Part shown: positions 1 through 64,000 of the stretch, one piece after another | Position numbering within the stretch: position 1 is the stretch's first letter | Layout of the letters: each line of letters starts with the position of its first letter | NCBI RefSeq assembly: GCF_044704955.1 | Contig: NC_092006.1 | Span: 5,952,001 to 6,016,000, forward strand | DNA from: Pristiophorus japonicus | Taxonomy: Eukaryota | Direction of reading: 5' to 3' | DNA length: 64,000 nt | Notes under the pieces: generated by a model | Told to the model about the DNA's origin: nothing | Seen by the model: only the letters and a program-made list of their open reading frames with translations | Databases searched by the model: none | Translations under genes and position numbers: made by a program

Positions 1-379
1 TTTCGATTGACGGTTTCAACTAAAATAGTTGCAGACCTGTTGATTGCGTCCTTAAAAAAGAAGGCACTTGATTTGAAAGTTTTACGCAAAATAGTTGAGG
101 GACTTCAGTGAGGTGGAGAGACTTGAGAAACTGGGATTGTTCTCCTCAGGAGAAACTTCTTTACCCAGAGAGCGGTGAGAATGTGGAACTCGCTGCCACA
201 GGGAGGGGTTGAGGCTAATAGTATCGATGTATTTAAGGGGAGGCTGGATAAACACATGAGGGAGAAGGGAATAGAGGGATATGCTGATAGATTTAGATGA
301 GGAAAGACGGCAGGAGGCTCGAGTGGGGCATAAACACCGGCACGGACTGGTTGGGCCCAATGGCCTGTTTCTGTTCCAT

Positions 380-1037
380 ATTGAGTAGACTGGGTCTTTA
401 CTCGTTGGAGTTCAGAAGGATGAGGGGTGATCTTATAGAAACATTTAAAATAATGAAAGGGAAAGACAAGATAGAGGCAGAGAGGTTGTTTCCACTGGTC
501 GGGGAGACTAGAACTAGGGGGCACAGCCTCAAAATACGGGGGAGCCAATTTAAAACCGAGTTGAGAAGGAATTTCTTCTCCCAGAGGGTTGTGAATCTGT
601 GGAATTCTCTGCCCAAGGAAGCAGTTGAGGCTAGTTCATTGAATGTATACATACAGAATCCTTGGGTTTATTAATAGACTACAGAAGCAAGGAAGTTATG
701 CCAGACGTATATAAAGACAACAGTTGAGTGAGAATGGTCTGCTCCTGCACCTATTTTCTATGTTTCTATATAATCCTGTGTAATAGTGCAACTTATTCCA
801 TTGGCGAGCATTCACTCGTCCAATATTGGTCGCGTTGGTTGGTTTGTGGTTTCAAGTCACAGATAGATAGATTTTTAACCAATAAGGGAATTAAGGGTTA
901 CGGGGAGCGGGCGGGTAAGTGGACCTGAGTCCACGGCCAGATCAGCCATGATCTTGTTGAATGGCGGAACAGGCTCGAGGGGCTAGATGGCCTACTCCTG
1001 TTCCTAATTCTTATGTTCTTATGTTCTTATGTTCTTA
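380..1037 (+). mobile_element. CR1 LINE 3' fragment, interrupted at about 648-850
   Basis: ORF2 C-terminus LGLYSLEFRRMRGDLIE..RRNFFSQRVVNLWNSLP and a (TTCTTATG)n tail. Confidence 0.9.
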
Positions 1038-1075
1038 GATCCGATGTAATCCTGTGTAATAGTGCAACTTATTCC

Positions 1076-1589
1076 GTGCTTGCTATTGAGGGAGTGCAGC
1101 GAAGGTTCATCAGTATGATTCCCGGGACGGCAGGACTGACATATGAGGAGAGACTGGATCGACTGGGCTTATATTCCCTGGAATTTAGAAGAATGAGAGG
1201 GGATCTCATAGAAACATATCAAATTCTGACGGGACTGGACAGGTTAGATGCAGGAAGAATGTTCCCGATGTTGAGGGAAGTCCAGAACCAGGGGTTACAG
1301 TCTAAGGATAAGGGGTAAGCCATTTAGGACCGAGATGAGGAGAAACTTCTTCACTCAGAGAATAGTGAACCTGCGGAATTCTCTACCACAAAGAGTTGTT
1401 GAGGCCAGTTCGTTAGATATGTTCAAAAGGGAGTTAGATGTGGCCCTCATGGCTAAAGGGATCAAGGAGTATGGAGAGAAAGCAGGAAAGGGGTACTGAG
1501 GGAATGATCAGCCATGATCTTATTGAATGGTGGTGCAGGCTCGAAGGGCTGAATGACCTGCTCCTGCACCTATTTTCTATGTTTCTATA
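1076..1589 (+). mobile_element. CR1 LINE 3' fragment flanked by a 29 bp direct repeat
   Basis: ORF2 C-terminus, TTTCTATG tail. 1047-1075 is identical to 1590-1618. Confidence 0.9.
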
Positions 1590-1782
1590 TAATCCTGTGT
1601 AATAGTGCAACTTATTCCATTGGCGAGCATTCACTCGTCCAATATTGGTCGCGTTGGCTGGTTTGTGGTTTCACAGCCGCGTTGGATGCGCCTAAATTGT
1701 AACTGGGTCGCGTTTCTCACAAGTGAGTCGCAGAAAGAGTGGCTTGACCCAGCAACATTTTCTAAGTGTCCTGTCTTTGCAG

Positions 1783-1884
1783 ACTGGTGTACACCGATCC
1801 TTCCGTTTGCAATTCGTGTCTCGGCGATCTTGGTTCTAGTACTGATCCTTATTATTCTGTGTCATCATAACTGCGGCAGACGAG
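1783..1884 (+). CDS. R0 stalk/TM exon of a fourth, 5'-truncated VJ-C1-type receptor: (D)WCTPILPFAIRVSAILVLVLILIILCHHNCGRR
   Basis: Acceptor ctgtctttgcAG, donor GTGAGT, 102 nt, phase 1-1. A stalk Cys precedes a hydrophobic helix and a basic stop-transfer segment, as in the R1-R3 TM exons. Ectodomain exons would lie upstream of the window. Confidence 0.7.
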
Positions 1885-1971
1885 GTGAGTGTTTATATCC
1901 GTCAAAAATATCTTTTATAAATGCTTGTTCAACGTGAGTCCCTTCTCGTATCTTTCGATACTAATTTACAG

Positions 1972-2015
1972 TGAACTGTTTCAGAAGGACGAGACAAGAG
2001 GCCCCGCCAGGAAAG
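1972..2015 (+). CDS. R0 small cytoplasmic exon ((V)NCFRRTRQEAPPGK); acceptor ambiguous (1972 or 1985)
   Basis: Strong donor AAG|GTGAGT after 2015. Using tttacAG (1970-1971) gives 44 nt, phase 1 to 0, which puts the last exon in frame. The alternative AG at 1983-1984 would need a further exon. Confidence 0.5.
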
Positions 2016-2252
2016 GTGAGTAATTGAACTACTTGCAAAGTTGATCAATGAGAGTCTCGCTGGGTTTAACACCGCGTCAGAACCAGTTTAACCCCAACTC
2101 TGATTCCAGTGCCAGATATTATTTGTGTTTTCCACGTTCTTTTTGAGTATGGTTCCAAGACCATTCCACAACTCTGTTCTCGGTATTTACGGCACGTGGC
2201 CACGGATTCACAGGAGGTAGAAAAGTAAAATACTGCGGATGCGAGCAATGTG

Positions 2253-2462
2253 ACAGATACAGAGTTACAGACAGAGAGAGAGAGACAGACAGAGTCAGAC
2301 AGACAGAGACAGCGACACAGAGAGAGAGGCAGAGAGATAGAGAGACAGACAGAGAGAGACAGGGACAGGCAGAGACAGCGACACAGAGAGAGAGAGAGAC
2401 AGCGACAGAGAGAGAGAGAGAGGCAGAGATTGAGAGCGAGAGAGAGAGACAGAGACAGCGAC
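2253..2462. repeat. Compound GA/GACA microsatellite
   Basis: Seen directly. Similar AGAT/AG tracts at 14190-14769, 17338-17420 and 25435-25596; (CA)n at 53079-53112. Confidence 0.9.
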
Positions 2463-3039
2463 GGAACAAGTTAGAGATGTAACCGGGTTTAAGCTCCACT
2501 TTCTCTGTACTTGCTGGAAACATTTTTCCTACATTAAAACAATGACTACACTTCAAAAAAGTATGCCATTGGCTGTAAAGTGCTTTGGGAGCCCAGTGGT
2601 CGCTACAGAAACGCCAGTCTGTCTTTGTTTCATTTCTGTTTTATCTCTAACGTTCTCTCGAAGGGTAACAGACCTGAAAGGTTAACTCAGTTTCTCTCCA
2701 CAAATGCTGCCTGACCCGCTGAGCATCACAAGAAGTAATGTTTGTCTCCTGTTTCTGTTCCCACACGGTTTCAGCTCCAGAGGGACAGTGAACAGAGCAG
2801 GAGGAGGTGAACCACACTTGGATGAGTTGGATTGAAATGTTGGCGCAAATAGAACGTCAAATGCAGGATATTTCAAAATTCAATTGGGTCATTGCCCGCC
2901 TTCAAAATATCCTCCTGTCTGCCGGACATCCAGAAAGGCTAATTACTGCTTAGTCATGCCAATTAATAATGTATCAGATTGTTAAATAATGTATCGGGTG
3001 GACAGTAGACACCGGGGGTAGATCGTCCGTGCCCATCTA

Positions 3040-3200
3040 TTGGTGTATTGGACCATTGGTGTATTGGACCATTGGTGTATTGAACCATTGGTTTATTGCA
3101 CCATTGGTTTATTGGACCATTGGTGTATTGCACCATTGGTGTATTGGACCATCAGTGTATTGGGGGAACATTGGTGTATTAATGGACCATTGGTTTATTG
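3040..3200. repeat. 16 bp minisatellite TTGGACCATTGGTGTA, about 8-9 copies
   Basis: Direct periodicity. Confidence 0.85.
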
Positions 3201-3604
3201 GGGGTCATAGGCTTAATGATGGACTATTGGCGCTCAGTGCCTCTATAATTTATTATAAATGAGCCGGACTTGACAATAATTAAATTCAAATTCTTAACTA
3301 TTTATACACAGTTGACACCCATCAAATGGAGGCAAGGCAGACACATCAGGGTACAAGACATGTAAGTAAATTCATTGACCCTGTTGCAATAATATACAGG
3401 AACTTGCCGATTTTCTGGGTATCGCATGCAAATAATTGGCTTGTCTCTTTCAAAGAGCTGGCACGGGCACGATGGGCCGAATGGCCTATGCCTGTGCTGT
3501 ATCATGCTACGATTCCTTGAAACGCGATTGCGGGATGGGATAGTTTGAGCTGCCTTTCGAATAACTTGGAACTTGTCGATATTTAACGTGTGTTCCTGTC
3601 TCAG

Positions 3605-3688
3605 GGCGCCCCGCAAGACCAGACTTTCTACGCCTCTCTGCAATTCAAAGCCGCGGAAAAGTCATCAAGAAAGAAGGCGGGTCGCTGA
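3605..3688 (+). CDS. R0 terminal exon GAPQDQTFYASLQFKAAEKSSRKKAGR* with ITIM/ITSM-like TFYASL
   Basis: Acceptor gttcctgtctcAG, phase 0, TGA at 3686-3688. The motif TxYAxLxF matches R1-R3. AATAAA at 4229-4234. Confidence 0.7.
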   Translation, partial: GAPQDQTFYASLQFKAAEKSSRKKAGR

Positions 3689-4380
3689 TGAGAACCCCGG
3701 AGGGGTTTCTAGCCGGTGGACGAGGGAGGAGACGGAACTCGCAAAGAAGAATGCCCAGCCCGGCGGAGATAAGACTGAAGCCACAGAGACTCCAATCAAA
3801 CATCCGGGGGCTGGGCTTTGCACTTCACATCGCTGGCCTAGTGCCCATATATCACCCAAAATGCCCTGCTATCGCCCATTTCACTTCGCTGACCTATCGG
3901 CGAGTGGAAAATGGCGATACAAAAAATGGGCGATGTTCCAGCGATCAGTAAGGCTGACACATCGACCATCGCTGGAACATCGTTCATTTTTTGGGCGATA
4001 GTCTGGCCTACCTCCCTGTGTTTGGAAGGGTTTGCAAACACTCTTTCTGTTGAATGTAAAAGACCCGTGCTTTGAGTATTGTAAAGATGTCCCACTGTAT
4101 TAGTGAGACCACCATTTAGACCAGGGTCTTCTCAGTTTCCTGATTCTCTGAATCTTTTTCTGCTGACCCTGTAATTCCGGTCAGTAACAAGATTGGGGTT
4201 TATTTTTTGTCGCAAATGCTTGAATATAAATAAAATAAATGGTCCTTTGACTGTAATGATGCACAGGAGGTTCCTATCGTTCAATGCTTCACTTACAATT
4301 AAATATCATCTGGATAAAACTTCGCTGGCTCTGAGCTGCCAATATCAGTCCTGAATTGAAAGAGTGTTAGTGGCGATATT

Positions 4381-7300
4381 CATAGAAACATAGAAAATAG
4401 GTGCAGGAGTAGGCCATTCGGCCCTTGTAGCCTGCACCGCCATTCAATGAGTTCATGGCTGAACATGCAACTTCAGTACCCTATTCCTGCTTTCTCGCCA
4501 TACCCCTTGATCCCCCTAGTAGTAAGGACTACATCTAACTCCTTTTTGAATATATTTAGTGAATTGGCCTCAACAACTTTCTGTGGTAGAGAATTCCAAA
4601 GGTTCACCACTCTCTGGGTGAAGAAGTTTCTCCTCATCTCGGTCCTAAATGGCTTACCCCTTATCCTTAGACTGTGTCCCCTGGTTCTGGACTTCCCCAA
4701 CATTGGGAACATTTTTCCTGCATCTAACTTGTCTGAACCCATCAGAATTTTAAACGTTTCTATGAGGTCCCCTCTCATTCTTCTGAACCCCAGTGAATAC
4801 AAGCCCAGTTGATCCAGTCTTTCTTGATAGGTCAGTCCCGCCATCCCGGGAATCAGTCTGGTGAACCTTCGCTGCACTCCCTCAATAGCAAGAATGTCCT
4901 TCCTCAAGTTAGGAGACCAAAACTGAACACAATACTCCAGGTGTGGCCTCACCAAGGCCCTGTACAAATGTAGCAACACCTCCCTGCCCCTGTACTCAAA
5001 TCCCCTCGCTATTCACTGTCTGAGGCCGCGATAGGCTTAATTGCTTACAGACTAACAACAGGAGAGAAACGAGGGCAGAGATGCAAGGAATTTATCCATT
5101 TTACCTTTGGCTTGTGTGTTTTGGTATGTGTAGTAATTATAGAATGGTTACAGCACAGAGGAAGGCCATTTGGTCCATCGAGTCCGTGCCGACTCTGAAC
5201 AAGTCCAACTCACCCCCTCGTCCTTTCCCCGTAGCCCTGCAAAATTCTTTCCTTCAGATACTTACCCAACTCCCTTTTGAAAGCCCCGATTGAGTCTGCC
5301 TCCACCACCCTCTCAGGCAGCGCATTCCAGATCCCAACCACTTGCTGCGTAAAAACGTTTTTACTCACGTCGCCTTTGGTTCGTCTACCAATCGCCTTCA
5401 ATCTGTGTCCTCTGGTTCTCCACCCTTCCACCAATGGGAACAGTTTCTCTCGATCTACTCGGTCCAGACCACCCATGATTTTGAACATCTCGATCAAATC
5501 TCCTCTCAATCGTTTCTGCCCCACGGACAACAACCCCGGCTTCTCCAGTCTCGCCCCGTCACTGAAGTCCCTCATTCCTGGAAGCATTCTCGTAAATCCT
5601 TCCTGCACCCTCTCCAAGGCCTTCACATCCTTCCCACAGTGCGGTGCCCAGAATTGGACACAATGCTCCAGTTGGGGGCCAAACAGATAACTTCCCCACT
5701 TTTCCACTCTACACCTCAACTTATGGACCCCAGATACCCGTCAGCCTTTGTAACTGCTTTCTCAACCTTGCTAGAACGACTGTCCGAGACAGATGAGTGA
5801 GTGTAGCATGACTTGGGAGGACTGGATGACTTTGGACCTGTGGTCCCCAAAGCTCTCCATAACTGGGGGCTTTGCTCAAGTCAGGTCTGGGTCTGTTGTA
5901 GACTAATGGGTTGCGATGGTTTACCATTATCATTGGATCACGCGACCACCAGGATGGTAGAAGGCGAGCAAGATAATATTTATCTTTCTCTTTCCCATGG
6001 CAACTAGTGATGATTTCAACATTCACACCCCATCTAGACTCAGCTTTACTTTCCTATCTTATACCGTTACCATCTCAATTCGGCCCATTGTCCCCTTTTG
6101 CCTCTCTAATCTCTCCTGCCTTCCCCCCGATCACAGACCTTCCCATTTGTTCTTTCATAAGAACATAAGAACATAATATAAGAACATAAGAATTAGGAAC
6201 AGGAGTAGGCCATCTAGCCCCTCAAGCCTGCTCCGCCAGTCAACAAGATCATGGCTGATCTGGCTGTGGACTCAGCTCCACTTACCCGCCCGCTCCCCGT
6301 AACCCTTAATTCCCTTATTGGTTAAAAATCTATCTATCTGTGACTTGAATACATTCAATGAGCTAGCCTCAACTGCTTCCTTGGGCAGAGAATTCCACAG
6401 ATTCACAACCCTCTGGGAGAAGAAATTCCTTCTCAACTCGGTTTTAAATTGGCTCCCCCGTATTTTGAGGGTGTGCCCCCTAGTTCTAGTCTCCCCGACC
6501 AGTGGAAACAACCTCTCTGCCTCTATCTTGTCTATCCCTTTCATTATTTTAAATGTTTCTATAAAATCACCCCTCATCCTTCTGAACTCCAACGAGTAAA
6601 GACCCAGTCTACTCAATCTATCACATTAAGGTAACCCCCTCATCTCCGCCCCTGCCTCTTTCCTCCCCTCCCCCTTTCACTATCCCCTTTGCACTTCCTT
6701 AAAAAGAAAGACTTGCATTTATATAGCGCCTTTCACGACCACCAGGCATCTCAAAGTGCTTTACAGCCAATGGAGAGTACTTTTGGAGTGTAGTCACTGT
6801 TGTATTGTGGGAAACGCGGCAGCCGATTTGCGCACAGCAAGCTCCCACAAACAGCCATGTGATAATGACCCAGATCATCTGTTTGTTATGTTGGTTGAGG
6901 GATAAATATTGGCCCCAGGACACCGGGGAGAACTCGAAATAATGCCTTGGGATTGTTTATGTCCACTGAGAGAGTAGATGGGCCTCCACCAAACAAAATC
7001 GTTTCTCTCTATCTAGTCTATGAAATAGTTAAATCGCCTTAATCACCTCAATTAGATAACCCCCTAATCTTTTATACGCAAGGGGGGTCTGTGCACACTG
7101 TCCTTATAAGTTAACCCTTTTTGCCCAACATGGTACTGGTGAACTTAAAGGCTCTTTGTAAAAACCTACAATATAAATTAACATTAACAAGAACACTGGG
7201 TCGCTGGGAATTTATTCAAACTCTCATAAGATGTTTTGGGAAGTTTCTGGGCGATGGATTTGAATGGGTCTTTGCCAGGATTGTTGCTGTTCCCGAATCT

Positions 7301-7920
7301 CATCCGGTTGTACCTGCTGATTCCAAAGTGATCGGAAGGGGAGTGATTAAACTGACTCTGGTGGATAACGCAATGTAACTACCTGTGGTACAGCCCTGTT
7401 TCTGGCTCAATATCTCCTCTGGGTAAAGAAGTTTCTCCTGAATTCCCCATTGGATTTATTAGTGACTGTCTTATATTGATGGCCCCTGGTTCTGGTCTCT
7501 CCCACAAGTGGAAACACTCCACGTCTACCCTATCGAACCCTTTCAGAAGCTTAAAGACCTGTATCTTGTTGACCCTCCGTCTCTTTTCGAGGGCCCCAGC
7601 AGGTTCAGCCTTTCCTGATGGCAAAACCTCTTAGTTCTGGTATCGTTTTAGTCAATCTTTTTTGCACCTTATCCAGTGCCTCTATATCGTTTTTATGATA
7701 CGGAGAGCAGAACTGTGCACAGTGCCCCAAGTGTGGTCTAACCAAGTTCCGATACAAGTTTAACATAATTTCCCGACTTTTCAATTCTATCCCTCTACAA
7801 ATGAATCCTGGTTCTTTGCTTGTTTTAATGGGCTTGTTAAGCTATGTCGTTACATTTAGTAATTAGTGTATCTGTACCCCAGATCCCTCTGTTCCTCTAC
7901 TCCATTATGGAAACTTATTT
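4381..7920 (-). mobile_element. Series of CR1 3' fragments (4381-5010, ~5140-5770, 6157-6650, ~7410-7920) with a partial SINE (~6700-6990)
   Basis: [13 protein letters not shown] / RRMRGDLIE / WNSLP translations and octamer tails. Confidence 0.85.
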
Positions 7921-8002
7921 TCTAAGAAGGAACAGATATTTATAATAGATAACGAATTGCTGACAAAATCACTTCACTGCATTATTATGAACATACAGAA
8001 CA

Positions 8003-8878
8003 TACATTTATATAGTGCTTTTCACGACCACCGGACATCTCGAAGTGCTTTAAAGCCAATGAAGTACTTTTGGAGTGCACTATTGTAATGTGGGAAACGC
8101 AGCAGCCAATTTGTGCACAGCAAGCTCCCACAAACAGCAATATGAAAATGACCCAGATATTCTGTTTTATTTTGTTAATTGAGCGATAAATATTGGCCAG
8201 GCTACCGGAGATAATTCCCCTGCTCTTCTTCGAAACAGTGCGATATTTTATATCCAGATGAGAAAGCAGCTTGGTTTAATGTCACATCCGAAACACGGCA
8301 CCTCCGACACTACAGCGCTCCCGCAGTACTGCCCCTCCGACAGTGCGGCGCTCCCGCAGTACTGCCCCTCCGACAGTGCGGCGCTCCCGCAGTACTGCCC
8401 CTCCAACAGTGCGGCGCTCCCGCAGTACTGCCTCTCCGACAGTGCAGTGCTCCCTCAGTACCGCCCCTCCAACAGTGCGGCGCTCCCTCAGTCCTGCCCC
8501 TCCGACAGTGCAGCACTCCCTCAGTACTGCCCCTCCGACAGTGCGGTGCTCCCTCAGTACCGCCCCTCCAACAGTGCGGCACTCCCTCAGTATTGCCCCT
8601 CCAACACTCCATCAGTACTGCCCCTCCGACAGTGTGGTGCTCCCTCCGCACTGCCCTCCCTCAGTACTGCCCCTCCCACAGTGCGGCACTCCCTCAGTAC
8701 TGCCCTTCCCACAGTGCGGCGCTCCCTCAGTACTGCCTCTCCGACAGTGCGGTGCTCCCTCAGCCCTGCATTGCAGTGTCAGTCTAGATTTTTGTGCTCA
8801 AGTCTCTGGAGTGGGACTTGAACCCACAACCTCTTGTCTCAAAGGCAAGTGTGCTGCCCACTGAGCCACAGCTGACAC
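8003..8878 (-). mobile_element. Deu-domain tRNA SINE (SacSINE1-like) with an internal 33 bp array (~8300-8765)
   Basis: tRNA-like head (GTGGCTCAGTGGG..GGTTCAAGTCCC), core GGCCAATATTTAT, tail CTATATAAATG. The family name is from recall. Confidence 0.75.
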
Positions 8879-9529
8879 TTAAAAGGAGCTGCTGGGTTTA
8901 AAATAATCCAGTTTCAATAGTAAATGTGACAAGGTTCACCTCCAGGACACAGCCAGAGAATGTTTGGGATCCATGTAAACGCCAGCTTTAATATCAATGC
9001 AGCTTAAACCTGGAATCAGTGTCTGAGTTGCCCCAGAGGTCCTAAGCCCCACATAAATCACATTTGCTCTATAAATGTGCGCTGTAAATCAGCATTAGAG
9101 ATACACTGAGCGCATCTGGGCTTTAACGTTCAAAGAGCAGGAATCGCAAACGCAATGCTAGGGTTTGACAACCTGTTTATTTGTATTTGTAACATCGGAC
9201 AGTGAGCCGTGTTAACTACGACTTGAATAATATCGTGCTCACAGACAGCACAATGCATTTAAGAACAATACAAGTGAGGAGAGACAAGCCGGGACTGAAC
9301 GGAAATGGCAGGCGACGTGTCGTCTTCGGAGTAGCGGATGATGGGTCAAGAGAGGATTTCGACATGTTTCGAAGCTCCCGCAGAATTCCCCGTTTGCAAA
9401 GCGGCTTGAAATTGCACCGGTGGTGTTTCGGCGTTAAGGTTCTCCAATCGGCGTTACAATGGTTCTGCGTTGGTCAGTTTCCTCTTGCGATTAATTATTG
9501 ATCAATGCGCATCAGATCGACAGAGTTCT

Positions 9530-10920
9530 TATATTCAGAGGAAAGGTTGGATAGGCTGGCGTTGTTGTCTTTGGAACAGAGGAGGCTGAGGGGAGAGCTA
9601 ATTGAGGTGTGTAAAATGCTGAGGGGCCAGGATAGAGTGGATAGGACGGACCTGTTTCCCTTGGCAGAGGGGTCAACAACCAGGGGGGATAGACTGAACG
9701 TAATTGGGGGGAGGTTTAGAGGGGAGTTCAGGAGAACTTTGTTCACCCAGAGGGTGGTGGGGGTCTGGGGCGGAGCTCGCTGCCTGAAAGGGCGGTAGAG
9801 GCAGAAACCCTCACCACATTTGGATGTGCACCTGAAGTGCCGTAACCTACAGGGCTACGGACCAAGAGCGGGAAAGTGGGATTAAGCTGGGTGGCTCTTG
9901 GTCGGCCGGCCCGGACACGATGGGCCGTAATGGCCTCCTTCCGCGCTGTAAGTTTCTAGCGTTTCTATGGTTTCAGAGGAAACTTTCCACCATGCTTCAT
10001 ATCCATGAGCTGTTCACTTTCCTTTCCCGTCGGACTGTTGGATCCGCCTTAAATGCCAGTTGGGCGTAAAGAGTCTATGAGAGAAAACAGAAACCATTAT
10101 CGCGGCTCACATCATCACCATCGGAACGGAGTGACAGGAGGAGGCCATTCAGCCCCTCGAGCATGTTCCCCCACTCAATAAGATAAGAACATAAGAAATA
10201 GGAGCAGGAGTCGGCCATTCGGCCCCTCGAGCCTGCTCCGCCATTTAATGAGATCATGGCCGATCTGATCATGGACTCAGCTCCACTCCCCTGCCCGCTC
10301 CCCATAACCTCTTATCGCCTTATCGTTCAAGAAACTGTCTATCTCTGTCTTAAATTTATTCAATGTCCCGGCTTCCACAGCTCTCTGAGGCAGCGAATTC
10401 CACAGATTCACAATCCTCTGAGAGAAGAAATTTCTCCTCATCTCAGTTTTAAATGGGCGGCCCCTTATTCTAAGATCGTGCCCCCTAGTTCTAGTCTCCC
10501 CCATCAGTGGAAACATCCTCTCTGCATCCACAGCTGATCCTGTATCTTAACTCACTCTACCCACCTTGGTTCCCTAACCCTTAATCCCCTTACCCAACAA
10601 GAGTCGATCCACCTCTGTCTTGACATTTCCAACTGACCCCCGACCTCGACAGCTTTTTGGGGGAGAGAGTTCCAGATTTCCGCTCCCCTTTGTGTGAAGA
10701 AGTGTTTCCTGTCATCACCCCTGAACGGTCTGGCTCGAATTTTAAGGTGACGTCCCCTTGGTCTGGACTCACCCCGCCAAAGGAACTCGTTTCTCTCTCT
10801 ATCCACCCTATCGAACACTTTAATCATCATAAACAACTCGATTAGATCGCCCTTTAATCTTCTATACTCCAGGGAATAAAAGCTTAGTCTGTGCAACCTG
10901 TCTTAATAATTTAACGCTTT
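9530..10920. mobile_element. CR1 fragments flanking the R1 last exon (9530-9970 +; 10183-10920 -)
   Basis: ORF2 C-terminal translations. Confidence 0.8.
9997..10074 (-). CDS. R1 exon 6: TLYAQLAFKADPTVRRERKVNSSWI*
   Basis: Acceptor tttctctcatAG, phase 0, TGA at 9999-9997. Homologous to the R2 last exon. Minus-strand AATAAA at 9181-9176. Confidence 0.85.
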   Translation of the reverse strand, partial: TLYAQLAFKADPTVRRERKVNSSWI

Positions 10921-10936
10921 TAGCCCCTGTATTATT

Positions 10937-12270
10937 AGTTAGGCCACAGCTGGAGTACTGCGTGCAGCTCTGGTCACCACATTACAGGAAAGATGTGATT
11001 GCACTGGAGAGGGTGCAGAGGAGATTTACCAGGATGTTGCACTGGAGAGGGTGCAGAGGAGATTTACCAGGATGTTGCACGAGAGAGGGTGCAGAGGAGA
11101 TTTACCAGGATGTTGCACTAGAGAGGGTACAGAGGAGATTTACCAGGATGTTGCACTAGAGAGCGTGCAGAGGAGATTTACCAGGATGTTGCACTGGAGA
11201 GGGTACAGAGGAGATTTACCAGGATGTTGCACTGGAGAGGGTGCAGAGGAGATTTACCAGGATGTTGCACTAGAGAGGGTGCAGAGGAGATTTACCAGGA
11301 TGTTGCACTAGAGAGGGTACAGAGGAGATTTACCACGGTTTTGCACTGGAGAGGGTACAGAGGAGATTTACCAGGATGTTGCACTGGAGAGGGTGCAGAG
11401 GAGATTTACCAGGATGTTGCACTGGAGAGGGTGCAGAGGAGATTTACCAGGATGTTGCACCAGAGAGGGTGCAGAGGAGATTTACCAGGATGTTGTACTG
11501 GAGAGGGTGCAGAGGAAATTTACCAGGATGTTGCACTAGAGAGGGTGCAGAGGAGATTTACCAGGATGTTGCACTGGAGAGGGTACAGAGGAGATTTACC
11601 AGGATGTTGCACTAGAGAGGGTACAGAGGAGATTTACCAGGATGTTGCACTGGAGAGGGTACAGAGGAGATTTACTTGGATGTTACACTAGAGAGGGTGC
11701 AGAGGAGATTTAGCAGGACGTTGCACTGGAGAGGGTACAGAGGAGATTTACCAGGATGTTGCACTGGAGAAGGTACAGAGGAGATTTACTAGGATGTTGC
11801 ATGGACTGGAGAATTTTAGCGACGAGGAAAGATTGGATAGGCTGGGGGTTGTTTTCTCTGCAACAGAGGAGGCTGAGGTGGGACCTGATTGAGGTGTATA
11901 AAATGATGAGGGGCCTGGATAGAGTGGATAGGAAGGACCTGTTTCCCTTGGCAGAGGGGGTCAACAACCAATGGGCATAGATTGAAAGTAATTGGGGGGA
12001 GGTTTAGAGGGGATTTGAGGGGAAATGTCTTCACCCAGAGGGTGGTGGGGGTCTGGGGCGGAACTCACTGCCTGAAAGAGTGGTAGAGGCAGAAACCCTC
12101 ACCACATTTAACAAGTACCTGGATGTACACTTGAAGTGCCGTAACCTACAGGGCTACGGACCGAGAGCGGGAAAGTGGGATTAGGCTGGGTGGCTCTTGG
12201 TCGGCCGGCGCAGACACGATGGGCCGAATGGCCTCCTTCCGCGCTGTAAACTTCTGTGATTCTATGATTA
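10937..12270 (+). mobile_element. CR1 3' fragment containing a 38 bp tandem array
   Basis: [26 protein letters not shown] repeated, then ..WDLIEVYK.. and an ATTCTATG-type tail. Confidence 0.88.
10999..11801 (+). repeat. 38 bp minisatellite, about 21 copies (TTGCACTGGAGAGGGTGCAGAGGAGATTTACCAGGATG)
   Basis: Direct periodicity. Confidence 0.92.
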
Positions 12271-12486
12271 TTCTGTCAACTTGTAATTATATATAATCGG
12301 CAACTTAAAATATAGACCGATATTTTGTAATCTGTTTTTGCAGTTTTAGCAAAATAAACTGCTTTCCTGCAGAGTTCATTATGCAAAGTTTTATAGAATC
12401 GTTAACTATGAATCTTAACCGTTGGATTAAGGATGAGTGCAGGTAACTGCAAGGTGTCAAGCAAAGACAATTATTTTCACTCTCAC

Positions 12487-12545
12487 CTCCTTATCTCTTG
12501 CACCTGGTCTGGAATCCGTGAATTTCTCATCGCTGGCCGTGTTAC
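12487..12545 (-). CDS. R1 exon 5 (59 nt cytoplasmic): (G)NTASDEKFTDSRPGARDKE
   Basis: ctttatttcAG / GTGAGA, phase 1 to 0. Same length and phase as the R3 exon at 42397-42455. Confidence 0.8.
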
Positions 12546-12929
12546 CTGAAATAAAGGGAATGCAATCGAAGTCTAAATGCACACACATTTCACGCTGACA
12601 TGCACCGAGCCAAACGTTGTTTCCTTCAGGTAATTATCCAACTCCCTTTTGAAAGCCACGTTTGAGTCTGCCTCTACCACCCTCTCAGGCAGTATGTTCC
12701 AGACCCTAACCACTCGCTGCTTAAAAATAGTTTTTCCTCATTTCGCCTTTGCTTCTTCTGCCTTAAATCTGTGTCCTCTGCTTCTCCACCCTTCTCCCAA
12801 CGAGAACAGTTCCTCTCTGTCTGGACCCCTCACGATTTGGCCATCCTGACTTGGGCATAGGTCATTGGGTCACAATCCCGGCACTCCATCCCTAACAGCA
12901 CTGTTAGGAGCACCTTCACCACAGCGGAC

Positions 12930-13875
12930 TGTCGAACTCGTTTGGCAGAACGTCTCATCGCAAGAGCTTTCACACAAGCACCAAGACGTAGCTTGGTTGG
13001 CGGTGAGGAGGGCCTTACCCGTCAGAGCCTTCATGCACAGCCGGCGTCTCAGCAGCACGGCACGGTGCCCCCGAGTCGGCTGCAGGGCGGACAAGACTGT
13101 CACCCATCTCCTTCAGGATTGCCCCTTCGCAAGGCAGGTTTGGAAAGAGATGCAGTGGTTGCTGTTGAGGTTCATCCCGGGCAGCTCCGTAACACAGGAC
13201 TCTGTGCTCTACGGGCTGTTCCCAGGGACACACACCCAGACTAACATCACCTGCTGCTGGAGGGCCATCAACTCGGTCAAAGACGCTCTTTGGTCTTGCC
13301 GAGACTTGCTGGTCTTCCAGAGCAAGGAGATGTCCACGTCTGCGTGTTGCAGACTGGCGCAATCCACGATCCAGGATTACGTGCTGAGGGACACACTTAA
13401 AATTGGTGCAGTCGTCGCAAAGGCACGGTGGGGAAGGGCCGCAGTTTAAAGCCCTTCTGACACGGTAAACCCAGGGGGCAGGAATCAGTACAAAACTCCC
13501 CTCGGGCCGTACTTGTAACTTCTTTTTTGTGTACATGGAGCACCATGATCTGTAAACACCTATGTAGTGCCATGTACAATGTAAGGTCTGTTTCGTAATG
13601 CACGTTGAAAAGAAAAATGTAAATGTACCGTCACCCATTCCGTGTACTGTATAGTGACACATGTAATGTAATTTGTCGAATGTACTACAAGGTATCCCGT
13701 ATTGTACCGAATTGTACTTGAACTGAAAAGCAAAGAAATGTATCGAACGGAACTGCCGTCAGCACCCAAATGTAGTGTATGGGATTGCTGACCGCAGCTA
13801 AATGTACTGAACTGCTTTTGAATGTACTGTACAAATTTTTAGACGAATAAAGTATATTTTGAAATTTAAAAAAAT
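12930..13875 (+). mobile_element. Tx1/L1-clade LINE 3' end in R1 intron 4
   Basis: Zinc-knuckle region CPRVGC..TVTHLLQDCPFARQVW, stop at 13449, 3' UTR, AATAAA and A-tail near 13847-13874. Confidence 0.8.
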
Positions 13876-13923
13876 AACACAGTAACTGGATAGATTGGCC
13901 GCCCCTCCCTCCACCGCCCCTAC

Positions 13924-14040
13924 CTGACTGCCGGGTCCTGCAGCTCCAGCTTGCCGTCACCGTCACCATCAGGAGGAGGAGAAGCACCACCGAGCAAGTC
14001 ACCAAAACCCATAAACTACAGTCGCTGTGCAGCGGGAGCC
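13924..14040 (-). CDS. R1 exon 4 stalk/TM: GLPLHSDCSLWVLVTCSVVLLLLLMVTVTASWSCRTRQS
   Basis: ttgtgtacAG / GTAGGG, 117 nt, phase 1-1, hydrophobic helix. Homologous to the R2 TM exon. Confidence 0.85.
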
Positions 14041-14925
14041 CTGTACACAAGGGGGAAAAACAGCCACTTAGTTAAAAAAAATCCCGTAACCCAAGCCCTC
14101 TGCTTCTCGCAGGAGGTTCAGGGAGACCCAGTACCATCTTCCAGGGTCCACGAGGGTTAGATACTCAATACCAAGTCTTCCCAACATCAATAGATAGAGA
14201 TAGACAGACAGACGTATCGACAGATAGATNNNNNNNNNNNNNNNNNNNNNNNNNNNNNNNNNNNNNNNNNNNNNNNNNNNNNNNNNNNNNNNNNNNNNNN
14301 NNNNNNNNNNNNNNNNNNNNNNNNNNNNNNNNNNNNNNNNNNNNNNNNNNNNNNNNNNNNNNNNNNNNNNNNNNNNNNNNNNNNNNNNNNNNNNNNNNNN
14401 NNNNNNNNNNNNNNNNNNNNNNNNNNNNNNNNNNNNNNNNNNNNNNNNNNNNNNNNNNNNNNNNNNNNNNNNNNNNNNNNNNNNNNNNNNNNNNNNNNNN
14501 NNNNNNNNNNNNNNNNNNNNNNNNNNNNNNNNNNNNNNNNNNNNNNNNNNNNNNNNNNNNNNNNNNNNNNNNNNNNNNNNNNNNNNNNNNNNNNNNNNNN
14601 NNNNNNNNNNNNNNNNNNNNNNNNNNNNNNNNNNNNNNNNNNNNNNNNNNNNNNNNNNNNNAGATAAACAGATGTATAGAAAAATAGATAGATAGATAGA
14701 TGTATAGACAGGTGTATAGATAGATAGATAGATAGACAGACAGATTTATGGATAGACAGACAGTTAGATNNNNNNNNNNNNNNNNNNNNNNNNNNNNNNN
14801 NNNNNNNNNNNNNNNNNNNNNNNNNNNNNNNNNNNNNNNNNNNNNNNNNNNNNNNNNNNNNNNNNNNNNNNNNNNNNNNNNNNNNNNNNNNNNNNNNNNN
14901 NNNNNNNNNNNNNNNNNNNNNNNNN

Positions 14926-15640
14926 TGGGTGTCATGGTACATCAGTCATTGAAAGTTGGCATGCAGCTACAGCAGGCGGTGAAGAAGGCAAATGGCATGT
15001 TGGCCTTCATAGCGAGGGGATTTGAGTATAGGAGCAGGGAGGTCTTACTGCAGTTGTACAGGGCCTTGGTGAGGCCTCACCTGGAATATTGTGTAGAGTT
15101 TTGGTCTCCTCATCTGAGGAAGGACATTCTTGCTATTGAGGGAATGCAGCAAAGGTTCACCAGACTGATTCCTGGGATGGCAGGACTGACATATGAAGAA
15201 AGACTGGATCGACTAGGCTTATATTCACTGGAATTTAGAAGAATGAGAGGGGATCTCATAGAAACATATAAAATTGTGACGGGACTGGACAGGTTAGATG
15301 CAGGAAGAATGTTCCCAATGTTGGGGAAGTCCAGAACCAGGAGTCACAGTCTAAGGATAAGGGGTAAGCCATTTAGGACCGAGATGAGGAGAAACTTCTT
15401 CGCTCAGAGAATTGTGAACCTGTGGAATTCTCTACCACAGAAAGTAGTTGAGGCCAGTTCGTTGGATATATTCAAGAGGGAGTTAGATGTGGACCTTACG
15501 GCTAAAGGGATCAAGGGGTATGGAGAGAAAGCAGGAATGGGGTACTGAAGTTGAATGATCAGCCATGATCATATTGAATGGTGGTGCAGGCTCGAAGGGC
15601 CGAATGGCCTGCTCCTGCACCTACTTTCTATGTTTCTATA
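14926..15640 (+). mobile_element. CR1 3' fragment
   Basis: KKANGMLAFIARG..WNSLP..GYGEKAG and tail. Confidence 0.9.
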
Positions 15641-16147
15641 TTTGGACGGACGGATAGATGGTAAACAGACAGATAGTTTACAGATAATACAACACTTGGT
15701 AAAGCAGTGGATCAGGATGAGGATAATTATAGGCTGCAGGAGAGCACAGACGGGTTGGTGAAATGGCCGTCAGCACGGCCGGTGGGGTTCAAAGCGGGGA
15801 AGTGTTAAGTGTTTCAGTTTGGAAGGACCAACATGGACAGACAATGTACTGTGAATGGCATCGAGCGAGGACGTGATCCACCGGAAATGGCAGTATATTA
15901 TTCTCCAATTTGACCCATGGATCGCCCAGGAATATACCTGCTCTCCCAGCAGGTAGATATGACCTAGCAGGACAGAAGGACCTTATAATTGAGAAAGCTA
16001 AACATTGAGAGATCTGGGAGAGGTAAATCATTGAGATACTTACACACGAATTTGCAGAAAGGAAGAGAATTTGAATGTATAACGTGACAGGGCTAACAAT
16101 GATCTCTTACATCACCATTGAAGATATCAGTGAAGGAGAATAGTTAC

Positions 16148-16450
16148 CGCTCAGCGATGAGATGCTTTCACTGATGAAATTGCCGGTGGAATTGACCGGA
16201 ACGGCGCAAGTGCAGACAGCGCCACTCCGCCATGTTTCCGCCGAGACGCTGAGGTGACTCCCGACCGTGAGCGTCCCGTCCGGCTCGGTGGTCCCGGAGT
16301 CGCTCCGTCCCTCGGCGAGCCGTCCCGAAACATTCCAGCGGACGGGAAGGGAATCGGGAGTCAGGCTTCTGACCAGACACAGCAGCGGGACCCTCGCCAG
16401 CGAGGGAATTTCGTCCTGCGGCGGAGTTAAGAGCTGTATTTCCGGAGACC
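16148..16450 (-). CDS. R1 exon 3, C1-set Ig domain: SPEIQLLTPP..LLCLVRSLTPDSLPVRW..EPDGTLTVGSHLSVSAETWRSGAVCTCAV..
   Basis: cggcAG / GTAACT, 303 nt, phase 1-1, open. C1 hallmarks present: LxCLV, W, DG(T/S), SxLSV, WxSG.V.TC.V. Confidence 0.92.
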
Positions 16451-16527
16451 CTGCCGAATTTGGGGAGGATTAATATTCGACGGAAATCGGCCGTTATTTA
16501 TGACGAAATTCGTAAACGAATTCTTAC

Positions 16528-16866
16528 CTCTAATGAGCAATTTCGAGCCGTTTCCGAATATAAGGTGCAATAGACTAGATTTCTTAGCTGCGCAGTAATA
16601 CACCCCTGAATCGTTCCCCTGGACCTCATTCACAAACAGAGAGTAAATATTGAATTTGTCGTCAATTTGTCCGGAAAATCTCCCTTCAGGAAGATTGTAG
16701 TTCCTCACGGTGTAAACTTTCTGGAGAGGTCCTCGGTTCTGCTGCTTATACCACTGCACAGCTCGAGTCAGCAACTGACCAGCGTGACAATCCGCCTTGA
16801 AGGTACTGCCAACCGAGAGAGTCTGGACCGACGGACTCTGGGCGAAATAGTCCTGGGAGGCAATAA
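16528..16866 (-). CDS. R1 exon 2, germline-joined VJ domain: IASQDYFAQSPSVQTLSVGSTFKADC..WYKQQ..RFSG..DSGVYYCAAKKSSLLHLIFGNGSKLLIR
   Basis: ttcttctctcAG / GTAAGA, 339 nt, phase 1-1. B-strand Cys, WYxQ, DSGxYYC and the FGxG J motif are all in one exon, with no RSS. Confidence 0.95.
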
Positions 16867-17414
16867 CTGAGAGAAGAACATGATCACCACGGGATCTGTT
16901 ACAACAGGAATAAACACCGCTTCAGATCAAGAAACCCACAAAGCAGTGAACGGTGAGAGAGGCGCTCGTGTTCAAGGAGCCTCATTTCTAATTGAGTTCA
17001 ATGCTGAGGGTTAACATTGAGCCAATAACAGGAGANNNNNNNNNNNNNNNNNNNNNNNNNNNNNNNNNNNNNNNNNNNNNNNNNNNNNNNNNNNNNNNNN
17101 NNNNNNNNNNNNNNNNNNNNNNNNNNNNNNNNNNNNNNNNNNNNNNNNNNNNNNNNNNNNNNNNNNNNNNNNNNNNNNNNNNNNNNNNNNNNNNNNNNNN
17201 NNNNNNNNNNNNNNNNNNNNNNNNNNNNNNNNNNNNNNNNNNNNNNNNNNNNNNNNNNNNNNNNNNNNNNNNNNNNNNNNNNNNNNNNNNNNNNNNNNNN
17301 NNNNNNNNNNNNNNNNNNNNNNNNNNNNNNNNNNNNNATAGAGAGAAAGAGAGAGAAACAGATAGAGAAAAAGAGAGAGAGAAAGAAAGATAAAGAGATA
17401 GAGAGAGGGAAAGA

Positions 17415-17716
17415 AAGAAAGAGTTGGATTTATATAACGCCTTTCGCAACCATTGGACTCAAAGTGCTTTACAGCCAATGAAGTACTTTTTGAAGTGTGG
17501 TCACTGTTGTAATGTGGGAAACACGGCGCACAGCAAGCTCCCACAAATAGCAATGTGATAATGACCCAGATCATCTGTTTTCGAGATGCTGATTGAGGGA
17601 TAAATATTGGCCCCAGGACACAGGGGAGAACTCCCCTGCTCTTCTTCGAAATAGTGGCCGTGGGATCTTTTACGTCCGCTCGAGAGAGCAGACGGGGCCT
17701 CGGTTTAACGTCTCAG
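17415..17716 (-). mobile_element. Partial Deu-SINE in R1 intron 1
   Basis: Same core and tail as the other copies. Confidence 0.75.
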
Positions 17717-17878
17717 GCAATAGATGCAGAATATTGACATTGGGTCTATTTCCCACCAGCCTGAGATATTGCAAGATGCTAATATCAGCGAACGCAGCGC
17801 GTAATCTCCGACTCGGCTGACGAGCTCGCTGATCTTACGCCGCAGTTCCGCCATGGATTACCAGCAAATTCGACTGAC

Positions 17879-17921
17879 CTGGAAAGAGAAGGGCGAGCAC
17901 GCAGGGAGCTAAGCGATGCAT
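17879..17921 (-). CDS. R1 exon 1 signal peptide MHRLAPCVLALLFP
   Basis: ATG at 17921, 43 nt, donor G|GTCAGT. Same length and phase as the R2/R3 leaders. The full R1 model is 939 nt, 312 aa, with no stops. Confidence 0.85.
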
Positions 17922-17989
17922 TGTCTGCGACCTGAGGCGTTTGCTGTCCAGCTTCACACTGACGCTTTGCTGGGAGGTCTTTGCGCCCG

Positions 17990-18150
17990 CAAGCGACGTG
18001 AAATGCACACAGCTTGCAGAACGTGCGTTTAAAAATAGCGGTCTGGAAAATCCAACCCGGTGCAAAAGCTGGCTGCAGGTTTCCTGTTGACACACGAGGC
18101 GCCCACGCACAGATGTGCCTGCAAAGGGCAATGTGTTACAGCTGGTCTGA
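17990..18150 (-). promoter_or_regulatory. R1 proximal promoter with an ETS-like CAGGAAA and E-boxes
   Basis: Blocks gtgaaatgc, aaaatag and aaagct..ggtttcctgtt are shared in order with the R2 upstream region 30278-30390. Confidence 0.4.
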
Positions 18151-18474
18151 AGGGTGCTGTGCAGTCGAGACCCATTAAACCGTGAACTAACGCCAGGCGG
18201 TGCAGAATTCCACACACCGTGTACCGCTTGTGCAATTCGAGTGGCCGCGGGGAAATTATCCTGTTTCTGAGTGTTGCGATCGATTGGTCCAGAATGCATT
18301 CATTGATACACCCTTACTCGTACCAACAAAAAATGGATCACATTCTGCCCAGAGAATGCCCTTCAAATTCTTACACTGGTAAAAAAGCAGGCACAAGGCC
18401 TCTTTTTTTTTTATCAGCGTAAGAGTTTAAAGCAACAGGAAAATAAAATATCATCACCTATTAGCTGTAGGCTG

Positions 18475-18953
18475 CAGGACAATAGAACTGACCACACTCG
18501 ATCAGCTCCACTGGGCAGGCCACATAGTTCGCATGCCAGACACGAGACTCCCAAAGCAAATGCTCTATGCGGAGCTCCGTCATGGTAATCGAGCCAAAGG
18601 TGGGCAGAGGAAACGTTACAAGGACCACTCTCAAAGCCTCCCTGGTAAAGTGCGACATCACCACCGACACCTGGGAGACCCTGGCCGCAGACCGCCCGAG
18701 GTAGAGAACGTCCATCCGGGAGGGCGTTGAGCCCTTCGAGTCTCGACGCAAAGAGCGTGAAGAGGTCAGGCACAGGCAGCGGAAGGAGCGCGCGGCAAAC
18801 CAGCCCCACCCACCCCTTCCCCCGCCGAATGTCTGTCCCACCTGTGACAGGGTCTGTGACTCTCGTATCGGACCGTTCAGCCACCAGAGAACTCACTTTG
18901 GGAGTGGAGGCACGTCTTCCCTGATTCCGAGGGACTGCCTGTGATGATGATGA
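18475..18953 (+). mobile_element. RTE-clade LINE 3' end
   Basis: GHIVRMPDTRLPKQMLYAEL..GGQRKRYKD and a (GAT)n tail. Related copies at 33470-33772 (+) and 60085-60490 (-). Confidence 0.82.
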
Positions 18954-18954
18954 T

Positions 18955-19810
18955 AAGCTCAATGAACTGGTCAGGTGGGCAGAACAGCGGCAAATGGAAT
19001 TCAATCCAGAGAAGTGTGAGGTAATGCATTTGGGGAGGGCTAACAAGGCAAGGGAATACATTGAATGGTCAGACACTTAGAAGTGTAGAGGAACAGAGGG
19101 ACCTTGGAGTGCAGGTCCACAGATCCCTGAAGGTAGCAGGCCAGGTGGATAAGGTGGTTAAGAAGGCATACGGAATACCTGCCTTTATTAGCCGAGGCAT
19201 GGAATACAAGAGCAGGGAGGTTATGCTTGAACTGTATAAAACACTGGTTAGGCCACAGCTGGAGTACTGCGTGCAGTTGTGGTCAGGAAAGATGTGATTG
19301 CACTGGAGAGGGGGCAGAGGAGAGTTACCAGGATGTTGCCGGGACTGGAGAACTTTAGCGATGAGGAAAGATTGGATAGGCTGGGGTTGTTTTCTTTGGA
19401 ACAAAGGAGGCTGAGGGGAGAGCTTATTGAGGTGTCTAAAATTACGAGGGGCCTGGATAGAGTGGATAGGACAGACCTGTTTCCCTTGGCAGAGGGGTCA
19501 ACAACCAGGAGGCACAGATTTAAAGTAATTGGGGGGAGGTTTAGAGGAGATTTGAGGGGAAATTTCTTCACCCAGAGGGCGGTGGGGGTCTGGGGCGGAA
19601 CTCACTGCCTGAAAGGGTGGTAGAGGCAGAAACCCTCACCACATTTAACAAGTACCTGGATGTGCGCTTGAAGTGCCGTAACCTACAGGGCTATGGACCG
19701 AGAGCGGGAAAGTGGGATTAGGCCGGGTAGCTCTTGGTCGGCCGGCGCGGACACGATGGGCTGAAACGGCCTCCTTCCTTGCCGTAAATGTCTATGATTC
19801 TACGATTCGT
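18955..19810 (+). mobile_element. CR1 3' fragment
   Basis: [19 protein letters not shown].. Confidence 0.88.
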
Positions 19811-20385
19811 ACTTGTGCCAACAAAAATAGCCCACATTCTGCCCGGCGTATGCCCATGAAATTCTGACGCTGGCCAAAGCAGGAGCAAGTGGGTAGCACT
19901 CTCGTCTCAGAGTCAGAAGGTTGTGGGTTGAAGTACCACTTCAGAGATTGAGCATACAACCCAGGGATGGAATACTTCTCGACCTGGAGTCCAGCTTGGT
20001 GCTGTCTATAATCCACATTTTTCCATTTCCTGGATTATCCAGCTAACCAATTACTCACATGAACGTTCCTTTCTACGTAAGTAAGAATAACATGCAGCAC
20101 AGCTCAATGCAAAATCCAACGTGCATGTTTTGGTAAACTGATAAAACCTTATATCTGAATAACATTTTAAAAATGGCAAGTTATGCCAGTAAACAGCAAT
20201 AAGAGTGTATACCCGGCTATAATCCACAAACCCCCGCATTCAAAGTACATAATGAAGTGAAAACAATATGTATTTTCTCACTCTGACATTGCAATGACTC
20301 AGTAACGATTTCCCAGTCAATTGGTCTTGCAACAGAGCACTGACTCAATTTAATGGAGCTGAACTTCGATCTGAATGGGGTCGCC

Positions 20386-20403
20386 TAGCGCCCCCTGGAG
20401 GCA
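20386..20403 (-). promoter_or_regulatory. CTCF-like motif TGCCTCCAGGGGGCGCTA
   Basis: Near-consensus match, lying between the R2 3' end and the R1 promoter. Confidence 0.55.
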
Positions 20404-21449
20404 ACATGTGATAAGGGCCTGTGTCTGTTAGCGTTTCTCTGTTTCCCCTCCCCCCCCCCACCTTAGCGGCTGCTTTGCCCGCTTCAGAGCTGAGGTCACG
20501 AAGCAGAGTGAGGACCATATCCTTCCTGTGACGTCCCAGATATAAGATCATGACATCAGAACATAAGACACAGGAGCAGGAGTCGGCCATTTGGCCCCTT
20601 GAGCCTGCTCCGCCATTCAATACGATCACGGCTGATCTTCGACCTCAGTCCCACTTTCCTGCACTGTCTCCTTGATTCCCTTAATATTCCAATATCTGTC
20701 TTGAATATACTCACCGACTGAGCCTCCACAGCCCTCTGGGGCAGAGAACTCCAAAGATTCGCCACCCTCTGAGTGAAGAAATTCCTCCTCATCTCAGTCC
20801 TGAAGTTTCTCCTGAATTGCCCCTTGGATTTCTTGGTGACTATCTGATATTGATGGCCTCTAGTTATGCGCTTCTGGCATAGGTGGATACACTCTGTTTG
20901 TGTCTACTCGATCAAAACCTTTCATAATTTTAAAGACCTCGTCTGTGCTGTAAGGTGATTCTAATAGCAGGTAAATTCCGCCAGAATTTTGCTGAAGATA
21001 TCACTGCACTGCATTATTGAAAAGCGCAATTTGAATTTAAAATAATCCACTTTTAATAGTAAATGTGACAGGGTTCATTCCCAGGATACAACCAGAGAAC
21101 GCCCTGGATCCACTTACACGCCAGCTTTGCCAACAATGCCCCGGAGTCAGTGCCTGAGCTACCCTGTGGGTCCTTGGTTTCACTGACACACCGCACACAT
21201 TTGTTCTTTCAATCTGTGCTGTAAATCGGCCGCAGAGATATTCTGAGTGCATCTGGACCGAGCGATCAAAGAGCAGGATTCACATCCACAACGCTGGGGT
21301 TTAAAACCAGTTTAATTTATCTGTAAACATTACATATGAATTATATCACGTGCTGTATAAAGATGTACTCAGCACGGAAACCACAAATACAAGAATTTGG
21401 CATTACAATACTTGAAATTAGTTGAGTATATTCAAGACGGAGAGCGATA

Positions 21450-22170
21450 TAGGAGCAGGAGTTGGCCATTCGGCCCCTCGAGCCTGCTCCGCCATTTAAT
21501 ACCATCATGGCCGCTCTGATCATGGACTCAGCTCCCTTTCCCCGCCCGTTCCCCATAACCCTTTACTCTCTTATCGCTCAAAAATCTGTCTATCTCTGTC
21601 TTAAATATATTCAATGACCCAGCTTCCACAGCTCTCTGAGTCAGCGAATTCCACAGATTTACAACCCTCTGAGAGAAGAAATTCCTCCTCATCTCAGTTT
21701 TAAGTGGGTGGCCCCTTATTCTGAGACTATGCCCCCCAGTTTTAGCTTCGCTTATGAGTGGAAACATCCTCTCTGCATCCACCTTGTCGAGCCCCCTCAT
21801 TATCTTATATGTTTCCATTAGATCACCTCTCATTCTTTTGAACTCCAATGGGTAGAGGCCCAACCTACTCAACCTTTCCTCATAAGTCAACCCCCTCCGG
21901 AATCAACCGAATGAACCTTCTCTGAACACCCTCCAATGCAAGTATATCCTTCCTTAAATACGGAGACCAAAACTGCACGCTGTACTCCAGGTGTGGCCTC
22001 ACCAATACCCTGTACAGTTGTAGCAGGAATTCTCTGCTTTTATACTCCATCCCCCTTGCAATAAAGGCCAACATTCCATTCCAGTTGAGATCGAAAATCG
22101 GCCATGATCTTATTGAATGGCGGAGCAGGCTCGAGGAGCCGAATGGCCTCCTCCTGCTCCTAATTCGTAT
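21450..22170 (-). mobile_element. CR1 fragment plus an opposite-strand CR1 tail in the R2 3' UTR
   Basis: ORF2 C-terminus. The same composite recurs at 26236-26985. Confidence 0.85.
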
Positions 22171-22378
22171 ATTCTAAAATAGAGATTAAACTGAACAGTA
22201 ACCGACATATCATCGTAAGAACAGTGGCCCAACACAACACTATGTAAGAGACCATTTCAATGGTAGAGTTTTCGATTGGACCCAATTGGGAAATCGCGCC
22301 CAAACTATGTTTGAAATTGCACCGACTGTCCGGCAAAACAGAGGAAGCTTTGCACTCCATATCGTCTTTCCTTTCCCA

Positions 22379-22423
22379 TCAGAGTGTTGGCTCCGTGTTA
22401 AATGCCAGCTGGGCATAAAGAGT
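22379..22423 (-). CDS. R2 terminal exon TLYAQLAFNTEPTL*
   Basis: tttctctcacAG, phase 0. Paralogous to 9997-10074 with CGA changed to TGA. Minus-strand ATTAAA at 21316-21311, at the position matching the R1 AATAAA. Confidence 0.8.
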   Translation of the reverse strand, partial: TLYAQLAFNTEPTL

Positions 22424-23625
22424 CTGTGAGAGAAAACAGAAACAATTACCACGGCCCACATCTTCAGCGTCGGAACAGTGGGACAGGAGAGGGCCATTCA
22501 GCCCCTCGAGCCTGTTCCCCCATTCAGTTTGATCATGGCTAATGTGTATCTGAACTCCATCCGCCCGCTTTAAATACCCTCGCCCAACACCAATCTTTCA
22601 TCGCAGTTTTGAACATTTCAATTGACCCTCAGCCTCAACAACTGTATGAGGGAGAGAGTTCCAGATTCCCGCGGCCCTTTGTCTGAAGATGTGTTTCCTG
22701 ACATCACCCCTGAACGGCAGGGCTCGAATTTTAAGGTCAAGCCCCCTTGTTCTGGACTCCCCAGACTCTCTCAAATTCTCTAATCATCTTAAATATCTCG
22801 ATTACATCACCCTGTAATCTACACTCGAGGGAAAACAAGGCCAGTCTAAGAACATAAGAACATAAGATTTAGGAGCAGGAGTCAGCCATTCGGGCCCCTC
22901 GAGCCTGCTCCGCCATTCAATGAGATCGCGGCTGACCTTCGACCTCAACTCCACTTTCCTGCCCCATCTCCATATCCCTTGTTCCCCTCGATTCCGAAAA
23001 TCTCTCGATCTCAGCCTTGAATATACTCAACGACTGAGTCTCCACAGCCCTCTGGGGCAGAGAATTCCAAAGATTCACCACCCTCTGAGTGAAGAAATTC
23101 CTCCTCATCTCAGTCCTAAATGGCCGAGCCCTTATCCTGAGACTGTGTGACCCCTGGTTCTAGACTCCCCAGCCCTGATATGATTCAATGAGATCACATC
23201 TCATTCTTGTAAACTCCAGAGAGTATAGGCCCAGTCTACTCAACAGGTATATGCAACCTGTCCCATAATATAACCCTTTTAGCATGTTGGGACATTTTAT
23301 TGGTTGTTGATAGCTCAGGTATAATTGTAGTGAATCGGCAATCCTGTGGGTATTTATAATTACTGACTGAAAATATCCAAATATAGATATTTGAATTTAC
23401 TTTCAAATAAAAGGTGAATTTGTTTATTCGTTCCTGGGATGTGGGCGTGGCTGGCAAGGCCGGCATTTATTGCCCATCCCTAATTGCCCCTTGAGAAGGT
23501 GGTGGTGAGCCGCCTTCTTGAACCACAGAGGGTGGTTAAGCACCATTCAAATCGCTGTGGGTTTGGAGTCACGTATCAGCCAGACTGGGTAAGGGGCAGT
23601 AGATTTCTGTGATTTCCTTCCCTGA

Positions 23626-24690
23626 AACATAGAAACATAGAAACATAGAAAATAGGTGCAGGAGTAGGCCATTCGGCCCTTCGAGCCTGCACCACCATTC
23701 AATATGATCATGGCTGATCATGCAACTTCAGTACCCCTTTCCTGCTTTTTCTCCATACCCCTTGATCCCTTTAGCAATAAGGGCCACATCTAACTCCCTT
23801 TTGAATATATCCAACGAACTGGCCTCAACATCTTTCTGTGGTAGAGAATTCCACAGGTTCACAATTCTCTGAGTGAAGAAGTTTCTCCTCATCTCGGTCC
23901 TAAATGGCTTACCCCTTATCCTTCGACTGTGACCCCTGGTTCTGGACTTCCCCAACATTGGGAACATTCTTCCTGCATCTAGCCTGTCCAATCCCGTCAG
24001 AATTTTATATGTTTCTATGAGATTCCCCTCTCATTCTTCTAAATTCCACTGAATATAAGCCTAGTCGATCCAGTCTTTCTTCATATGTCAATCCTGCCAT
24101 CCCGGGAACCAGTCTGGTGAACCTTTGCTGCACTCCCTCAATGTCCTTCCTCAGGTTAGGAGACCAAAACTGAACACAATATTCCAGGTGTGGCCTCACC
24201 GAGGCCCTGTAGGAGGGCGACGGCTACGAAGCCAGGTCGCTGGTTGCAGTGTGGGCAGGCACAGCAGGAGGGGCGGCGGAGCGGCAAGAGTCCATAGAGG
24301 GAAGTGACCAAGGACCAAGAGATGCATGAATCTGGGGCCCAGAAGCAGCACGGGCCCAGCCCACACTGTGCGATATGTGTGCACTAGGCCCATGCAGCAG
24401 AGCTGGTCTCCAGTCGTCCTGGTTAACCCTTGCCCCTGGACCAAGACCTCGCTCTGTCAAGCCCGTGTGGTGGCTGGTGTGCAACGGCCACCCCACGTTA
24501 AAAAAATCCACCCACAGGCATCTTCCACCCTTCAGGACGTAGTTCTGGATCTAGAATTTTAAGTCCTTTATTGAAACACTGTGAACTCATCCCTTTTTGG
24601 CATGGAATCAAGCCATACTCACTTCGAGGGACTGCCTATAATGATGATACCACTGCAGTAAGACCTCCCTGTTCCTATACTCAAATCCCC
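23626..24690 (-). mobile_element. CR1 fragment interrupted by an RTE-tailed short element (~24212-24648, +)
   Basis: CR1 resumes at about 24652. The insert ends GAGGGACTGCCTATAATGATGAT, and a related copy lies at about 58960-59460 (-). Confidence 0.7.
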
Positions 24691-25023
24691 AATACTGTCC
24701 TATACTCAAAGACATTAGTGACACCAGATGGGGTTTTACAATCTGGTAGTTTCATGGTCACCGTTACTTTTTAATTCCACATTTATTTGATTAATTGAAT
24801 TTAAACTTCTCACCTACCATGGTGGGATTAGAATTCGGGTCCCCGGGATTAATAGTCCAGGCGCCTGGATTATTAGCCCGCTGACATAACCACTATGCTA
24901 CCATTCTGTCCTGTTAAGCGAAGACAGCTCTTTTCCTATCTACCGCCTGGAACAGCGAACCACCCTGCAAGCGGATAAATTGGGAGTGCGGAGGAGTTTG
25001 AAGCACCTTGCGACCATCCCTAC

Positions 25024-25130
25024 CTGACTGCCGCTCCGGACAGCCGCCACAGACACCATCAGGAACAGGAGAAGCGTCGCCAACAAATTCAGGACCAACC
25101 GCAATCCGCAGGCGCTCTGTGACGGAGACA
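25024..25130 (-). CDS. R2 stalk/TM exon VSPSQSACGLRLVLNLLATLLLFLMVSVAAVRSGSQ
   Basis: tttcttacAG / GTAGGG, 107 nt (10 nt shorter than R1/R3), phase 1 to 0. Confidence 0.82.
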
Positions 25131-25596
25131 CTGTAAGAAAAGAGCTTTTTTTAAGAAAAAGGACGTTTCTGCTAAGAGTTAAACAAGTGCAGCCACCGAG
25201 CAAATCTGCTTGTGGAATTTCACACAAAACATTTTGCATAGTTCCCCAGCGAGCAGATATCTGAGAGCCCGCTGCTTACCGATAACTTTGCAATTAACAA
25301 GGACTGCGATGTTGCGATAGACAGGCAGACACCTGAGAGATAGACAGATGAGAACACAAGAAATAGGAGCAGGAGTCAGCCATTTGGCTCCACAGCTGGT
25401 CTGGTCTCGGGCTCAGCTCTACTTCCCTGTCTGATAGATAGACAGATAGAGATAGAGAGAGAGATAGAGAGATAGATATATATATATATATATATATAGA
25501 GAGCGAGAAAGAGAGATAGAGATTTAGAGTTAGAGATAGAGATAGAGAGATAGATAGAGAGATAGATAGAGAGAGAGATAGATAGTGAGATAGATC

Positions 25597-27222
25597 GATT
25601 GGATAGGCTGGGTTGTTTTCTTTGGAACAGAGGAGACTGAGGGGCGACCTTATTGAGGTGTATAAAATTATGAGGGGCCTGGATAGAGTGGATAGGACAG
25701 ACCTGTTTCCCTTGGCAGAGGGGTCAACAACCAGGGGCACAGATTGAAAGTAATTGGGAGGAGGTTTAGAGGGGATTTGAGGGGAAATGTCTTCACCCAG
25801 AGGGTGGTGGGGGTCTGGGGTGGAACTCACTGCCTGAAAGGGTGGTAGAGGCAGAAACCCTCACCACATTTAAAAAGCACCTGGATGTGCACTTGAAGTT
25901 CCGTAACCTACAGGGCTACGGACTGAGAGCTGGAAAGTGGGATTAGGCTGGGTCGCTCTTTGTCAGCCGGTGCGGACACGATGGGCCGAAATGGCCTCCT
26001 TCCGTGCTGTAAATTTCTATGATTCTAGGATAGACATCGTGATAGAACATAGCACAGTGGAAATGTAATCACATTTTTTGACTTTTAAGCAGGGAGGTAC
26101 CTTACTCCGAACATTTATTCCCTAGCTAGACAGATAGACTTCAAAATTCAGCAAGGTGGACACTGAAACATTGAGAGATATGTGATAGGGAGATCGTGGT
26201 ATAATTATACACGGAGACGCAGAAAAGGACGTAAGAATATAAGAACATAAGAAATAGGAACAGGAGTCGGCCATTCGGCCCCTCGAGCCTGCTCCGCCAT
26301 TCAATACGATCCTGGCTGATCCGATCATGGACTCAGCTCCACTTCCCCGCCCACTCCCCATAACCCTTCACTTCCTTATCGCTCAAAAATCTGTCTATCT
26401 CCACCTTAAATATATTCAATGTCCCAGCCTCCACAGCTCTCTGGGGCCGAGAATTCCACAGATTTACAACCCTCTGAGAGAAGAAATTCCTCCTCATCTC
26501 AGTTTTAAATGGGCGGCCCCTTATTCTGAGACTATGCCCCCTAGTTCTAGTATCCCCCATCAGTGGAAACATCCTCTCTGCATCCACCTTGTCGAGCCCC
26601 CTCATTATCTTATACGTTTCGATAAGATCACCTCTCATTCTTCTGAAATCCAATGAGTAGAGACCCAACCTGCTCAACCTTACCTAAGAAGTCAACCCCC
26701 TCATCTCCGGAATCAACCAAGTGAACCTTCTCTGAACTGCCTCCAGTGCAAGTATATCCTTCCTTAAATACGGAGACCAAAACTGCACGCAGTACTCCAG
26801 GTGTGGCCTCACCAATACCCTCTCCAGTTGTAGCAGGCCTTCTCTGCTTTTATACTCTATCCCCCTTGCAATAAAGGCCAAGATTCCATTCCAGTTGAGG
26901 TCGAAGATTGGCCGTGATCTTATTGAATGGCGGAGCAGGCTCGAGGGGCCGAATGGCCTCCTCCTGCTCCTAATTCGTATATTCTAAAATAGAGGTTAGA
27001 CTGAACAGTAACCGACATATCGTAGAGGGTTGTTGATGCCAGTCTGTTAGATATATTAAAGAGGAAGCTAGATATGGCCCTTACGGCTAAAGGGATCAAG
27101 GGGTATGGAGAGAAAGCAGGAATGGGGTATTGAGGTGAATGATCAGCCATGATCATATTGAATGGTGGTGCAGGCTCGAAGGGCCGAATGGCCTACTCCT
27201 GCACATATTTTCTATGTTTCTA
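25597..27222. mobile_element. CR1 fragments in R2 intron 3
   Basis: 25597-26027 (+), 26236-26890 (-), 27022-27222 (+). Confidence 0.85.
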
Positions 27223-27373
27223 GGTAAGGACAGTGGCCAAATACAGCGCTATGTATTCTGAATTCCCTGTCATTCTTCTGAACTCCAGGCCTTCAATATA
27301 CAAAAAGTTGCGAAGAAGTGAGACTCACATCACCATTGAAGATATTAGTGAAGGGGACACCGGCCACAGTTAC

Positions 27374-27679
27374 CTCCCGGAGATGCGACGCTTTCACTCA
27401 GGAGATCCCCGGTGGCGTTGATCGGAACGGTGCAAGTGCAGACGGCGCCGCTGCGCCAGGTTTCGGCCGAGACGCTCAGGACGCTTCTGGCGGTATAGCT
27501 CCCGTCCGGCTCCAGCGTCCCGGGCTCGCTCCGTCCCTCGGCGGCCCGTCCCGCAACCAGCCAGCGGATGGGGAAGGAGTCGGGAGCAGCGCCCCGCACC
27601 AGACACATCAAGGTCACCCTCTCCAGCCGGGGAATCTCAGCCGGCGGCGGCGTTAAGAGGAAGAGGACCGGGGGGCCCG
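27374..27679 (-). CDS. R2 C1-set exon AGPPVLFLLTPP..LMCLVRG..PIRW..EPDGSYTARSVLSVSAETWRSGAVCTCTV..
   Basis: ccatctAG / GTAACT, 306 nt, phase 1-1, C1 motifs. Confidence 0.92.
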
Positions 27680-27770
27680 CTAGATGGAAGGGAAATTGGA
27701 ATTAACCAGGCGCACAAGGTAGGTTTGAATTGGTGTCTCGACGCACAATTGGATGGACGAGTGGGATTAC

Positions 27771-28109
27771 CTGTGATCACCAGCGTGGTGCCAGTCCCGA
27801 ATATCAGGGACCGATTCCCGACGTTTGGAGCAGCGCAGTAATACCGCCCAGAATCGCTCCTCTGGACGTTGTCAATGACCAGCGAATGATTCCCCGATTG
27901 CTCGCAAACCTTGCCGGAAAATCTTCCCCCGGGCATCACGAACCGTCCGGTTTTGTAAACGAGCCGCATGCCCTCTCGGTGCCAGTGTGTGTACCAGTAA
28001 ACGATGCTTGGGGCCAACCTCCCGGTCTGGCATTGAAGTTTGACCAGGCTCCCAACATCGGCCGTTAGCAGCGCCGGAAATTGGCTCAAGACCGCCTGAG
28101 ACACGACAG
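27771..28109 (-). CDS. R2 germline-joined VJ exon ..VKLQC..YWY..RFSG..DSGRYYCAAPNVGNRSLIFGTGTTLVIT
   Basis: cttgtctcAG / GTAATC, 339 nt, phase 1-1. V-set motifs plus FGTG. Confidence 0.95.
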
Positions 28110-29099
28110 CTGAGACAAGGTTGCGGGGGGGACACAAAAATTTAAAAAAACACAATATTAACAACAGGTTATAGGCCCCCGAGTCACCCTGGATACCGAC
28201 ACATCTCAAATTCCCCTCCACTGGCGCGTCGGGAGCGCGTGTGGGAAATTCCGCCGCGCTGCGCACCGTTAAATTGCGCCTCTCCGCCCGCAATTCCCAC
28301 AGGCGCACAGTCCGAGTCCGTTCGCTGTGAAATCCGCTCCAATCATTGGCGAGCACCATGGCGACTGGCTGCAGTTAAGATTGCAAAATCCTTCTCCCAA
28401 ACCGATTATGCTTCCCCCTGGTCTAACCCGGCTCTCCAATCCATCTCTCCAGGGGTTGGGGACCGGGGGGCGCTTGATTGTGTTAAAATGGGGCGATAGC
28501 TTTCTCACTAATTCCACTAGACAGGCCCCCCTCTCCCAACGGCAGACCCTCGCCTTCAAATACCGGAGTTCACTGACATCTTTATCTCAGTTAGGGGGCA
28601 GTTCAGTGTCACATTCGCTTCCACTCACCCATCACAATGTTCGGCTCCAAAGTCGCGCTATCGGTATTGAGCGAAGCCCGCACACCTTTATACTTTGCCC
28701 AATATCTAATCTGCTTCTGAAAAAAATTATAGTTAAACGCAAACTTGTGTATCAGCGAACGATGCAACACAGGAGGCCATTCGGCCCATCAAACCTGTGT
28801 TGTGCCGGCTCTGTGACAGAGCGACTCAATCATTCCCACTCCGCCCCTGCTCTTTCCCCACAGCCCGGCATATTGCCTACTTTCCAAATATTTATCCAAT
28901 TCCCCCGTTTGAAAGTCACTTTTTCATCTGCTCCCAGTGCCCCTTTCAAGTAGCGCGTTCCCGAGCACAAGCTCTCAGGGCTTGAAAACACGTCCTGATC
29001 TCCCCCTCTGGTTCTGTTACCGATTATCTCAAACATGTGTCCTCTGCTTCCCCACCCTCCTCCCACTGGAAACAATCTCTCCTTCTTTACTCGATCGGA

Positions 29100-30090
29100 A
29101 ACCTTCCCCTTATTAATTCAATACAAAACCCTTCTCCTTATTAATTCGCTCCAAAACCCTTCTCCTTATTAATTCTCTCCAAAACCCTTCTCCTTATTAA
29201 TTCTCTACAAAACCCTTCTCCTTATTAATTCGCTCCAAAACCCTTCTCCTTATTAATTCTCTACAAAATCCTTCTCCTTATTAATTCTCTACAAAATCCT
29301 TCTCATTATTAATTCTCTCCAAAACCCTTCTCATTATTAATTCTCTCCAAAACCCTTCTCCTTATTAATTCACTCCAAAACCCTTCTCCTAATTAATTCT
29401 CTCCAAAGCCTTTCTCATTATTAATTCTCTCCAAAACCCTTCTCATTATTAATTCTCTCCAAAACCCTTCTCCTTATTAATTCTATCCAAAATCCTCCTC
29501 CTTATTAATTCTCTCCAAAACCCTCCTCCTTATTAATTCTCTCCAAAACCCTTCTCCTTATTAATTATCTCCAAAATCGTTCTCCTTATTAATTCGCTCC
29601 AAAACCCTTCTCCTTATTAATTCTAACCAAAACCCTTCTCCTTATTAATTCTCTCCAAAATCCTTCTCATTATTAATTCTCTCCAAAACCCTTCTCATTA
29701 TTAATTCTCTCCAAAACCCTTCTCCTTATTAATTCTATCCAAAACCCTTCTCATTATTAATTCACTCCAAAACCCTTCTCCTAATTAATTCTCTCCAAAG
29801 CCTTTCTCATTATTAATTCTCTCCAAAACCCTTCTCATTATTAATTCTCTCCAAAACCCTTCTCCTTATTAATTCTATCCAAAATCCTCCTCCTTATTAA
29901 TTCTCTCCAAAACCCTCCTCCTTATTAATTCTCTCCAAAACCCTTCTCCTTATTAATTCTATCCAAAACCCTTCTCATTATTAATTCACTCCAAAACCCT
30001 TCTCCTAATTAATTCTCTCCAAAGCCTTTCTCATTATTAATTCTCTCCAAAACCCTTTTCCTTATTAATTTGCTCCAAAACCCTTCCCTT
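29100..30090 (-). repeat. 28 bp minisatellite, about 35 copies, R2 intron 1
   Basis: Unit TTATTAATTCTCTCCAAAACCCTTCTCC on the + strand. Confidence 0.92.
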
Positions 30091-30147
30091 GGTTTACTCT
30101 CTCCTAACCCCTTCCTCACTCTGGCAAAACATCGAAGGCTATCTCAC

Positions 30148-30190
30148 CTTGGAAGAGATGGAACAGCACACAGAGGCCACAGAAGCTCAT
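30148..30190 (-). CDS. R2 signal peptide exon MSFCGLCVLFHLFQ
   Basis: ATG at 30190, 43 nt, G|GTGAGA. Identical to the R3 leader. The full model is 840 nt, 279 aa. Confidence 0.85.
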
Positions 30191-30887
30191 TATCACTGCC
30201 CCAGGAGGGTTGAACTCTGATGCTGGGACTGTCAGCTCAGGGAGGAATGGTTGTCAGCAGGTCGGTGCGAGGCTGGTGTGAAATGCCGAGCCAATTGTGG
30301 TAAGCACGCACTGTGTTTATTAATAAATGTACGATTTGGGCTGCAAAATAGTGCCGAAGCAGAAAGCTCTGTGTGGGTTTCCTGTTTTTACAGGTAAAGA
30401 GATGAAACACACACACACCATCTGTGTTACAGAAGGCACCTCGTCTCTACGCATGTTAGTTTGACCACACTTGGAGCACTGCGCACGGTTCTGGTCTCCA
30501 TCTTTCAAAAAAATATAGAGACACTGGAGCGGGTGTAAACAAGATTCAGAAAGATGACACCAGAACTGAGAGCGGTGAGACTGATCAGGAAAGGCTCAAC
30601 AGACTGGGGCACTTTTCTCCAGAAAATTACATAGTATGTACATCACAGAAACAGACCATTCAGCCCCACCGCTCCGTGCCGGGGTTTATGCTCCACACCA
30701 GCCCCTCCCACCCCTCTCCATATCACCCCATCCCCATATCCTTCTATTCCTTTCTCCCTCATGTGTTCATCCAGCCTCCCCTTAAATACATCGATACTAT
30801 TCGCCTCACCCCCTCCCTGTGGCAGCGAGTTCCACATCTCAGCGCACTCTGGGTCAAGAAGTTTCTCCTGAATTCCCCATTGGGTTT

Positions 30888-32358
30888 ATAAGAACATAAG
30901 AAACAGGAGCAGGAGTAGGCCATTCGGCCCCTCGAGCCTGCTCTGCCATTTAGTACGATCATGGCTGATCTGATCATGGACTCAGCTCCACTTCCCTGCC
31001 CGCCTCCTTATTCCCTTATCGTTTAAGAAACTGTCTTAAATTTATTCAATGTCCCAGCTTCCACAGCTCTCTGAGGCAGCAAATTCCACAGATTTACAAC
31101 CCTCTGAGAGAAGAAATTTCTCCTCATCTCAGTTTTAAATGGGCGGCCCCTTATTCTAAGACCATGCCCCCTAGTTCTAGTCTCTCCCATCAGTGAAAAC
31201 ATCCTCTCTGCATCCACCTTGTCAAGCCCCCTCATAATCTTATATGTTTCGATAAGATCACCTCTCATTCTTCTGAATTCCAATGAGTAGAGGCCCAACC
31301 TAATCAACCTTTCCTCATAAGTCAACCCCCTCATCCCCGGAATCAACTGAGTGAACCTTCTCTGAACTGCCTCCAAAGCAAGTATATCCTTTCGTAAATA
31401 TGGAAACCAAAACTGTATTCAGTATTCCAGGTGTGGCCTCACCAATACCCTGTATAGCTGTAGCAAGACTTCCCTGCTTTTATACTCCATCCCCTTTGCA
31501 ATAAAGGCCAAGATTCCATTGGCCTTCCTGATCACTTGCTGTACCTGCATACTATCCTTTTGTGTTTCATGCACAATTACCCCCGGGTCCTGCTGTACTG
31601 CAGCACTTTGCAATCTTTCTCCATTTAAATAATAACTTGCTCTTTGATTTTTTTCTGCCAAAGTGCATGACCTCACACTTTCCAACATTATACTCCATCT
31701 GCCAAATTTTTGCCCACTCACTTAGCCTGTCTCTGTCCTTTTGCAGATTTTTTGTGTCCTCCTCACACATTGCTTTTCCTCCCATCTTTGTATCGTCAGC
31801 AAACATGGCTACGTTACACTCAGTCCCTTCTTCCAAGTCGTCAATCTAGATTCCAAGTCGCCAATACAGCACTGATCCCTGTGGCAGCCCCCCTAGTTAC
31901 TGATTGCCAATCTGAGAATGAATCATTTATCCCGACTCCTGTTTTCTGTTCGTTAGCCAATCCTCTATCCATGCTAATATATTACCCCCAAACCCGTAAA
32001 CCTTTATCTTGTGCAGTAACCTTTTATGTGGCACCTTGTCAAATGCCTTCTGGAAGTCCAAATACAGCACTTCCACTGGTTCCCCTTTATCCATCTTGTT
32101 CATTACATCCTCAAAGAATTCCAGCAAATTTGTCAAACATGACGTCCCCGTCATAAATCCATGCTGACTCTGCCTGACCCAATTTTGCTTTTCCAAATGT
32201 CCTGCTACTGCTTCTTTAATAATGCACTCCAACATTTTCCCGACCACAGATGTTAGGCTAACTGGTCTATAGTTTCCTGATTTTTGTCTGCCTCCTTTTT
32301 TATATAGGGGCGTTACATTTGAAGTTTTCCAATCTGCTGGGACCTCTCCAGAATCCAT
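30888..32358 (-). mobile_element. 1.5 kb CR1 fragment including part of the RT domain (disrupted)
   Basis: NYRPVSLTS, QHGF, YLDFQKAFDKVPH and FADDTK, with frameshifts. Confidence 0.92.
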
Positions 32359-34656
32359 TTATGAGTGACTGTCTTATATCGATGGCCCCCTCGTTCTGGT
32401 CTTCTCCCTCAAGTGGAAGCATCTCTATTGTGAGGCAGTAGTGGATATGATCCATTCAGACTTCCCTATAACGGTGGTGAGCACATATTTGAGGTATGGA
32501 GAACCCAGATGCAATGAAAATGGGTTAAGAATGTAAAAAAAACACAAGATAAGGCCCGAGGACTGTGCAAGAAACAGACCTGAGAAACATAGACATATAA
32601 ACATAGAAAATAGGTGCAGGAGCAGGCCATTCGGCCCTTCGAGCCTGCACCACCATTCAATATGATCATGGCTGATCATGCAACTTCAGTACCCCATTCC
32701 TGCTTTCTCTCCATTCCCCTTGATCCCTTTCGCCGTAAGGGCCACATCTAACTCCCTTTTGAATATATCCAACGAACTGGCCTCAACAACTTTCTGTGGT
32801 AGAGAATTCCACAGGTTCACAATTCTCTGAGTGAAGAAGTTTCTCCTCATCTCGGTCCTAAATGGCTTACCCCTTATCCTTAGACTGTGACCCCTGGTTC
32901 TGGACTTCCCCAACATCGGGAACATTCTTCCTGCATCTAGAATTGGCTTCGAAAAGGCGGATCCCAAACAATAGTGAGAGTTAATAACTAACTTTACTGC
33001 ATGCATTTCTGTTCGAACTATAAACGAGGTCAGGTGTAATCGAATAAACAGGGCTCGACGATTTCTGGAGACTGGGGCAAACCGGGTTCAACTGGGTGCT
33101 GTCTATAATACACGTGTCTTAATTTCCAGAATTATCCAGATAACCAATTATTCACACGAGTAAATAAGATTAACTCGCAGCACAACTCATTGCAAAATCC
33201 GTCGTCCCCTTTTAGGATTGATGGAACTTTATGTCAGAATATATGGGTTTAAAAAGAACAAATTATGCCAGAAAGCAGCAGTAAGGGTGTGTTACCAGCT
33301 ATAATCTGCAAACTCTGTATAAAACGTTGAGGGGGCTTGGAACCAGAAAAGCCAGCGTGTTGCAGACAATGTGCTGTCCCAGTATGGAGATCTGTGCTCC
33401 AATTTATTCTGTCCCAGGCCTCAAATCAGCAAATGGGCGGTTTGGTCACTCCTGGGAATCGCCACTTCTATCATCGTGGCATCCCCACCGACACCTGGGA
33501 GTCCCTGTGGCCAAAGACCAGTGGAGGAAGTGCATCCGGGAGGGCGCTGAGCACCTCGAGTCTGGTCGCCGAGAGCGTGCAGAAACCAAGCGCAGGCAGC
33601 GGAAGGAGCGTGCGGCAAACCTGTCCCACCCTCCCCTTACCCTCAACCACTGTCTGTCCCACCCGTGACAGGGGACTGTGGCTCTCGTATTGGACTGTTC
33701 GGCCACCGAAGGACTCATGCTAAGAGTGGAAGCGAGTCTTCCTCGATTCCGAGGGCCTGCCGACGATGATGATTATATTGTAGGACAGCTCTGTCTTCTA
33801 CGTCAATGTGTATGCGCGTCGTGCACAACGGTTGATTCACATCCGAATCATTGAAAGATTTGTTTGCCAGTGATATCAAGGGCTTTTATTTTGCACTGGA
33901 AGTTGAGAATAAATGGACCTGAAACGGGAAGTTCTACTGACAGCACTGCGGTATAGCGCCGGCTAGCGATGAAATTGATGTCGTGCAACACCCCCCCCAA
34001 AGGCCAGTTATCGCACTCAGTACCCCAGGGTGAGAGGTTCCTTGGGTATTTGACGATCCGGACATTTCTTTGGCCAGTAACGCGCGGACCCACTAATTCA
34101 AGAGGACTGGTGGGTCAGTGCTCAGTTGAAATCTGATATCCCCCACACAACAGAGAAATGCAGTTCATTGCAGGGGTCCCGCAAATAACCCATCTTTTAG
34201 CACCAGGAGGAGGCCATTCAGCCCCTCGAGCCTGCGGTTCCATTCAGTTAGCTCATGGGCTGATCTGTATCTTAACCCCATCCACCTGCCTTGGTCCCAT
34301 AACCCTGAATACCCTTACCCAACAAATAACTATCCATCTTAGTTTTGACATTTTACAATTGCCCCCCCCCCCAGCCTCGACAGCTTTCTGAGGTAGAGAG
34401 TTCCACATTGCCACTACCCTTTGTGTGAAGAAGGGCTTCCTGACATCAACCCTCAATGGCCTGGCTCTAATTTTAAGGTGACATCCCCTTGTTCTGGACT
34501 CCCCCCACCAAGAGGCCATAGTTTCTCTCGATCTACCCCCTCAACTCCTTCAATCATCTTAAATACTTCAAATAGATCATTCCTTGATCTTCTATATTCA
34601 AGAGAATTCAAGCCTCGTCCATGCAAACGGTCCTCACAATTGAACTCTTTCCCATA

Positions 34657-35390
34657 GTGTCAGCTGTGGTTGTGGGTAGCACACTCGTCTCAGAGTCAGA
34701 AGGTCATCGGTTCAAGTCCCACTCCAGGAACTTGAGCATATAAATCCAAGATGGCACTCCCAGTGCAGTGCTGAGGGAGCGCCGCACTGTCGGAGGGGCG
34801 GTGCTGAGGGAGCGCCGCACTGTCGGAGGGGCGGTGCTGAGGGAGCGCTGCACTGTCGGAGGGGCAGTGCTGAGGGAGTGCCGCACTGTCGGAGGGGCAG
34901 TGCTGAGGGAGCGCCGCACTGTCAGAGAGGCGGTACTGAGGGAGTGCCGCACTGTCGGAGGGGCAGTGCTGAGGGTGCGCCGCACTGTCGGAGGGGCCGT
35001 ACTGAGGGAGTGCCGCATTGTCATAGGGACGATACTGAGGGAGCGCCGCACTGTCGGAGGTGCTGTCTTTCAGATGAGACATTTAAACCGAGGCCCTGTC
35101 TGCCCTCTCAGGTGGATGTAAAAGATCCCTTGGCACTATTTCGAAGAAGAGTAGGGGAGTTATCTCTGGTTCTTGGCCAATATTTATCCCTCAATCTACA
35201 AAGCAGATGATCTGGGTCATTATCACATTGCTGTGTGTGGGAGCTTGCTGTGCGCAAATTCAGCAGCTGCGTTTCTCACATTACAACAGTGACTATACTC
35301 CAAAAGTACTTCATTGGCTGTAAAGCGCAGTTTGAGACGTCCAGTGGTCATGAAAGGCGCTATATAAATGCAATGGCTTTCTTCTTTCTA
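34657..35390 (+). mobile_element. Full-length Deu-SINE with about 9 copies of the 33 bp unit
   Basis: tRNA head, core, and GCGCTATATAAATGCAA tail. Confidence 0.8.
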
Positions 35391-36964
35391 GCCCCTGCAT
35401 AAAGTATCTGTTTAAGTCTCAAATGAGGTATTGTATACTGGGATTACTCCAACCCCGGTAAATTTCTCTATTTGAACTAGCCGGAACTACGCGTGAGTTG
35501 GATAAAATTTACCAAAGATATTTGATAGCATTCCATTGCTACCACAAGTCACACACCACCTCGGGATTTCCGGATCTGCTTTACAGTCAACGGAGCAACA
35601 TTTTCAAGTGTGGTCACTGGTGCAATGTCGGGACACGCGGCCAATTTCCGCACAGCAAGCTCCCACAAACTCACGCTTACCAAAAGAAAATCACTAAACT
35701 GGCTGTAAAGCGCGTTGGGACGTCCTGATGTCATGAAAGGCACTATATAAATTCCCTAAATTAAGAAGTGTGGGTTATAGACAGGCCCCAGTCTCTAGAA
35801 CTTGTCGGTCCCTGTTTACCGATTACACCTAGTTCGAACAGAAATGCACACAGTAAAGTTAGTTATTTATTCTCAATATTGTTTCCGATCCTCCTTTTCT
35901 AAGAGGAGCCAATTCTAGTTCTCGGGTCTGTTTCTTGCACAGTCCTCGGGCCTTATCTTGTGTGTTTTTACATTCTTAACACGTCTACATTACATCTGAC
36001 TTCTCCATACCTCAAATATGTGCTCACCCCCCACCCCGTTATAGAGAAGGCTGTATGGATCCTATCCACTACCGTCTCACAATAGAGATGTTTCCACTTG
36101 TGGGAGAGCCTAGATCTAGGGGGCCATCACTATACGACAGTCACCCATAAATCCAATGGGGAATTCAGGAGAAACTTCATCACCCAGAAAATGGGGAGAA
36201 TGTGGAACTCGCTGCCAAAGGGAGGGGTTGAAAATAGGTGCAGGAACAGGCCATTCGGCCCTTTGAACCTGCACCACCATTCAATATGATCATGGCTGAT
36301 CATGCAACTTCAGTACCCCATTCCTGCTTTCTCTCCATACCCCCTTGATCCCTTCAGCCGTAAGGACCACATCTAACTCCCTTTTGAATATATCCAACGA
36401 ACTGGCCTCAACAACTCTCTGCAGGAGAGACTTCCACAGGTTCACAATTCTCTGAGTGAAGAAGTTTCTCCTCATCTCGGTCCTAGATGGCTTACCCCTT
36501 ATCCTGAGAGTGTGACCCCTGGTTCTGGACTTCCCCAACATCGGGAACATTCTTCCTGCATCTACCCGGTCCAATCCCGGCAGAATCTGAGGCGAATAGT
36601 ATCGATGCATTTAAGGGGAGGCTGGATCAACACATGAGGGAGAAAGTAATAGAAGGATATGGGGATGGGGTGAGATGGAGAGTGGTGGGAGGGGCTGGTG
36701 TGGAGCATAAACCCCGGCACGGAGCGGTGGGGCTGAATGATCTGTTTCTGTGATGTACATTCTCTCTAATTTTCGAGAGAAAAGTGCCCCAGTCTGTTGA
36801 GCCTTTCCTGATCAGTATAACCTCTCTCAATTCTGGTGTCATCTTTCTGAATCTTGTTTACACCCGCTCCAGTGTCTCTATATTCTTTTGAAAGATGGAG
36901 ACCAGAACCGTGCGCAGTGCTCCAAGTGTGGTCAAACTAACATGCGTAGAGACGAGGTGCCTTC

Positions 36965-37205
36965 TGTAACACAGATGGTGTGTGTGTGTTTTATCTCTTT
37001 ACCTGTAAAAACAGGAAACCCACACAGAGCTTTCTGCCTTGGCACTATTTTGCAGCCCAAATCGTACATTTATTAATAAACACAGTGCGTGCTTACCACA
37101 ATTGGCTCGGCATTTCACACCAGCCTCGCACCGACCTGCTGACAACCATTCCTCCCTGAGCTGCCAGTCCCAGCATCAGAGTTCAACCCTCCTGGGGCAG
37201 GGATA
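36965..37205 (+). promoter_or_regulatory. R3 promoter (mirrored for R2 at 30191-30430): E-box, ETS ACAGGAAA near 37011, RUNX ACCACA 37095-37100, ATTGG
   Basis: Motif matches directly upstream of the leader ATG. No Ig octamer seen. Confidence 0.4.
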
Positions 37206-37248
37206 ATGAGCTTCTGTGGCCTCTGTGTGCTGTTCCATCTCTTCCAAG
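37206..37248 (+). CDS. R3 signal peptide exon MSFCGLCVLFHLFQ
   Basis: ATG at 37206, G|GTGAGA, 43 nt. Confidence 0.85.
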
Positions 37249-37307
37249 GTGAGATAGCCTTCGATGTTTTGCCAGAGTGGGGAAGGGGTTAGGAGAGAGT
37301 AAACCAA

Positions 37308-39220
37308 GGGAAGGGTTTTGGAGCGAATTAATAAGGATAAGGGTTTTGGAGAGAATTAATAAGGAGAAGGGTTTTGGAGAGAATTAAAAAGGAGAAAGGT
37401 TTTGGAGGGAATTAATAAGGAGAAGGGTTTTGGATAGAATTAATGAGGAGAAGGGTTTTGGAGAGAATTAAAAAGGAGAAGGGTTTTGGAGGGAATTAAT
37501 AAGGAGAAGGGTTTTGGATAGAATTAATGAGGAGAAGGGTTTTGGAGAGAATTAATAAGGAGAAGGGTTTTGGATACAATTAATCAGGAGAAGGGTTTTG
37601 GATAGATTTAATAATGAAAAGGGTTTTGGATAGAATTAATAAGGAGAAGGGTTTTGGAGAGAATTAATAAGGAGAAGGGTTTTGGATAGAATTAATGAGG
37701 AGAAGGGTTTTGGAGAGAATTAATAAGGAGAAGGGTTTTGGATAGAATTAATAAGGAGGAGGGTTTTGGAGAGAATTAATAAGGAGAAAGGTTTTGGATA
37801 CAATTAATAAGGAGAAGGGTTTTGGATACAATTAATAAGGAGAAGGGTTTTGGATAGAATTAATAAGGAGAAGAGTTTGGATAGATTTAATAATGAAAAA
37901 GGTTTTGGATAGAATTAATAAGGAGAAGGGTTTTGGAGAGAATTAATAAGGAGACGGGTTTTGCATAGATTTAATAAGGAGAAAGGTTTTGAAGAGAATT
38001 AATAAGGAGAAGGGTTTGGAGAAAATTAATAAGGAGAAGGGTTTGGATAGATTTAATAATGAGAAGGGTTTTGGATAGATTTAATAATGAGAAGGGTTTT
38101 GGATAGAATTAAAATGAGAAGGGTTTTGGAGAGAATTAATAATGAGAAGGGTTTTGGAGAGAATTAATAAGGAGAAGGGTTTTGGATAGAATTAATAATG
38201 AGAAGGGTTTTGGATAGAATTAATAATGAGAAGGTGTTTTGGATAGAATTAATAATGAGAACGGTTTTGGATAGAATTAATAAGGAGAAGGGTTTTGGAA
38301 AGAATTAATAAGGAGAAGGGTTTTGGAGAGAATTAATAAGGAGAAGGGTTTTGGATAGAATTAATAATGAGAAGGGTTTTGGATAGAATTAATAAGGAGA
38401 AGGGTTTTGGAAAGAATTAATAAGGAGAAGGGTTTTGGAGAGAATTAATAAGGAGAAGGGTTTTGGATAGATTTAATAAGGAGAAGGGTTTTGGATAGAT
38501 TTAATAAGGAGAAGGGTTTTGGATAGAATTAATAATGAGAAGGGTTTTGGATAGAATTAATAAGGAGAAGGGTTTTGGAAAGAATTAATAAGGAGAAGGG
38601 TTTTGGAGAGAATTAATAAGGAGAAGGGTTTTGGATAGAATTAATAATGAGAAGGGTTTTGGATAGAATTAATAATGAGAAGGTGTTTTGGATAGAATTA
38701 ATAAGGAGAAGGTGTTTTGGATAGAATTAATAAGGAGATGGGTTTTGGAGAGAATTAATAAGGAGAAGGGTTTTGGATAGAATTAATAAGGAGAAGGGTT
38801 TTGGAGAGAATTAATAAGGAGATGGGGTTTGGAGAGAATTAATAATGAGAATGGTTTTGGAGAGAATTAATAATGAGAAGGATTTTGGAGAGAATTAATA
38901 ATGAGAAGGGTTTTGGAGAGAATTAATAAGGAGAAGGGTTTTGCAGAGAATTAATAAGGAGAAGGGTTTTGGAGAGAATTAATAAGGAGAAGGGTTTTGG
39001 AGAGAATTAATAAGGAGAAGTGTTTTGGAGCGAATTAATAAGGAGAAGGGTTTTGGAGCGAATTAATAAGGAGAAGGGTTTTGGAGCCAATTAATAAGGA
39101 GAAGGGTTTTGGAGAGAATTAATAAGGAGAAGTGTTTTGGAGCGAATTAATAAGGAGAAGTGTTTTGGAGCGAATTAATAAGGAGAAGGGTTTTGTATAG
39201 AATTAATAAGGGGTAGGTTT
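37308..39220 (+). repeat. 28 bp minisatellite, about 68 copies, R3 intron 1
   Basis: Unit GGAGAAGGGTTTTGGA(G/T)AGAATTAATAA. Confidence 0.92.
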
Positions 39221-40215
39221 CCGATCGAGTAAAGAAGGAGAGATTGTTTCCAGTGGGAGGAGGGTGTGGGTAAGCAGAGGACACATGTTTAAGATAATCG
39301 GTAACAGAACCAGAGGGGGAGATCAGGACGTGTTTTCAAGCCCTGGGAGCTTGTGCTCGGGAACGCGCTGCCTGAAAGGGGCACTGGGAGCAGATGAAAA
39401 AGTGACTTTCAAACGGGGGAATTGGATAAATATTTGGAAAGGAGGCAATATGCCGGGCTGTGGGGAAAGAGCAGGGGCGGAGTGGGAATGATTGAGTCGC
39501 TCTGTCACAGAGCCGGCACAACACAGGTTTGATGGGCCGAATGGCCTCCTGTGTTGCATCGTTCGATGATACACAAGTTTGCGTTTAACTATAATTTTTT
39601 TAAGAAGCAGCTTAGATATTGGGCAAAGTATAAAGGTGTGCGGGCTTCGCTCAATACCGATAGCGCGACTTTGGAGCCGAACATTGTGATGGGTGAGTGG
39701 AGGCGAATGTGACACTGAACTGCCCCCTAACTGAGATAAAGATGTCAGTGAACTCCGGTATTTGAAGGCGAGGGTCTGCCGTTGGGAGAGGGGGGCCTGT
39801 CTAGTGGAATTAGTGAGAAAGCTATCGCCCCATTTTAACACAATCAAGCGCCCCCCGGTCCCCAACTCCTGGAGAGATGGATTGGAGAGCCGGGTTAGAC
39901 CAGGGGGAAGCATAATCGGTTTGGGAGAAGGCTTTTGCAATCTTAACTGCAGCCAGTCGCCATGGTGCTCGCCAATGATTGGAGCGGATTTCACAGCGAA
40001 CGGACTTGGACTGTGCGCCTGTGGGAATTGCGGGCGGAGAGGCGCAATTTAACGGTGCGCAGCGCGGCGGAATTTCCCACACGCGCTCCCGACGCGCCAG
40101 TGGAGGGGAATTTGAGATGTGTCGGTATCCAGGGTGACTCGGGGGCCTATAACCTGTTGTTAAGATTGTGTTTTAATTTTTGTGTCCCCCCCCCCCCCCC
40201 GCAACCTTGTCTCAG

Positions 40216-40554
40216 CTGTCGTGTCTCAGGCAGTCTTGAGCCAATTTCCGGCGCTGCTAACGGCCGATGTCGGGAGCCTGGTCAAACTGCAATGCCAGAC
40301 CGGGAGGCTGGCCCCAAGCATCGTTTACTGGTACACACACTGGCCCCGAGAGGGCATGCGGCTCGTTTACAAAACCGGACGGTTCGTGACGCCCGGGGGA
40401 AGATTTTCCGGCGAGGTATGCGAGCAATCGGGGAATCATTCGCTGGTCATTGACAACGTCCAGAGGAGCGATTCTGGGCGGTATTACTGCGCTGCTCCAA
40501 ACGCCGGGAATCGGTCCCTGATATTCGGGACTGGCACCACGCTGGTGATCACAG
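40216..40554 (+). CDS. R3 germline-joined VJ exon ..DSGRYYCAAPNAGNRSLIFGTGTTLVIT
   Basis: ctcAG / GTAATC, 339 nt. I count 9 nucleotide differences from the R2 V exon, 4 of them nonsynonymous. Confidence 0.95.
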
Positions 40555-40645
40555 GTAATCCCACACGTCCATCCAATTGTGCGTCGAGACACCAATTCAA
40601 ACCTGCCTTGTGCGCCTGGTTAATTCCAATTTCCCTTCCATCTAG

Positions 40646-40939
40646 CGGGCCCCCCGGTCCTCTTCCTCTTAACGCCGCCGCCGGCTGAGATTCCCCGGCT
40701 GGAGAGGGTGCCCTTGATGTGTCTGGTGCGGGGCGTTGCTCCCGACTCCTTCCCCATCCGCTGGCTGGTTGCCGAGGGACGGAGCGAGCCCGGGACGCTG
40801 GAGCCGGATGGGAGCTATACCGCCAGAAGCGTCCTGAGCATCTCGGCCGAAACCTGGCGCAGCGGCGCCGTCTGCACTTGCACCGTTCCGATCAACGCCA
40901 CCGGGGATCTCCTGAGTGAAAGCGTCGCGTCTCCGGGAG
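40646..40939 (+). CDS. R3 C1-set exon (in-frame 12 nt deletion relative to R2)
   Basis: tctAG / GTAACT, 294 nt, phase 1-1, open. Confidence 0.92.
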
Positions 40940-42177
40940 GTAACTGGAGCTACTGGCGGTTTGCCAAATAGTTAGTGATAATAATGTTCATTATAGTATT
41001 GCTGGGATGTGAGGGTTTTTTTAGCACGAGAGATTGTGTAGAATGGGCCTATGTTCTCTGGAGTTTCGTATAAGATTATGAGGGGGCTTGACAAGCTGGA
41101 TGCAGAGAGGATGTTTCCACTGATGGGGGAGTCTAGAACTAGAGGGCATAATCTCAGAATAAGGGGCCGCCCATTTAAAACTGAGATGAGGAGGAATTTC
41201 TTCTCTGAGGGTTGTAAATCTGTGGAATTCGCTGCCTCAGAGAGCTGTGGAAGCCGGGACATTGAGTAAATTTACGATAGAAATAGACAGTTTCTTAACT
41301 GATAAGTAATTAAGGGGTTATGGGGAGCGGGCACGGAAGTGGAGCTGAGTCCATGATCGGATCAGCCATGATCGTATTGAATGGCGGAGCAGGCTCGAGG
41401 GGCCGAATGGCCGACTCCTGCTCCTATTTCTTATGTTCTTATGGAGTTTCGAAGAAGGAGAGGTGATCTCATTGAAACGTACAAGACTCTGAGGGGGATT
41501 GACAGGGTGGATGCAGGGAGGGTGTTTCCCCCCGGGGCTGGGGAGTCTAGAACCAGGGGTCACACAGTCTCAGGGTAAGGGGTTGGCCATTTAAGACTAA
41601 GATGGGGAGAACGTTCTTCACTTGCGATTTACTACGTTACAGGCGCTATATAAATATAAGTTGTTGTATATTGGGAGCACTAGTATGGAAAAGTAGTATT
41701 TTATAAATGACATGAGTTTGGAAAACAGCGAGACAGAGAGAGACCATATACACAAACCTGTAAATGTGGGAAGGGCAGGTTGGCGAGCTGGTTAAACTGG
41801 CTTACGGGGTACTTGAATTTATATAAGGAGATATTGGAACAGTTGACCAAAAGCTTGGTCAAAGAGGGAGGTTTTACAGAAGGAGGAGAGGCGGAGAGGT
41901 TTAGGGAGAGAGTTCCAGAGCTTGGGGCCCCAGGCAGCTGAAGGCACGGCCACCAATGGTGGAGCGATAGAAATCGGGGGGAATGCTCAAGAGGCCAGGA
42001 TTGGAAGAGCGCAGAGATCACAGCCACTTACGTTGAGACAGTTCATAGTTCGTCACCATGTCTTTGATGATTCGGGCCAAAAACCAGCTTCAAACCCTCA
42101 GCGGACGAGGTTTCAGAATTTGACTGAATTATTTTGTGTTTCGCTCATTTCACAAGAGTTGTCTTTCTGCCGTTCAG

Positions 42178-42294
42178 AGCCCCTTCACAGCTCGACCTGC
42201 CGCTTCGCGCTTTATGCCAGCCTGGCGATGGCTCCTCTTGTGATGGGGTTGATCGGTGTCGCGGTGGCACGGCGTGGCAAGACTCGCCAACCAG
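42178..42294 (+). CDS. R3 stalk/TM exon EPLHSSTCRFALYASLAMAPLVMGLIGVAVARRGKTRQP
   Basis: ctgccgttcAG / GTACTG, 117 nt, phase 1-1. PLHS..C at the start and TRQ at the end, as in R1. Confidence 0.85.
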
Positions 42295-42396
42295 GTACTG
42301 CCCGTCTGAGCCAAACCCTCAATTTCGCCTTTAGCTGAACCTCTCCCTTTGGCGTGCCGGCCTGGACATTAACGCCAGTCATCTTCTTAAACCTAG

Positions 42397-42455
42397 AGAG
42401 TGCAGCCACGACTGACCGAGGTACCGCTTCAAGAATAAAGAAAGCAGAAGAGGAG
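42397..42455 (+). CDS. R3 59 nt cytoplasmic exon (E)SAATTDRGTASRIKKAEEE
   Basis: cttcttaaacctAG / GTAGGT, phase 1 to 0, same size as R1 exon 5. Confidence 0.8.
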
Positions 42456-42715
42456 GTAGGTGCCACAAAGATGGGAGATGTTATTTTCATTAAAGAGCGG
42501 GGGGCGGGACTAATTGGATCATGCTTTCAAAGAGCCGACACAAGCTCGAAGGGCCAACTAGCCTCCTTCTGTGCTGTAAGATTCTATACTGGTGTCAAGT
42601 GTTTCATTGGTGTCCATGGACATGTCCGTTGTCAGTAACTTCAATGAGACATTCACATTAATACACTTGTGCCTCTCTCAGAAACAACCCAAAGCTATTC
42701 ACCTGCAATGAATTG

Positions 42716-43577
42716 CATAAGAACATAAGAACATAAGAATTAGGAACAGGAGTAGGCCATCTAGCCCCTCAAGCCTGCTCCGCCATTCAACAAGACCATG
42801 GCTGATCTGGCCGTGGACTCAGCTCCACTTACCCGCCCGCTCCCGTAACCCTTAATTCCCTTATTGGTTAAAAATCTATCTATCTGTGACTTGAATGCAT
42901 TCAATGAGCTAGCCTCAACTGCTTCCTTGGGCAGAGAATTCCACAGATTCACAACCCTCTGGGAGAAGAAATTCCTTCTCAACTCGGTTTTAAATTGGCT
43001 CCCCCGTATTTTGAGGCTGTGCCCCCTAGTTCTAGTCTCCCCGACCAGTGGAAACAAACTCTCTGCCTCTATCTTGTCTATCCCTTTCATTATTTTAAAT
43101 GTTTCTAGAAGATCACCCCTCATCCTTCTGAACTCCAACGAGTAAAGACCCAGTCTACTCAATCTATCATCATAAGGTAACCCCCTCATCTCCGGAATCA
43201 GCCTAGTGAATCGTCTCTGTACCCCTCCAAAGCCAGTATATCCTTCCTTAAGTAAGGTGACCAAAACTGCACGCAGTACTCCAGGTGCGGCCTCACCAAT
43301 ACCCTATACAGTTGCAGAAGGACCTCCCTGCTTTTGTACTCCATCCCTCTCGCAATGAAGGCCAACATTCCATTCGCCTTCCTGATTACCTACTGCACCT
43401 GCAAACTAACTTTTTGGGATTCATGCACAAGGACCCCCAGGTCCCTCTGCACCGCAGCATGTTGTAATTTCTCCCCATTCAAATAATATTCCCTTTTACT
43501 GTTTTTTTTCCCAAGGTGGATGACCTCACACTTTCCGACATTGTATTCCATCTGCCAAACCTTAGCCCATTCGCTTA
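42716..43577 (-). mobile_element. CR1 3' fragment
   Basis: ORF2 C-terminus and octamer tail. Confidence 0.9.
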
Positions 43578-43881
43578 ACCTATCTAAATCTCTTTGCAAC
43601 AGTGATGTCTTGCATTTAAATAGCGCCTTTGATGTCCTAAGGCGCTTCACAGGAGCATTAGTCAGACAAAAATTAAAGGCCGAACCCCACGAGGAGAGAT
43701 TACGACAGGTGAGCAAAGGCTTGGCCGAGGAGGGAGGTTTTAAGGAGGAGAGAGGGGCGGAGAGGTTTATGGAGGGAGTTCCAGAGCTTGGGACCCAGGC
43801 AGCTGAAGGCACGGCCACCGATGGTGGAGCGATTATAATCAGGGATGGTCAAGAGGGCAGAATTGGAGGAGAAGTAGGAGA

Positions 43882-44346
43882 TAGGGAGGGATGTAGATGC
43901 TGGAGGAGAGTACAGACATAAGGAGGGGTGTATGGGCTGGAGGAGGTTACAGAGATAGGAGGGGTGTAGGGGCTGGAGGAGGTTACAGAGATAGGGAGGG
44001 GTGTAAAGTCTAGAGGAGATTACAGAGATAGAGAGGGGTGTAGGGGCTGGAGCAGGTTACAGAGATAGAGAGGGGTGTAGGGCTGGAGGAGGTTACAGAG
44101 ATAGGGAGGGTATAGGGGTTGGAACAGGTTACAGAGATAGGGAGGGGTGTAGGGGTTGGAGGGGGTTACAAAGATAGGGAGGGGTGTAGGGGTTGGAGGG
44201 GGTTACAGAGATAGGGAGGGGTGTAGGGGCTAAAGGAGGTCACAGAGATAGGGAGGGATGTAGGGGCTGGAGGAGGTTACAGAGTTAGGGAGGGATGTAG
44301 AGGCTGGAGGAGGTTGCAGAGATATGGAGGGGTGTAGGACTGGAGG
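43882..44346 (+). repeat. 37 bp minisatellite, about 12 copies (GGGAGGGGTGTAGGGGCTGGAGGAGGTTACAGAGATA)
   Basis: Direct periodicity, followed by a partial SINE at 44350-44745. Confidence 0.85.
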
Positions 44347-44797
44347 AGAGGCAGTACTGAGGGAGCGCCGCACTGTCGGAGGAGCAGTACTGAGGGAACA
44401 CCGCACTGTCGGAGGGACCGTCTTTCGGCTGAGACGTTAAACCGAGGCACCATCTGCCCTCTCGGTTGTAAAAGATCCCGGGGCCACTGTTGGAAGAAGA
44501 GCAGGGGGAGTTCTCCCCGGTGTCCTGGGGCCAATATTTATCCCTCAACCAACATCACTAAAAACAGATGATCCGGGTCATTATCACATCGCTGTGTGTG
44601 GGAGCTTGCTGTGCGCAAATTGAGCTGCCGCGTTTCCCACAATACAACAGTGACTGCACTTCAAAAAGTACTTCATTGGCTGTAAGGCGCTTTGGGACGA
44701 CCGGTGGTGGTGAAGGGCGCTATAGAAATGCACGTCTATTTCCTTTCAATATAGTTGAGCAGGAAGGTAACGGTTTTTTCGTGTTGTTCCTTCACAG

Positions 44798-44833
44798 ACT
44801 ATGTACGCGCACCTGGCATTCGCTGTGGATTAG
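44798..44833 (+). CDS. R3 terminal exon TMYAHLAFAVD*
   Basis: ttccttcacAG, phase 0, TAG at 44831-44833, AATAAA near 45030. The full model is 888 nt, 295 aa. Confidence 0.85.
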   Translation, partial: TMYAHLAFAVD

Positions 44834-45207
44834 ACCGCATCGTGAGAGCGGGAAGGGTTTGCCGGATCGGAAGAGTTGGGGCCTTGAGAAATACAGCGCC
44901 CACTCGCCGCGCCCTCAGTCACAACCTGTGCACGGTGACCATTCACTCCAATGTCCCCGAACTCCCAGTGTGACTTTCCTCTGCCGGTAGTTTTGATCAA
45001 TCTTTGATTCTTGTCTTTATTAGCGTTGCAATAAAAACCATTTTATTCTCTTTACAACCTCATGCCCACTTTGAATGCATCCGTTATCAGACACAGAGAA
45101 GCGGAATTTATTGTTGAAATCGATGATACCTGTTGCTAAAGGGGCCAATTATCTCAGGATCTGTGTTCAGTTTAACTGTCAGAGGGACGAACGTGCATTT
45201 TATATCA

Positions 45208-45962
45208 CATAGAAACATAGAAACATAGAAAATAGGTGCAGGAACAGGCCATTCGGCCCTTCGAGCCTGCACCACCATTCAATATGATCATGGCTGATCA
45301 TTCACCTCAGTACCCCTTTCCTGCTTTCTCTCCATACCCCTTGATCCCTTTAGCCGTATCTAAAGGCCACATCTAACTCCCTCTTGAATATATCCAACGA
45401 CCTGGCCTCAACAACTCTCTGTGGTAGAGAATTCCACAGGTTCACAACTCTCTAGGTGAAGAAGTTTCTCCTCATCTCGGTCCTAAATGGCTTACCCCTT
45501 ATCCTTAGACTGTGAGCCCTGGTTCTGGACTTCCCCAACATCGGGAACATTCTACCCGTATCTAACCTGTCCAATCCCGTCAGAATTTTATATGTTTCGA
45601 TGAGATCCCCTCTCATCCTTCTAAACTCCAATGAATACAGGCCCAGTTGATCCAGTCTCTCCTCATATGTCAGTCCAGCCATCCCGAGAATCAGTCTGGT
45701 GAACCTTCGCTGCACTCCCTCAATAGCAAGAACGTCCTTCCTCAGATTAGGAGACCAAAACTGTACACAATATTCCAGGTGTGGCCTCACCAAGACCCTG
45801 TACATCCCGGGAATCAGTCTGGTGAACCTTCGCTGCACTCCCTCAATAGCAAGAACGTCCTTCCTCAGATTAGGAGACCAAAACTGAACACAATACTCCA
45901 GGTGTGGCCTCACCAAGGCCCTGTACATCCCGGGAATCAGTCTGGTGAACCTTCGCTGCACA
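45208..45962 (-). mobile_element. CR1 fragment with an internal 123 bp tandem duplication
   Basis: Period 123 (45691/45814/45937), giving a 41 aa repeat in the translation. Confidence 0.88.
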
Positions 45963-46059
45963 CCCCCAGCGGAATTTACAGCTATTTTCATTGTATCTAT
46001 AAACCAGTGACCCCTGCTTAAAGGGTCACACTCCAAATACTTTCAATCAAGTGTCCCCT

Positions 46060-46285
46060 TGGTTTTTTGGGTTTTTTTTTCTGAGGGCACCAAAAACACA
46101 AAGTATACAAGTGGCCCCCCTGACTAACTTAAACAAATTAAACTTTAAATATTGTGGTTGAAATGAACATTTGGTTGCCGGAGGGGTGGGGGGGGGGGTG
46201 ATGATGCACTCCAGTCCCTCGGGCGCCCACCTCTCGCGGAAGGCCGCGAGGTACCGGTGGACACCGCGGAAGAGAACGCGCTTTA
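46060..46285 (-). mobile_element. Short Tx1-like LINE 3' end
   Basis: AFRERWAPEGLECII followed by a UTR and A-rich tail. Confidence 0.55.
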
Positions 46286-46569
46286 CAACCTTCGCGTTGG
46301 AGCTTGTGGGATCTTCCTGTGCGCCAAAGTGGCAGCCGCATGTCGCTACATTGCACTGGTGGCCACACTTCAAGATAAAAAGTGCGTTCATTGGCCGGGA
46401 AGCAGGGCGGGATGTCCCTCGCTCCTTGTGTGCCGCGACAGAAGACCGAAAGTCTTTCCTGACTGGTCACAATGGAAACGCTGCACAACATCTTTTGGTC
46501 AAGTTGTACTCAACACACACAGTTCCAGTTAGTTAACGGAGGGGAAATATACTTGCAACCCAGGGTGGA

Positions 46570-47450
46570 GCTTTGGAGGCAGTTCAGAGAAGGTTCACTC
46601 GGTCGATTCCGGAGATGAGGGGGCTTGACTTATGAGGAAAGGTTGAGCAGGTTGGGCCTCTACTCATTGGGATTCAGAAGAATTGAGAGGTGATCTTATC
46701 GAAACGTGTAAGACTATGAGGGGGCTCGATAGCGGGACCCGGGAGTACTTGTGCATGAAACACAAAAGGTTAGTATGCAGGGACAGCAAGTGATCAGGAA
46801 GGCCAATGGAATCTTGGCCTTTATTGCAAAGGGGATGGAGTATAAAAGCAGGGAGGTCTTGCTACAGTTATGCAGGGTATTGGTGAGGCCACACCTGGAA
46901 TACTGCGTGCAGTTTTGGTTTCCATATTTCCGAAAGGATATACTTGCTTTGGAGACAGTTCAGAGAAGGTTCACTCGGGTTGATTCCGGAGATGAGGGGG
47001 TTGACTTATGAGGAAAGGTTGAGTAGGTTGGGCCTCTACTCATTGGAATTCAGAAGAATGAGAGATGATCTTATCGAAACGTGTAAGATTATGAGGGGGC
47101 TTGACAAGGTGGATGCAGAGAGGATGTTTCCACTGATGGGGGAGACTAGAACGCGGGGTCATGATCTTAGAATAAGGGGCCACCCATTTAAAACTGAGAT
47201 GAGGAGGAATTTTTTCTCTGAGAGGGTTGTAAATCTGTGGAATTCGCTGCCTCAGAGAGCTGTGGAAGCCGGGACATTGAATAAATTTAACACAGAGATA
47301 GACGGTTTCTTAACCGATACGGGGATAAGGGGGCGGGCAGGGAAGTGGAGCTGAGTCCATGATTGGATCAGCCACGATCGTATTGAATGGCGGAGCAGGC
47401 TCGAGGGGCCGAATGGCCTACTCCTGCTCCTATTTCTTATGTTCTTATGA
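46570..47450 (+). mobile_element. CR1 3' fragments
   Basis: ORF2 C-terminus and tail. Confidence 0.88.
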
Positions 47451-47699
47451 TTCCAGTGTACAATACTACCACCTTCACCTCGTATGAGAATTAAACACAT
47501 ACTTATACAGGGGCTCAAAGGGTTAAATTGTGTGGGCAGTTTGCACAGATGTGGCTTGATTTCCTCGATTATAGAAGATTAAGTGGTCAACCAATTGAAG
47601 CATTTAATTTGCTTGAAGGGTTGATAGGGTCGAAAGAGAGAAATTATTTCCTCTGTTGGGGGAATCCAGAACAAGGGGATGTAACTTTAATTTTAAAGC

Positions 47700-49640
47700 A
47701 AGTAAGACTTGCATTTATATAGTGCCTTTCACGACAACCGGACATCCCAAAGCGCTTTACAGCCAATGAAGTACTTTTCGGAGTGTGGTCACTGTTGTAT
47801 TGTGGGAAACACAGCAGCCAATTTACGCACAGCAAGCTCCCACACACAGCAATGTGATAATGACTCAGAACATGATGTTGGCCGAGGGATAAATATTGGC
47901 CCCAGGACACCGGGGAGAACTCCCCCTGCTCTTCTTCGAAATAGTTCCGTGGAATCTTTTACGTCCGCTTGAGAGGGCAGACGTGGCCTCGGTTTAATGT
48001 CTCATCTAAAAGACAGCACCTCTGATAGTGCTGCGCTCCCTCAGTCCTACCCCTCCAACAGTGCGGCGCTCCCTCAGTACCGCCCCTCCGACAGTGCGGC
48101 GCTCCCTCAGTACTGCCCCTCCGACAGTGCGACGCTCCCTCAGTACTGCCCCTCCGACAGTGCGACGCTCCCTCAGTACTGCCCCTCTGACAGTGCGGCA
48201 CTCCCTCAGTACTGCCCCTCCGACAGTGCGACGCTCCCTCAGTACTGCCCCTCCGACAGTGCGGCACTCCCTCAGTACCGCCCCTCCGACAGCGCGGTGC
48301 TCCCTCAGTACTGCCCCTCCGACAGTGCTGTGCTCCCTCAGTACTGCCCCTCTGACAGCGCGGTGCTCCCTCAGTACCGCCCCTCCGACAGTGCGGCACT
48401 CCCTCAGTACCGCCCCTCCGACAGTGCTGTGCTCCCTCAGTACTGCCCCTCCGACAGTGCGGCACTCCCTCAGTACTGCCCCTCCGACAGTGCGGCGCTC
48501 CCTCAGTACTGCCCCTCCGACAGTGCGGCGCTCCCTCAGTACCGCCCCTCCGACAGCGCGGTGCTCCCTCAGTACTGCCCCTCCGACAGTGTGGCGCTCC
48601 CTCAGTACTGCCCCTCCGACAGTGCGGCGCTCCCTCAGTACCGCCCCTCCGACAGCGCAGTGCTCCCTCAGTACCGCCCCTCCGACAGCGCGAGGCTCCC
48701 TCAGTACTGCCCCTCCGACAGTGCGGCACTCCCTCAGTACTGCCCCTCCGACAGTGCGGCGCTCCCTCAGTACTGCCTCTCTGACAGCGCGGCGCTCCCT
48801 CAGTACTGCCCCTCCGACAGCGCGGCGCTCCCTCAGTACTGCCCCTCCGACAGCACGGTGCTCCCTCAGTACTGCCCCTCCGACAGTGCAGCGCTCCCTC
48901 AGTACCGCCCCTCCGACAGTGCGGCGTTCCCTCAGTACCGCCCCTCCGACAGTGCGACGCTCCCTCAGTATTGCCCCTCCGACAGTGCGGCGCTCCCTCA
49001 GTACCGCCCCTCTGACAGCGCGGCGCTCCCTCAGTACTGCCCCTCCGACAGCGCGGCGCTCCCTCAGTACTGCCCCTCCGACAGCGCGGCGCTCCCTCAG
49101 TACCGCCCCTCTGACAGCGCGGCGCTCCCTCAGTACTGCCCCTCCGACAGCGCGGCGCTCCCTCAGTACTGCCCCTCCGACAGCGCGGTGCTCCCTAAGT
49201 ACTGCCCCTCCGACAGAGCGGCGCTCCCTCAGTACCGCCCCTCCGACAGCGCGGCGTTCCCTCAGTACCGCCCCTCCGACAGCGCAGCGCTCCCTCAGTA
49301 CCGCCCCTCCGACAGCGCGGCACTCCCTCAGTACCGCCCCTCCGACAGTGCGGCGTTTCCTCAGTACTGCCCCTCCGACAGCGTGGCGCTCCCTCAGTAC
49401 TGCCCCTCCGACAGCGTGGCGCTCCCTCAGTACTGCCCCTCCGACAGCGTGGCGCTCCCTCAGTACTGCCCCTCCGACAGCGCGGCGCTCCCTCAGTACT
49501 GCCCCTCCGACAGTGCAGCGCTCCCTCAGTACTGCCCCTCCGACAGCGCGGTGCTCCCTCAGTACTCCAGTGGAGTGTCTGCCTGGATCTTTTGTGCTTG
49601 AGTCCCCGGAGTGGAACGTGAACCCACAACCTTGTGACTA
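47700..49640 (-). mobile_element. Deu-SINE with the 33 bp unit expanded to about 47 copies (48020-49565)
   Basis: SINE tail, core and head flank the array CAGTACTGCCCCTCCGACAGTGCGGCGCTCCCT. Confidence 0.85.
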
Positions 49641-50174
49641 AGAGGGGCATTGAGGGTTATACGGATAGAGTGAGATGAGGAAAGACGGGAGGAGGCTCGA
49701 GTGGGGCATAAACGCCGGCACGGACTGGTTGGGCCGAGTGGCGTGTTTCGGTGGCGTATACCCGCTGTAATCCGTGTGATGGTACAAGTGCTGATCCCTA
49801 GCAGTGGCCACACCACTCAGTTTAAGCGGGATGCGCTGATTTGCGACGTGCGTCAGAATAAATTGGAGCACGAAGCGTGTTGTCTGGACCACGCTGACCG
49901 TTCCCCATCAATCCCGCCCAGAAGATGTGGGTATCAGACCCGTGGAGGTATACCCTGTGGGATCTGAGGGTTACTGTGCCTCAGTGCCGAAACGTGGCCG
50001 ATGATCGCGACTGATCAGGTTAAACTGACGCAGTACGCCGGGGATGTCACAATACGGGCTCCACTGGTACCTGTACATTGCAACAACTTGCATTTATTTG
50101 CCTCCTGTAACATCCCAAGGAGCGTTATCACACTGGAGTAATGTGCACAATTCTGGCCACCGCACCACGAACAC

Positions 50175-52750
50175 AAGAACTAGGAGCAGGAGTCGGCCAT
50201 ACGGCCCCTCGAGCCTGCTCCACCATTCAATACGATCCTGGCTGATCCGATCATGGACTCAGCTCCACTTCCCCACCCGCTCCCCGTAACCCTTCACTCC
50301 CTTATCGCTCAAAAACCTGTCTATCTCCGCCTTAAATATATTCAATGACCCAGCCTCCACAGCTCTCTGGGGCAGAGAATTCCACAGATTTACCACCCTC
50401 GGAGAGAAAAAATTCCTCCTCATCTCAGTTTTAAATGGGCGGCCCCTTATTCTAATACCATGCCCCCTAGTTCTAGTCTCCCCCATCAGTGGAAACATCC
50501 TGTCTGCATCCACCTTGTCGAGCCCCCTCATTATCTTATACGTTTTGATAAGATTACCTCTCATTCTTCTGAACTGCAATGAGTAGAGGCCCAACCTCCT
50601 CAAACAATCCACATAAGACAACCCCCTCATCTCTGGAATCAACCGAGTGAATCTTCTTTGAGCTCCCTCCACAGCAAGTGTATCCTTCCTTAAATACGGA
50701 GACCAAAACTGCATGCAGTACTCCAGGTGTGGCCTCACCAATACCCTGTACAGTTGTAGCAGGACTTCCCTGCTTTTATACTCCATCCCCCTTTGCAATA
50801 AAGGCCAAGATTCCATTGGCCTTCCTGATCACTTGCTGTACCTGCATACTAACCTTTTGTGTTTCATGCACAAGGACCCCCAGGTCCCGCTGTACTGCAA
50901 CACTTTGCAATTTTTCTCCATTTAAATTATAATTTGTTTTTCTATTATTTCTGCCATTTTCCCACATTATACTCCATCTGCCAAATGTTTACCCATTCAC
51001 TTAGCCTGTCTATATCCCTTTGCAGATTTTTTGTGTCCTCCTCACAACTTGCTTTCCCTCCCATCTTTGTATCATCAGCAAACTTGGCTACACTACACTC
51101 TGTCCCCTCTTCCAGGTCATCTATGTATATTGTAAACAGTTGTGGTCCCAGCACCGATCCCTGTGGCACACCACTAACCACTGATTTCCAACCCGAAAAG
51201 GACCCATTTATCCCGACTCTCTGCTTTCTGTTCGCCAGCCAATTCTCTATCCATGCTAATACATTTCCTCTGACTCTGCATACCTCTATCTTCTGCAGTA
51301 ACCTTTTGTGTGGCACCTTATCGAATGCCTTTTGGAAATCTAAATACACCACATCCATCGGTACACCTCTATCCACCATGCTCGTTATATCCTCAAAGAA
51401 TTCTAGTAAATTAGTTAAACATGATTTCCCCTTCATGAATCCATGCTGCGTCTGCTTGATTGCACTATTCCTATCTCGATGTCCCGCTATTTCTTCTTTA
51501 ATGATAGTTTTCAAGCATTTTCCCCACTACAGATGTTAAACTAACCGGCCTATAGTTACCTGCCTTTTGTCTGCCCCCTTTTTTAAACAGAGGCGTTACA
51601 TTAGCTGCTTTCCAATCCACTGGTACCTCCCCAGAGTCCAGAGAATTTTGGTAGATTATAACGAATGCATCTGCTATAACTTCCACCATCTCTTTTAATA
51701 CCCTGGGATGCATTTCATCAAATCCACGGCCTTCTGTTTACCGACCCACCTGCCCCTGTGAACAGCATGTCCGTATTTGCTCGATTCAAAACCCTTCGTC
51801 ATTTTGATGTGGGAGACTTGCAGAAAGCAGAACGGGGTTTAAAATGAGCGTGGAAAAGGGATTAGAAATGGCACTTTGTAGGGCACTTTAAAGAGGTGAC
51901 GCACTCCCTTTAAAATGTGAAGGCCGTCTTGTCCAATGGAGATTGTGTGTCCTTCAATCACAGAATCACAGAAATTTACAGCGCGGGAGGAGGCCATTCG
52001 GTCCATCGTGTCCGTGCCGGCCGACCAAGAGCCACCCAGCCTAATCCCACTTTCCAGCTCTCAGTCCGGAGCCTTGTAGGTTACGACACTTCAGGTGCAC
52101 ATCCAAATGTGGTGAGGGTTTCTGCCTCTACCACCCTTTCAGGCAGTGAGTTCCTCCCCAGATCCCCACCACCATCTGGGTGAAGACATTTCCCCTCAAA
52201 TCCCCTCTAAACCTCTCCCCCAATTACTTTCAATCTCTGTCCCCTGGTTGTTGACCCCTCTGCCGAGGGAAACAGGTCCGTCCTATCCACTCTATCCAGG
52301 CCCCTCATCATTTTACACCCCTCAACAAGGTCTCCCCTCTGTTCCAAAGAAAACAACCCCAGCCTATCCACAGGAACATAAGAAATAGGAGCAGGAGTCG
52401 GCCATTCGGCCCCTCGAGCCTGCTCCGCCATTTAATACGATCATGGCTGATCCGATCATGGACTCAGCTCCACTTCCCTGCCCGTCCCCTTATCCCCTTA
52501 TCGGTTAAGAAATTGTCTCTCTCTGTCTTAAATATATTCAATGTCCCAGCCTCCACAGCTCTCTGGGGCAGAGAATTCCACAGATTTACCACCCTCTGAG
52601 AGAAGAAATTCCTCCTCATCTCAGTTTTAAATGGGCGGCCCCTTATTCTAAGATCGTGCCCCCTAGTTCTAGTCTCCCCCATCAGTGGAAACATCCTCTC
52701 TGCATCCACCTTGTCAAGCCCCCCTCATAATCTGATACGTTTCGATAAGA
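50175..52750 (-). mobile_element. CR1 fragments: RT-containing 50175-51720 (frameshifted) and 51955-52750
   Basis: [25 protein letters not shown]. Confidence 0.9.
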
Positions 52751-52949
52751 TCGCCTCTCATTCTTCTGAATGACAGGGCAGAGGTCGCCAGAGAGGCGTG
52801 CTGTCCCTTTAAATGGCAGGACCAGATTTGCCGACTGGCGACACACTGTCCCTTTAAACGCCAGCTTCCTCTGTCGGCTGATCCTGGGAAAACAAGGGGC
52901 CCCTTTCTTCAGCCCTCTGCCAATCAGCTCGCTCCGACAAGGCGAAAGA

Positions 52950-53077
52950 CTTGCTGCAGCCTCGAGCTCCTGTGACAGCGCAGAGCAGGCAGGAGAGGGG
53001 CAGGGAGGGGTGTAAGAGTGAGGGGGGGTGGCGCAGCGGAGAGAGAAGGGGGCTGGGAGCTGGCCGCTGGCTACACG

Positions 53078-53114
<37 letters not shown>

Positions 53115-53208
53115 GTGACAGTCACCATGAGCAGTCGCGACTCTCAGGGGCGACGCAGTCCGGAGTAGAGGGAGAGAGACAGCTACCACTTTGCAGCACA
53201 ACAGGTTG
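52950..53208 (+). other. PAQR6: Probable non-coding first exon and GC-rich promoter of PAQR6 (start approximate)
   Basis: GC-rich unique island among repeats, ending in donor TTG|GTGAGT at 53209. The next PAQR6 exon has an acceptor and therefore needs an upstream exon. The linkage is inferred. Confidence 0.45.
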
Positions 53209-53276
53209 GTGAGTTCCCCAGTTAAACCTCTTTACAAACTGTCTGTTTCAAGTCATTCCCAGAGCAACAGACTCGA

Positions 53277-55670
53277 CGGCCGGACATCCCAAAGCGCTTT
53301 ACAGCGAAGTACTTTTGTGGTCGCTGTTGTAATGTGGGAAACGCGGCAGCCAATTTGCGCACAGCAAGCTCCCACACACAGCGACGTGATAATGACCCGG
53401 ATCATCTGTTTTCGTGATGTTGGTTGAGGGATAAATATTGGCCCCAGGACACTGGGGAGAACTCCCCCTGCTCTTCTTCCAATAGTGGTCCCGGGATCTT
53501 TTACATCCACCCGAGAGGGCAGACGGGGCCTCGGTTTAATGTCTCATCTGAAAGACGGCACCTCCGACAGTGCGGCACTCCCTCAGTACCGCCCCTCTGA
53601 CAGTGCGGCGCTCCCTCAGTACCGCCCCTCCGACAGTGCGGCGCTCCCTCAGCACTGCCCCTCCGACAGTACGGCGCTCCCTCAGTACCGCCCCTCCGAC
53701 AGTGCGGCGCTCCCTCAGTACCGCCCCTCCGACAGTGCGGCGCTCCCTCAGCACTGCCCCTCCGAGAGTACGGCGCTCCCTCAGTACCGCCCCTCCGACA
53801 GTGCGGCGCTCCCTCAGCACTGCCCCTCCGACAATACGGCGCTCCCTCAGTACCGCCCCTCCGACAGCGCAGTACGGCGCTCCCTCAGTACTGCCCCTCC
53901 GACAGCGCAGTACGGCGCTCCCTCAGTGTCGCCCCTCCGACAGAGCAGTGCGGCGCTCCCTCAGTACTTCCCCTCCGACAGTGCGGCGCTCCCTCAGTAC
54001 TGCCCCTCCGACAGCTCAGTACGGTGCTCCCTCAGTACTGCCCCTCCGACAGCGCAGTACGGCGCTCCCTCAGTACTGCACTGGGAGTGTTGGCCTAAAT
54101 TTTTGTGCTTGAAGTCTCTGGAGTGGGATAACCATCTGAATCGGAGGCGAGAGTACTACCCACTGAGCCACGGCTGACAATAGCTGACTGAAAGCGAACA
54201 AGCCTCAACTATCTTTCAAACAAATGCTTCTGCAAATTAAGTTGTGCGGGAACTTTACATAACATGTTGTGTTTCAGATCGAAAAAGGCTTAAGGAAATG
54301 AAAAATAAAATATACACAGGCTGAGCAAAAGTTGTGGCAACTTGTAAATGTTCTTTTATGCAGCCCCAGGGGAGGAGATGGAGTTGTTGCTCGGGTTTCT
54401 GGAAGAGCTACGGCAGAGGTCAGGGTTCATGGGGAGCGGGGGTCAGGGGTCAACGAGCAGAATGGACAGAAAGATGGCTGCAAAAACAGGGTGGGATTTT
54501 TAGGAAGATTCCGCGGGATGGCGATAAGCAGGAAGTGATTTTCCGCAGGGGCCCGCACCGAGACCCCTGGTGTTCACACATCGAAAAGACGTGTATTTCT
54601 ATAGCGCCTTTCACAACATCAGGATGTCCCAAAGCACTTCACAGCCAATGAAGTACTTTTGGAGTGTGGTCACTGTTGTATTGTGGGAAACGCGGCAGCT
54701 CAATTTGCGCACAGCAAGCTCCCACACACAGCCATGTGATAATGACCCAGATCATCTGTTTTAGTGATGTTGGTTGAGGGATAAATATTGGCCCCAGGAC
54801 ACCGGGGAGAACTCCCCCTGCTCTTCTTCCAATAGTGGCCCCGGGATCTTTTACATCCACCCGAGAGGGCAGACGGGGCCTCGGTTTAACGTCTCATCCG
54901 AAAGACAGCACCTCCGACAGTGCGGCACTCCCTCAGTACTGCCCCTCCGACAGTGCGGTGCTCCCTCAGTACCGCCCCTCCGACAGTGCGGCGCTCCCTC
55001 AGTACCGCCCCTCCGACAGTGCGGCGCGCCCTCAGTACCGCCCCTCCGACAGTACGGCGCTCCCTCAGTACCGCCCCTCCGACAGCGCAGTACGGCGCGC
55101 CCTCAGTACAGCCCCTCCGACAGTACGGCGCTCCCTCAGTACTGCCCCTCCGACAGTGCGGCACTCCTTCAGTACTGTCCCTCCGACAGCGCAGTACGGC
55201 GCTCCCTCAGCACTGCCCCTCCGACAGCGCAGTACGGCGCTCCCTCAGCACTGCCCCTCCGACAGCGCAGTACGGCGCTCCCTCAGCACTGCCCCTCCGA
55301 CAGCGCAGTACGGCGCTCCCTCAGCACTGCCCCTCCGACAGCGCAGTACGGCGCTCCCTCAGCACTGCCCCTCCGACAGTGCGGTGCTCCCTCAGCACTG
55401 CCCCTCCGACAGCGCAGTACGGCGCTCCCTCAGCACTGCCCCTCCGACAGCGCAGTACGGCGCTCCCTCAGCACTGCCCCTCCGACAGTACGGCGCTCCC
55501 TCAGCACTGCCCCTCCGACAGCGCAGTACGGCGCTCCCTCAGCACTGCCCCTCCGACAGCGCAGTACAGCGTTCCCTCAGTACTGCCGCTCCGACAGCGC
55601 AGTACGGTGCTCCTTCAGCACTGCCCCCTCCGACAGCGCAGTATGGCGTTCCCTCAGTACCGACAGTGCG
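53277..55670 (-). mobile_element. Two Deu-SINEs (53277-54178; 54590-55670) with mixed 33/38 bp arrays
   Basis: Same core. The variant unit carries an extra GCAGT. Confidence 0.82.
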
Positions 55671-55679
55671 GCGCTCCAG

Positions 55680-56110
55680 ACCCTGGACTGCTGATCCGGA
55701 GACCCGGGTTCAAATCCCACCACAGCAGCTGGGGAATTTAAATTCAGTTCATGAAATAAACCTGGAATTTTTTTTAAAAAGCGAGTATCAGTGAATGGGT
55801 GACCATGAAACTACGGGATTGGCGTTAAAACCCATCTGGTTCACTAATGTCCCTTTTAGGAAAGAAAATCTGTCGCCCTTACCCGGTCTGGCCGATATGT
55901 GACTCCACAGACCCACAGCGATGGGGTTGACTCTGAACTGTCCCTCTGAAATGGACTAGCGAGACACCCAGACACACAGTCACTGTGGGAACACCTTCAC
56001 CACACGGACTGCAGCGGTTCAAGAAGGTGGCTCACCTTCTCAAGGGGCAATGAGGGACGGCCAATAAATGCCGGCCTTGCCAGCCACGCCCACATCCCGT
56101 GAACCAATAG
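55680..56110 (+). mobile_element. Second tRNA-derived SINE family
   Basis: B-box GGTTCAAATCC and tail AATAAATGCCGGCCTTGCCAGC..CCCACATCCC. Reverse pieces at ~23420-23625 and ~24715-24905. Confidence 0.6.
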
Positions 56111-56204
56111 ATTAAAGGAAAGATTGAGCAGGCTAGGGAAGATTGATTGCGAGGGGACCAGATCGAGGGGATCGAAGTGATGAAAGGGGTTCCATACATA
56201 AAAC

Positions 56205-58957
56205 AGAAAACATAGAAAATAGGTGCAGGAGCAGGCCATTCGGCCCTTCGAGCCTGCACCACCATTCAATAAGATCATGGCTGATCATTCCTTCAGTACC
56301 CCTTTCCTGCTTTCTCTCCATACCCCTTGATCCCCTTCACCGTAAGAGCCATATCTAACTCCCTCTTGAATATATCCAGTGAACTGGCCTCAACAACTCT
56401 CTGCGGCAGGGAATTCCACAGGTTAACAACTCTCTGAGTGAAGAAGTTTCTTCTCATCTCAGTCCTAAATGGCTTACCCCTTATCCTAAGACCACGTCCC
56501 CTGGTTCTGGACTTCCCCAACATCGGGAACATTCTTCCCGCATCTAACCTGTCCAGTCCCGTCAGAATCTTATATGTTTCTATGAGCTCCCCTCTCATCC
56601 TTCTAAACTCCAGTGTGCTGACGTGGATTGAGAACTGGTTGGCAGACAGGAAGCAAAGAGTAGGAGTAAATGGTATTTTTCAGAATGGCAGGCAGTGACT
56701 AGTGGGGTACCGCAAGGTTCTGTGCTGGGGCCCCAGCTCTTTACAATATATATTAATGATTTAGACGAGGGGATTAAATGCAGATGACACTAAGCTGGGT
56801 ATCAGTGTGAGCTGTGAGGAGGACGCTAAGAGGCTGCAGGGTGACTTGGACAGGTTAGGTGAGTGGGCAAATGCATGGCAGATGCAGTATAATGTGGATA
56901 AATGTGAAGTTATCCACTTTGGGGGCAAAAAACACGAAGGCAGAATATTATCTGAATGGCGGCAGATTAGGAAAAGGAGAGGTGCAACGAGACCTGGGAG
57001 TCATGGTTCATCAGTCATTGAAAGTTGGCATGCAGGTACAGCAGGCGGTGAAGAAGACAAATGGTATGTTGGCCTTCATAGCTAGGGGATTTGAGTATAG
57101 GAGCAGGGAGGTCTTACTGCAGTTGTACAGGGCCTTAGTGAGGCCTCACCTGGAATATTGTGTTCAGTTTTGGTCTCCTAGTCTGAGGAAGGACGTTCTT
57201 GCTGTTGAGGGACTCCATAGGCTCGAGACTGTTTCCAGAGTTCTGGGTGAGTCCAGAACTCGGGGACATAAACACAAGATAGTCACCAACAGGTCAAATA
57301 AAGAATTTAGGGGGGATTTCGTTCGACCAGAGAGTGGTGAGAATGTGGGGCGCGTTACCGCAGTGAGTGGTCGCGCTTTGACGTATTTCAGGGGAGGGTT
57401 GATGCATACACGAGGGAGAAAGGAATAGAGGGGTACAGGGGCAAGGTGGGAAGAGGTTATCAGAGTGAAAGGAGACTCGTGTGGAGCATAGACCAGTTGG
57501 GCCAAACGGCCATTCCTTCGCTCCACCATTGGCGGCCATGTCTTCAGCTGCCTGGGCTCCAAACCCTATAATACGTGGACCTCATCATAGGGGGTCCCTC
57601 GAAGCGAGGATGACTTGCTTCCCCACCAAAAGGGATGAGTTCACAGATGTTTCAATGAAGGACCCGATGTTCCAGTCCTGAACTCCAATCGAAGGAGTGG
57701 AAATATAGAAACATAGAAAATAGGGGCAGGAGTAGGCCATTCGGCCCTTCGAGCCTGCACCACCATTCAATGAGTTCATGGCTGAACATGCAACTTCAGT
57801 ACCCCATTCCTGCTTTCTCGCCATACCCCTTGATCCCCGAGTAGTAAGGACTTCATTTAACTCCTTTTTGAATATATTTAGTGAACTGGCCTCAACTACT
57901 TTCTGTGGTAGAGAATTCCACAGGTTCACCACTCTCTGGGTGAAGACGTTTCTCCTCATCTCGGTCCTAAATGGCTTACCCCTTATCCTTAGACTGTGAC
58001 TCCTGGTTCTGGACTTCCCCAACATTGGGAACATTCTTCCTGCATCTAACCTGTCTAAACCCGTCAGAATTTTAAACGTTTCTATGAGATCCCCTCTCAT
58101 TCTTTTGAACTCCAGTGAATACAGGCCCAGTTGATCCAGTCTTTCTTGATATGTCAGTCCCACCATCCCTGGAATCAGTCTGGTGAACCTTCGCTGCACT
58201 CCCTCAATAGCAAGAATGTCCTTCCTCAAGTTAGGAGACCATAACTGTACACAATACTCCAGGTGTGGCCTCACCAAGGCCCTGTACAACTGTAGTAACA
58301 CCTCCCTGCCCCTGTACTCAAATCCCCTCGCTATGAAGGCCAACATGCCATTTGCTTTCTTAACCGCCTGCTGTATCTGCATGCCAACCTTCAATGACTG
58401 ATGTACCATGACACCCAGGTCTCGTTGCACCTCCCCTTTTCCTTATCTGTCACCATTCAGATAATAGTCTGTCTCTCTGTTTTTACCACCAAAGTGGATA
58501 ACCTCACATTTATCCACATTATACTTCATCTGCCATGCATTTGCCCACTCACCTAACCTATCCAAGTCACTCTGCAGCCCCATAGCATCCTCCTCGCAGC
58601 TCACACTGCCACCCAACTTAGTGTCATCTGCAAATTTGGAGATACTACATTTAATCCCCTCGTCTAAATCATTAATGTACAGTGTAAACAGCTGGGGCCC
58701 CAACACAGAACCTTGCAGTACCCCACTAGTCACTGCCTGCCATTCTGAAAAGTACCCATTTACTCCTACTCTTTGCTTCCTGTCTGACAACCAGTTCTCA
58801 ATCCACGTCAGCACACTACCCCCAATCCCATGTGCTTTAACTTTGCACATTAATCTCTTGTGTGGGACCTTGTCGAAAGCCTTCTGAAAGTCCAAATATA
58901 CCACATCAACTGGTTCTCCCTTGTCCACTCTACTGGAAACATCCTCAAAAAACTCCA
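56205..58957. mobile_element. CR1 fragments (56205-56612 -, 56613-57212 +, 57705-58957 -)
   Basis: RT and C-terminal motifs, with frameshifts. Confidence 0.9.
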
Positions 58958-59494
58958 GATACCTGTGGGTGGATTTATTTAACGTGGGGTGACCGTTGCA
59001 CACCAGCCACCACACGGGGCTTGACAGAGCGAGGTCTTGGTCCAGGGGCAAGGGTTAACCAGGACGACTGGAGACCAGCTCTGCTGCACGGACCCAGTGC
59101 GCGCACATATCGCACAGTGTGGGCTGGGCCCCCGTGCTGCCCCTGGGCCCTCGCCTCTTCTGGGCCCCCTTACGCTCATTCGCCGCACCTCCGCGCCAAA
59201 CATTCCTCGCACCTCCGTCACGACCACGCGCCGAATCTCAGCCACGATCGCTCAGCACTCCCGCGCACCGGTCATTTGCCGCATTTCTCCCTCGATTTCT
59301 CGCCGCTTCTCCGCCTCAAACGTTCGCTGCAGCTCCGCCACGACCCATCGCCGCTCTGCCGCTCCGACCTACCCGCTCCTCCGCTGTACCTGGGCCCCGC
59401 CGGTGCTCCTGCCCCCGCTCCAAACAGCGTCCTGGGTTTCGATGACCTCATCCAGCATATATGCACCGGTTTGTCGAGCTGTTGAGTTGGGCGG

Positions 59495-59703
59495 GGCTTA
59501 GCCAGTCACGTGACGTTCCCAAGACTCAATAAAACCCCGGCCAGTTGGGTTCGGGGGATCCACGATAGGGCAGATGGTTGTGAGCCTGGTGGATGAACTG
59601 GTAATGTGTGGTGTGATTGTTAAACCTTTGCTCATAAACCAACTAGTTCTTAATAGCAAATGTGAATTCTTAAGCAAAGAACCCATGAAGCAAATGCATT
59701 ACA
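59495..59703 (+). mobile_element. Possible partial solo LTR
   Basis: Unique block with an E-box, AATAAA/CATAAA and a terminal ..TTACA. No partner LTR is seen. Confidence 0.3.
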
Positions 59704-60725
59704 CCCTCCCTAAACCTCTCCACCCCTCTCTCCTCCTTTAAGACGCTCCTTAAAATGTATCCCTCAATCAACATAACAAAAAAACAGATGATCTGGGTCA
59801 TTGTCACATTGCCGTTTGTGGGAGCTTGCTGTGCGCAAATTGGATGCTGCGTTTCCCACATTACAACAGCGACTACACTCCAAAAGTACTTCATTGGCTG
59901 TAAAGCGCTTTGAGACGTCCGGTGGTCGTGAAAGGCGCTATATAAATGCAAGTCTTTCTTTTTTCAAAGCGACCTCTTTGAGCAAGCTGTTCGTCACCTG
60001 TTCCAGTATCTACCCATGTGGCTCGGTGTTAAATGTTGTCTGATAATCGCTCCTGTGAAGCACCCTGGGACGTTTGACCAAGTTTATCATCATCATAGAC
60101 AGTCCCTCGGAATCGAGGAAGACTCGCTTCCACTCTAACAATGAGTCCTCAGGTGGCTGAACAGTCCAATAAGAGAGCCACAGTCCCCGTCACAGGTGGG
60201 ACACACAGTGGTTGAGGGAAGGGGAGGGTGGGACAGGTTTGCCGCACGCTCCTTCCGCTGCCTGCGCTTGGTTTCCGCACACTCTCGGCGACGAGACTCG
60301 AGGTGCTCAGCGCCCTCCCGGATGCACTACCTCCACTTAGGGCAGACTGGTCTTTGGCCAGGGACTCCCAGGTGTCGGTGGGGAGGTTGCACTTTATCAG
60401 GGAGGGTTTCCCTTGTAGCGTTTCCTCTGCCCCCCCTCCTTTGGCTCGTTTGCCGTGAGGGAGTTCCGTGTAGAGCGCTCGCTTTGGGAGTGCTGTATGA
60501 AGGTAAATTGTTGTAGGGTTGTTAAAGGAATTGCCTCATGGTTTGCTGCCTTTGATCTAAAACTACCTCTAACTTGTTTCCTGCAGACAGGCACTGGACA
60601 GGCAATGGAGGTGAGGAAGAGAAGGTGAGGAAGGCACCAGACTGGGCTACCTTGGTCCTCCAAGACTGGACACCTACAGGAAAACCAGGGTAGTGCGCCA
60701 GCTAGTACGGGAACAGGACTCCGAG

Positions 60726-60776
60726 ATGTTAACAGTCAAATTGCCCCACCTCTTAAACAATCACCAAGTCCCGAGA
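60726..60776 (+). CDS. PAQR6: PAQR6 (membrane progestin receptor delta) first coding exon MLTVKLPHLLNNHQVPR
   Basis: 51 coding nt, donor GTAAGT, acceptor tttcctgcAG at 60585-60586. Resembles the PAQR5/6 N-terminus MLSLKLP..HQVPR. Confidence 0.88.
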
Positions 60777-61033
60777 GTAAGTCCGGTGTAACTGACATCT
60801 CGTCCAAACGTTCACTAATTACCCCCCGACAGTGGCCATAAAATCTCTTACGCCTCCCACGTTAAACAAGCAAACCTTGCATGGGACACCCACCTCCTGC
60901 CCTCAGACCTTACTTCCTGTTGTCGCAGGTTCCAGTCACGCTGTTGTGACATCAAGCCCAGTGCTAACTTGCTATGTTCACATTGCCCAATCAGTTTTTG
61001 CTATGTAAACGGTCACGGAGTAGTTTCAGACTC

Positions 61034-61244
61034 TGGCCACTTGATGGCGCTGCAGAGCAGTTTACTAAAGTTTCTCTCCTCCCGATTCCAGCACCAGTCT
61101 TGTAATGTATATAAAACAAAACTAAATATTCTACAACTGACTGTGTGAAATTTCAAACATTTTGTAAAATTCGTATCATTTATCTGACCCTCTTTCAGAT
61201 AACATTTATAGTTCCTGATCACTCACTCATGCCCCCTGCTGGAG
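61034..61244. promoter_or_regulatory. Two oppositely oriented CTCF-like motifs in a PAQR6 intron
   Basis: TGGCCACTTGATGGCGCTG (+, 61034-61052) and CTCCAGCAGGGGGCAT (-, 61244-61229). Confidence 0.4.
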
Positions 61245-61284
61245 ATAGCTAGGCACACACATGTAACCAGACATCCACACAAGA

Positions 61285-61918
61285 ACACAGGGACAGGAGG
61301 AGGCCATTCAGTCCCTCGAGCCTGTTCCGGCATTCAATGAGATCATGGCTGATCATTCACCTCAGTACCCCTTTCCTGCTTTCTCTCCATACCTCTTGAT
61401 CCCTTAAGCCGGAAGGGCCACATCTAACTCCCTCTTGAATATATTTAACGAACTGGCCTCAACAACTTTCTGTGGTAGAGAATTCCACAGGTTCACAATT
61501 CTCTGAGTGAAGAAGTTTCTCCTCATCTCGGTCCTAAATGGCTTACCCCTTATCCTTAGACTGTGACCCCTGGTTCTGGACTTCCCCAACATCAGGAACA
61601 TTCTTCCTGCATCTAACCTGTCTGAACCCGTCAGAATTTTATATGTTTCTATGAGATCCCCTCTCATCCTTCTAAATTCCAGTGAGTATAAGCCCAGTCG
61701 ATCCAGTCTCTCCTCATATGTCAGTCCTGCCATCCCGGGAATCAGTCTGCTGAACCTTCGCTGCACTCCCTCAATAGCAAGAACATCCTTCCTCAGATTA
61801 GGAGACCAAAACTGAACACAATGCTCAAGGTGTGGTCTCACAAAGGCCCTGTACAACTGCAGTAAGACCTCCCTGCTCCTATACTCAAATCCCCTAGCTA
61901 TAAAGGCCAACATACCAT
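61285..61918 (-). mobile_element. CR1 3' fragment
   Basis: ORF2 C-terminus. Confidence 0.9.
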
Positions 61919-62349
61919 ATACCCGCCTGTGTTCTGTTAGTCTTAATACCTTTGTCTCAAATTCAATTGTATAATCACAAACGTATTATCTCTGATGAAC
62001 CTGCAGAATTTGGCAGCATAATAGAATGGAAATGTTGCATTTATAAAGTATTCCTTCATGTGTTTACGTGGTAACCTGTTTTATTATATTATATGTCGGC
62101 AAAAAGATGTATTTTTAATAAGGTTTAACCTGTTTTAAAATCATTGAAGGTGACTTTATAAAAGAAACTATACTGCACCATTTAATAGTTTCAATGGGGT
62201 GTACGCCAGTCAGTTTCTTAGAAAATTGAATTATTTTTTGATAGGAAAAAACTTGTAAAACGTTCCTGCCAGTGTACCTCAAAAATTGAGCGCGATTTGA
62301 AGATCGCTGTTGAAAAAGCACAATGGGCGGAGCTTCGCGATTTGTCCTG

Positions 62350-62580
62350 AGGGGGCGTGGCTACTTTTGGAGGCGTGACCAGTGTTGGAGGCGTGGCCAG
62401 TGTTGGAGGCGTGACCAGTGTTGGCGGCGTGACCAGTGTTGGGGGCGTGGCCGGTGTTGGGGGCGTGACCAGTGTTGGAGGCGTGGCCGGTGTTGGAGGC
62501 GTGACAGTGTTGGAGGCGTGGCCACTGTCGGGGGAGTGGCCGGTGTTGGAGGCGTGGCCGGTGTTGGGGGCGTGGCCAGG
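62350..62580 (+). repeat. 18 bp minisatellite, about 12 copies (TTGGAGGCGTG(A/G)CCAGTG)
   Basis: Period 18 (62367/62385/62403). Confidence 0.85.
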
Positions 62581-62821
62581 TTTGTGGGTGGGACTGTACC
62601 CATCGACATTGGGTCTTGAACCGACGTAAAATTCCCCCAGTCTTTCGGGCTGGTTCCATCGGGTTCGCGCAGTACTGGCGTAACCTTGTGGAAATTCTAC
62701 CGCAGTGTCAATTCAGCACTCAGTCGGAAACCTCGCCTCTCTTCGGCTGACCCCAGAACGGAGGAGGCTGCAAAGTGATCCCCAGGATCTGTAGCCCGTC
62801 CTCAACTCAATCCACCTCTCC

Positions 62822-63803
62822 TGGTGTTGGCCATATCTCAGTGGGTAACACCCTGCCCTCTGGGTCAGAAGGTCGTGTGTTCGAGCCTCCGCTCCAGAGA
62901 CTTGAGCCTCGTAATCCAGGCTGGTGCTCTCAGTGCCAGTACCGAGGGAGCGGTGCATTGAGGGGCAGTACTGAGGGAGTGCCGCACTGTCGGAGGGGCG
63001 GTACTGAGGGAGTGCCGCACTGTCGGAGGGGCGGTACTGAGGGAGCGCCACACTGTCGGAGGGGCAGTACTGAGGGAGCGCTGCACTGTCGGAGAGGCGG
63101 TACTGAGGGAGCGCCGCACTGTCGGAGGGGCAGTACCGAGGGAGCGCCGCACTGTCGGAGGGGCGGTACTGAGGGAGTGCCACACTGTCGGAGGGGCGGT
63201 ACTGAGGGAGCGCCGCACTGTCGGAGGGGCGGTACTGAGGGAGCGCCACACTGTCGGAGGGGCAGTACTGAGGGAGCACGGCACTGTTGGAGGGGCGGTA
63301 CTGAGGGAGCGCCGCACTGTCAGAGGGGCGCTACTGAGGGAGTGCCGCACTATCGGAGGGGCGGTACTGAGGGAGCGCCGCACTGTCGGAGGGGTGGTAC
63401 TGAGGGAGTGCCGCACTGTTGGAGGGGCGGTACTGAGGGAGCGCCGCACTGTCGGAGGGGCGGTACTGAGGGAGCGCCACACTGTCGGAGGTGCCGTCTT
63501 TCGGATGAGACGTTAAACCGAGGCCCCGTCTGCCCTCTCGGGTGGATGTAAAAGATCCCGGGGCCACTATTGGAAGAAGAGCAGGGGGAGTTCTCCCCGG
63601 TGTCCTGGGGCCCAATATTTATCCCTCAACCAACAGGTGACCTGGGTCGTTGTCACATTGCTGTTCTTGGGATCTTGCTGTGCGCAAATTGGCTGCCGCG
63701 TTTCCTACACTTCGAAAAGGTACCCCATTGGCTGTGAGGCGCTTGGGGACGCCTGGAGGAGGTGAGAGGTGCTATAGGAATGCAAGTGCTTTTTCTTTCT
63801 TTA
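62822..63803 (+). mobile_element. Deu-SINE with about 16 copies of the 33 bp unit
   Basis: Head, array, core and tail. Confidence 0.82.
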
Positions 63804-63826
63804 CTTTGTGTTTCTGCGATGTCCAG

Positions 63827-63954
63827 GTTTTCCGCGAAGACGGAATCATCTCTGGATATCGGCACCCAAAAAGCTCGGCCATGGACTGCCTCCTCAGCAC
63901 CTTTCAAATGACCAATGAGACACTTAACATTTGGACCCACTTCCTCCCTACGTG
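63827..63954 (+). CDS. PAQR6: PAQR6 second coding exon VFREDGIISGYRHPKSSAMDCLLSTFQMTNETLNIWTHFLPTW (gene continues beyond the window)
   Basis: tgtccAG / GTATGT, 128 nt. PAQR motifs SGYR and NETxNIWTH. EDGI.SGY, DC and HFLPTW favour PAQR6 over PAQR5. Confidence 0.92.
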
Positions 63955-64000
63955 GTATGTGATTGGTCGAGATGTGAGGTACGGGCGGGTGGGGTGCGTG

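Follow-up and report, generated by a model that had tools for sequence, protein, structure and literature searches.

Near-identity from promoter to C1 exon in two head-to-head sawshark receptor genes with pre-joined VJ exons, probably maintained by gene conversion

Two genes for T-cell-receptor-like surface proteins lying head to head in the sawshark Pristiophorus japonicus, here called R2 and R3, are nearly identical from the promoter through the C1 exon and strongly diverged beyond it. We consider it likely that they are old paralogues from a receptor family with pre-joined VJ, and that their promoter-to-C1 parts have been kept alike by repeated, patchy gene conversion while the transmembrane (TM) and tail exons diverged. 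The window analysed is a 64,000-nucleotide stretch (contig NC_092006.1, positions 5,952,001 to 6,016,000), and coordinates below count from its first letter. R3 is laid out as follows.

35785..36231, + strand: R3 old inner arm end, pairing with 32937-33078, 32357-32586 and 30806-30884; 11-13% diverged
36232..36590: R3-arm-specific insertion, a high-copy repeat that breaks collinear homology
36591..37205, + strand: R3 promoter part of the homogenised tract, pairing with 30191-30805; distal 260 bp 5.8% and proximal part 1.7% diverged
37206..37248, + strand: R3 leader exon, 14 codons plus 1 nt, GT donor; model is UniRef protein P0001
37282..39211: 28-bp satellite in R3 intron 1, 69 copies (TRF)
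40216..40554, + strand: R3 VJ domain in one exon, closing with the J motif FGxG; 45 bits for Pfam V-set (cutoff 26); spliced in the X5 contig
40646..40939, + strand: R3 C1-set exon with a 12-bp in-frame deletion private to this unit; Pfam C1-set 32.7 bits (cutoff 21)
40940..40946, + strand: homogenised tract stops here on its 3' side in R3 (donor plus 7 nt), alike in 7/7 units; bridged by X1 contig at 40899-41066
42178..42294, + strand: R3 stalk (Cys) and TM exon, joined to C1 in the X5 contig; 0% diversity in 7 units
42397..42455, + strand: R3 cytoplasmic spacer exon (gene model; X5 depth in bins over this exon)
44798..44833, + strand: R3 last exon with the TxYxxL motif TMYAHL (gene model)

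The 28-bp satellite sits in intron 1, since the leader exon is on its inward side; the span of this intron varies among units from ~3.0 to 6.1 kb. The P0029 model starts instead at 39963, by an in-frame read-through. We do not take this as the main start, because it would give a protein with no signal peptide, whereas the leader at 37206 fits homologues. A public run, X5, holds a contig of R3 type in which V, C1 and TM are spliced; X5 was taken as RNA solely because this one contig skips introns. Runs X6 and X7 have no cover of R3, which says nothing about silence. R2 lies on the other strand.

21036..21326, - strand: R2 3' flank, homologous to the R1 3' flank at 8897-9192 (72.8%; 75%, z=31)
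22379..22423, - strand: R2 last exon, TLYAQL; predicted direct, phase-compatible join to the TM exon (model only)
25024..25130, - strand: R2 stalk and TM exon, 10 nt shorter than that of R1, ending in phase 0; no cover in X5-X7
27367..27373, - strand: homogenised tract stops here on its 3' side in R2; an R1-like intron follows
27374..27679, - strand: R2 C1 exon (gene model and comparison with R3)
27771..28109, - strand: R2 VJ exon, 9/339 differences from R3
29102..30114: 28-bp satellite in R2 intron 1, 36 copies (TRF)
30148..30190, - strand: R2 leader exon, same as that of R3 (0/43 differences)
30885..32356, - strand: R2-arm-specific CR1-like LINE fragment with a broken reverse transcriptase, from its translation; homologue at 50169-51640, 83%
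32587..32936: second R2-arm-specific insertion, a high-copy repeat that breaks collinear homology
32940..33320, - strand: R2 far-upstream element that runs past the R2/R3 homology; its homologue in R1 is 19989-20231, at 73% in 357 columns (z=27)

A search by alignment for a remnant of the R2 spacer exon found none (best z=2.9). The TM and last exons of R2 have no cover in X5-X7, which is not evidence of silence. Two further genes lie wholly or partly in the window.

9997..17921, - strand: R1, an open 312-aa model with GT/AG sites; leader 17879-17921, type B V 16528-16866, C1 16148-16450, TM 13924-14040, spacer 12487-12545, last exon (TLYAQL) 9997-10074
1782..3689, + strand: 3' exons of R0, the fourth gene and more distant than the others; TM at about 1782-1884, last exon (YASL) at about 3606-3689; edges approximate, set by eye

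The V and C1 of R0 lie ~4.2-4.9 kb left of the window. R1, R2 and R3 share one architecture, a single-exon VJ followed by C1, TM and a TxYxxL motif. In each the V exon is 339 nt long and closes with FGxG, followed by a GT donor, and an exact scan for RSS heptamers and nonamers around the V of R1-R3 found none. A Pfam test for a V-set and a single C1-set gave 43.9 and 34.7 bits, both past cutoff. By the gene models the terminal motifs are TLYAQL in R1 and R2 and TMYAHL in R3; [TIVS]xYxxL occurs in 16 of 25 elasmobranch homologues, the other nine being six ray proteins that end in YAQL and three models that have no last exon. The stalk cysteine is kept in at least 90% of 27 aligned proteins. The receptor genes are conserved across sharks and rays.

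Self-BLAST aligned 27367-30114 with 40946-38202 in inverted orientation, and R2 and R3 are ~98% identical from the promoter through the end of the outer domains. Gaps excluded, the leader shows 0/43 differences, V 9/339 (2.7%) and C1 5/294 plus the 12-bp deletion, the V-C1 intron 2/91, the 3' part of intron 1 14/989 (1.4%), the proximal promoter 6/355 (1.7%) and the distal promoter 15/260 (5.8%). The last identical bases are GTAACTG, 7 nt beyond the C1 donor, and the 7/7 R2 and 7/7 R3 copies examined share this end point exactly. The near-identity of promoter, leader, V and C1 and the sharp stop had both been described in an earlier note on this DNA and hold, as does its statement that the TM and tail are strongly diverged: amino-acid identity between R2 and R3 is 91% in V, 98% in C1 and 32% in TM-tail. 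Its view that homogenisation is limited to ligand-binding exons is not supported: the tract takes in ~0.6 kb of promoter and both introns, and divergence in the promoter (1.7%) and in intron 1 (1.4%) is no greater than in V (2.7%).

Past the 3' edge R2 resembles R1, as had been proposed. The post-C1 intron gives z=8.9, the TM exon is 70% identical (z=11), the intron end before the last exon 82%, the last exon with downstream sequence 85% and the 3' flank 75% (z=31); R2 matches R1 upstream of the tract too (73%, 357 columns). The 3' flank of R3 was alignable with neither R1 nor R2 (z 1.2 and -0.6).

The inner arm ends carry 15/129, 26/228 and 10/78 differences (11-13%), together 51/435 vs 37/2186 (1.7%) in the core (Fisher P=3e-19), which agrees with the greater divergence the earlier note had seen there. 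Arm-specific insertions were likewise found, three in number; the one at 30885-32356 translates to a CR1-type reverse-transcriptase fragment, and from its motif we take it to be of the CR1 family. Such steps bear on a rival reading in which one recent inverted duplication set a copy of promoter, leader, V and C1 before an older TM/tail module by exon shuffling, after which came tandem expansion but no conversion. A 3' edge that is sharp and identical in 14/14 copies is what this reading would give, and R2 and R3 are still set apart weakly as clades, V-C1 holding 19 class-biased sites. However, it predicts uniform divergence, and the arms show 11-13%, 5.8% and 1.7% with three arm-specific insertions; faint intron homology also runs on past the edge (z=4.1).

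Polymorphism among copies bears on the same choice. The window corresponds to one cassette of four genes in a large tandem array, and the assembly has 12 such cassettes. A ~565 kb block of the array is twinned at an offset of 559,609; 141,045 positions were sampled and showed 0 mismatches. Five of the 12 cassettes look like false duplication, which leaves seven distinct units, and units 7-11, exact copies of units 2-6, were excluded from every count. The seven differ mutually by ~0.2-1.2% outside the tract. In the 7+7 copies of R2 and R3, fixed and shared differences number 12 and 7 in promoter plus leader, and 0 and 9 in V-C1 (Fisher P=0.003), and six of the nine shared V-C1 sites are not CpG transitions. 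Sites polymorphic in both classes number 12 vs 1.55 expected. R2-R3 distances within the same unit sum to 147, whereas the 5040 possible pairings average 154.4 (P=0.005), an effect that is small (5%) and drawn from units that are not independent. In unit 5, R3 carries the R2 allele at 7/8 class-biased sites across alignment columns 130-390. A single duplication would predict neither shared polymorphism nor a same-unit signal, and that reading, already strained, seems to us quite unlikely.

Diversity points the same way in R3, where 33/701 sites vary inside V-C1 vs 22/1473 just outside (P=2.5e-5) and the TM and spacer exons show 0% diversity; in R2 the comparison inside vs outside the tract is not significant (P=0.06). 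The per-exon values leave out one odd-length C1 per class. R1 V, though it has no partner, is 3.2% diverse among units, so high V diversity alone needs no conversion. The V-C1 tree still splits R2 and R3 to separate sides (70/86, not starred), and the distance between classes (2.9-3.0%) exceeds that within a class (1.8%), so exchange is slow. Taken together, the polymorphism supports repeated, patchy gene conversion between the V-C1 of R2 and R3, and with the stepped divergence bears out the earlier idea of old inverted homology with a younger core homogenised by gene conversion.

Mis-phasing of haplotypes or repeat copies could produce apparent mosaics, and the assembly is indeed imperfect at the array, because the ~565 kb block is duplicated at offset 559,609 with 0 mismatches. 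We nevertheless regard an artefact as highly improbable. Both junction types recur in the seven units that differ by ~0.2-1.2% outside the tract, a contig of DNA run X1 spans the point in R3 where C1 meets the intron, and the X5 contig, from another study, joins the common C1 to the R3 TM. The X1 bridge and the same junctions in seven non-identical units thus exclude a single mis-join; an artefact could change the unit count and fine mosaics, but not the basic pattern.

The exons differ in history. Across species, the V of 33 elasmobranch proteins falls into types A and B (99/97). C1 trees reject this split (AU P=0.02) and V trees reject an R1+R2+R3 clade (P=0.0007), while the TM-tail protein tree, from which seven proteins with truncated or aberrant tails were excluded, does not resolve R1-R3. 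Of the checks that had been suggested, the arms thus proved stepped rather than uniform and the V and C1 trees discordant. Synonymous differences between R1 and R2 are 32/81 in C1 and 55/80 in V (P=3e-4). The synonymous divergence from R1, 0.39 in C1 (cf. 0.37 for the R1-R2 TM) and 0.69 in V (cf. 0.62 for the R1-R3 TM), would place the V in the R3 lineage and the C1 in the R1/R2 lineage; the C1 direction rests on P=0.08 vs the R1-R3 TM (a short ungapped alignment) and on an unstarred C1 clade (86/78). This suggests that R2 and R3 are both mosaic, their V deriving from the R3 lineage and their C1 from that of R1/R2. The proposal that R2 is chimeric thus stands insofar as R2 is R1-like outside the tract, but not as a peculiarity of R2, since R3 looks mosaic too. 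A type-A V joined to an R1-like tail is also found in horn shark and Mustelus; the R2 type may therefore be old rather than a sawshark chimera.

In the gene conversion reading, pairing of the two arms, whose leaders are ~7 kb apart, would take place within one chromatid as well as between units, and conversion would halt where intron homology has decayed. Long-term exchange would have run both ways, probably giving the common outer part its R3-lineage V and R1/R2-lineage C1. The products are predicted surface receptors, probably disulfide-linked through the stalk cysteine, and their terminal tyrosine motif would signal, as in inhibitory or switch receptors. R3 appears to be the intact, transcribed member; R2 would be a short-tailed variant, broken in 3/7 units, that probably feeds alleles to R3.

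The earlier note had compared the pair with paired-receptor families. As a true opposing pair, R2 would be activating or a decoy, acting through an Arg near the outer TM edge with an adaptor or through read-through of the TM donor to a tyrosine-less tail, and selection would match the ligand-binding parts. The layout resembles that given in PMC5701461 for SIGLEC11/16 (head to head, ~9 kb apart, a ~3-kb converted region including upstream DNA), R2 has lost its spacer exon and has an Arg three residues past the stalk cysteine, and its TM-to-last-exon splice was not seen in X5-X7, which have no cover of those exons. Yet the best 19-residue TM window does not include this Arg, and the 20 residues after it are non-charged; R2 TLYAQLAF differs from R1 only by synonymous changes in its eight codons, R2 is broken in 3/7 units, and introns and promoter are homogenised as much as exons. 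We found no charge within the best TM window of R1-R3, set by a hydrophobicity scale, and all three end in T(L/M)YA(Q/H)L, so the opposing sense of the pairing is not upheld; we rate it as improbable. Partial homogenisation is usually read as selection matching activating and inhibitory partners. The same signature in two genes that both carry an inhibitory-type motif favours the view that proximity and homology are enough to cause it, or that diversification driven by donors is.

PRARP genes have non-rearranging V and J in one exon that has no RSS, one C1-set domain, a TM and a cytoplasmic ITIM/ITSM-like motif, and their products are expressed as disulfide-linked dimers on the surface of lymphocytes; these features were reportedly described in 2019 (J Immunol 202:1992). 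The sawshark genes share the single-exon VJ, C1, TM, one tyrosine motif and stalk cysteine, and R1-R3 probably belong to this family. They differ in having four genes per cassette, at least seven cassettes, two old V types and conversion by domain block, and are candidate orthologues of chicken PRARP1/2. PRARP is named as a VJ gene in PMC10751288 and PMC11599192.

PMC5701461 gives SIGLEC11/SIGLEC16 as head to head and a few kb apart; the converted tract includes the V-set exon as well as upstream DNA, a simple repeat is tied to it and there are broken copies, all as in R2/R3. SIGLEC16 is there said to have no signalling motifs and to activate via an adaptor, whereas both R2 and R3 have TxYxxL, and tandem amplification has multiplied the pair. 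Merohomogenisation of paired opposing receptors (KLRC, KLRI, KLRB, Ly49 and PIR), as outlined in PMC3210942, likewise homogenises part of a gene and spares TM and signalling exons. It is defined there for opposing receptors and mainly ligand-binding exons, whereas the R2/R3 tract adds promoter and introns, with no opposing tail evident. The process of partial homogenisation is well known and its surprise limited; the setting is new. Horn shark members of the family show the reverse pattern (V 43-45%, C1 81-85%, TM-tail 76-81%).

UrIg/UrIg2 are also non-rearranging shark VJ-C1 genes with a split leader, and UrIg2 C exons undergo gene conversion; according to PMC12227049 they have three to eleven C domains and are MHC- or AgRC-linked, and UrIg is secreted. 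The sawshark genes, in contrast, have one C1 (one per gene in all units scanned by profile) and a tyrosine-motif tail, and lie beside PEX11B. Germline-joined shark Ig light chains resemble them in a one-exon VJ followed by one C1 exon and in repeated miniclusters, but have no stalk, TM or tyrosine-motif exons, whereas the R3 C1 is spliced to a TM exon in the X5 contig. The database label is 'Ig kappa light chain-like', and the three blocks scanned (units 1, 2, 6, part of 11, and 12) held no Ig light-chain or other V/C1 genes. In the open-access literature we found no description of the shark receptor cluster; the supplements of PMC10751288 and PMC12227049 may list its genes.

Few non-rearranging genes are closer relatives of antigen receptors than this family, which is mislabelled in databases as Ig chains. 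Since V and C1 exons differ in history, whole-protein trees on antigen-receptor origins can mislead, and the seven distinct units make the rate and direction of conversion measurable. More speculatively, sharks might run a small fixed repertoire of TCR-like inhibitory receptors by germline conversion, with two ancient V types remounted on differing C1-TM-tail modules (outer parts common in sawshark, inner in horn shark). The sawshark array of at least 28 genes would then hold decaying R2 copies as donors diversifying the expressed R3 ectodomain, like chicken antibody pseudogene donors but in the germline; we consider this possible, though rather doubtful.

PEX11B flanks the receptor cluster. 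A PAQR exon was also seen, its gene named to Pfam level only. Relatives of the same architecture occur in sturgeon, lungfish, coelacanth, caecilian, newt, turtles and ostrich, and in several of these species the record's contig is the same size as that of PEX11B.

The tract shared by the head-to-head genes R2 and R3 is real, and each fact that the earlier note stated about it was confirmed. Counting gave the 9 differences in 339 nt of V claimed by the earlier note, and identity again ended 7 nt past the C1 donor, an edge whose position agrees to the base among the 14 copies compared (7 R2 and 7 R3). The inner arm ends are more diverged, as that note held: divergence steps from 1.7% (37/2186) between proximal promoter and donor, through 5.8% in the distal promoter, to 11-13% at the inner ends, and the uniform divergence named beforehand as counting against the reading was not seen. 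The arm-specific insertions were found too, three of them interrupting the older collinear part and one being a broken CR1-type RT; the window (G000:C32:5,952,001-6,016,000) belongs to a 5.9 Gb genome with abundant CR1-like repeats. Beyond the edge R2 is R1-like as described, its intron, TM exon, last exon and 3' flank aligning at 67-85%, and R1-like sequence precedes the tract in R2 too, on its upstream side (73%, z=27); R3 has no alignable 3' flank. Conversion limited to the ligand-binding exons did not hold up, since the tract also takes in both introns and roughly 0.6 kb of the promoter.

A genome search located R2 and R3 12 times each at 4.75-6.0 Mb of the same contig. R0 and R1 are likewise represented in this array by 12 C1 exons apiece in a protein search, which gave no close relatives elsewhere in the genome among the 131 of 945 candidates scored. 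Units 7-11 are offset from units 2-6 by exactly 559,609 bases and match them at every one of 141,045 positions sampled; the two sets form twin blocks of about 565 kb (G000:C32, about 4.778-5.344 Mb and 5.338-5.904 Mb). The twin block is probably a false duplication, an untrimmed assembly overlap raising the unit count from 7 to 12, and counts here use the 7 distinct units (1-6 and 12), with units 7-11 set aside as exact copies. R3 is open in 7/7 units; R2 is interrupted by a stop in two and by a 30-bp C1 deletion in one, and R1 carries a stop in two of the seven. PEX11B borders the cluster on one side and a PAQR-family gene on the other. The genes flanking the cluster, in genome blocks outside the window, are:

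L078:466-6677 (-), PEX11B
L080:3389-5276 (+), dermatopontin-family gene
L010:727-1155 and L012:2037-2345 (+), PAQR/HlyIII-family gene
L018:1617-2798 (+), single-exon class A GPCR, which we take to be relaxin-3-receptor-like

A retrovirus-like element with Pfam protease, RT, RNase H and integrase (L005:1167-8957, -) occupies a spacer between units and is apparently multi-copy within the array.

Across 701 ungapped V-C1 columns from the 7 R2 and 7 R3 copies, the two classes show 0 fixed differences and 9 shared polymorphisms, as against 12 fixed and 7 shared in promoter plus leader (Fisher P=0.003). Six of the nine shared sites are not CpG transitions, and polymorphism common to both classes occurs at 12 sites where 1.55 are expected. 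Same-unit R2-R3 pairs are slightly closer than mismatched ones (147 versus a mean of 154.4; P=0.005 among the full set of 5040 pairings), the R3 of unit 5 carries a run of R2 alleles across V, and variable sites in R3 number 33/701 within the tract versus 22/1473 just outside. The V-C1 tree nevertheless keeps the classes apart, weakly (70/86), distances are 2.9-3.0% between classes versus 1.8% within, R1 V is equally variable with no partner, and the contrast inside versus outside the tract is not significant for R2; exchange is thus real, though slow and patchy. Stepped divergence, shared polymorphism and same-unit closeness support the proposal of old inverted homology with later, if slow, gene conversion.

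We infer that the inverted arms, whose leaders are separated by about 7 kb, would pair and swap short tracts, which would stop at the C1 donor because the introns beyond have lost homology and would peter out toward inner ends broken by insertions. A 28-bp intron-1 satellite of variable length in both arms could promote pairing. The satellite (window 29102-30114 and 37282-39211) differs greatly in length among units, with a leader-to-V span of about 2.1-6.1 kb and a nearly fixed leader-to-leader spacer (6,872-6,915).

The description of R2 as a chimera was half right, since by synonymous differences and per-exon trees R2 looks mosaic and R3 does as well. Compared with R1, synonymous differences amount to 0.39 for the shared C1 and 0.37 for R2's TM, versus 0.69 for the shared V and 0.62 for R3's TM (C1 versus V, P=3e-4; C1 versus R3 TM, P=0.08). 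Among 33 elasmobranch proteins, V divides across species into type A (R2, R3) and type B (R1) with support of 99/97, a division incompatible with C1 (AU P=0.02), which leans toward grouping by lineage. A reciprocal origin fits best, with moderate strength: the R3 lineage would have given V, and the R1/R2 lineage C1. An R1-like tail is joined to type-A V in horn shark and Mustelus as well, and R2-type genes may therefore be of old origin. In horn shark, genes of types A and B are 81-85% alike in C1 and 76-81% in TM-tail versus 43-45% in V, indicating that block exchange recurs in the family with different boundaries. Horn shark P0003-P0005 and P0007 display the reverse homogenisation, unlike V types on near-identical C1-TM-tail modules.

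The window holds complete R1 (-), R2 (-) and R3 (+), all with open models, and the 3' end alone of R0 (+). R1-R3 each have a 43-nt leader exon, a 339-nt joined V+J exon, one C1 exon, a stalk/TM exon and a last exon encoding T(L/M)YA(Q/H)L, with GT/AG at every splice site and a 59-nt spacer exon in R1 and R3. V-set and C1-set both exceed the Pfam cutoff, the stalk cysteine is conserved among family proteins, and a motif scan near the V exons found no exact RSS heptamer or nonamer. In X5, a public run taken as RNA, a contig of 1,111 nt joins R3-type V, C1 and TM free of introns. By their exons, R1-R3 would encode type I surface receptors. In UniRef the R3 model of units 2 and 6 has an identical entry, P0001, under the label 'Ig kappa light chain-like, Pristiophorus japonicus'; light-chain identity was rejected because the X5 contig continues from C1 into TM, and UrIg identity because R1-R3 carry one C1 each. 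The family includes 25 more elasmobranch proteins at E < 1e-38, and remoter proteins built the same way occur in sturgeon, lungfish, coelacanth, amphibians, turtles and ostrich; its fit to the features of PRARP makes that membership likely.

The R2 TM exon is 10 nt shorter and ends in phase 0, fitting straight onto the last exon; this predicted join would leave 6 residues between membrane and motif. The splice was not seen in runs X5-X7, which do not cover the R2 TM and last exon. The R2 stop codon (window 22379-22381 and homologous places) is an Arg codon in 3/7 units, where the tail would run on.

TxYxxL falls between the ITIM and ITSM consensus motifs. On this intermediate form, R1-R3 are all predicted to signal as inhibitory or switch receptors. 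R2 and R3 as an opposing pair, with R2 the candidate activating partner, is an improbable reading: both carry TxYxxL and neither TM needs to bury a charge, so on sequence they do not look opposed. PMC11599192 gives the ITSM consensus as TxYxxV/I. Closest in layout are SIGLEC11/16 (PMC5701461) and merohomogenisation (PMC3210942), from which R2/R3 differ in having no evident activating partner. The open-access literature searched held no account of this shark cluster; the process is already known, and its setting is new and well replicated.

R0 is a possible heterodimer partner for R1-R3. Its parts (L009:5076-5814, outside the window, and window 1782-3689, +) belong to a distant V-C1-TM-YASL relative, whose V has no FGxG motif and which resembles horn shark and manta proteins P0070 and P0110.

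Follow-up and report, generated by a model that had tools for sequence, protein, structure and literature searches.

An intact PAQR6 gene adjoins tandem four-gene cassettes of likely inhibitory VJ-C1 receptors on a small chromosome of Pristiophorus japonicus

The leading candidates for the form that antigen receptors had before the RAG transposon are non-rearranging VJ-C1 genes, whose map positions have been used as evidence that antigen receptors originated in the MHC. Genes of the PRARP/VJC1 type carry V and J in one germline exon without RSS, followed by a C1 domain, a transmembrane segment (TM) and an ITIM/ITSM-like tail; their products are reported to be displayed on lymphocytes and to form dimers. 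PRARP was reportedly presented by Fu et al. in 2019, the year in which Ohta et al. are said to have described Xenopus VJC1 genes, one of them mapped to a 1q21-23-like region. PRARP appears among the VJ genes listed as being 'in the MHC' by Verissimo (2023). The UrIg and UrIg2 genes of sharks also have a germline-joined VJ exon with C1 domains; they are non-rearranging, their C1 domains are numerous, and their location is either the MHC or the antigen-receptor complex (PMC12227049).

The window analysed here, a stretch of 64,000 nucleotides of P. japonicus chromosome C32, contains the receptor genes R1, R2 and R3, part of a fourth (R0), and the start of PAQR6 (Table 1). The receptor family is probably PRARP/VJC1, judged by gene features. 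As in the PRARP/VJC1 genes, V and J share a single exon without RSS, followed by a C1 domain, a TM and a tail with tyrosine motifs, and the family extends to bony fish, amphibians, reptiles and birds. PRARP, however, is a gene pair, whereas here at least 28 genes are arranged in four-gene cassettes, and the MHC placement of PRARP (Verissimo 2023) does not fit the C32 locus. The many C1 domains of UrIg and UrIg2, and their location, set those genes apart from the array family. We consider it highly probable that an intact PAQR6 stands here beside tandem VJ-C1 cassettes, likely inhibitory, whose home has likely been this one small non-MHC chromosome from a time that precedes the divergence of sharks and bony fish.

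Table 1. Features in the window, numbered from its first nucleotide
Feature	Position	Strand	Details
R0 (fourth gene), TM and tail exons	1782-3688	+	tail TFYASL; TM matches the end of P0122
R1	9997-16866	-	V-J 16528-16866; C1 16148-16450; Pfam; leader not located
R1, 3' part		-	TM near 14017; tail TLYAQL at 10074
R2	22379-30190	-	leader at 30190; V-J 27771-28109; C1 27374-27679
R2, 3' part		-	TM near 25107; tail TLYAQL at 22423
R3	37206-44833	+	leader 37206-37248; joined V-J 40216-40554; C1 40646-40939
R3, 3' exons		+	TM 42178-42294; cytoplasmic 42397-42455; tail 44798-44833 (TxYAxL)
Interval between R3 and PAQR6	44834-60725		filled with repeats of LINE/SINE-like and tandem type; homology to the array stops near 51,400
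GC-rich stretch just beyond the array edge	52776-53273	+	unique in self-comparison
PAQR6 coding exon 1	60726-60776	+	51 bp, ATG to GT donor; MLTVKLPHLLNNHQVPR
PAQR6 coding exon 2	63827-63954	+	128 bp, AG/GT

R3 (P0121) gave Pfam V-set and C1-set matches, and R2 is its inverted sister. The first base of the last R3 exon is position 44798, and this exon encodes TMYAHLAFAVD and the stop. The V and C1 exons of R0 lie just left of the window, at about C32:5,947,090-5,947,810. The joined V-J exons are 339 bp long and end in an FGxG-type J motif; that of R0 is 309 bp long and its J is degenerate. No RSS was detected in 864 kb of C32, while the positive control returned four after TCR-gamma-like V exons; the same 864 kb contained no IgL.

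The initial annotation had noticed two PAQR6-like exons past R3. These are indeed the first two of the seven coding exons of PAQR6, the other five lying beyond the window and reaching G000:C32:6,042,710. Exon 1 showed 78-83% identity with named shark and chimaera PAQR6, and the top named matches of exon 2 were PAQR6/mPR-delta (88-93%). The complete model encodes 341 aa and is identical to a public P. japonicus mPR-delta record (P0318). In a 33-row tree the gene was nested inside the PAQR6 clade (support 99/100) and grouped with chondrichthyan PAQR6 (100/96), in agreement with its earlier naming as PAQR6 rather than PAQR5. Protein identity was 64-82% to 16 PAQR6-named proteins vs 56-62% to 11 PAQR5-named ones. 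A separate PAQR5-like paralog on C17, with matching exon sizes and 69% identity, fell outside the PAQR6 clade. The tree and the identity comparison thus rule out PAQR5 for the gene in the window, which is an intact PAQR6. As a gene, PAQR6 is unremarkable and had been annotated before; it is a useful positional marker, not a functional partner of the receptor array.

About 15.9 kb separate the R3 stop codon from the PAQR6 ATG, and 77% of this interval consists of sequence with two or more further copies in 264 kb. Neither a six-frame ORF listing nor a scan of its unique portions with a codon model, methods that very short or non-coding exons would escape, revealed a credible coding exon there. 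The idea of a gene hidden in the interval was dropped on these scans, in line with the earlier observation of some 16 kb with no intervening gene detected. Homology to the preceding array unit stops at ~51,400, so the array edge is ~9 kb from the PAQR6 ATG. The GC-rich stretch beyond this edge might perhaps be a PAQR6 promoter or a non-coding first exon; contigs aligned to the PAQR6 interval included none that joined it to PAQR6, an outcome that speaks neither for nor against this.

The genes around PAQR6 include SMG5, GLMP, CCT3, CLK2, PEX11, a SCAMP and a TCP-1 gene, together with an ANKRD35/UACA-type ankyrin gene that adjoins PAQR6. Four further C32 neighbours were tentatively labelled EIF3J-like, TMEM79-like, GABPB-like and CYP11-like; for the CYP11-like gene Pfam gave p450 only, and the TMEM79-like gene was recognized by eye only, without a Pfam match. 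A GPCR beside PAQR6 scored higher with RXFP3 (315 bits) than with RXFP4 (263 bits), and the RXFP4 label was dropped. In human, SMG5, TMEM79, GLMP and CCT3 map to 1q21-22, and the neighbours (SMG5, GLMP, CCT3, CLK2, PEX11, SCAMP) are human 1q21-22 orthologues. Among the flanking genes expected by name, SMG5 was found and TMEM79 was seen as the TMEM79-like gene; PMF1 and BGLAP appeared in none of the flank scans around PAQR6, and a PMF1 profile had no match in the genome. SMG5 and PAQR6 are joined directly in a single bichir gene model, whereas in P. japonicus the two genes are tail-to-tail, with ~140 kb and no fewer than three genes between them. Since the bichir model joins SMG5 straight to PAQR6, the direct abutment of the array on PAQR6 looks lineage-specific. 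A local inversion may have split PAQR6 from SMG5 and set the PAQR6 5' end against the array.

Relatives of the family were found in sturgeons, bichir, gar, lungfish, coelacanth, caecilian, newt, turtles, gecko, ostrich and hawk. In 12 of the 15 species that allowed the comparison, ranging from sharks to ostrich, family members and PAQR6 were on records of the same length, linkage here meaning matching record lengths and accession order rather than coordinates, with 4 of the 12 records as long as 75-341 Mb. At that level of linkage, PAQR6 does serve as the anchor in other vertebrates that had been foreseen for it. In two sturgeons, on both homeologs, the family and PAQR6 are 6-8 accession numbers apart. 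A literature search found no paper on PAQR6-receptor linkage, which does not show the linkage to be unpublished. In a tree from which the gar and newt rows were dropped, and in which all outgroup labels except IgW are our own reading, the family lay on one side of an unstarred branch (85/87) from Ig, TCR, UrIg and SIRP-like rows, and its monophyly is moderately supported. The locus gives a shark-to-bird anchor for one VJ-C1 family, on a chromosome that is not an MHC ohnolog.

The initial annotation had assigned the family to an MHC paralogon, as the idea of a primordial immune complex predicts. Such an array in a 2R MHC paralogon would agree with the inclusion of human chromosome 1 among the four MHC-paralogous regions, the neighbours of PAQR6 mapping to human 1q, and with the tetrapod VJ-C1 genes cited as linked to MHC paralogs (both Verissimo 2023). 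The MHC-paralogon framework genes lie on four other chromosomes. In own-genome searches, NOTCH, PBX and RXR marked C8, C19, C20 and C24, along with unplaced scaffolds and one weak PBX match on C18; the set of the chromosome 1 type (NOTCH2-like, PBX and RXR) is at C8:136-141 Mb, not on C32. C32, which is only 15 Mb long and gapped, had none of the PBX (0/13), NOTCH (0/4) or RXR (0/7) matches; own-genome searches miss genes, and this absence is persuasive only because the three families were found elsewhere. Searches for MEF2 (three matches, none on C32 or C17), for the lamin tail (one match, none on C32) and for PMF1 (no match) were too insensitive to use. NTRK-type matches were on C1 and C17 and not on C32, and paired link-domain loci on C1, C17, C18 and C32; C32 belongs to this ohnolog quartet (C1/C17/C18/C32), apart from the MHC chromosomes. 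In Lamb (2021), the two 1q blocks are kept separate (chicken chr8 vs chr25, gar LG10 vs LG24): NTRK1, ANKRD35, MEF2D and LMNA, of the 1q21-23 block, are in paralogon 7, and PBX1, RXRG, NOTCH2 and BRD2 in paralogon 9. Quadruplicate C of paralogon 7 is given there as chicken chr25, gar LG24 and human 1q21-q23.1. Like it, C32 has an ankyrin gene by PAQR6 and a link-domain pair, with partners on C1/C17/C18, and the chromosome is likely the human 1q21-q23.1/chicken chr25 block. PAQR5/6 had no match in the searched part of the Lamb (2021) tables, so the assignment of C32 to paralogon 7 rests on its neighbours; BCAN, CLK2, SCAMP3, HAPLN2, GABPB2 and ARNT likewise had none in the searched part of the supplement. 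Nakatani (2021), moreover, treats a large proto-MHC chromosome as an artefact of fusions. An MHC-paralogon position, contradicted by the framework-gene locations and the quartet, is thus very unlikely, and the locus gives the primordial immune complex no support. Because C32 is separate from the four chromosomes carrying MHC markers, the receptors have likely resided since ancient times on a non-MHC chromosome.

How the family came to be there may be read in two ways. It is possible, if somewhat short of an even chance, that an ancestral non-MHC microchromosome (paralogon 7C) has harboured a two-lineage, non-rearranging VJ-C1 family as native genes since the last common ancestor of jawed vertebrates, at a time when the MHC still contained SLAM and class I genes, and that the family now numbers at least 28 genes here, one V being under diversifying selection. 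A rather unlikely alternative is birth in the proto-MHC and a very early translocation, before the split of sharks and bony fish, with the CD1/SLAM block perhaps following later. This would agree with the MHC linkage of UrIg-like and other VJ genes (UrIg-like genes are on C19, and also on C4) and with the published translocation of the human chromosome 1 CD1 block from the MHC (Verissimo 2023). Seven places outside the locus with family-like matches were sampled (TCR-gamma-, IgL-, UrIg- and IgNAR-like), and none was an ohnologous copy on C1, C17 or C18, which fits arrival after 2R. Yet none of the 41 class I matches is on C32, class I being clustered on C19; in the tree, the UrIg-like rows lie outside the family; and the stretch of C32 searched for RSS and IgL had neither. 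In white shark, SLAMF has remained on the MHC chromosome (chr19; Verissimo 2023, supplement), and with no class I match on C32, the family appears not to have travelled with the CD1/SLAM block. The loose argument for an MHC origin thus gives way to two alternatives that can be tested, native origin or early translocation. If the family is native to its chromosome, antigen-receptor architecture existed and diversified outside the proto-MHC, and PRARP/VJC1 would therefore be lost as evidence for a primordial immune complex. It is extremely unlikely that the array and PAQR6 are neighbours through an assembly error, or by a chance placement peculiar to this species and of no evolutionary meaning. 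About 560 kb of the array are repeated near letter-perfectly (0 mismatches in 30 kb, one in ~32 kb), suggestive of false duplication, and the PAQR6/SMG5 arrangement differs from that of bichir; but the sequence from the array to PAQR6 is gap-free, no N occurring between R3 and the SMG5 3' exons (a gap first appears at C32:6,190,092), and the linkage recurs in the 12 species.

The array comprises 12 four-gene units across 1.3 Mb, seven of them distinct, and unequal crossing-over in this repeat-rich DNA may have multiplied a cassette of ~110 kb. The R0 V domain had 21 nonsynonymous and no synonymous variants (P=0.003), a nonsynonymous excess seen in one of eight domain tests, and could be under diversifying selection. 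Atlas matches for the array receptors were to generic V-C1 clusters only. The C1-bearing, V-J-joined genes are likely membrane receptors of the inhibitory immune type; once phosphorylated, the TxYAxL tails would recruit SHP-type phosphatases. One class is transcribed and spliced, as a single spliced V-C1-TM-tail contig was found, from an R3-class copy.

The initial annotation, which had placed the receptor array beside PAQR6 in an MHC paralogon, stood in part: its observation and the identity of PAQR6 were confirmed and this gene works as an anchor, while the MHC-paralogon inference was unsupported. The two PAQR6-like exons proved real, with their splice signals in place, and belong to a model with coding exons of 51, 128, 206, 127, 97, 145 and 272 bp that encodes 341 aa. 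A protein search with exon 2 matched 218 proteins, the best named being PAQR6 (88–93%). In a 33-row tree the window gene grouped with PAQR6 at 99/100 and, within that clade, with other cartilaginous fish at 100/96; the paralog on contig C17 lay outside it, among PAQR5-named rows. The model is identical to a public Pristiophorus japonicus mPR-delta record; the gene was therefore already annotated. A unique GC-rich stretch just beyond the array edge (window 52776–53273), which contains a CA repeat and ends in a donor-like sequence, might be the promoter or first exon of PAQR6. Another PAQR-family frame, apparently single-exon and broken by a LINE-like insertion, was seen at locus L003 (C6:225,366,522–225,369,638).

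Features around the R3–PAQR6 junction (positions in the window)
Feature	Position	Strand	Remarks
R3 last exon	starts 44798		start of stretch under study
PAQR6 coding exon 1	60726–60776	+	ATG and GT in place
PAQR6 coding exon 2	63827–63954	+	AG and GT in place
RXFP3-family GPCR	right of PAQR6
Ankyrin/coiled-coil gene	right of PAQR6		presumably ANKRD35/UACA type
SMG5	right of PAQR6	−
GLMP	right of PAQR6
CCT3	right of PAQR6
Thioredoxin-domain gene	right of PAQR6
Dermatopontin-domain exon	left of array
PEX11	left of array
Ras-family gene	left of array
SCAMP	left of array
P450	left of array
CLK2	left of array

The R3 stop and the PAQR6 ATG are ∼15.9 kb apart, 77% of this being repeated sequence; scans of the unique parts of the interval turned up no coding exon, in agreement with the initial annotation, which had detected no intervening gene. 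The sequence from R3 through the SMG5 3′ end was assembled without any N. The window corresponds to C32:5,952,001–6,016,000; this contig measures 15.0 Mb within a 5.9-Gb genome, and the human counterparts of most genes flanking PAQR6 and the array presumably lie at 1q21-22. The 1q21-23 neighbours expected earlier were recovered only partly: SMG5 is present, as is, also right of PAQR6, a gene we take to be TMEM79-like, but PMF1 and BGLAP were not seen in flank scans around PAQR6 and the array, and a genome search for PMF1 gave no match. Another gene right of PAQR6 is presumably EIF3J-like. In the bichir model P0057 SMG5 is fused straight onto PAQR6 exon 2, whereas in P. japonicus the two genes lie tail-to-tail. 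A local inversion would account for the difference, and the precise contact between array and PAQR6 is then probably not ancient. C32 carries EIF3J-like, PDI-like, CYP11-like and Ras-like genes (loci L007–L008, L063, L106–L107 and L032), whose nearest human relatives we take to lie at 15q; these may be ohnologs that sharks have retained and mammals have lost.

The cluster extends well beyond the window, which contains its last three and a half genes: it is an array of 12 four-gene units (R0+, R1−, R2−, R3+) over C32:4.72–6.0 Mb. Five units are repeated exactly 559,609 bp away; the copies showed no mismatches in 30 kb and one in ∼32 kb. This near-identical tandem repeat (∼560 kb, C32 ∼4.79–5.90 Mb) is therefore likely a false duplication, which leaves seven distinct units with 28 genes and, if so, raised the gene count to 48. 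Of the 28 genes, 25 have open V and C1 exons and three carry stops there (other exons were examined in the window only), and every receptor gene in the window encodes a TM plus a tail of the TxYAxL type. A pattern search of 864 kb of C32 detected no RSS; the same pattern picked up four after TCR-gamma-like V exons. In a contig from sequencing run X5, V, C1, TM and tail exons were spliced together, in an R3-class copy other than that of the window. Seven copies of the R0 V exon showed 21 nonsynonymous and no synonymous variants (P = 0.003; one of eight tests), many of them close to predicted loops (loci L043, L051, L067, L071, L075, L079 and L083), unlike the R0 C1 exon (five versus six).

For other vertebrates, family relatives were chosen on similarity alone; 22 family and nine PAQR6 proteins were looked up, and record lengths were taken from protein searches. 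Both lengths were visible in 15 species. Taking equal length as the same record, PAQR6 and the family share one in 12 of these (horn shark, white shark, sawfish, stingray, devil ray, three sturgeons, bichir, caecilian, flatback turtle and ostrich), eight of them with records shorter than 25 Mb. In lungfish the match, a round 2-Gb value, is uninformative, and in paddlefish and Chinese sturgeon the lengths differ (short scaffolds). If accession order reflects gene order, the family gene lies 6–8 accession numbers from PAQR6 in both homeologs of beluga and Atlantic sturgeon, and at least 62 away in flatback turtle. The same-length records show that PAQR6 works, as had been proposed, as a positional anchor for the family. 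In a V+C1 tree (four rows without the trimming motif were left out) one branch (85/87) split 30 family rows from nine outgroup rows; the R0-type and R1-3-type lineages both included bony vertebrates, with moderate support. The sawfish member P0152 is XP_051901910, one below XP_051901911, which is listed as sawfish IgL sigma-2 in PMC12227049. The sawfish family may thus have an IgL locus next to it, unless the label or the adjacency is incidental; a search of 864 kb of C32 DNA detected no IgL.

By the framework-gene test, C32 is not an MHC paralogon. PBX matches lay on C8, C20, C24, C19 and one scaffold, with a weak one on C18; NOTCH matches on C8 (NOTCH2-like), C19, C24 and one scaffold (NOTCH1-like); and RXR matches on C8, C19, C20 and one scaffold. 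A class I cluster was found on C19, and none of 41 class I matches in the own-genome search fell on C32. This contig is small and gapped, and several of the own-genome searches, the framework genes included in their scope, passed over expected genes. Paired link-domain loci group C32 with C1, C17 and C18; C1 and C17 also carry NTRK-type matches. In Lamb 2021, NTRK1, ANKRD35, MEF2D and LMNA fall in paralogon 7 (on chicken chr25 and gar LG24), and PBX1, RXRG, NOTCH2 and BRD2 in paralogon 9, with PBX1 and RXRG on chicken chr8 and gar LG10. Xenopus chr8 bears NTRK1 together with RXRB and PBX3. Both blocks are present on human 1q, which, with the mixed Xenopus chr8, likely explains the older lumping.

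The array most likely represents an old inhibitory germline V-C1 receptor family that would have been on this microchromosome throughout jawed-vertebrate history and amplified locally as cassettes, PAQR6 being merely a neighbour; the tail motif suggests SHP-phosphatase signalling. Its architecture and taxon range presumably agree with those of PRARP/VJC1, the closest known system, the likeness being one of features. The main rival is that the family left the proto-MHC by early translocation. According to Verissimo 2023 the chr1 CD1 block was translocated from the MHC, and PRARP is a gene of the MHC, whereas the array lies on C32 and the class I cluster on C19; the same source lists SLAMF on white-shark chr19. 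Nakatani 2021 treats the large proto-MHC chromosome as an artefact of fusions. PRARP is merely listed in PMC11599192. An identity of the array with UrIg/UrIg2 was rejected on comparison with the account in PMC12227049 and the V+C1 tree.

Nine class I matches at C3:316.6–319.3 Mb span both peptide-binding domains without an intron, and locus L102 is a single open frame with leader, alpha1-3, TM and tail; the intronless C3 matches, off the MHC chromosome C19, may be amplified retrocopies. Further class I matches were seen on C2, C5, C6, C11, C13 and C17. C8:146–179.5 Mb contains IgL-like genes (loci L127, L128 and L134), in some of which V and J are joined in one exon, on the contig that also bears NOTCH2-like, PBX and RXR genes.
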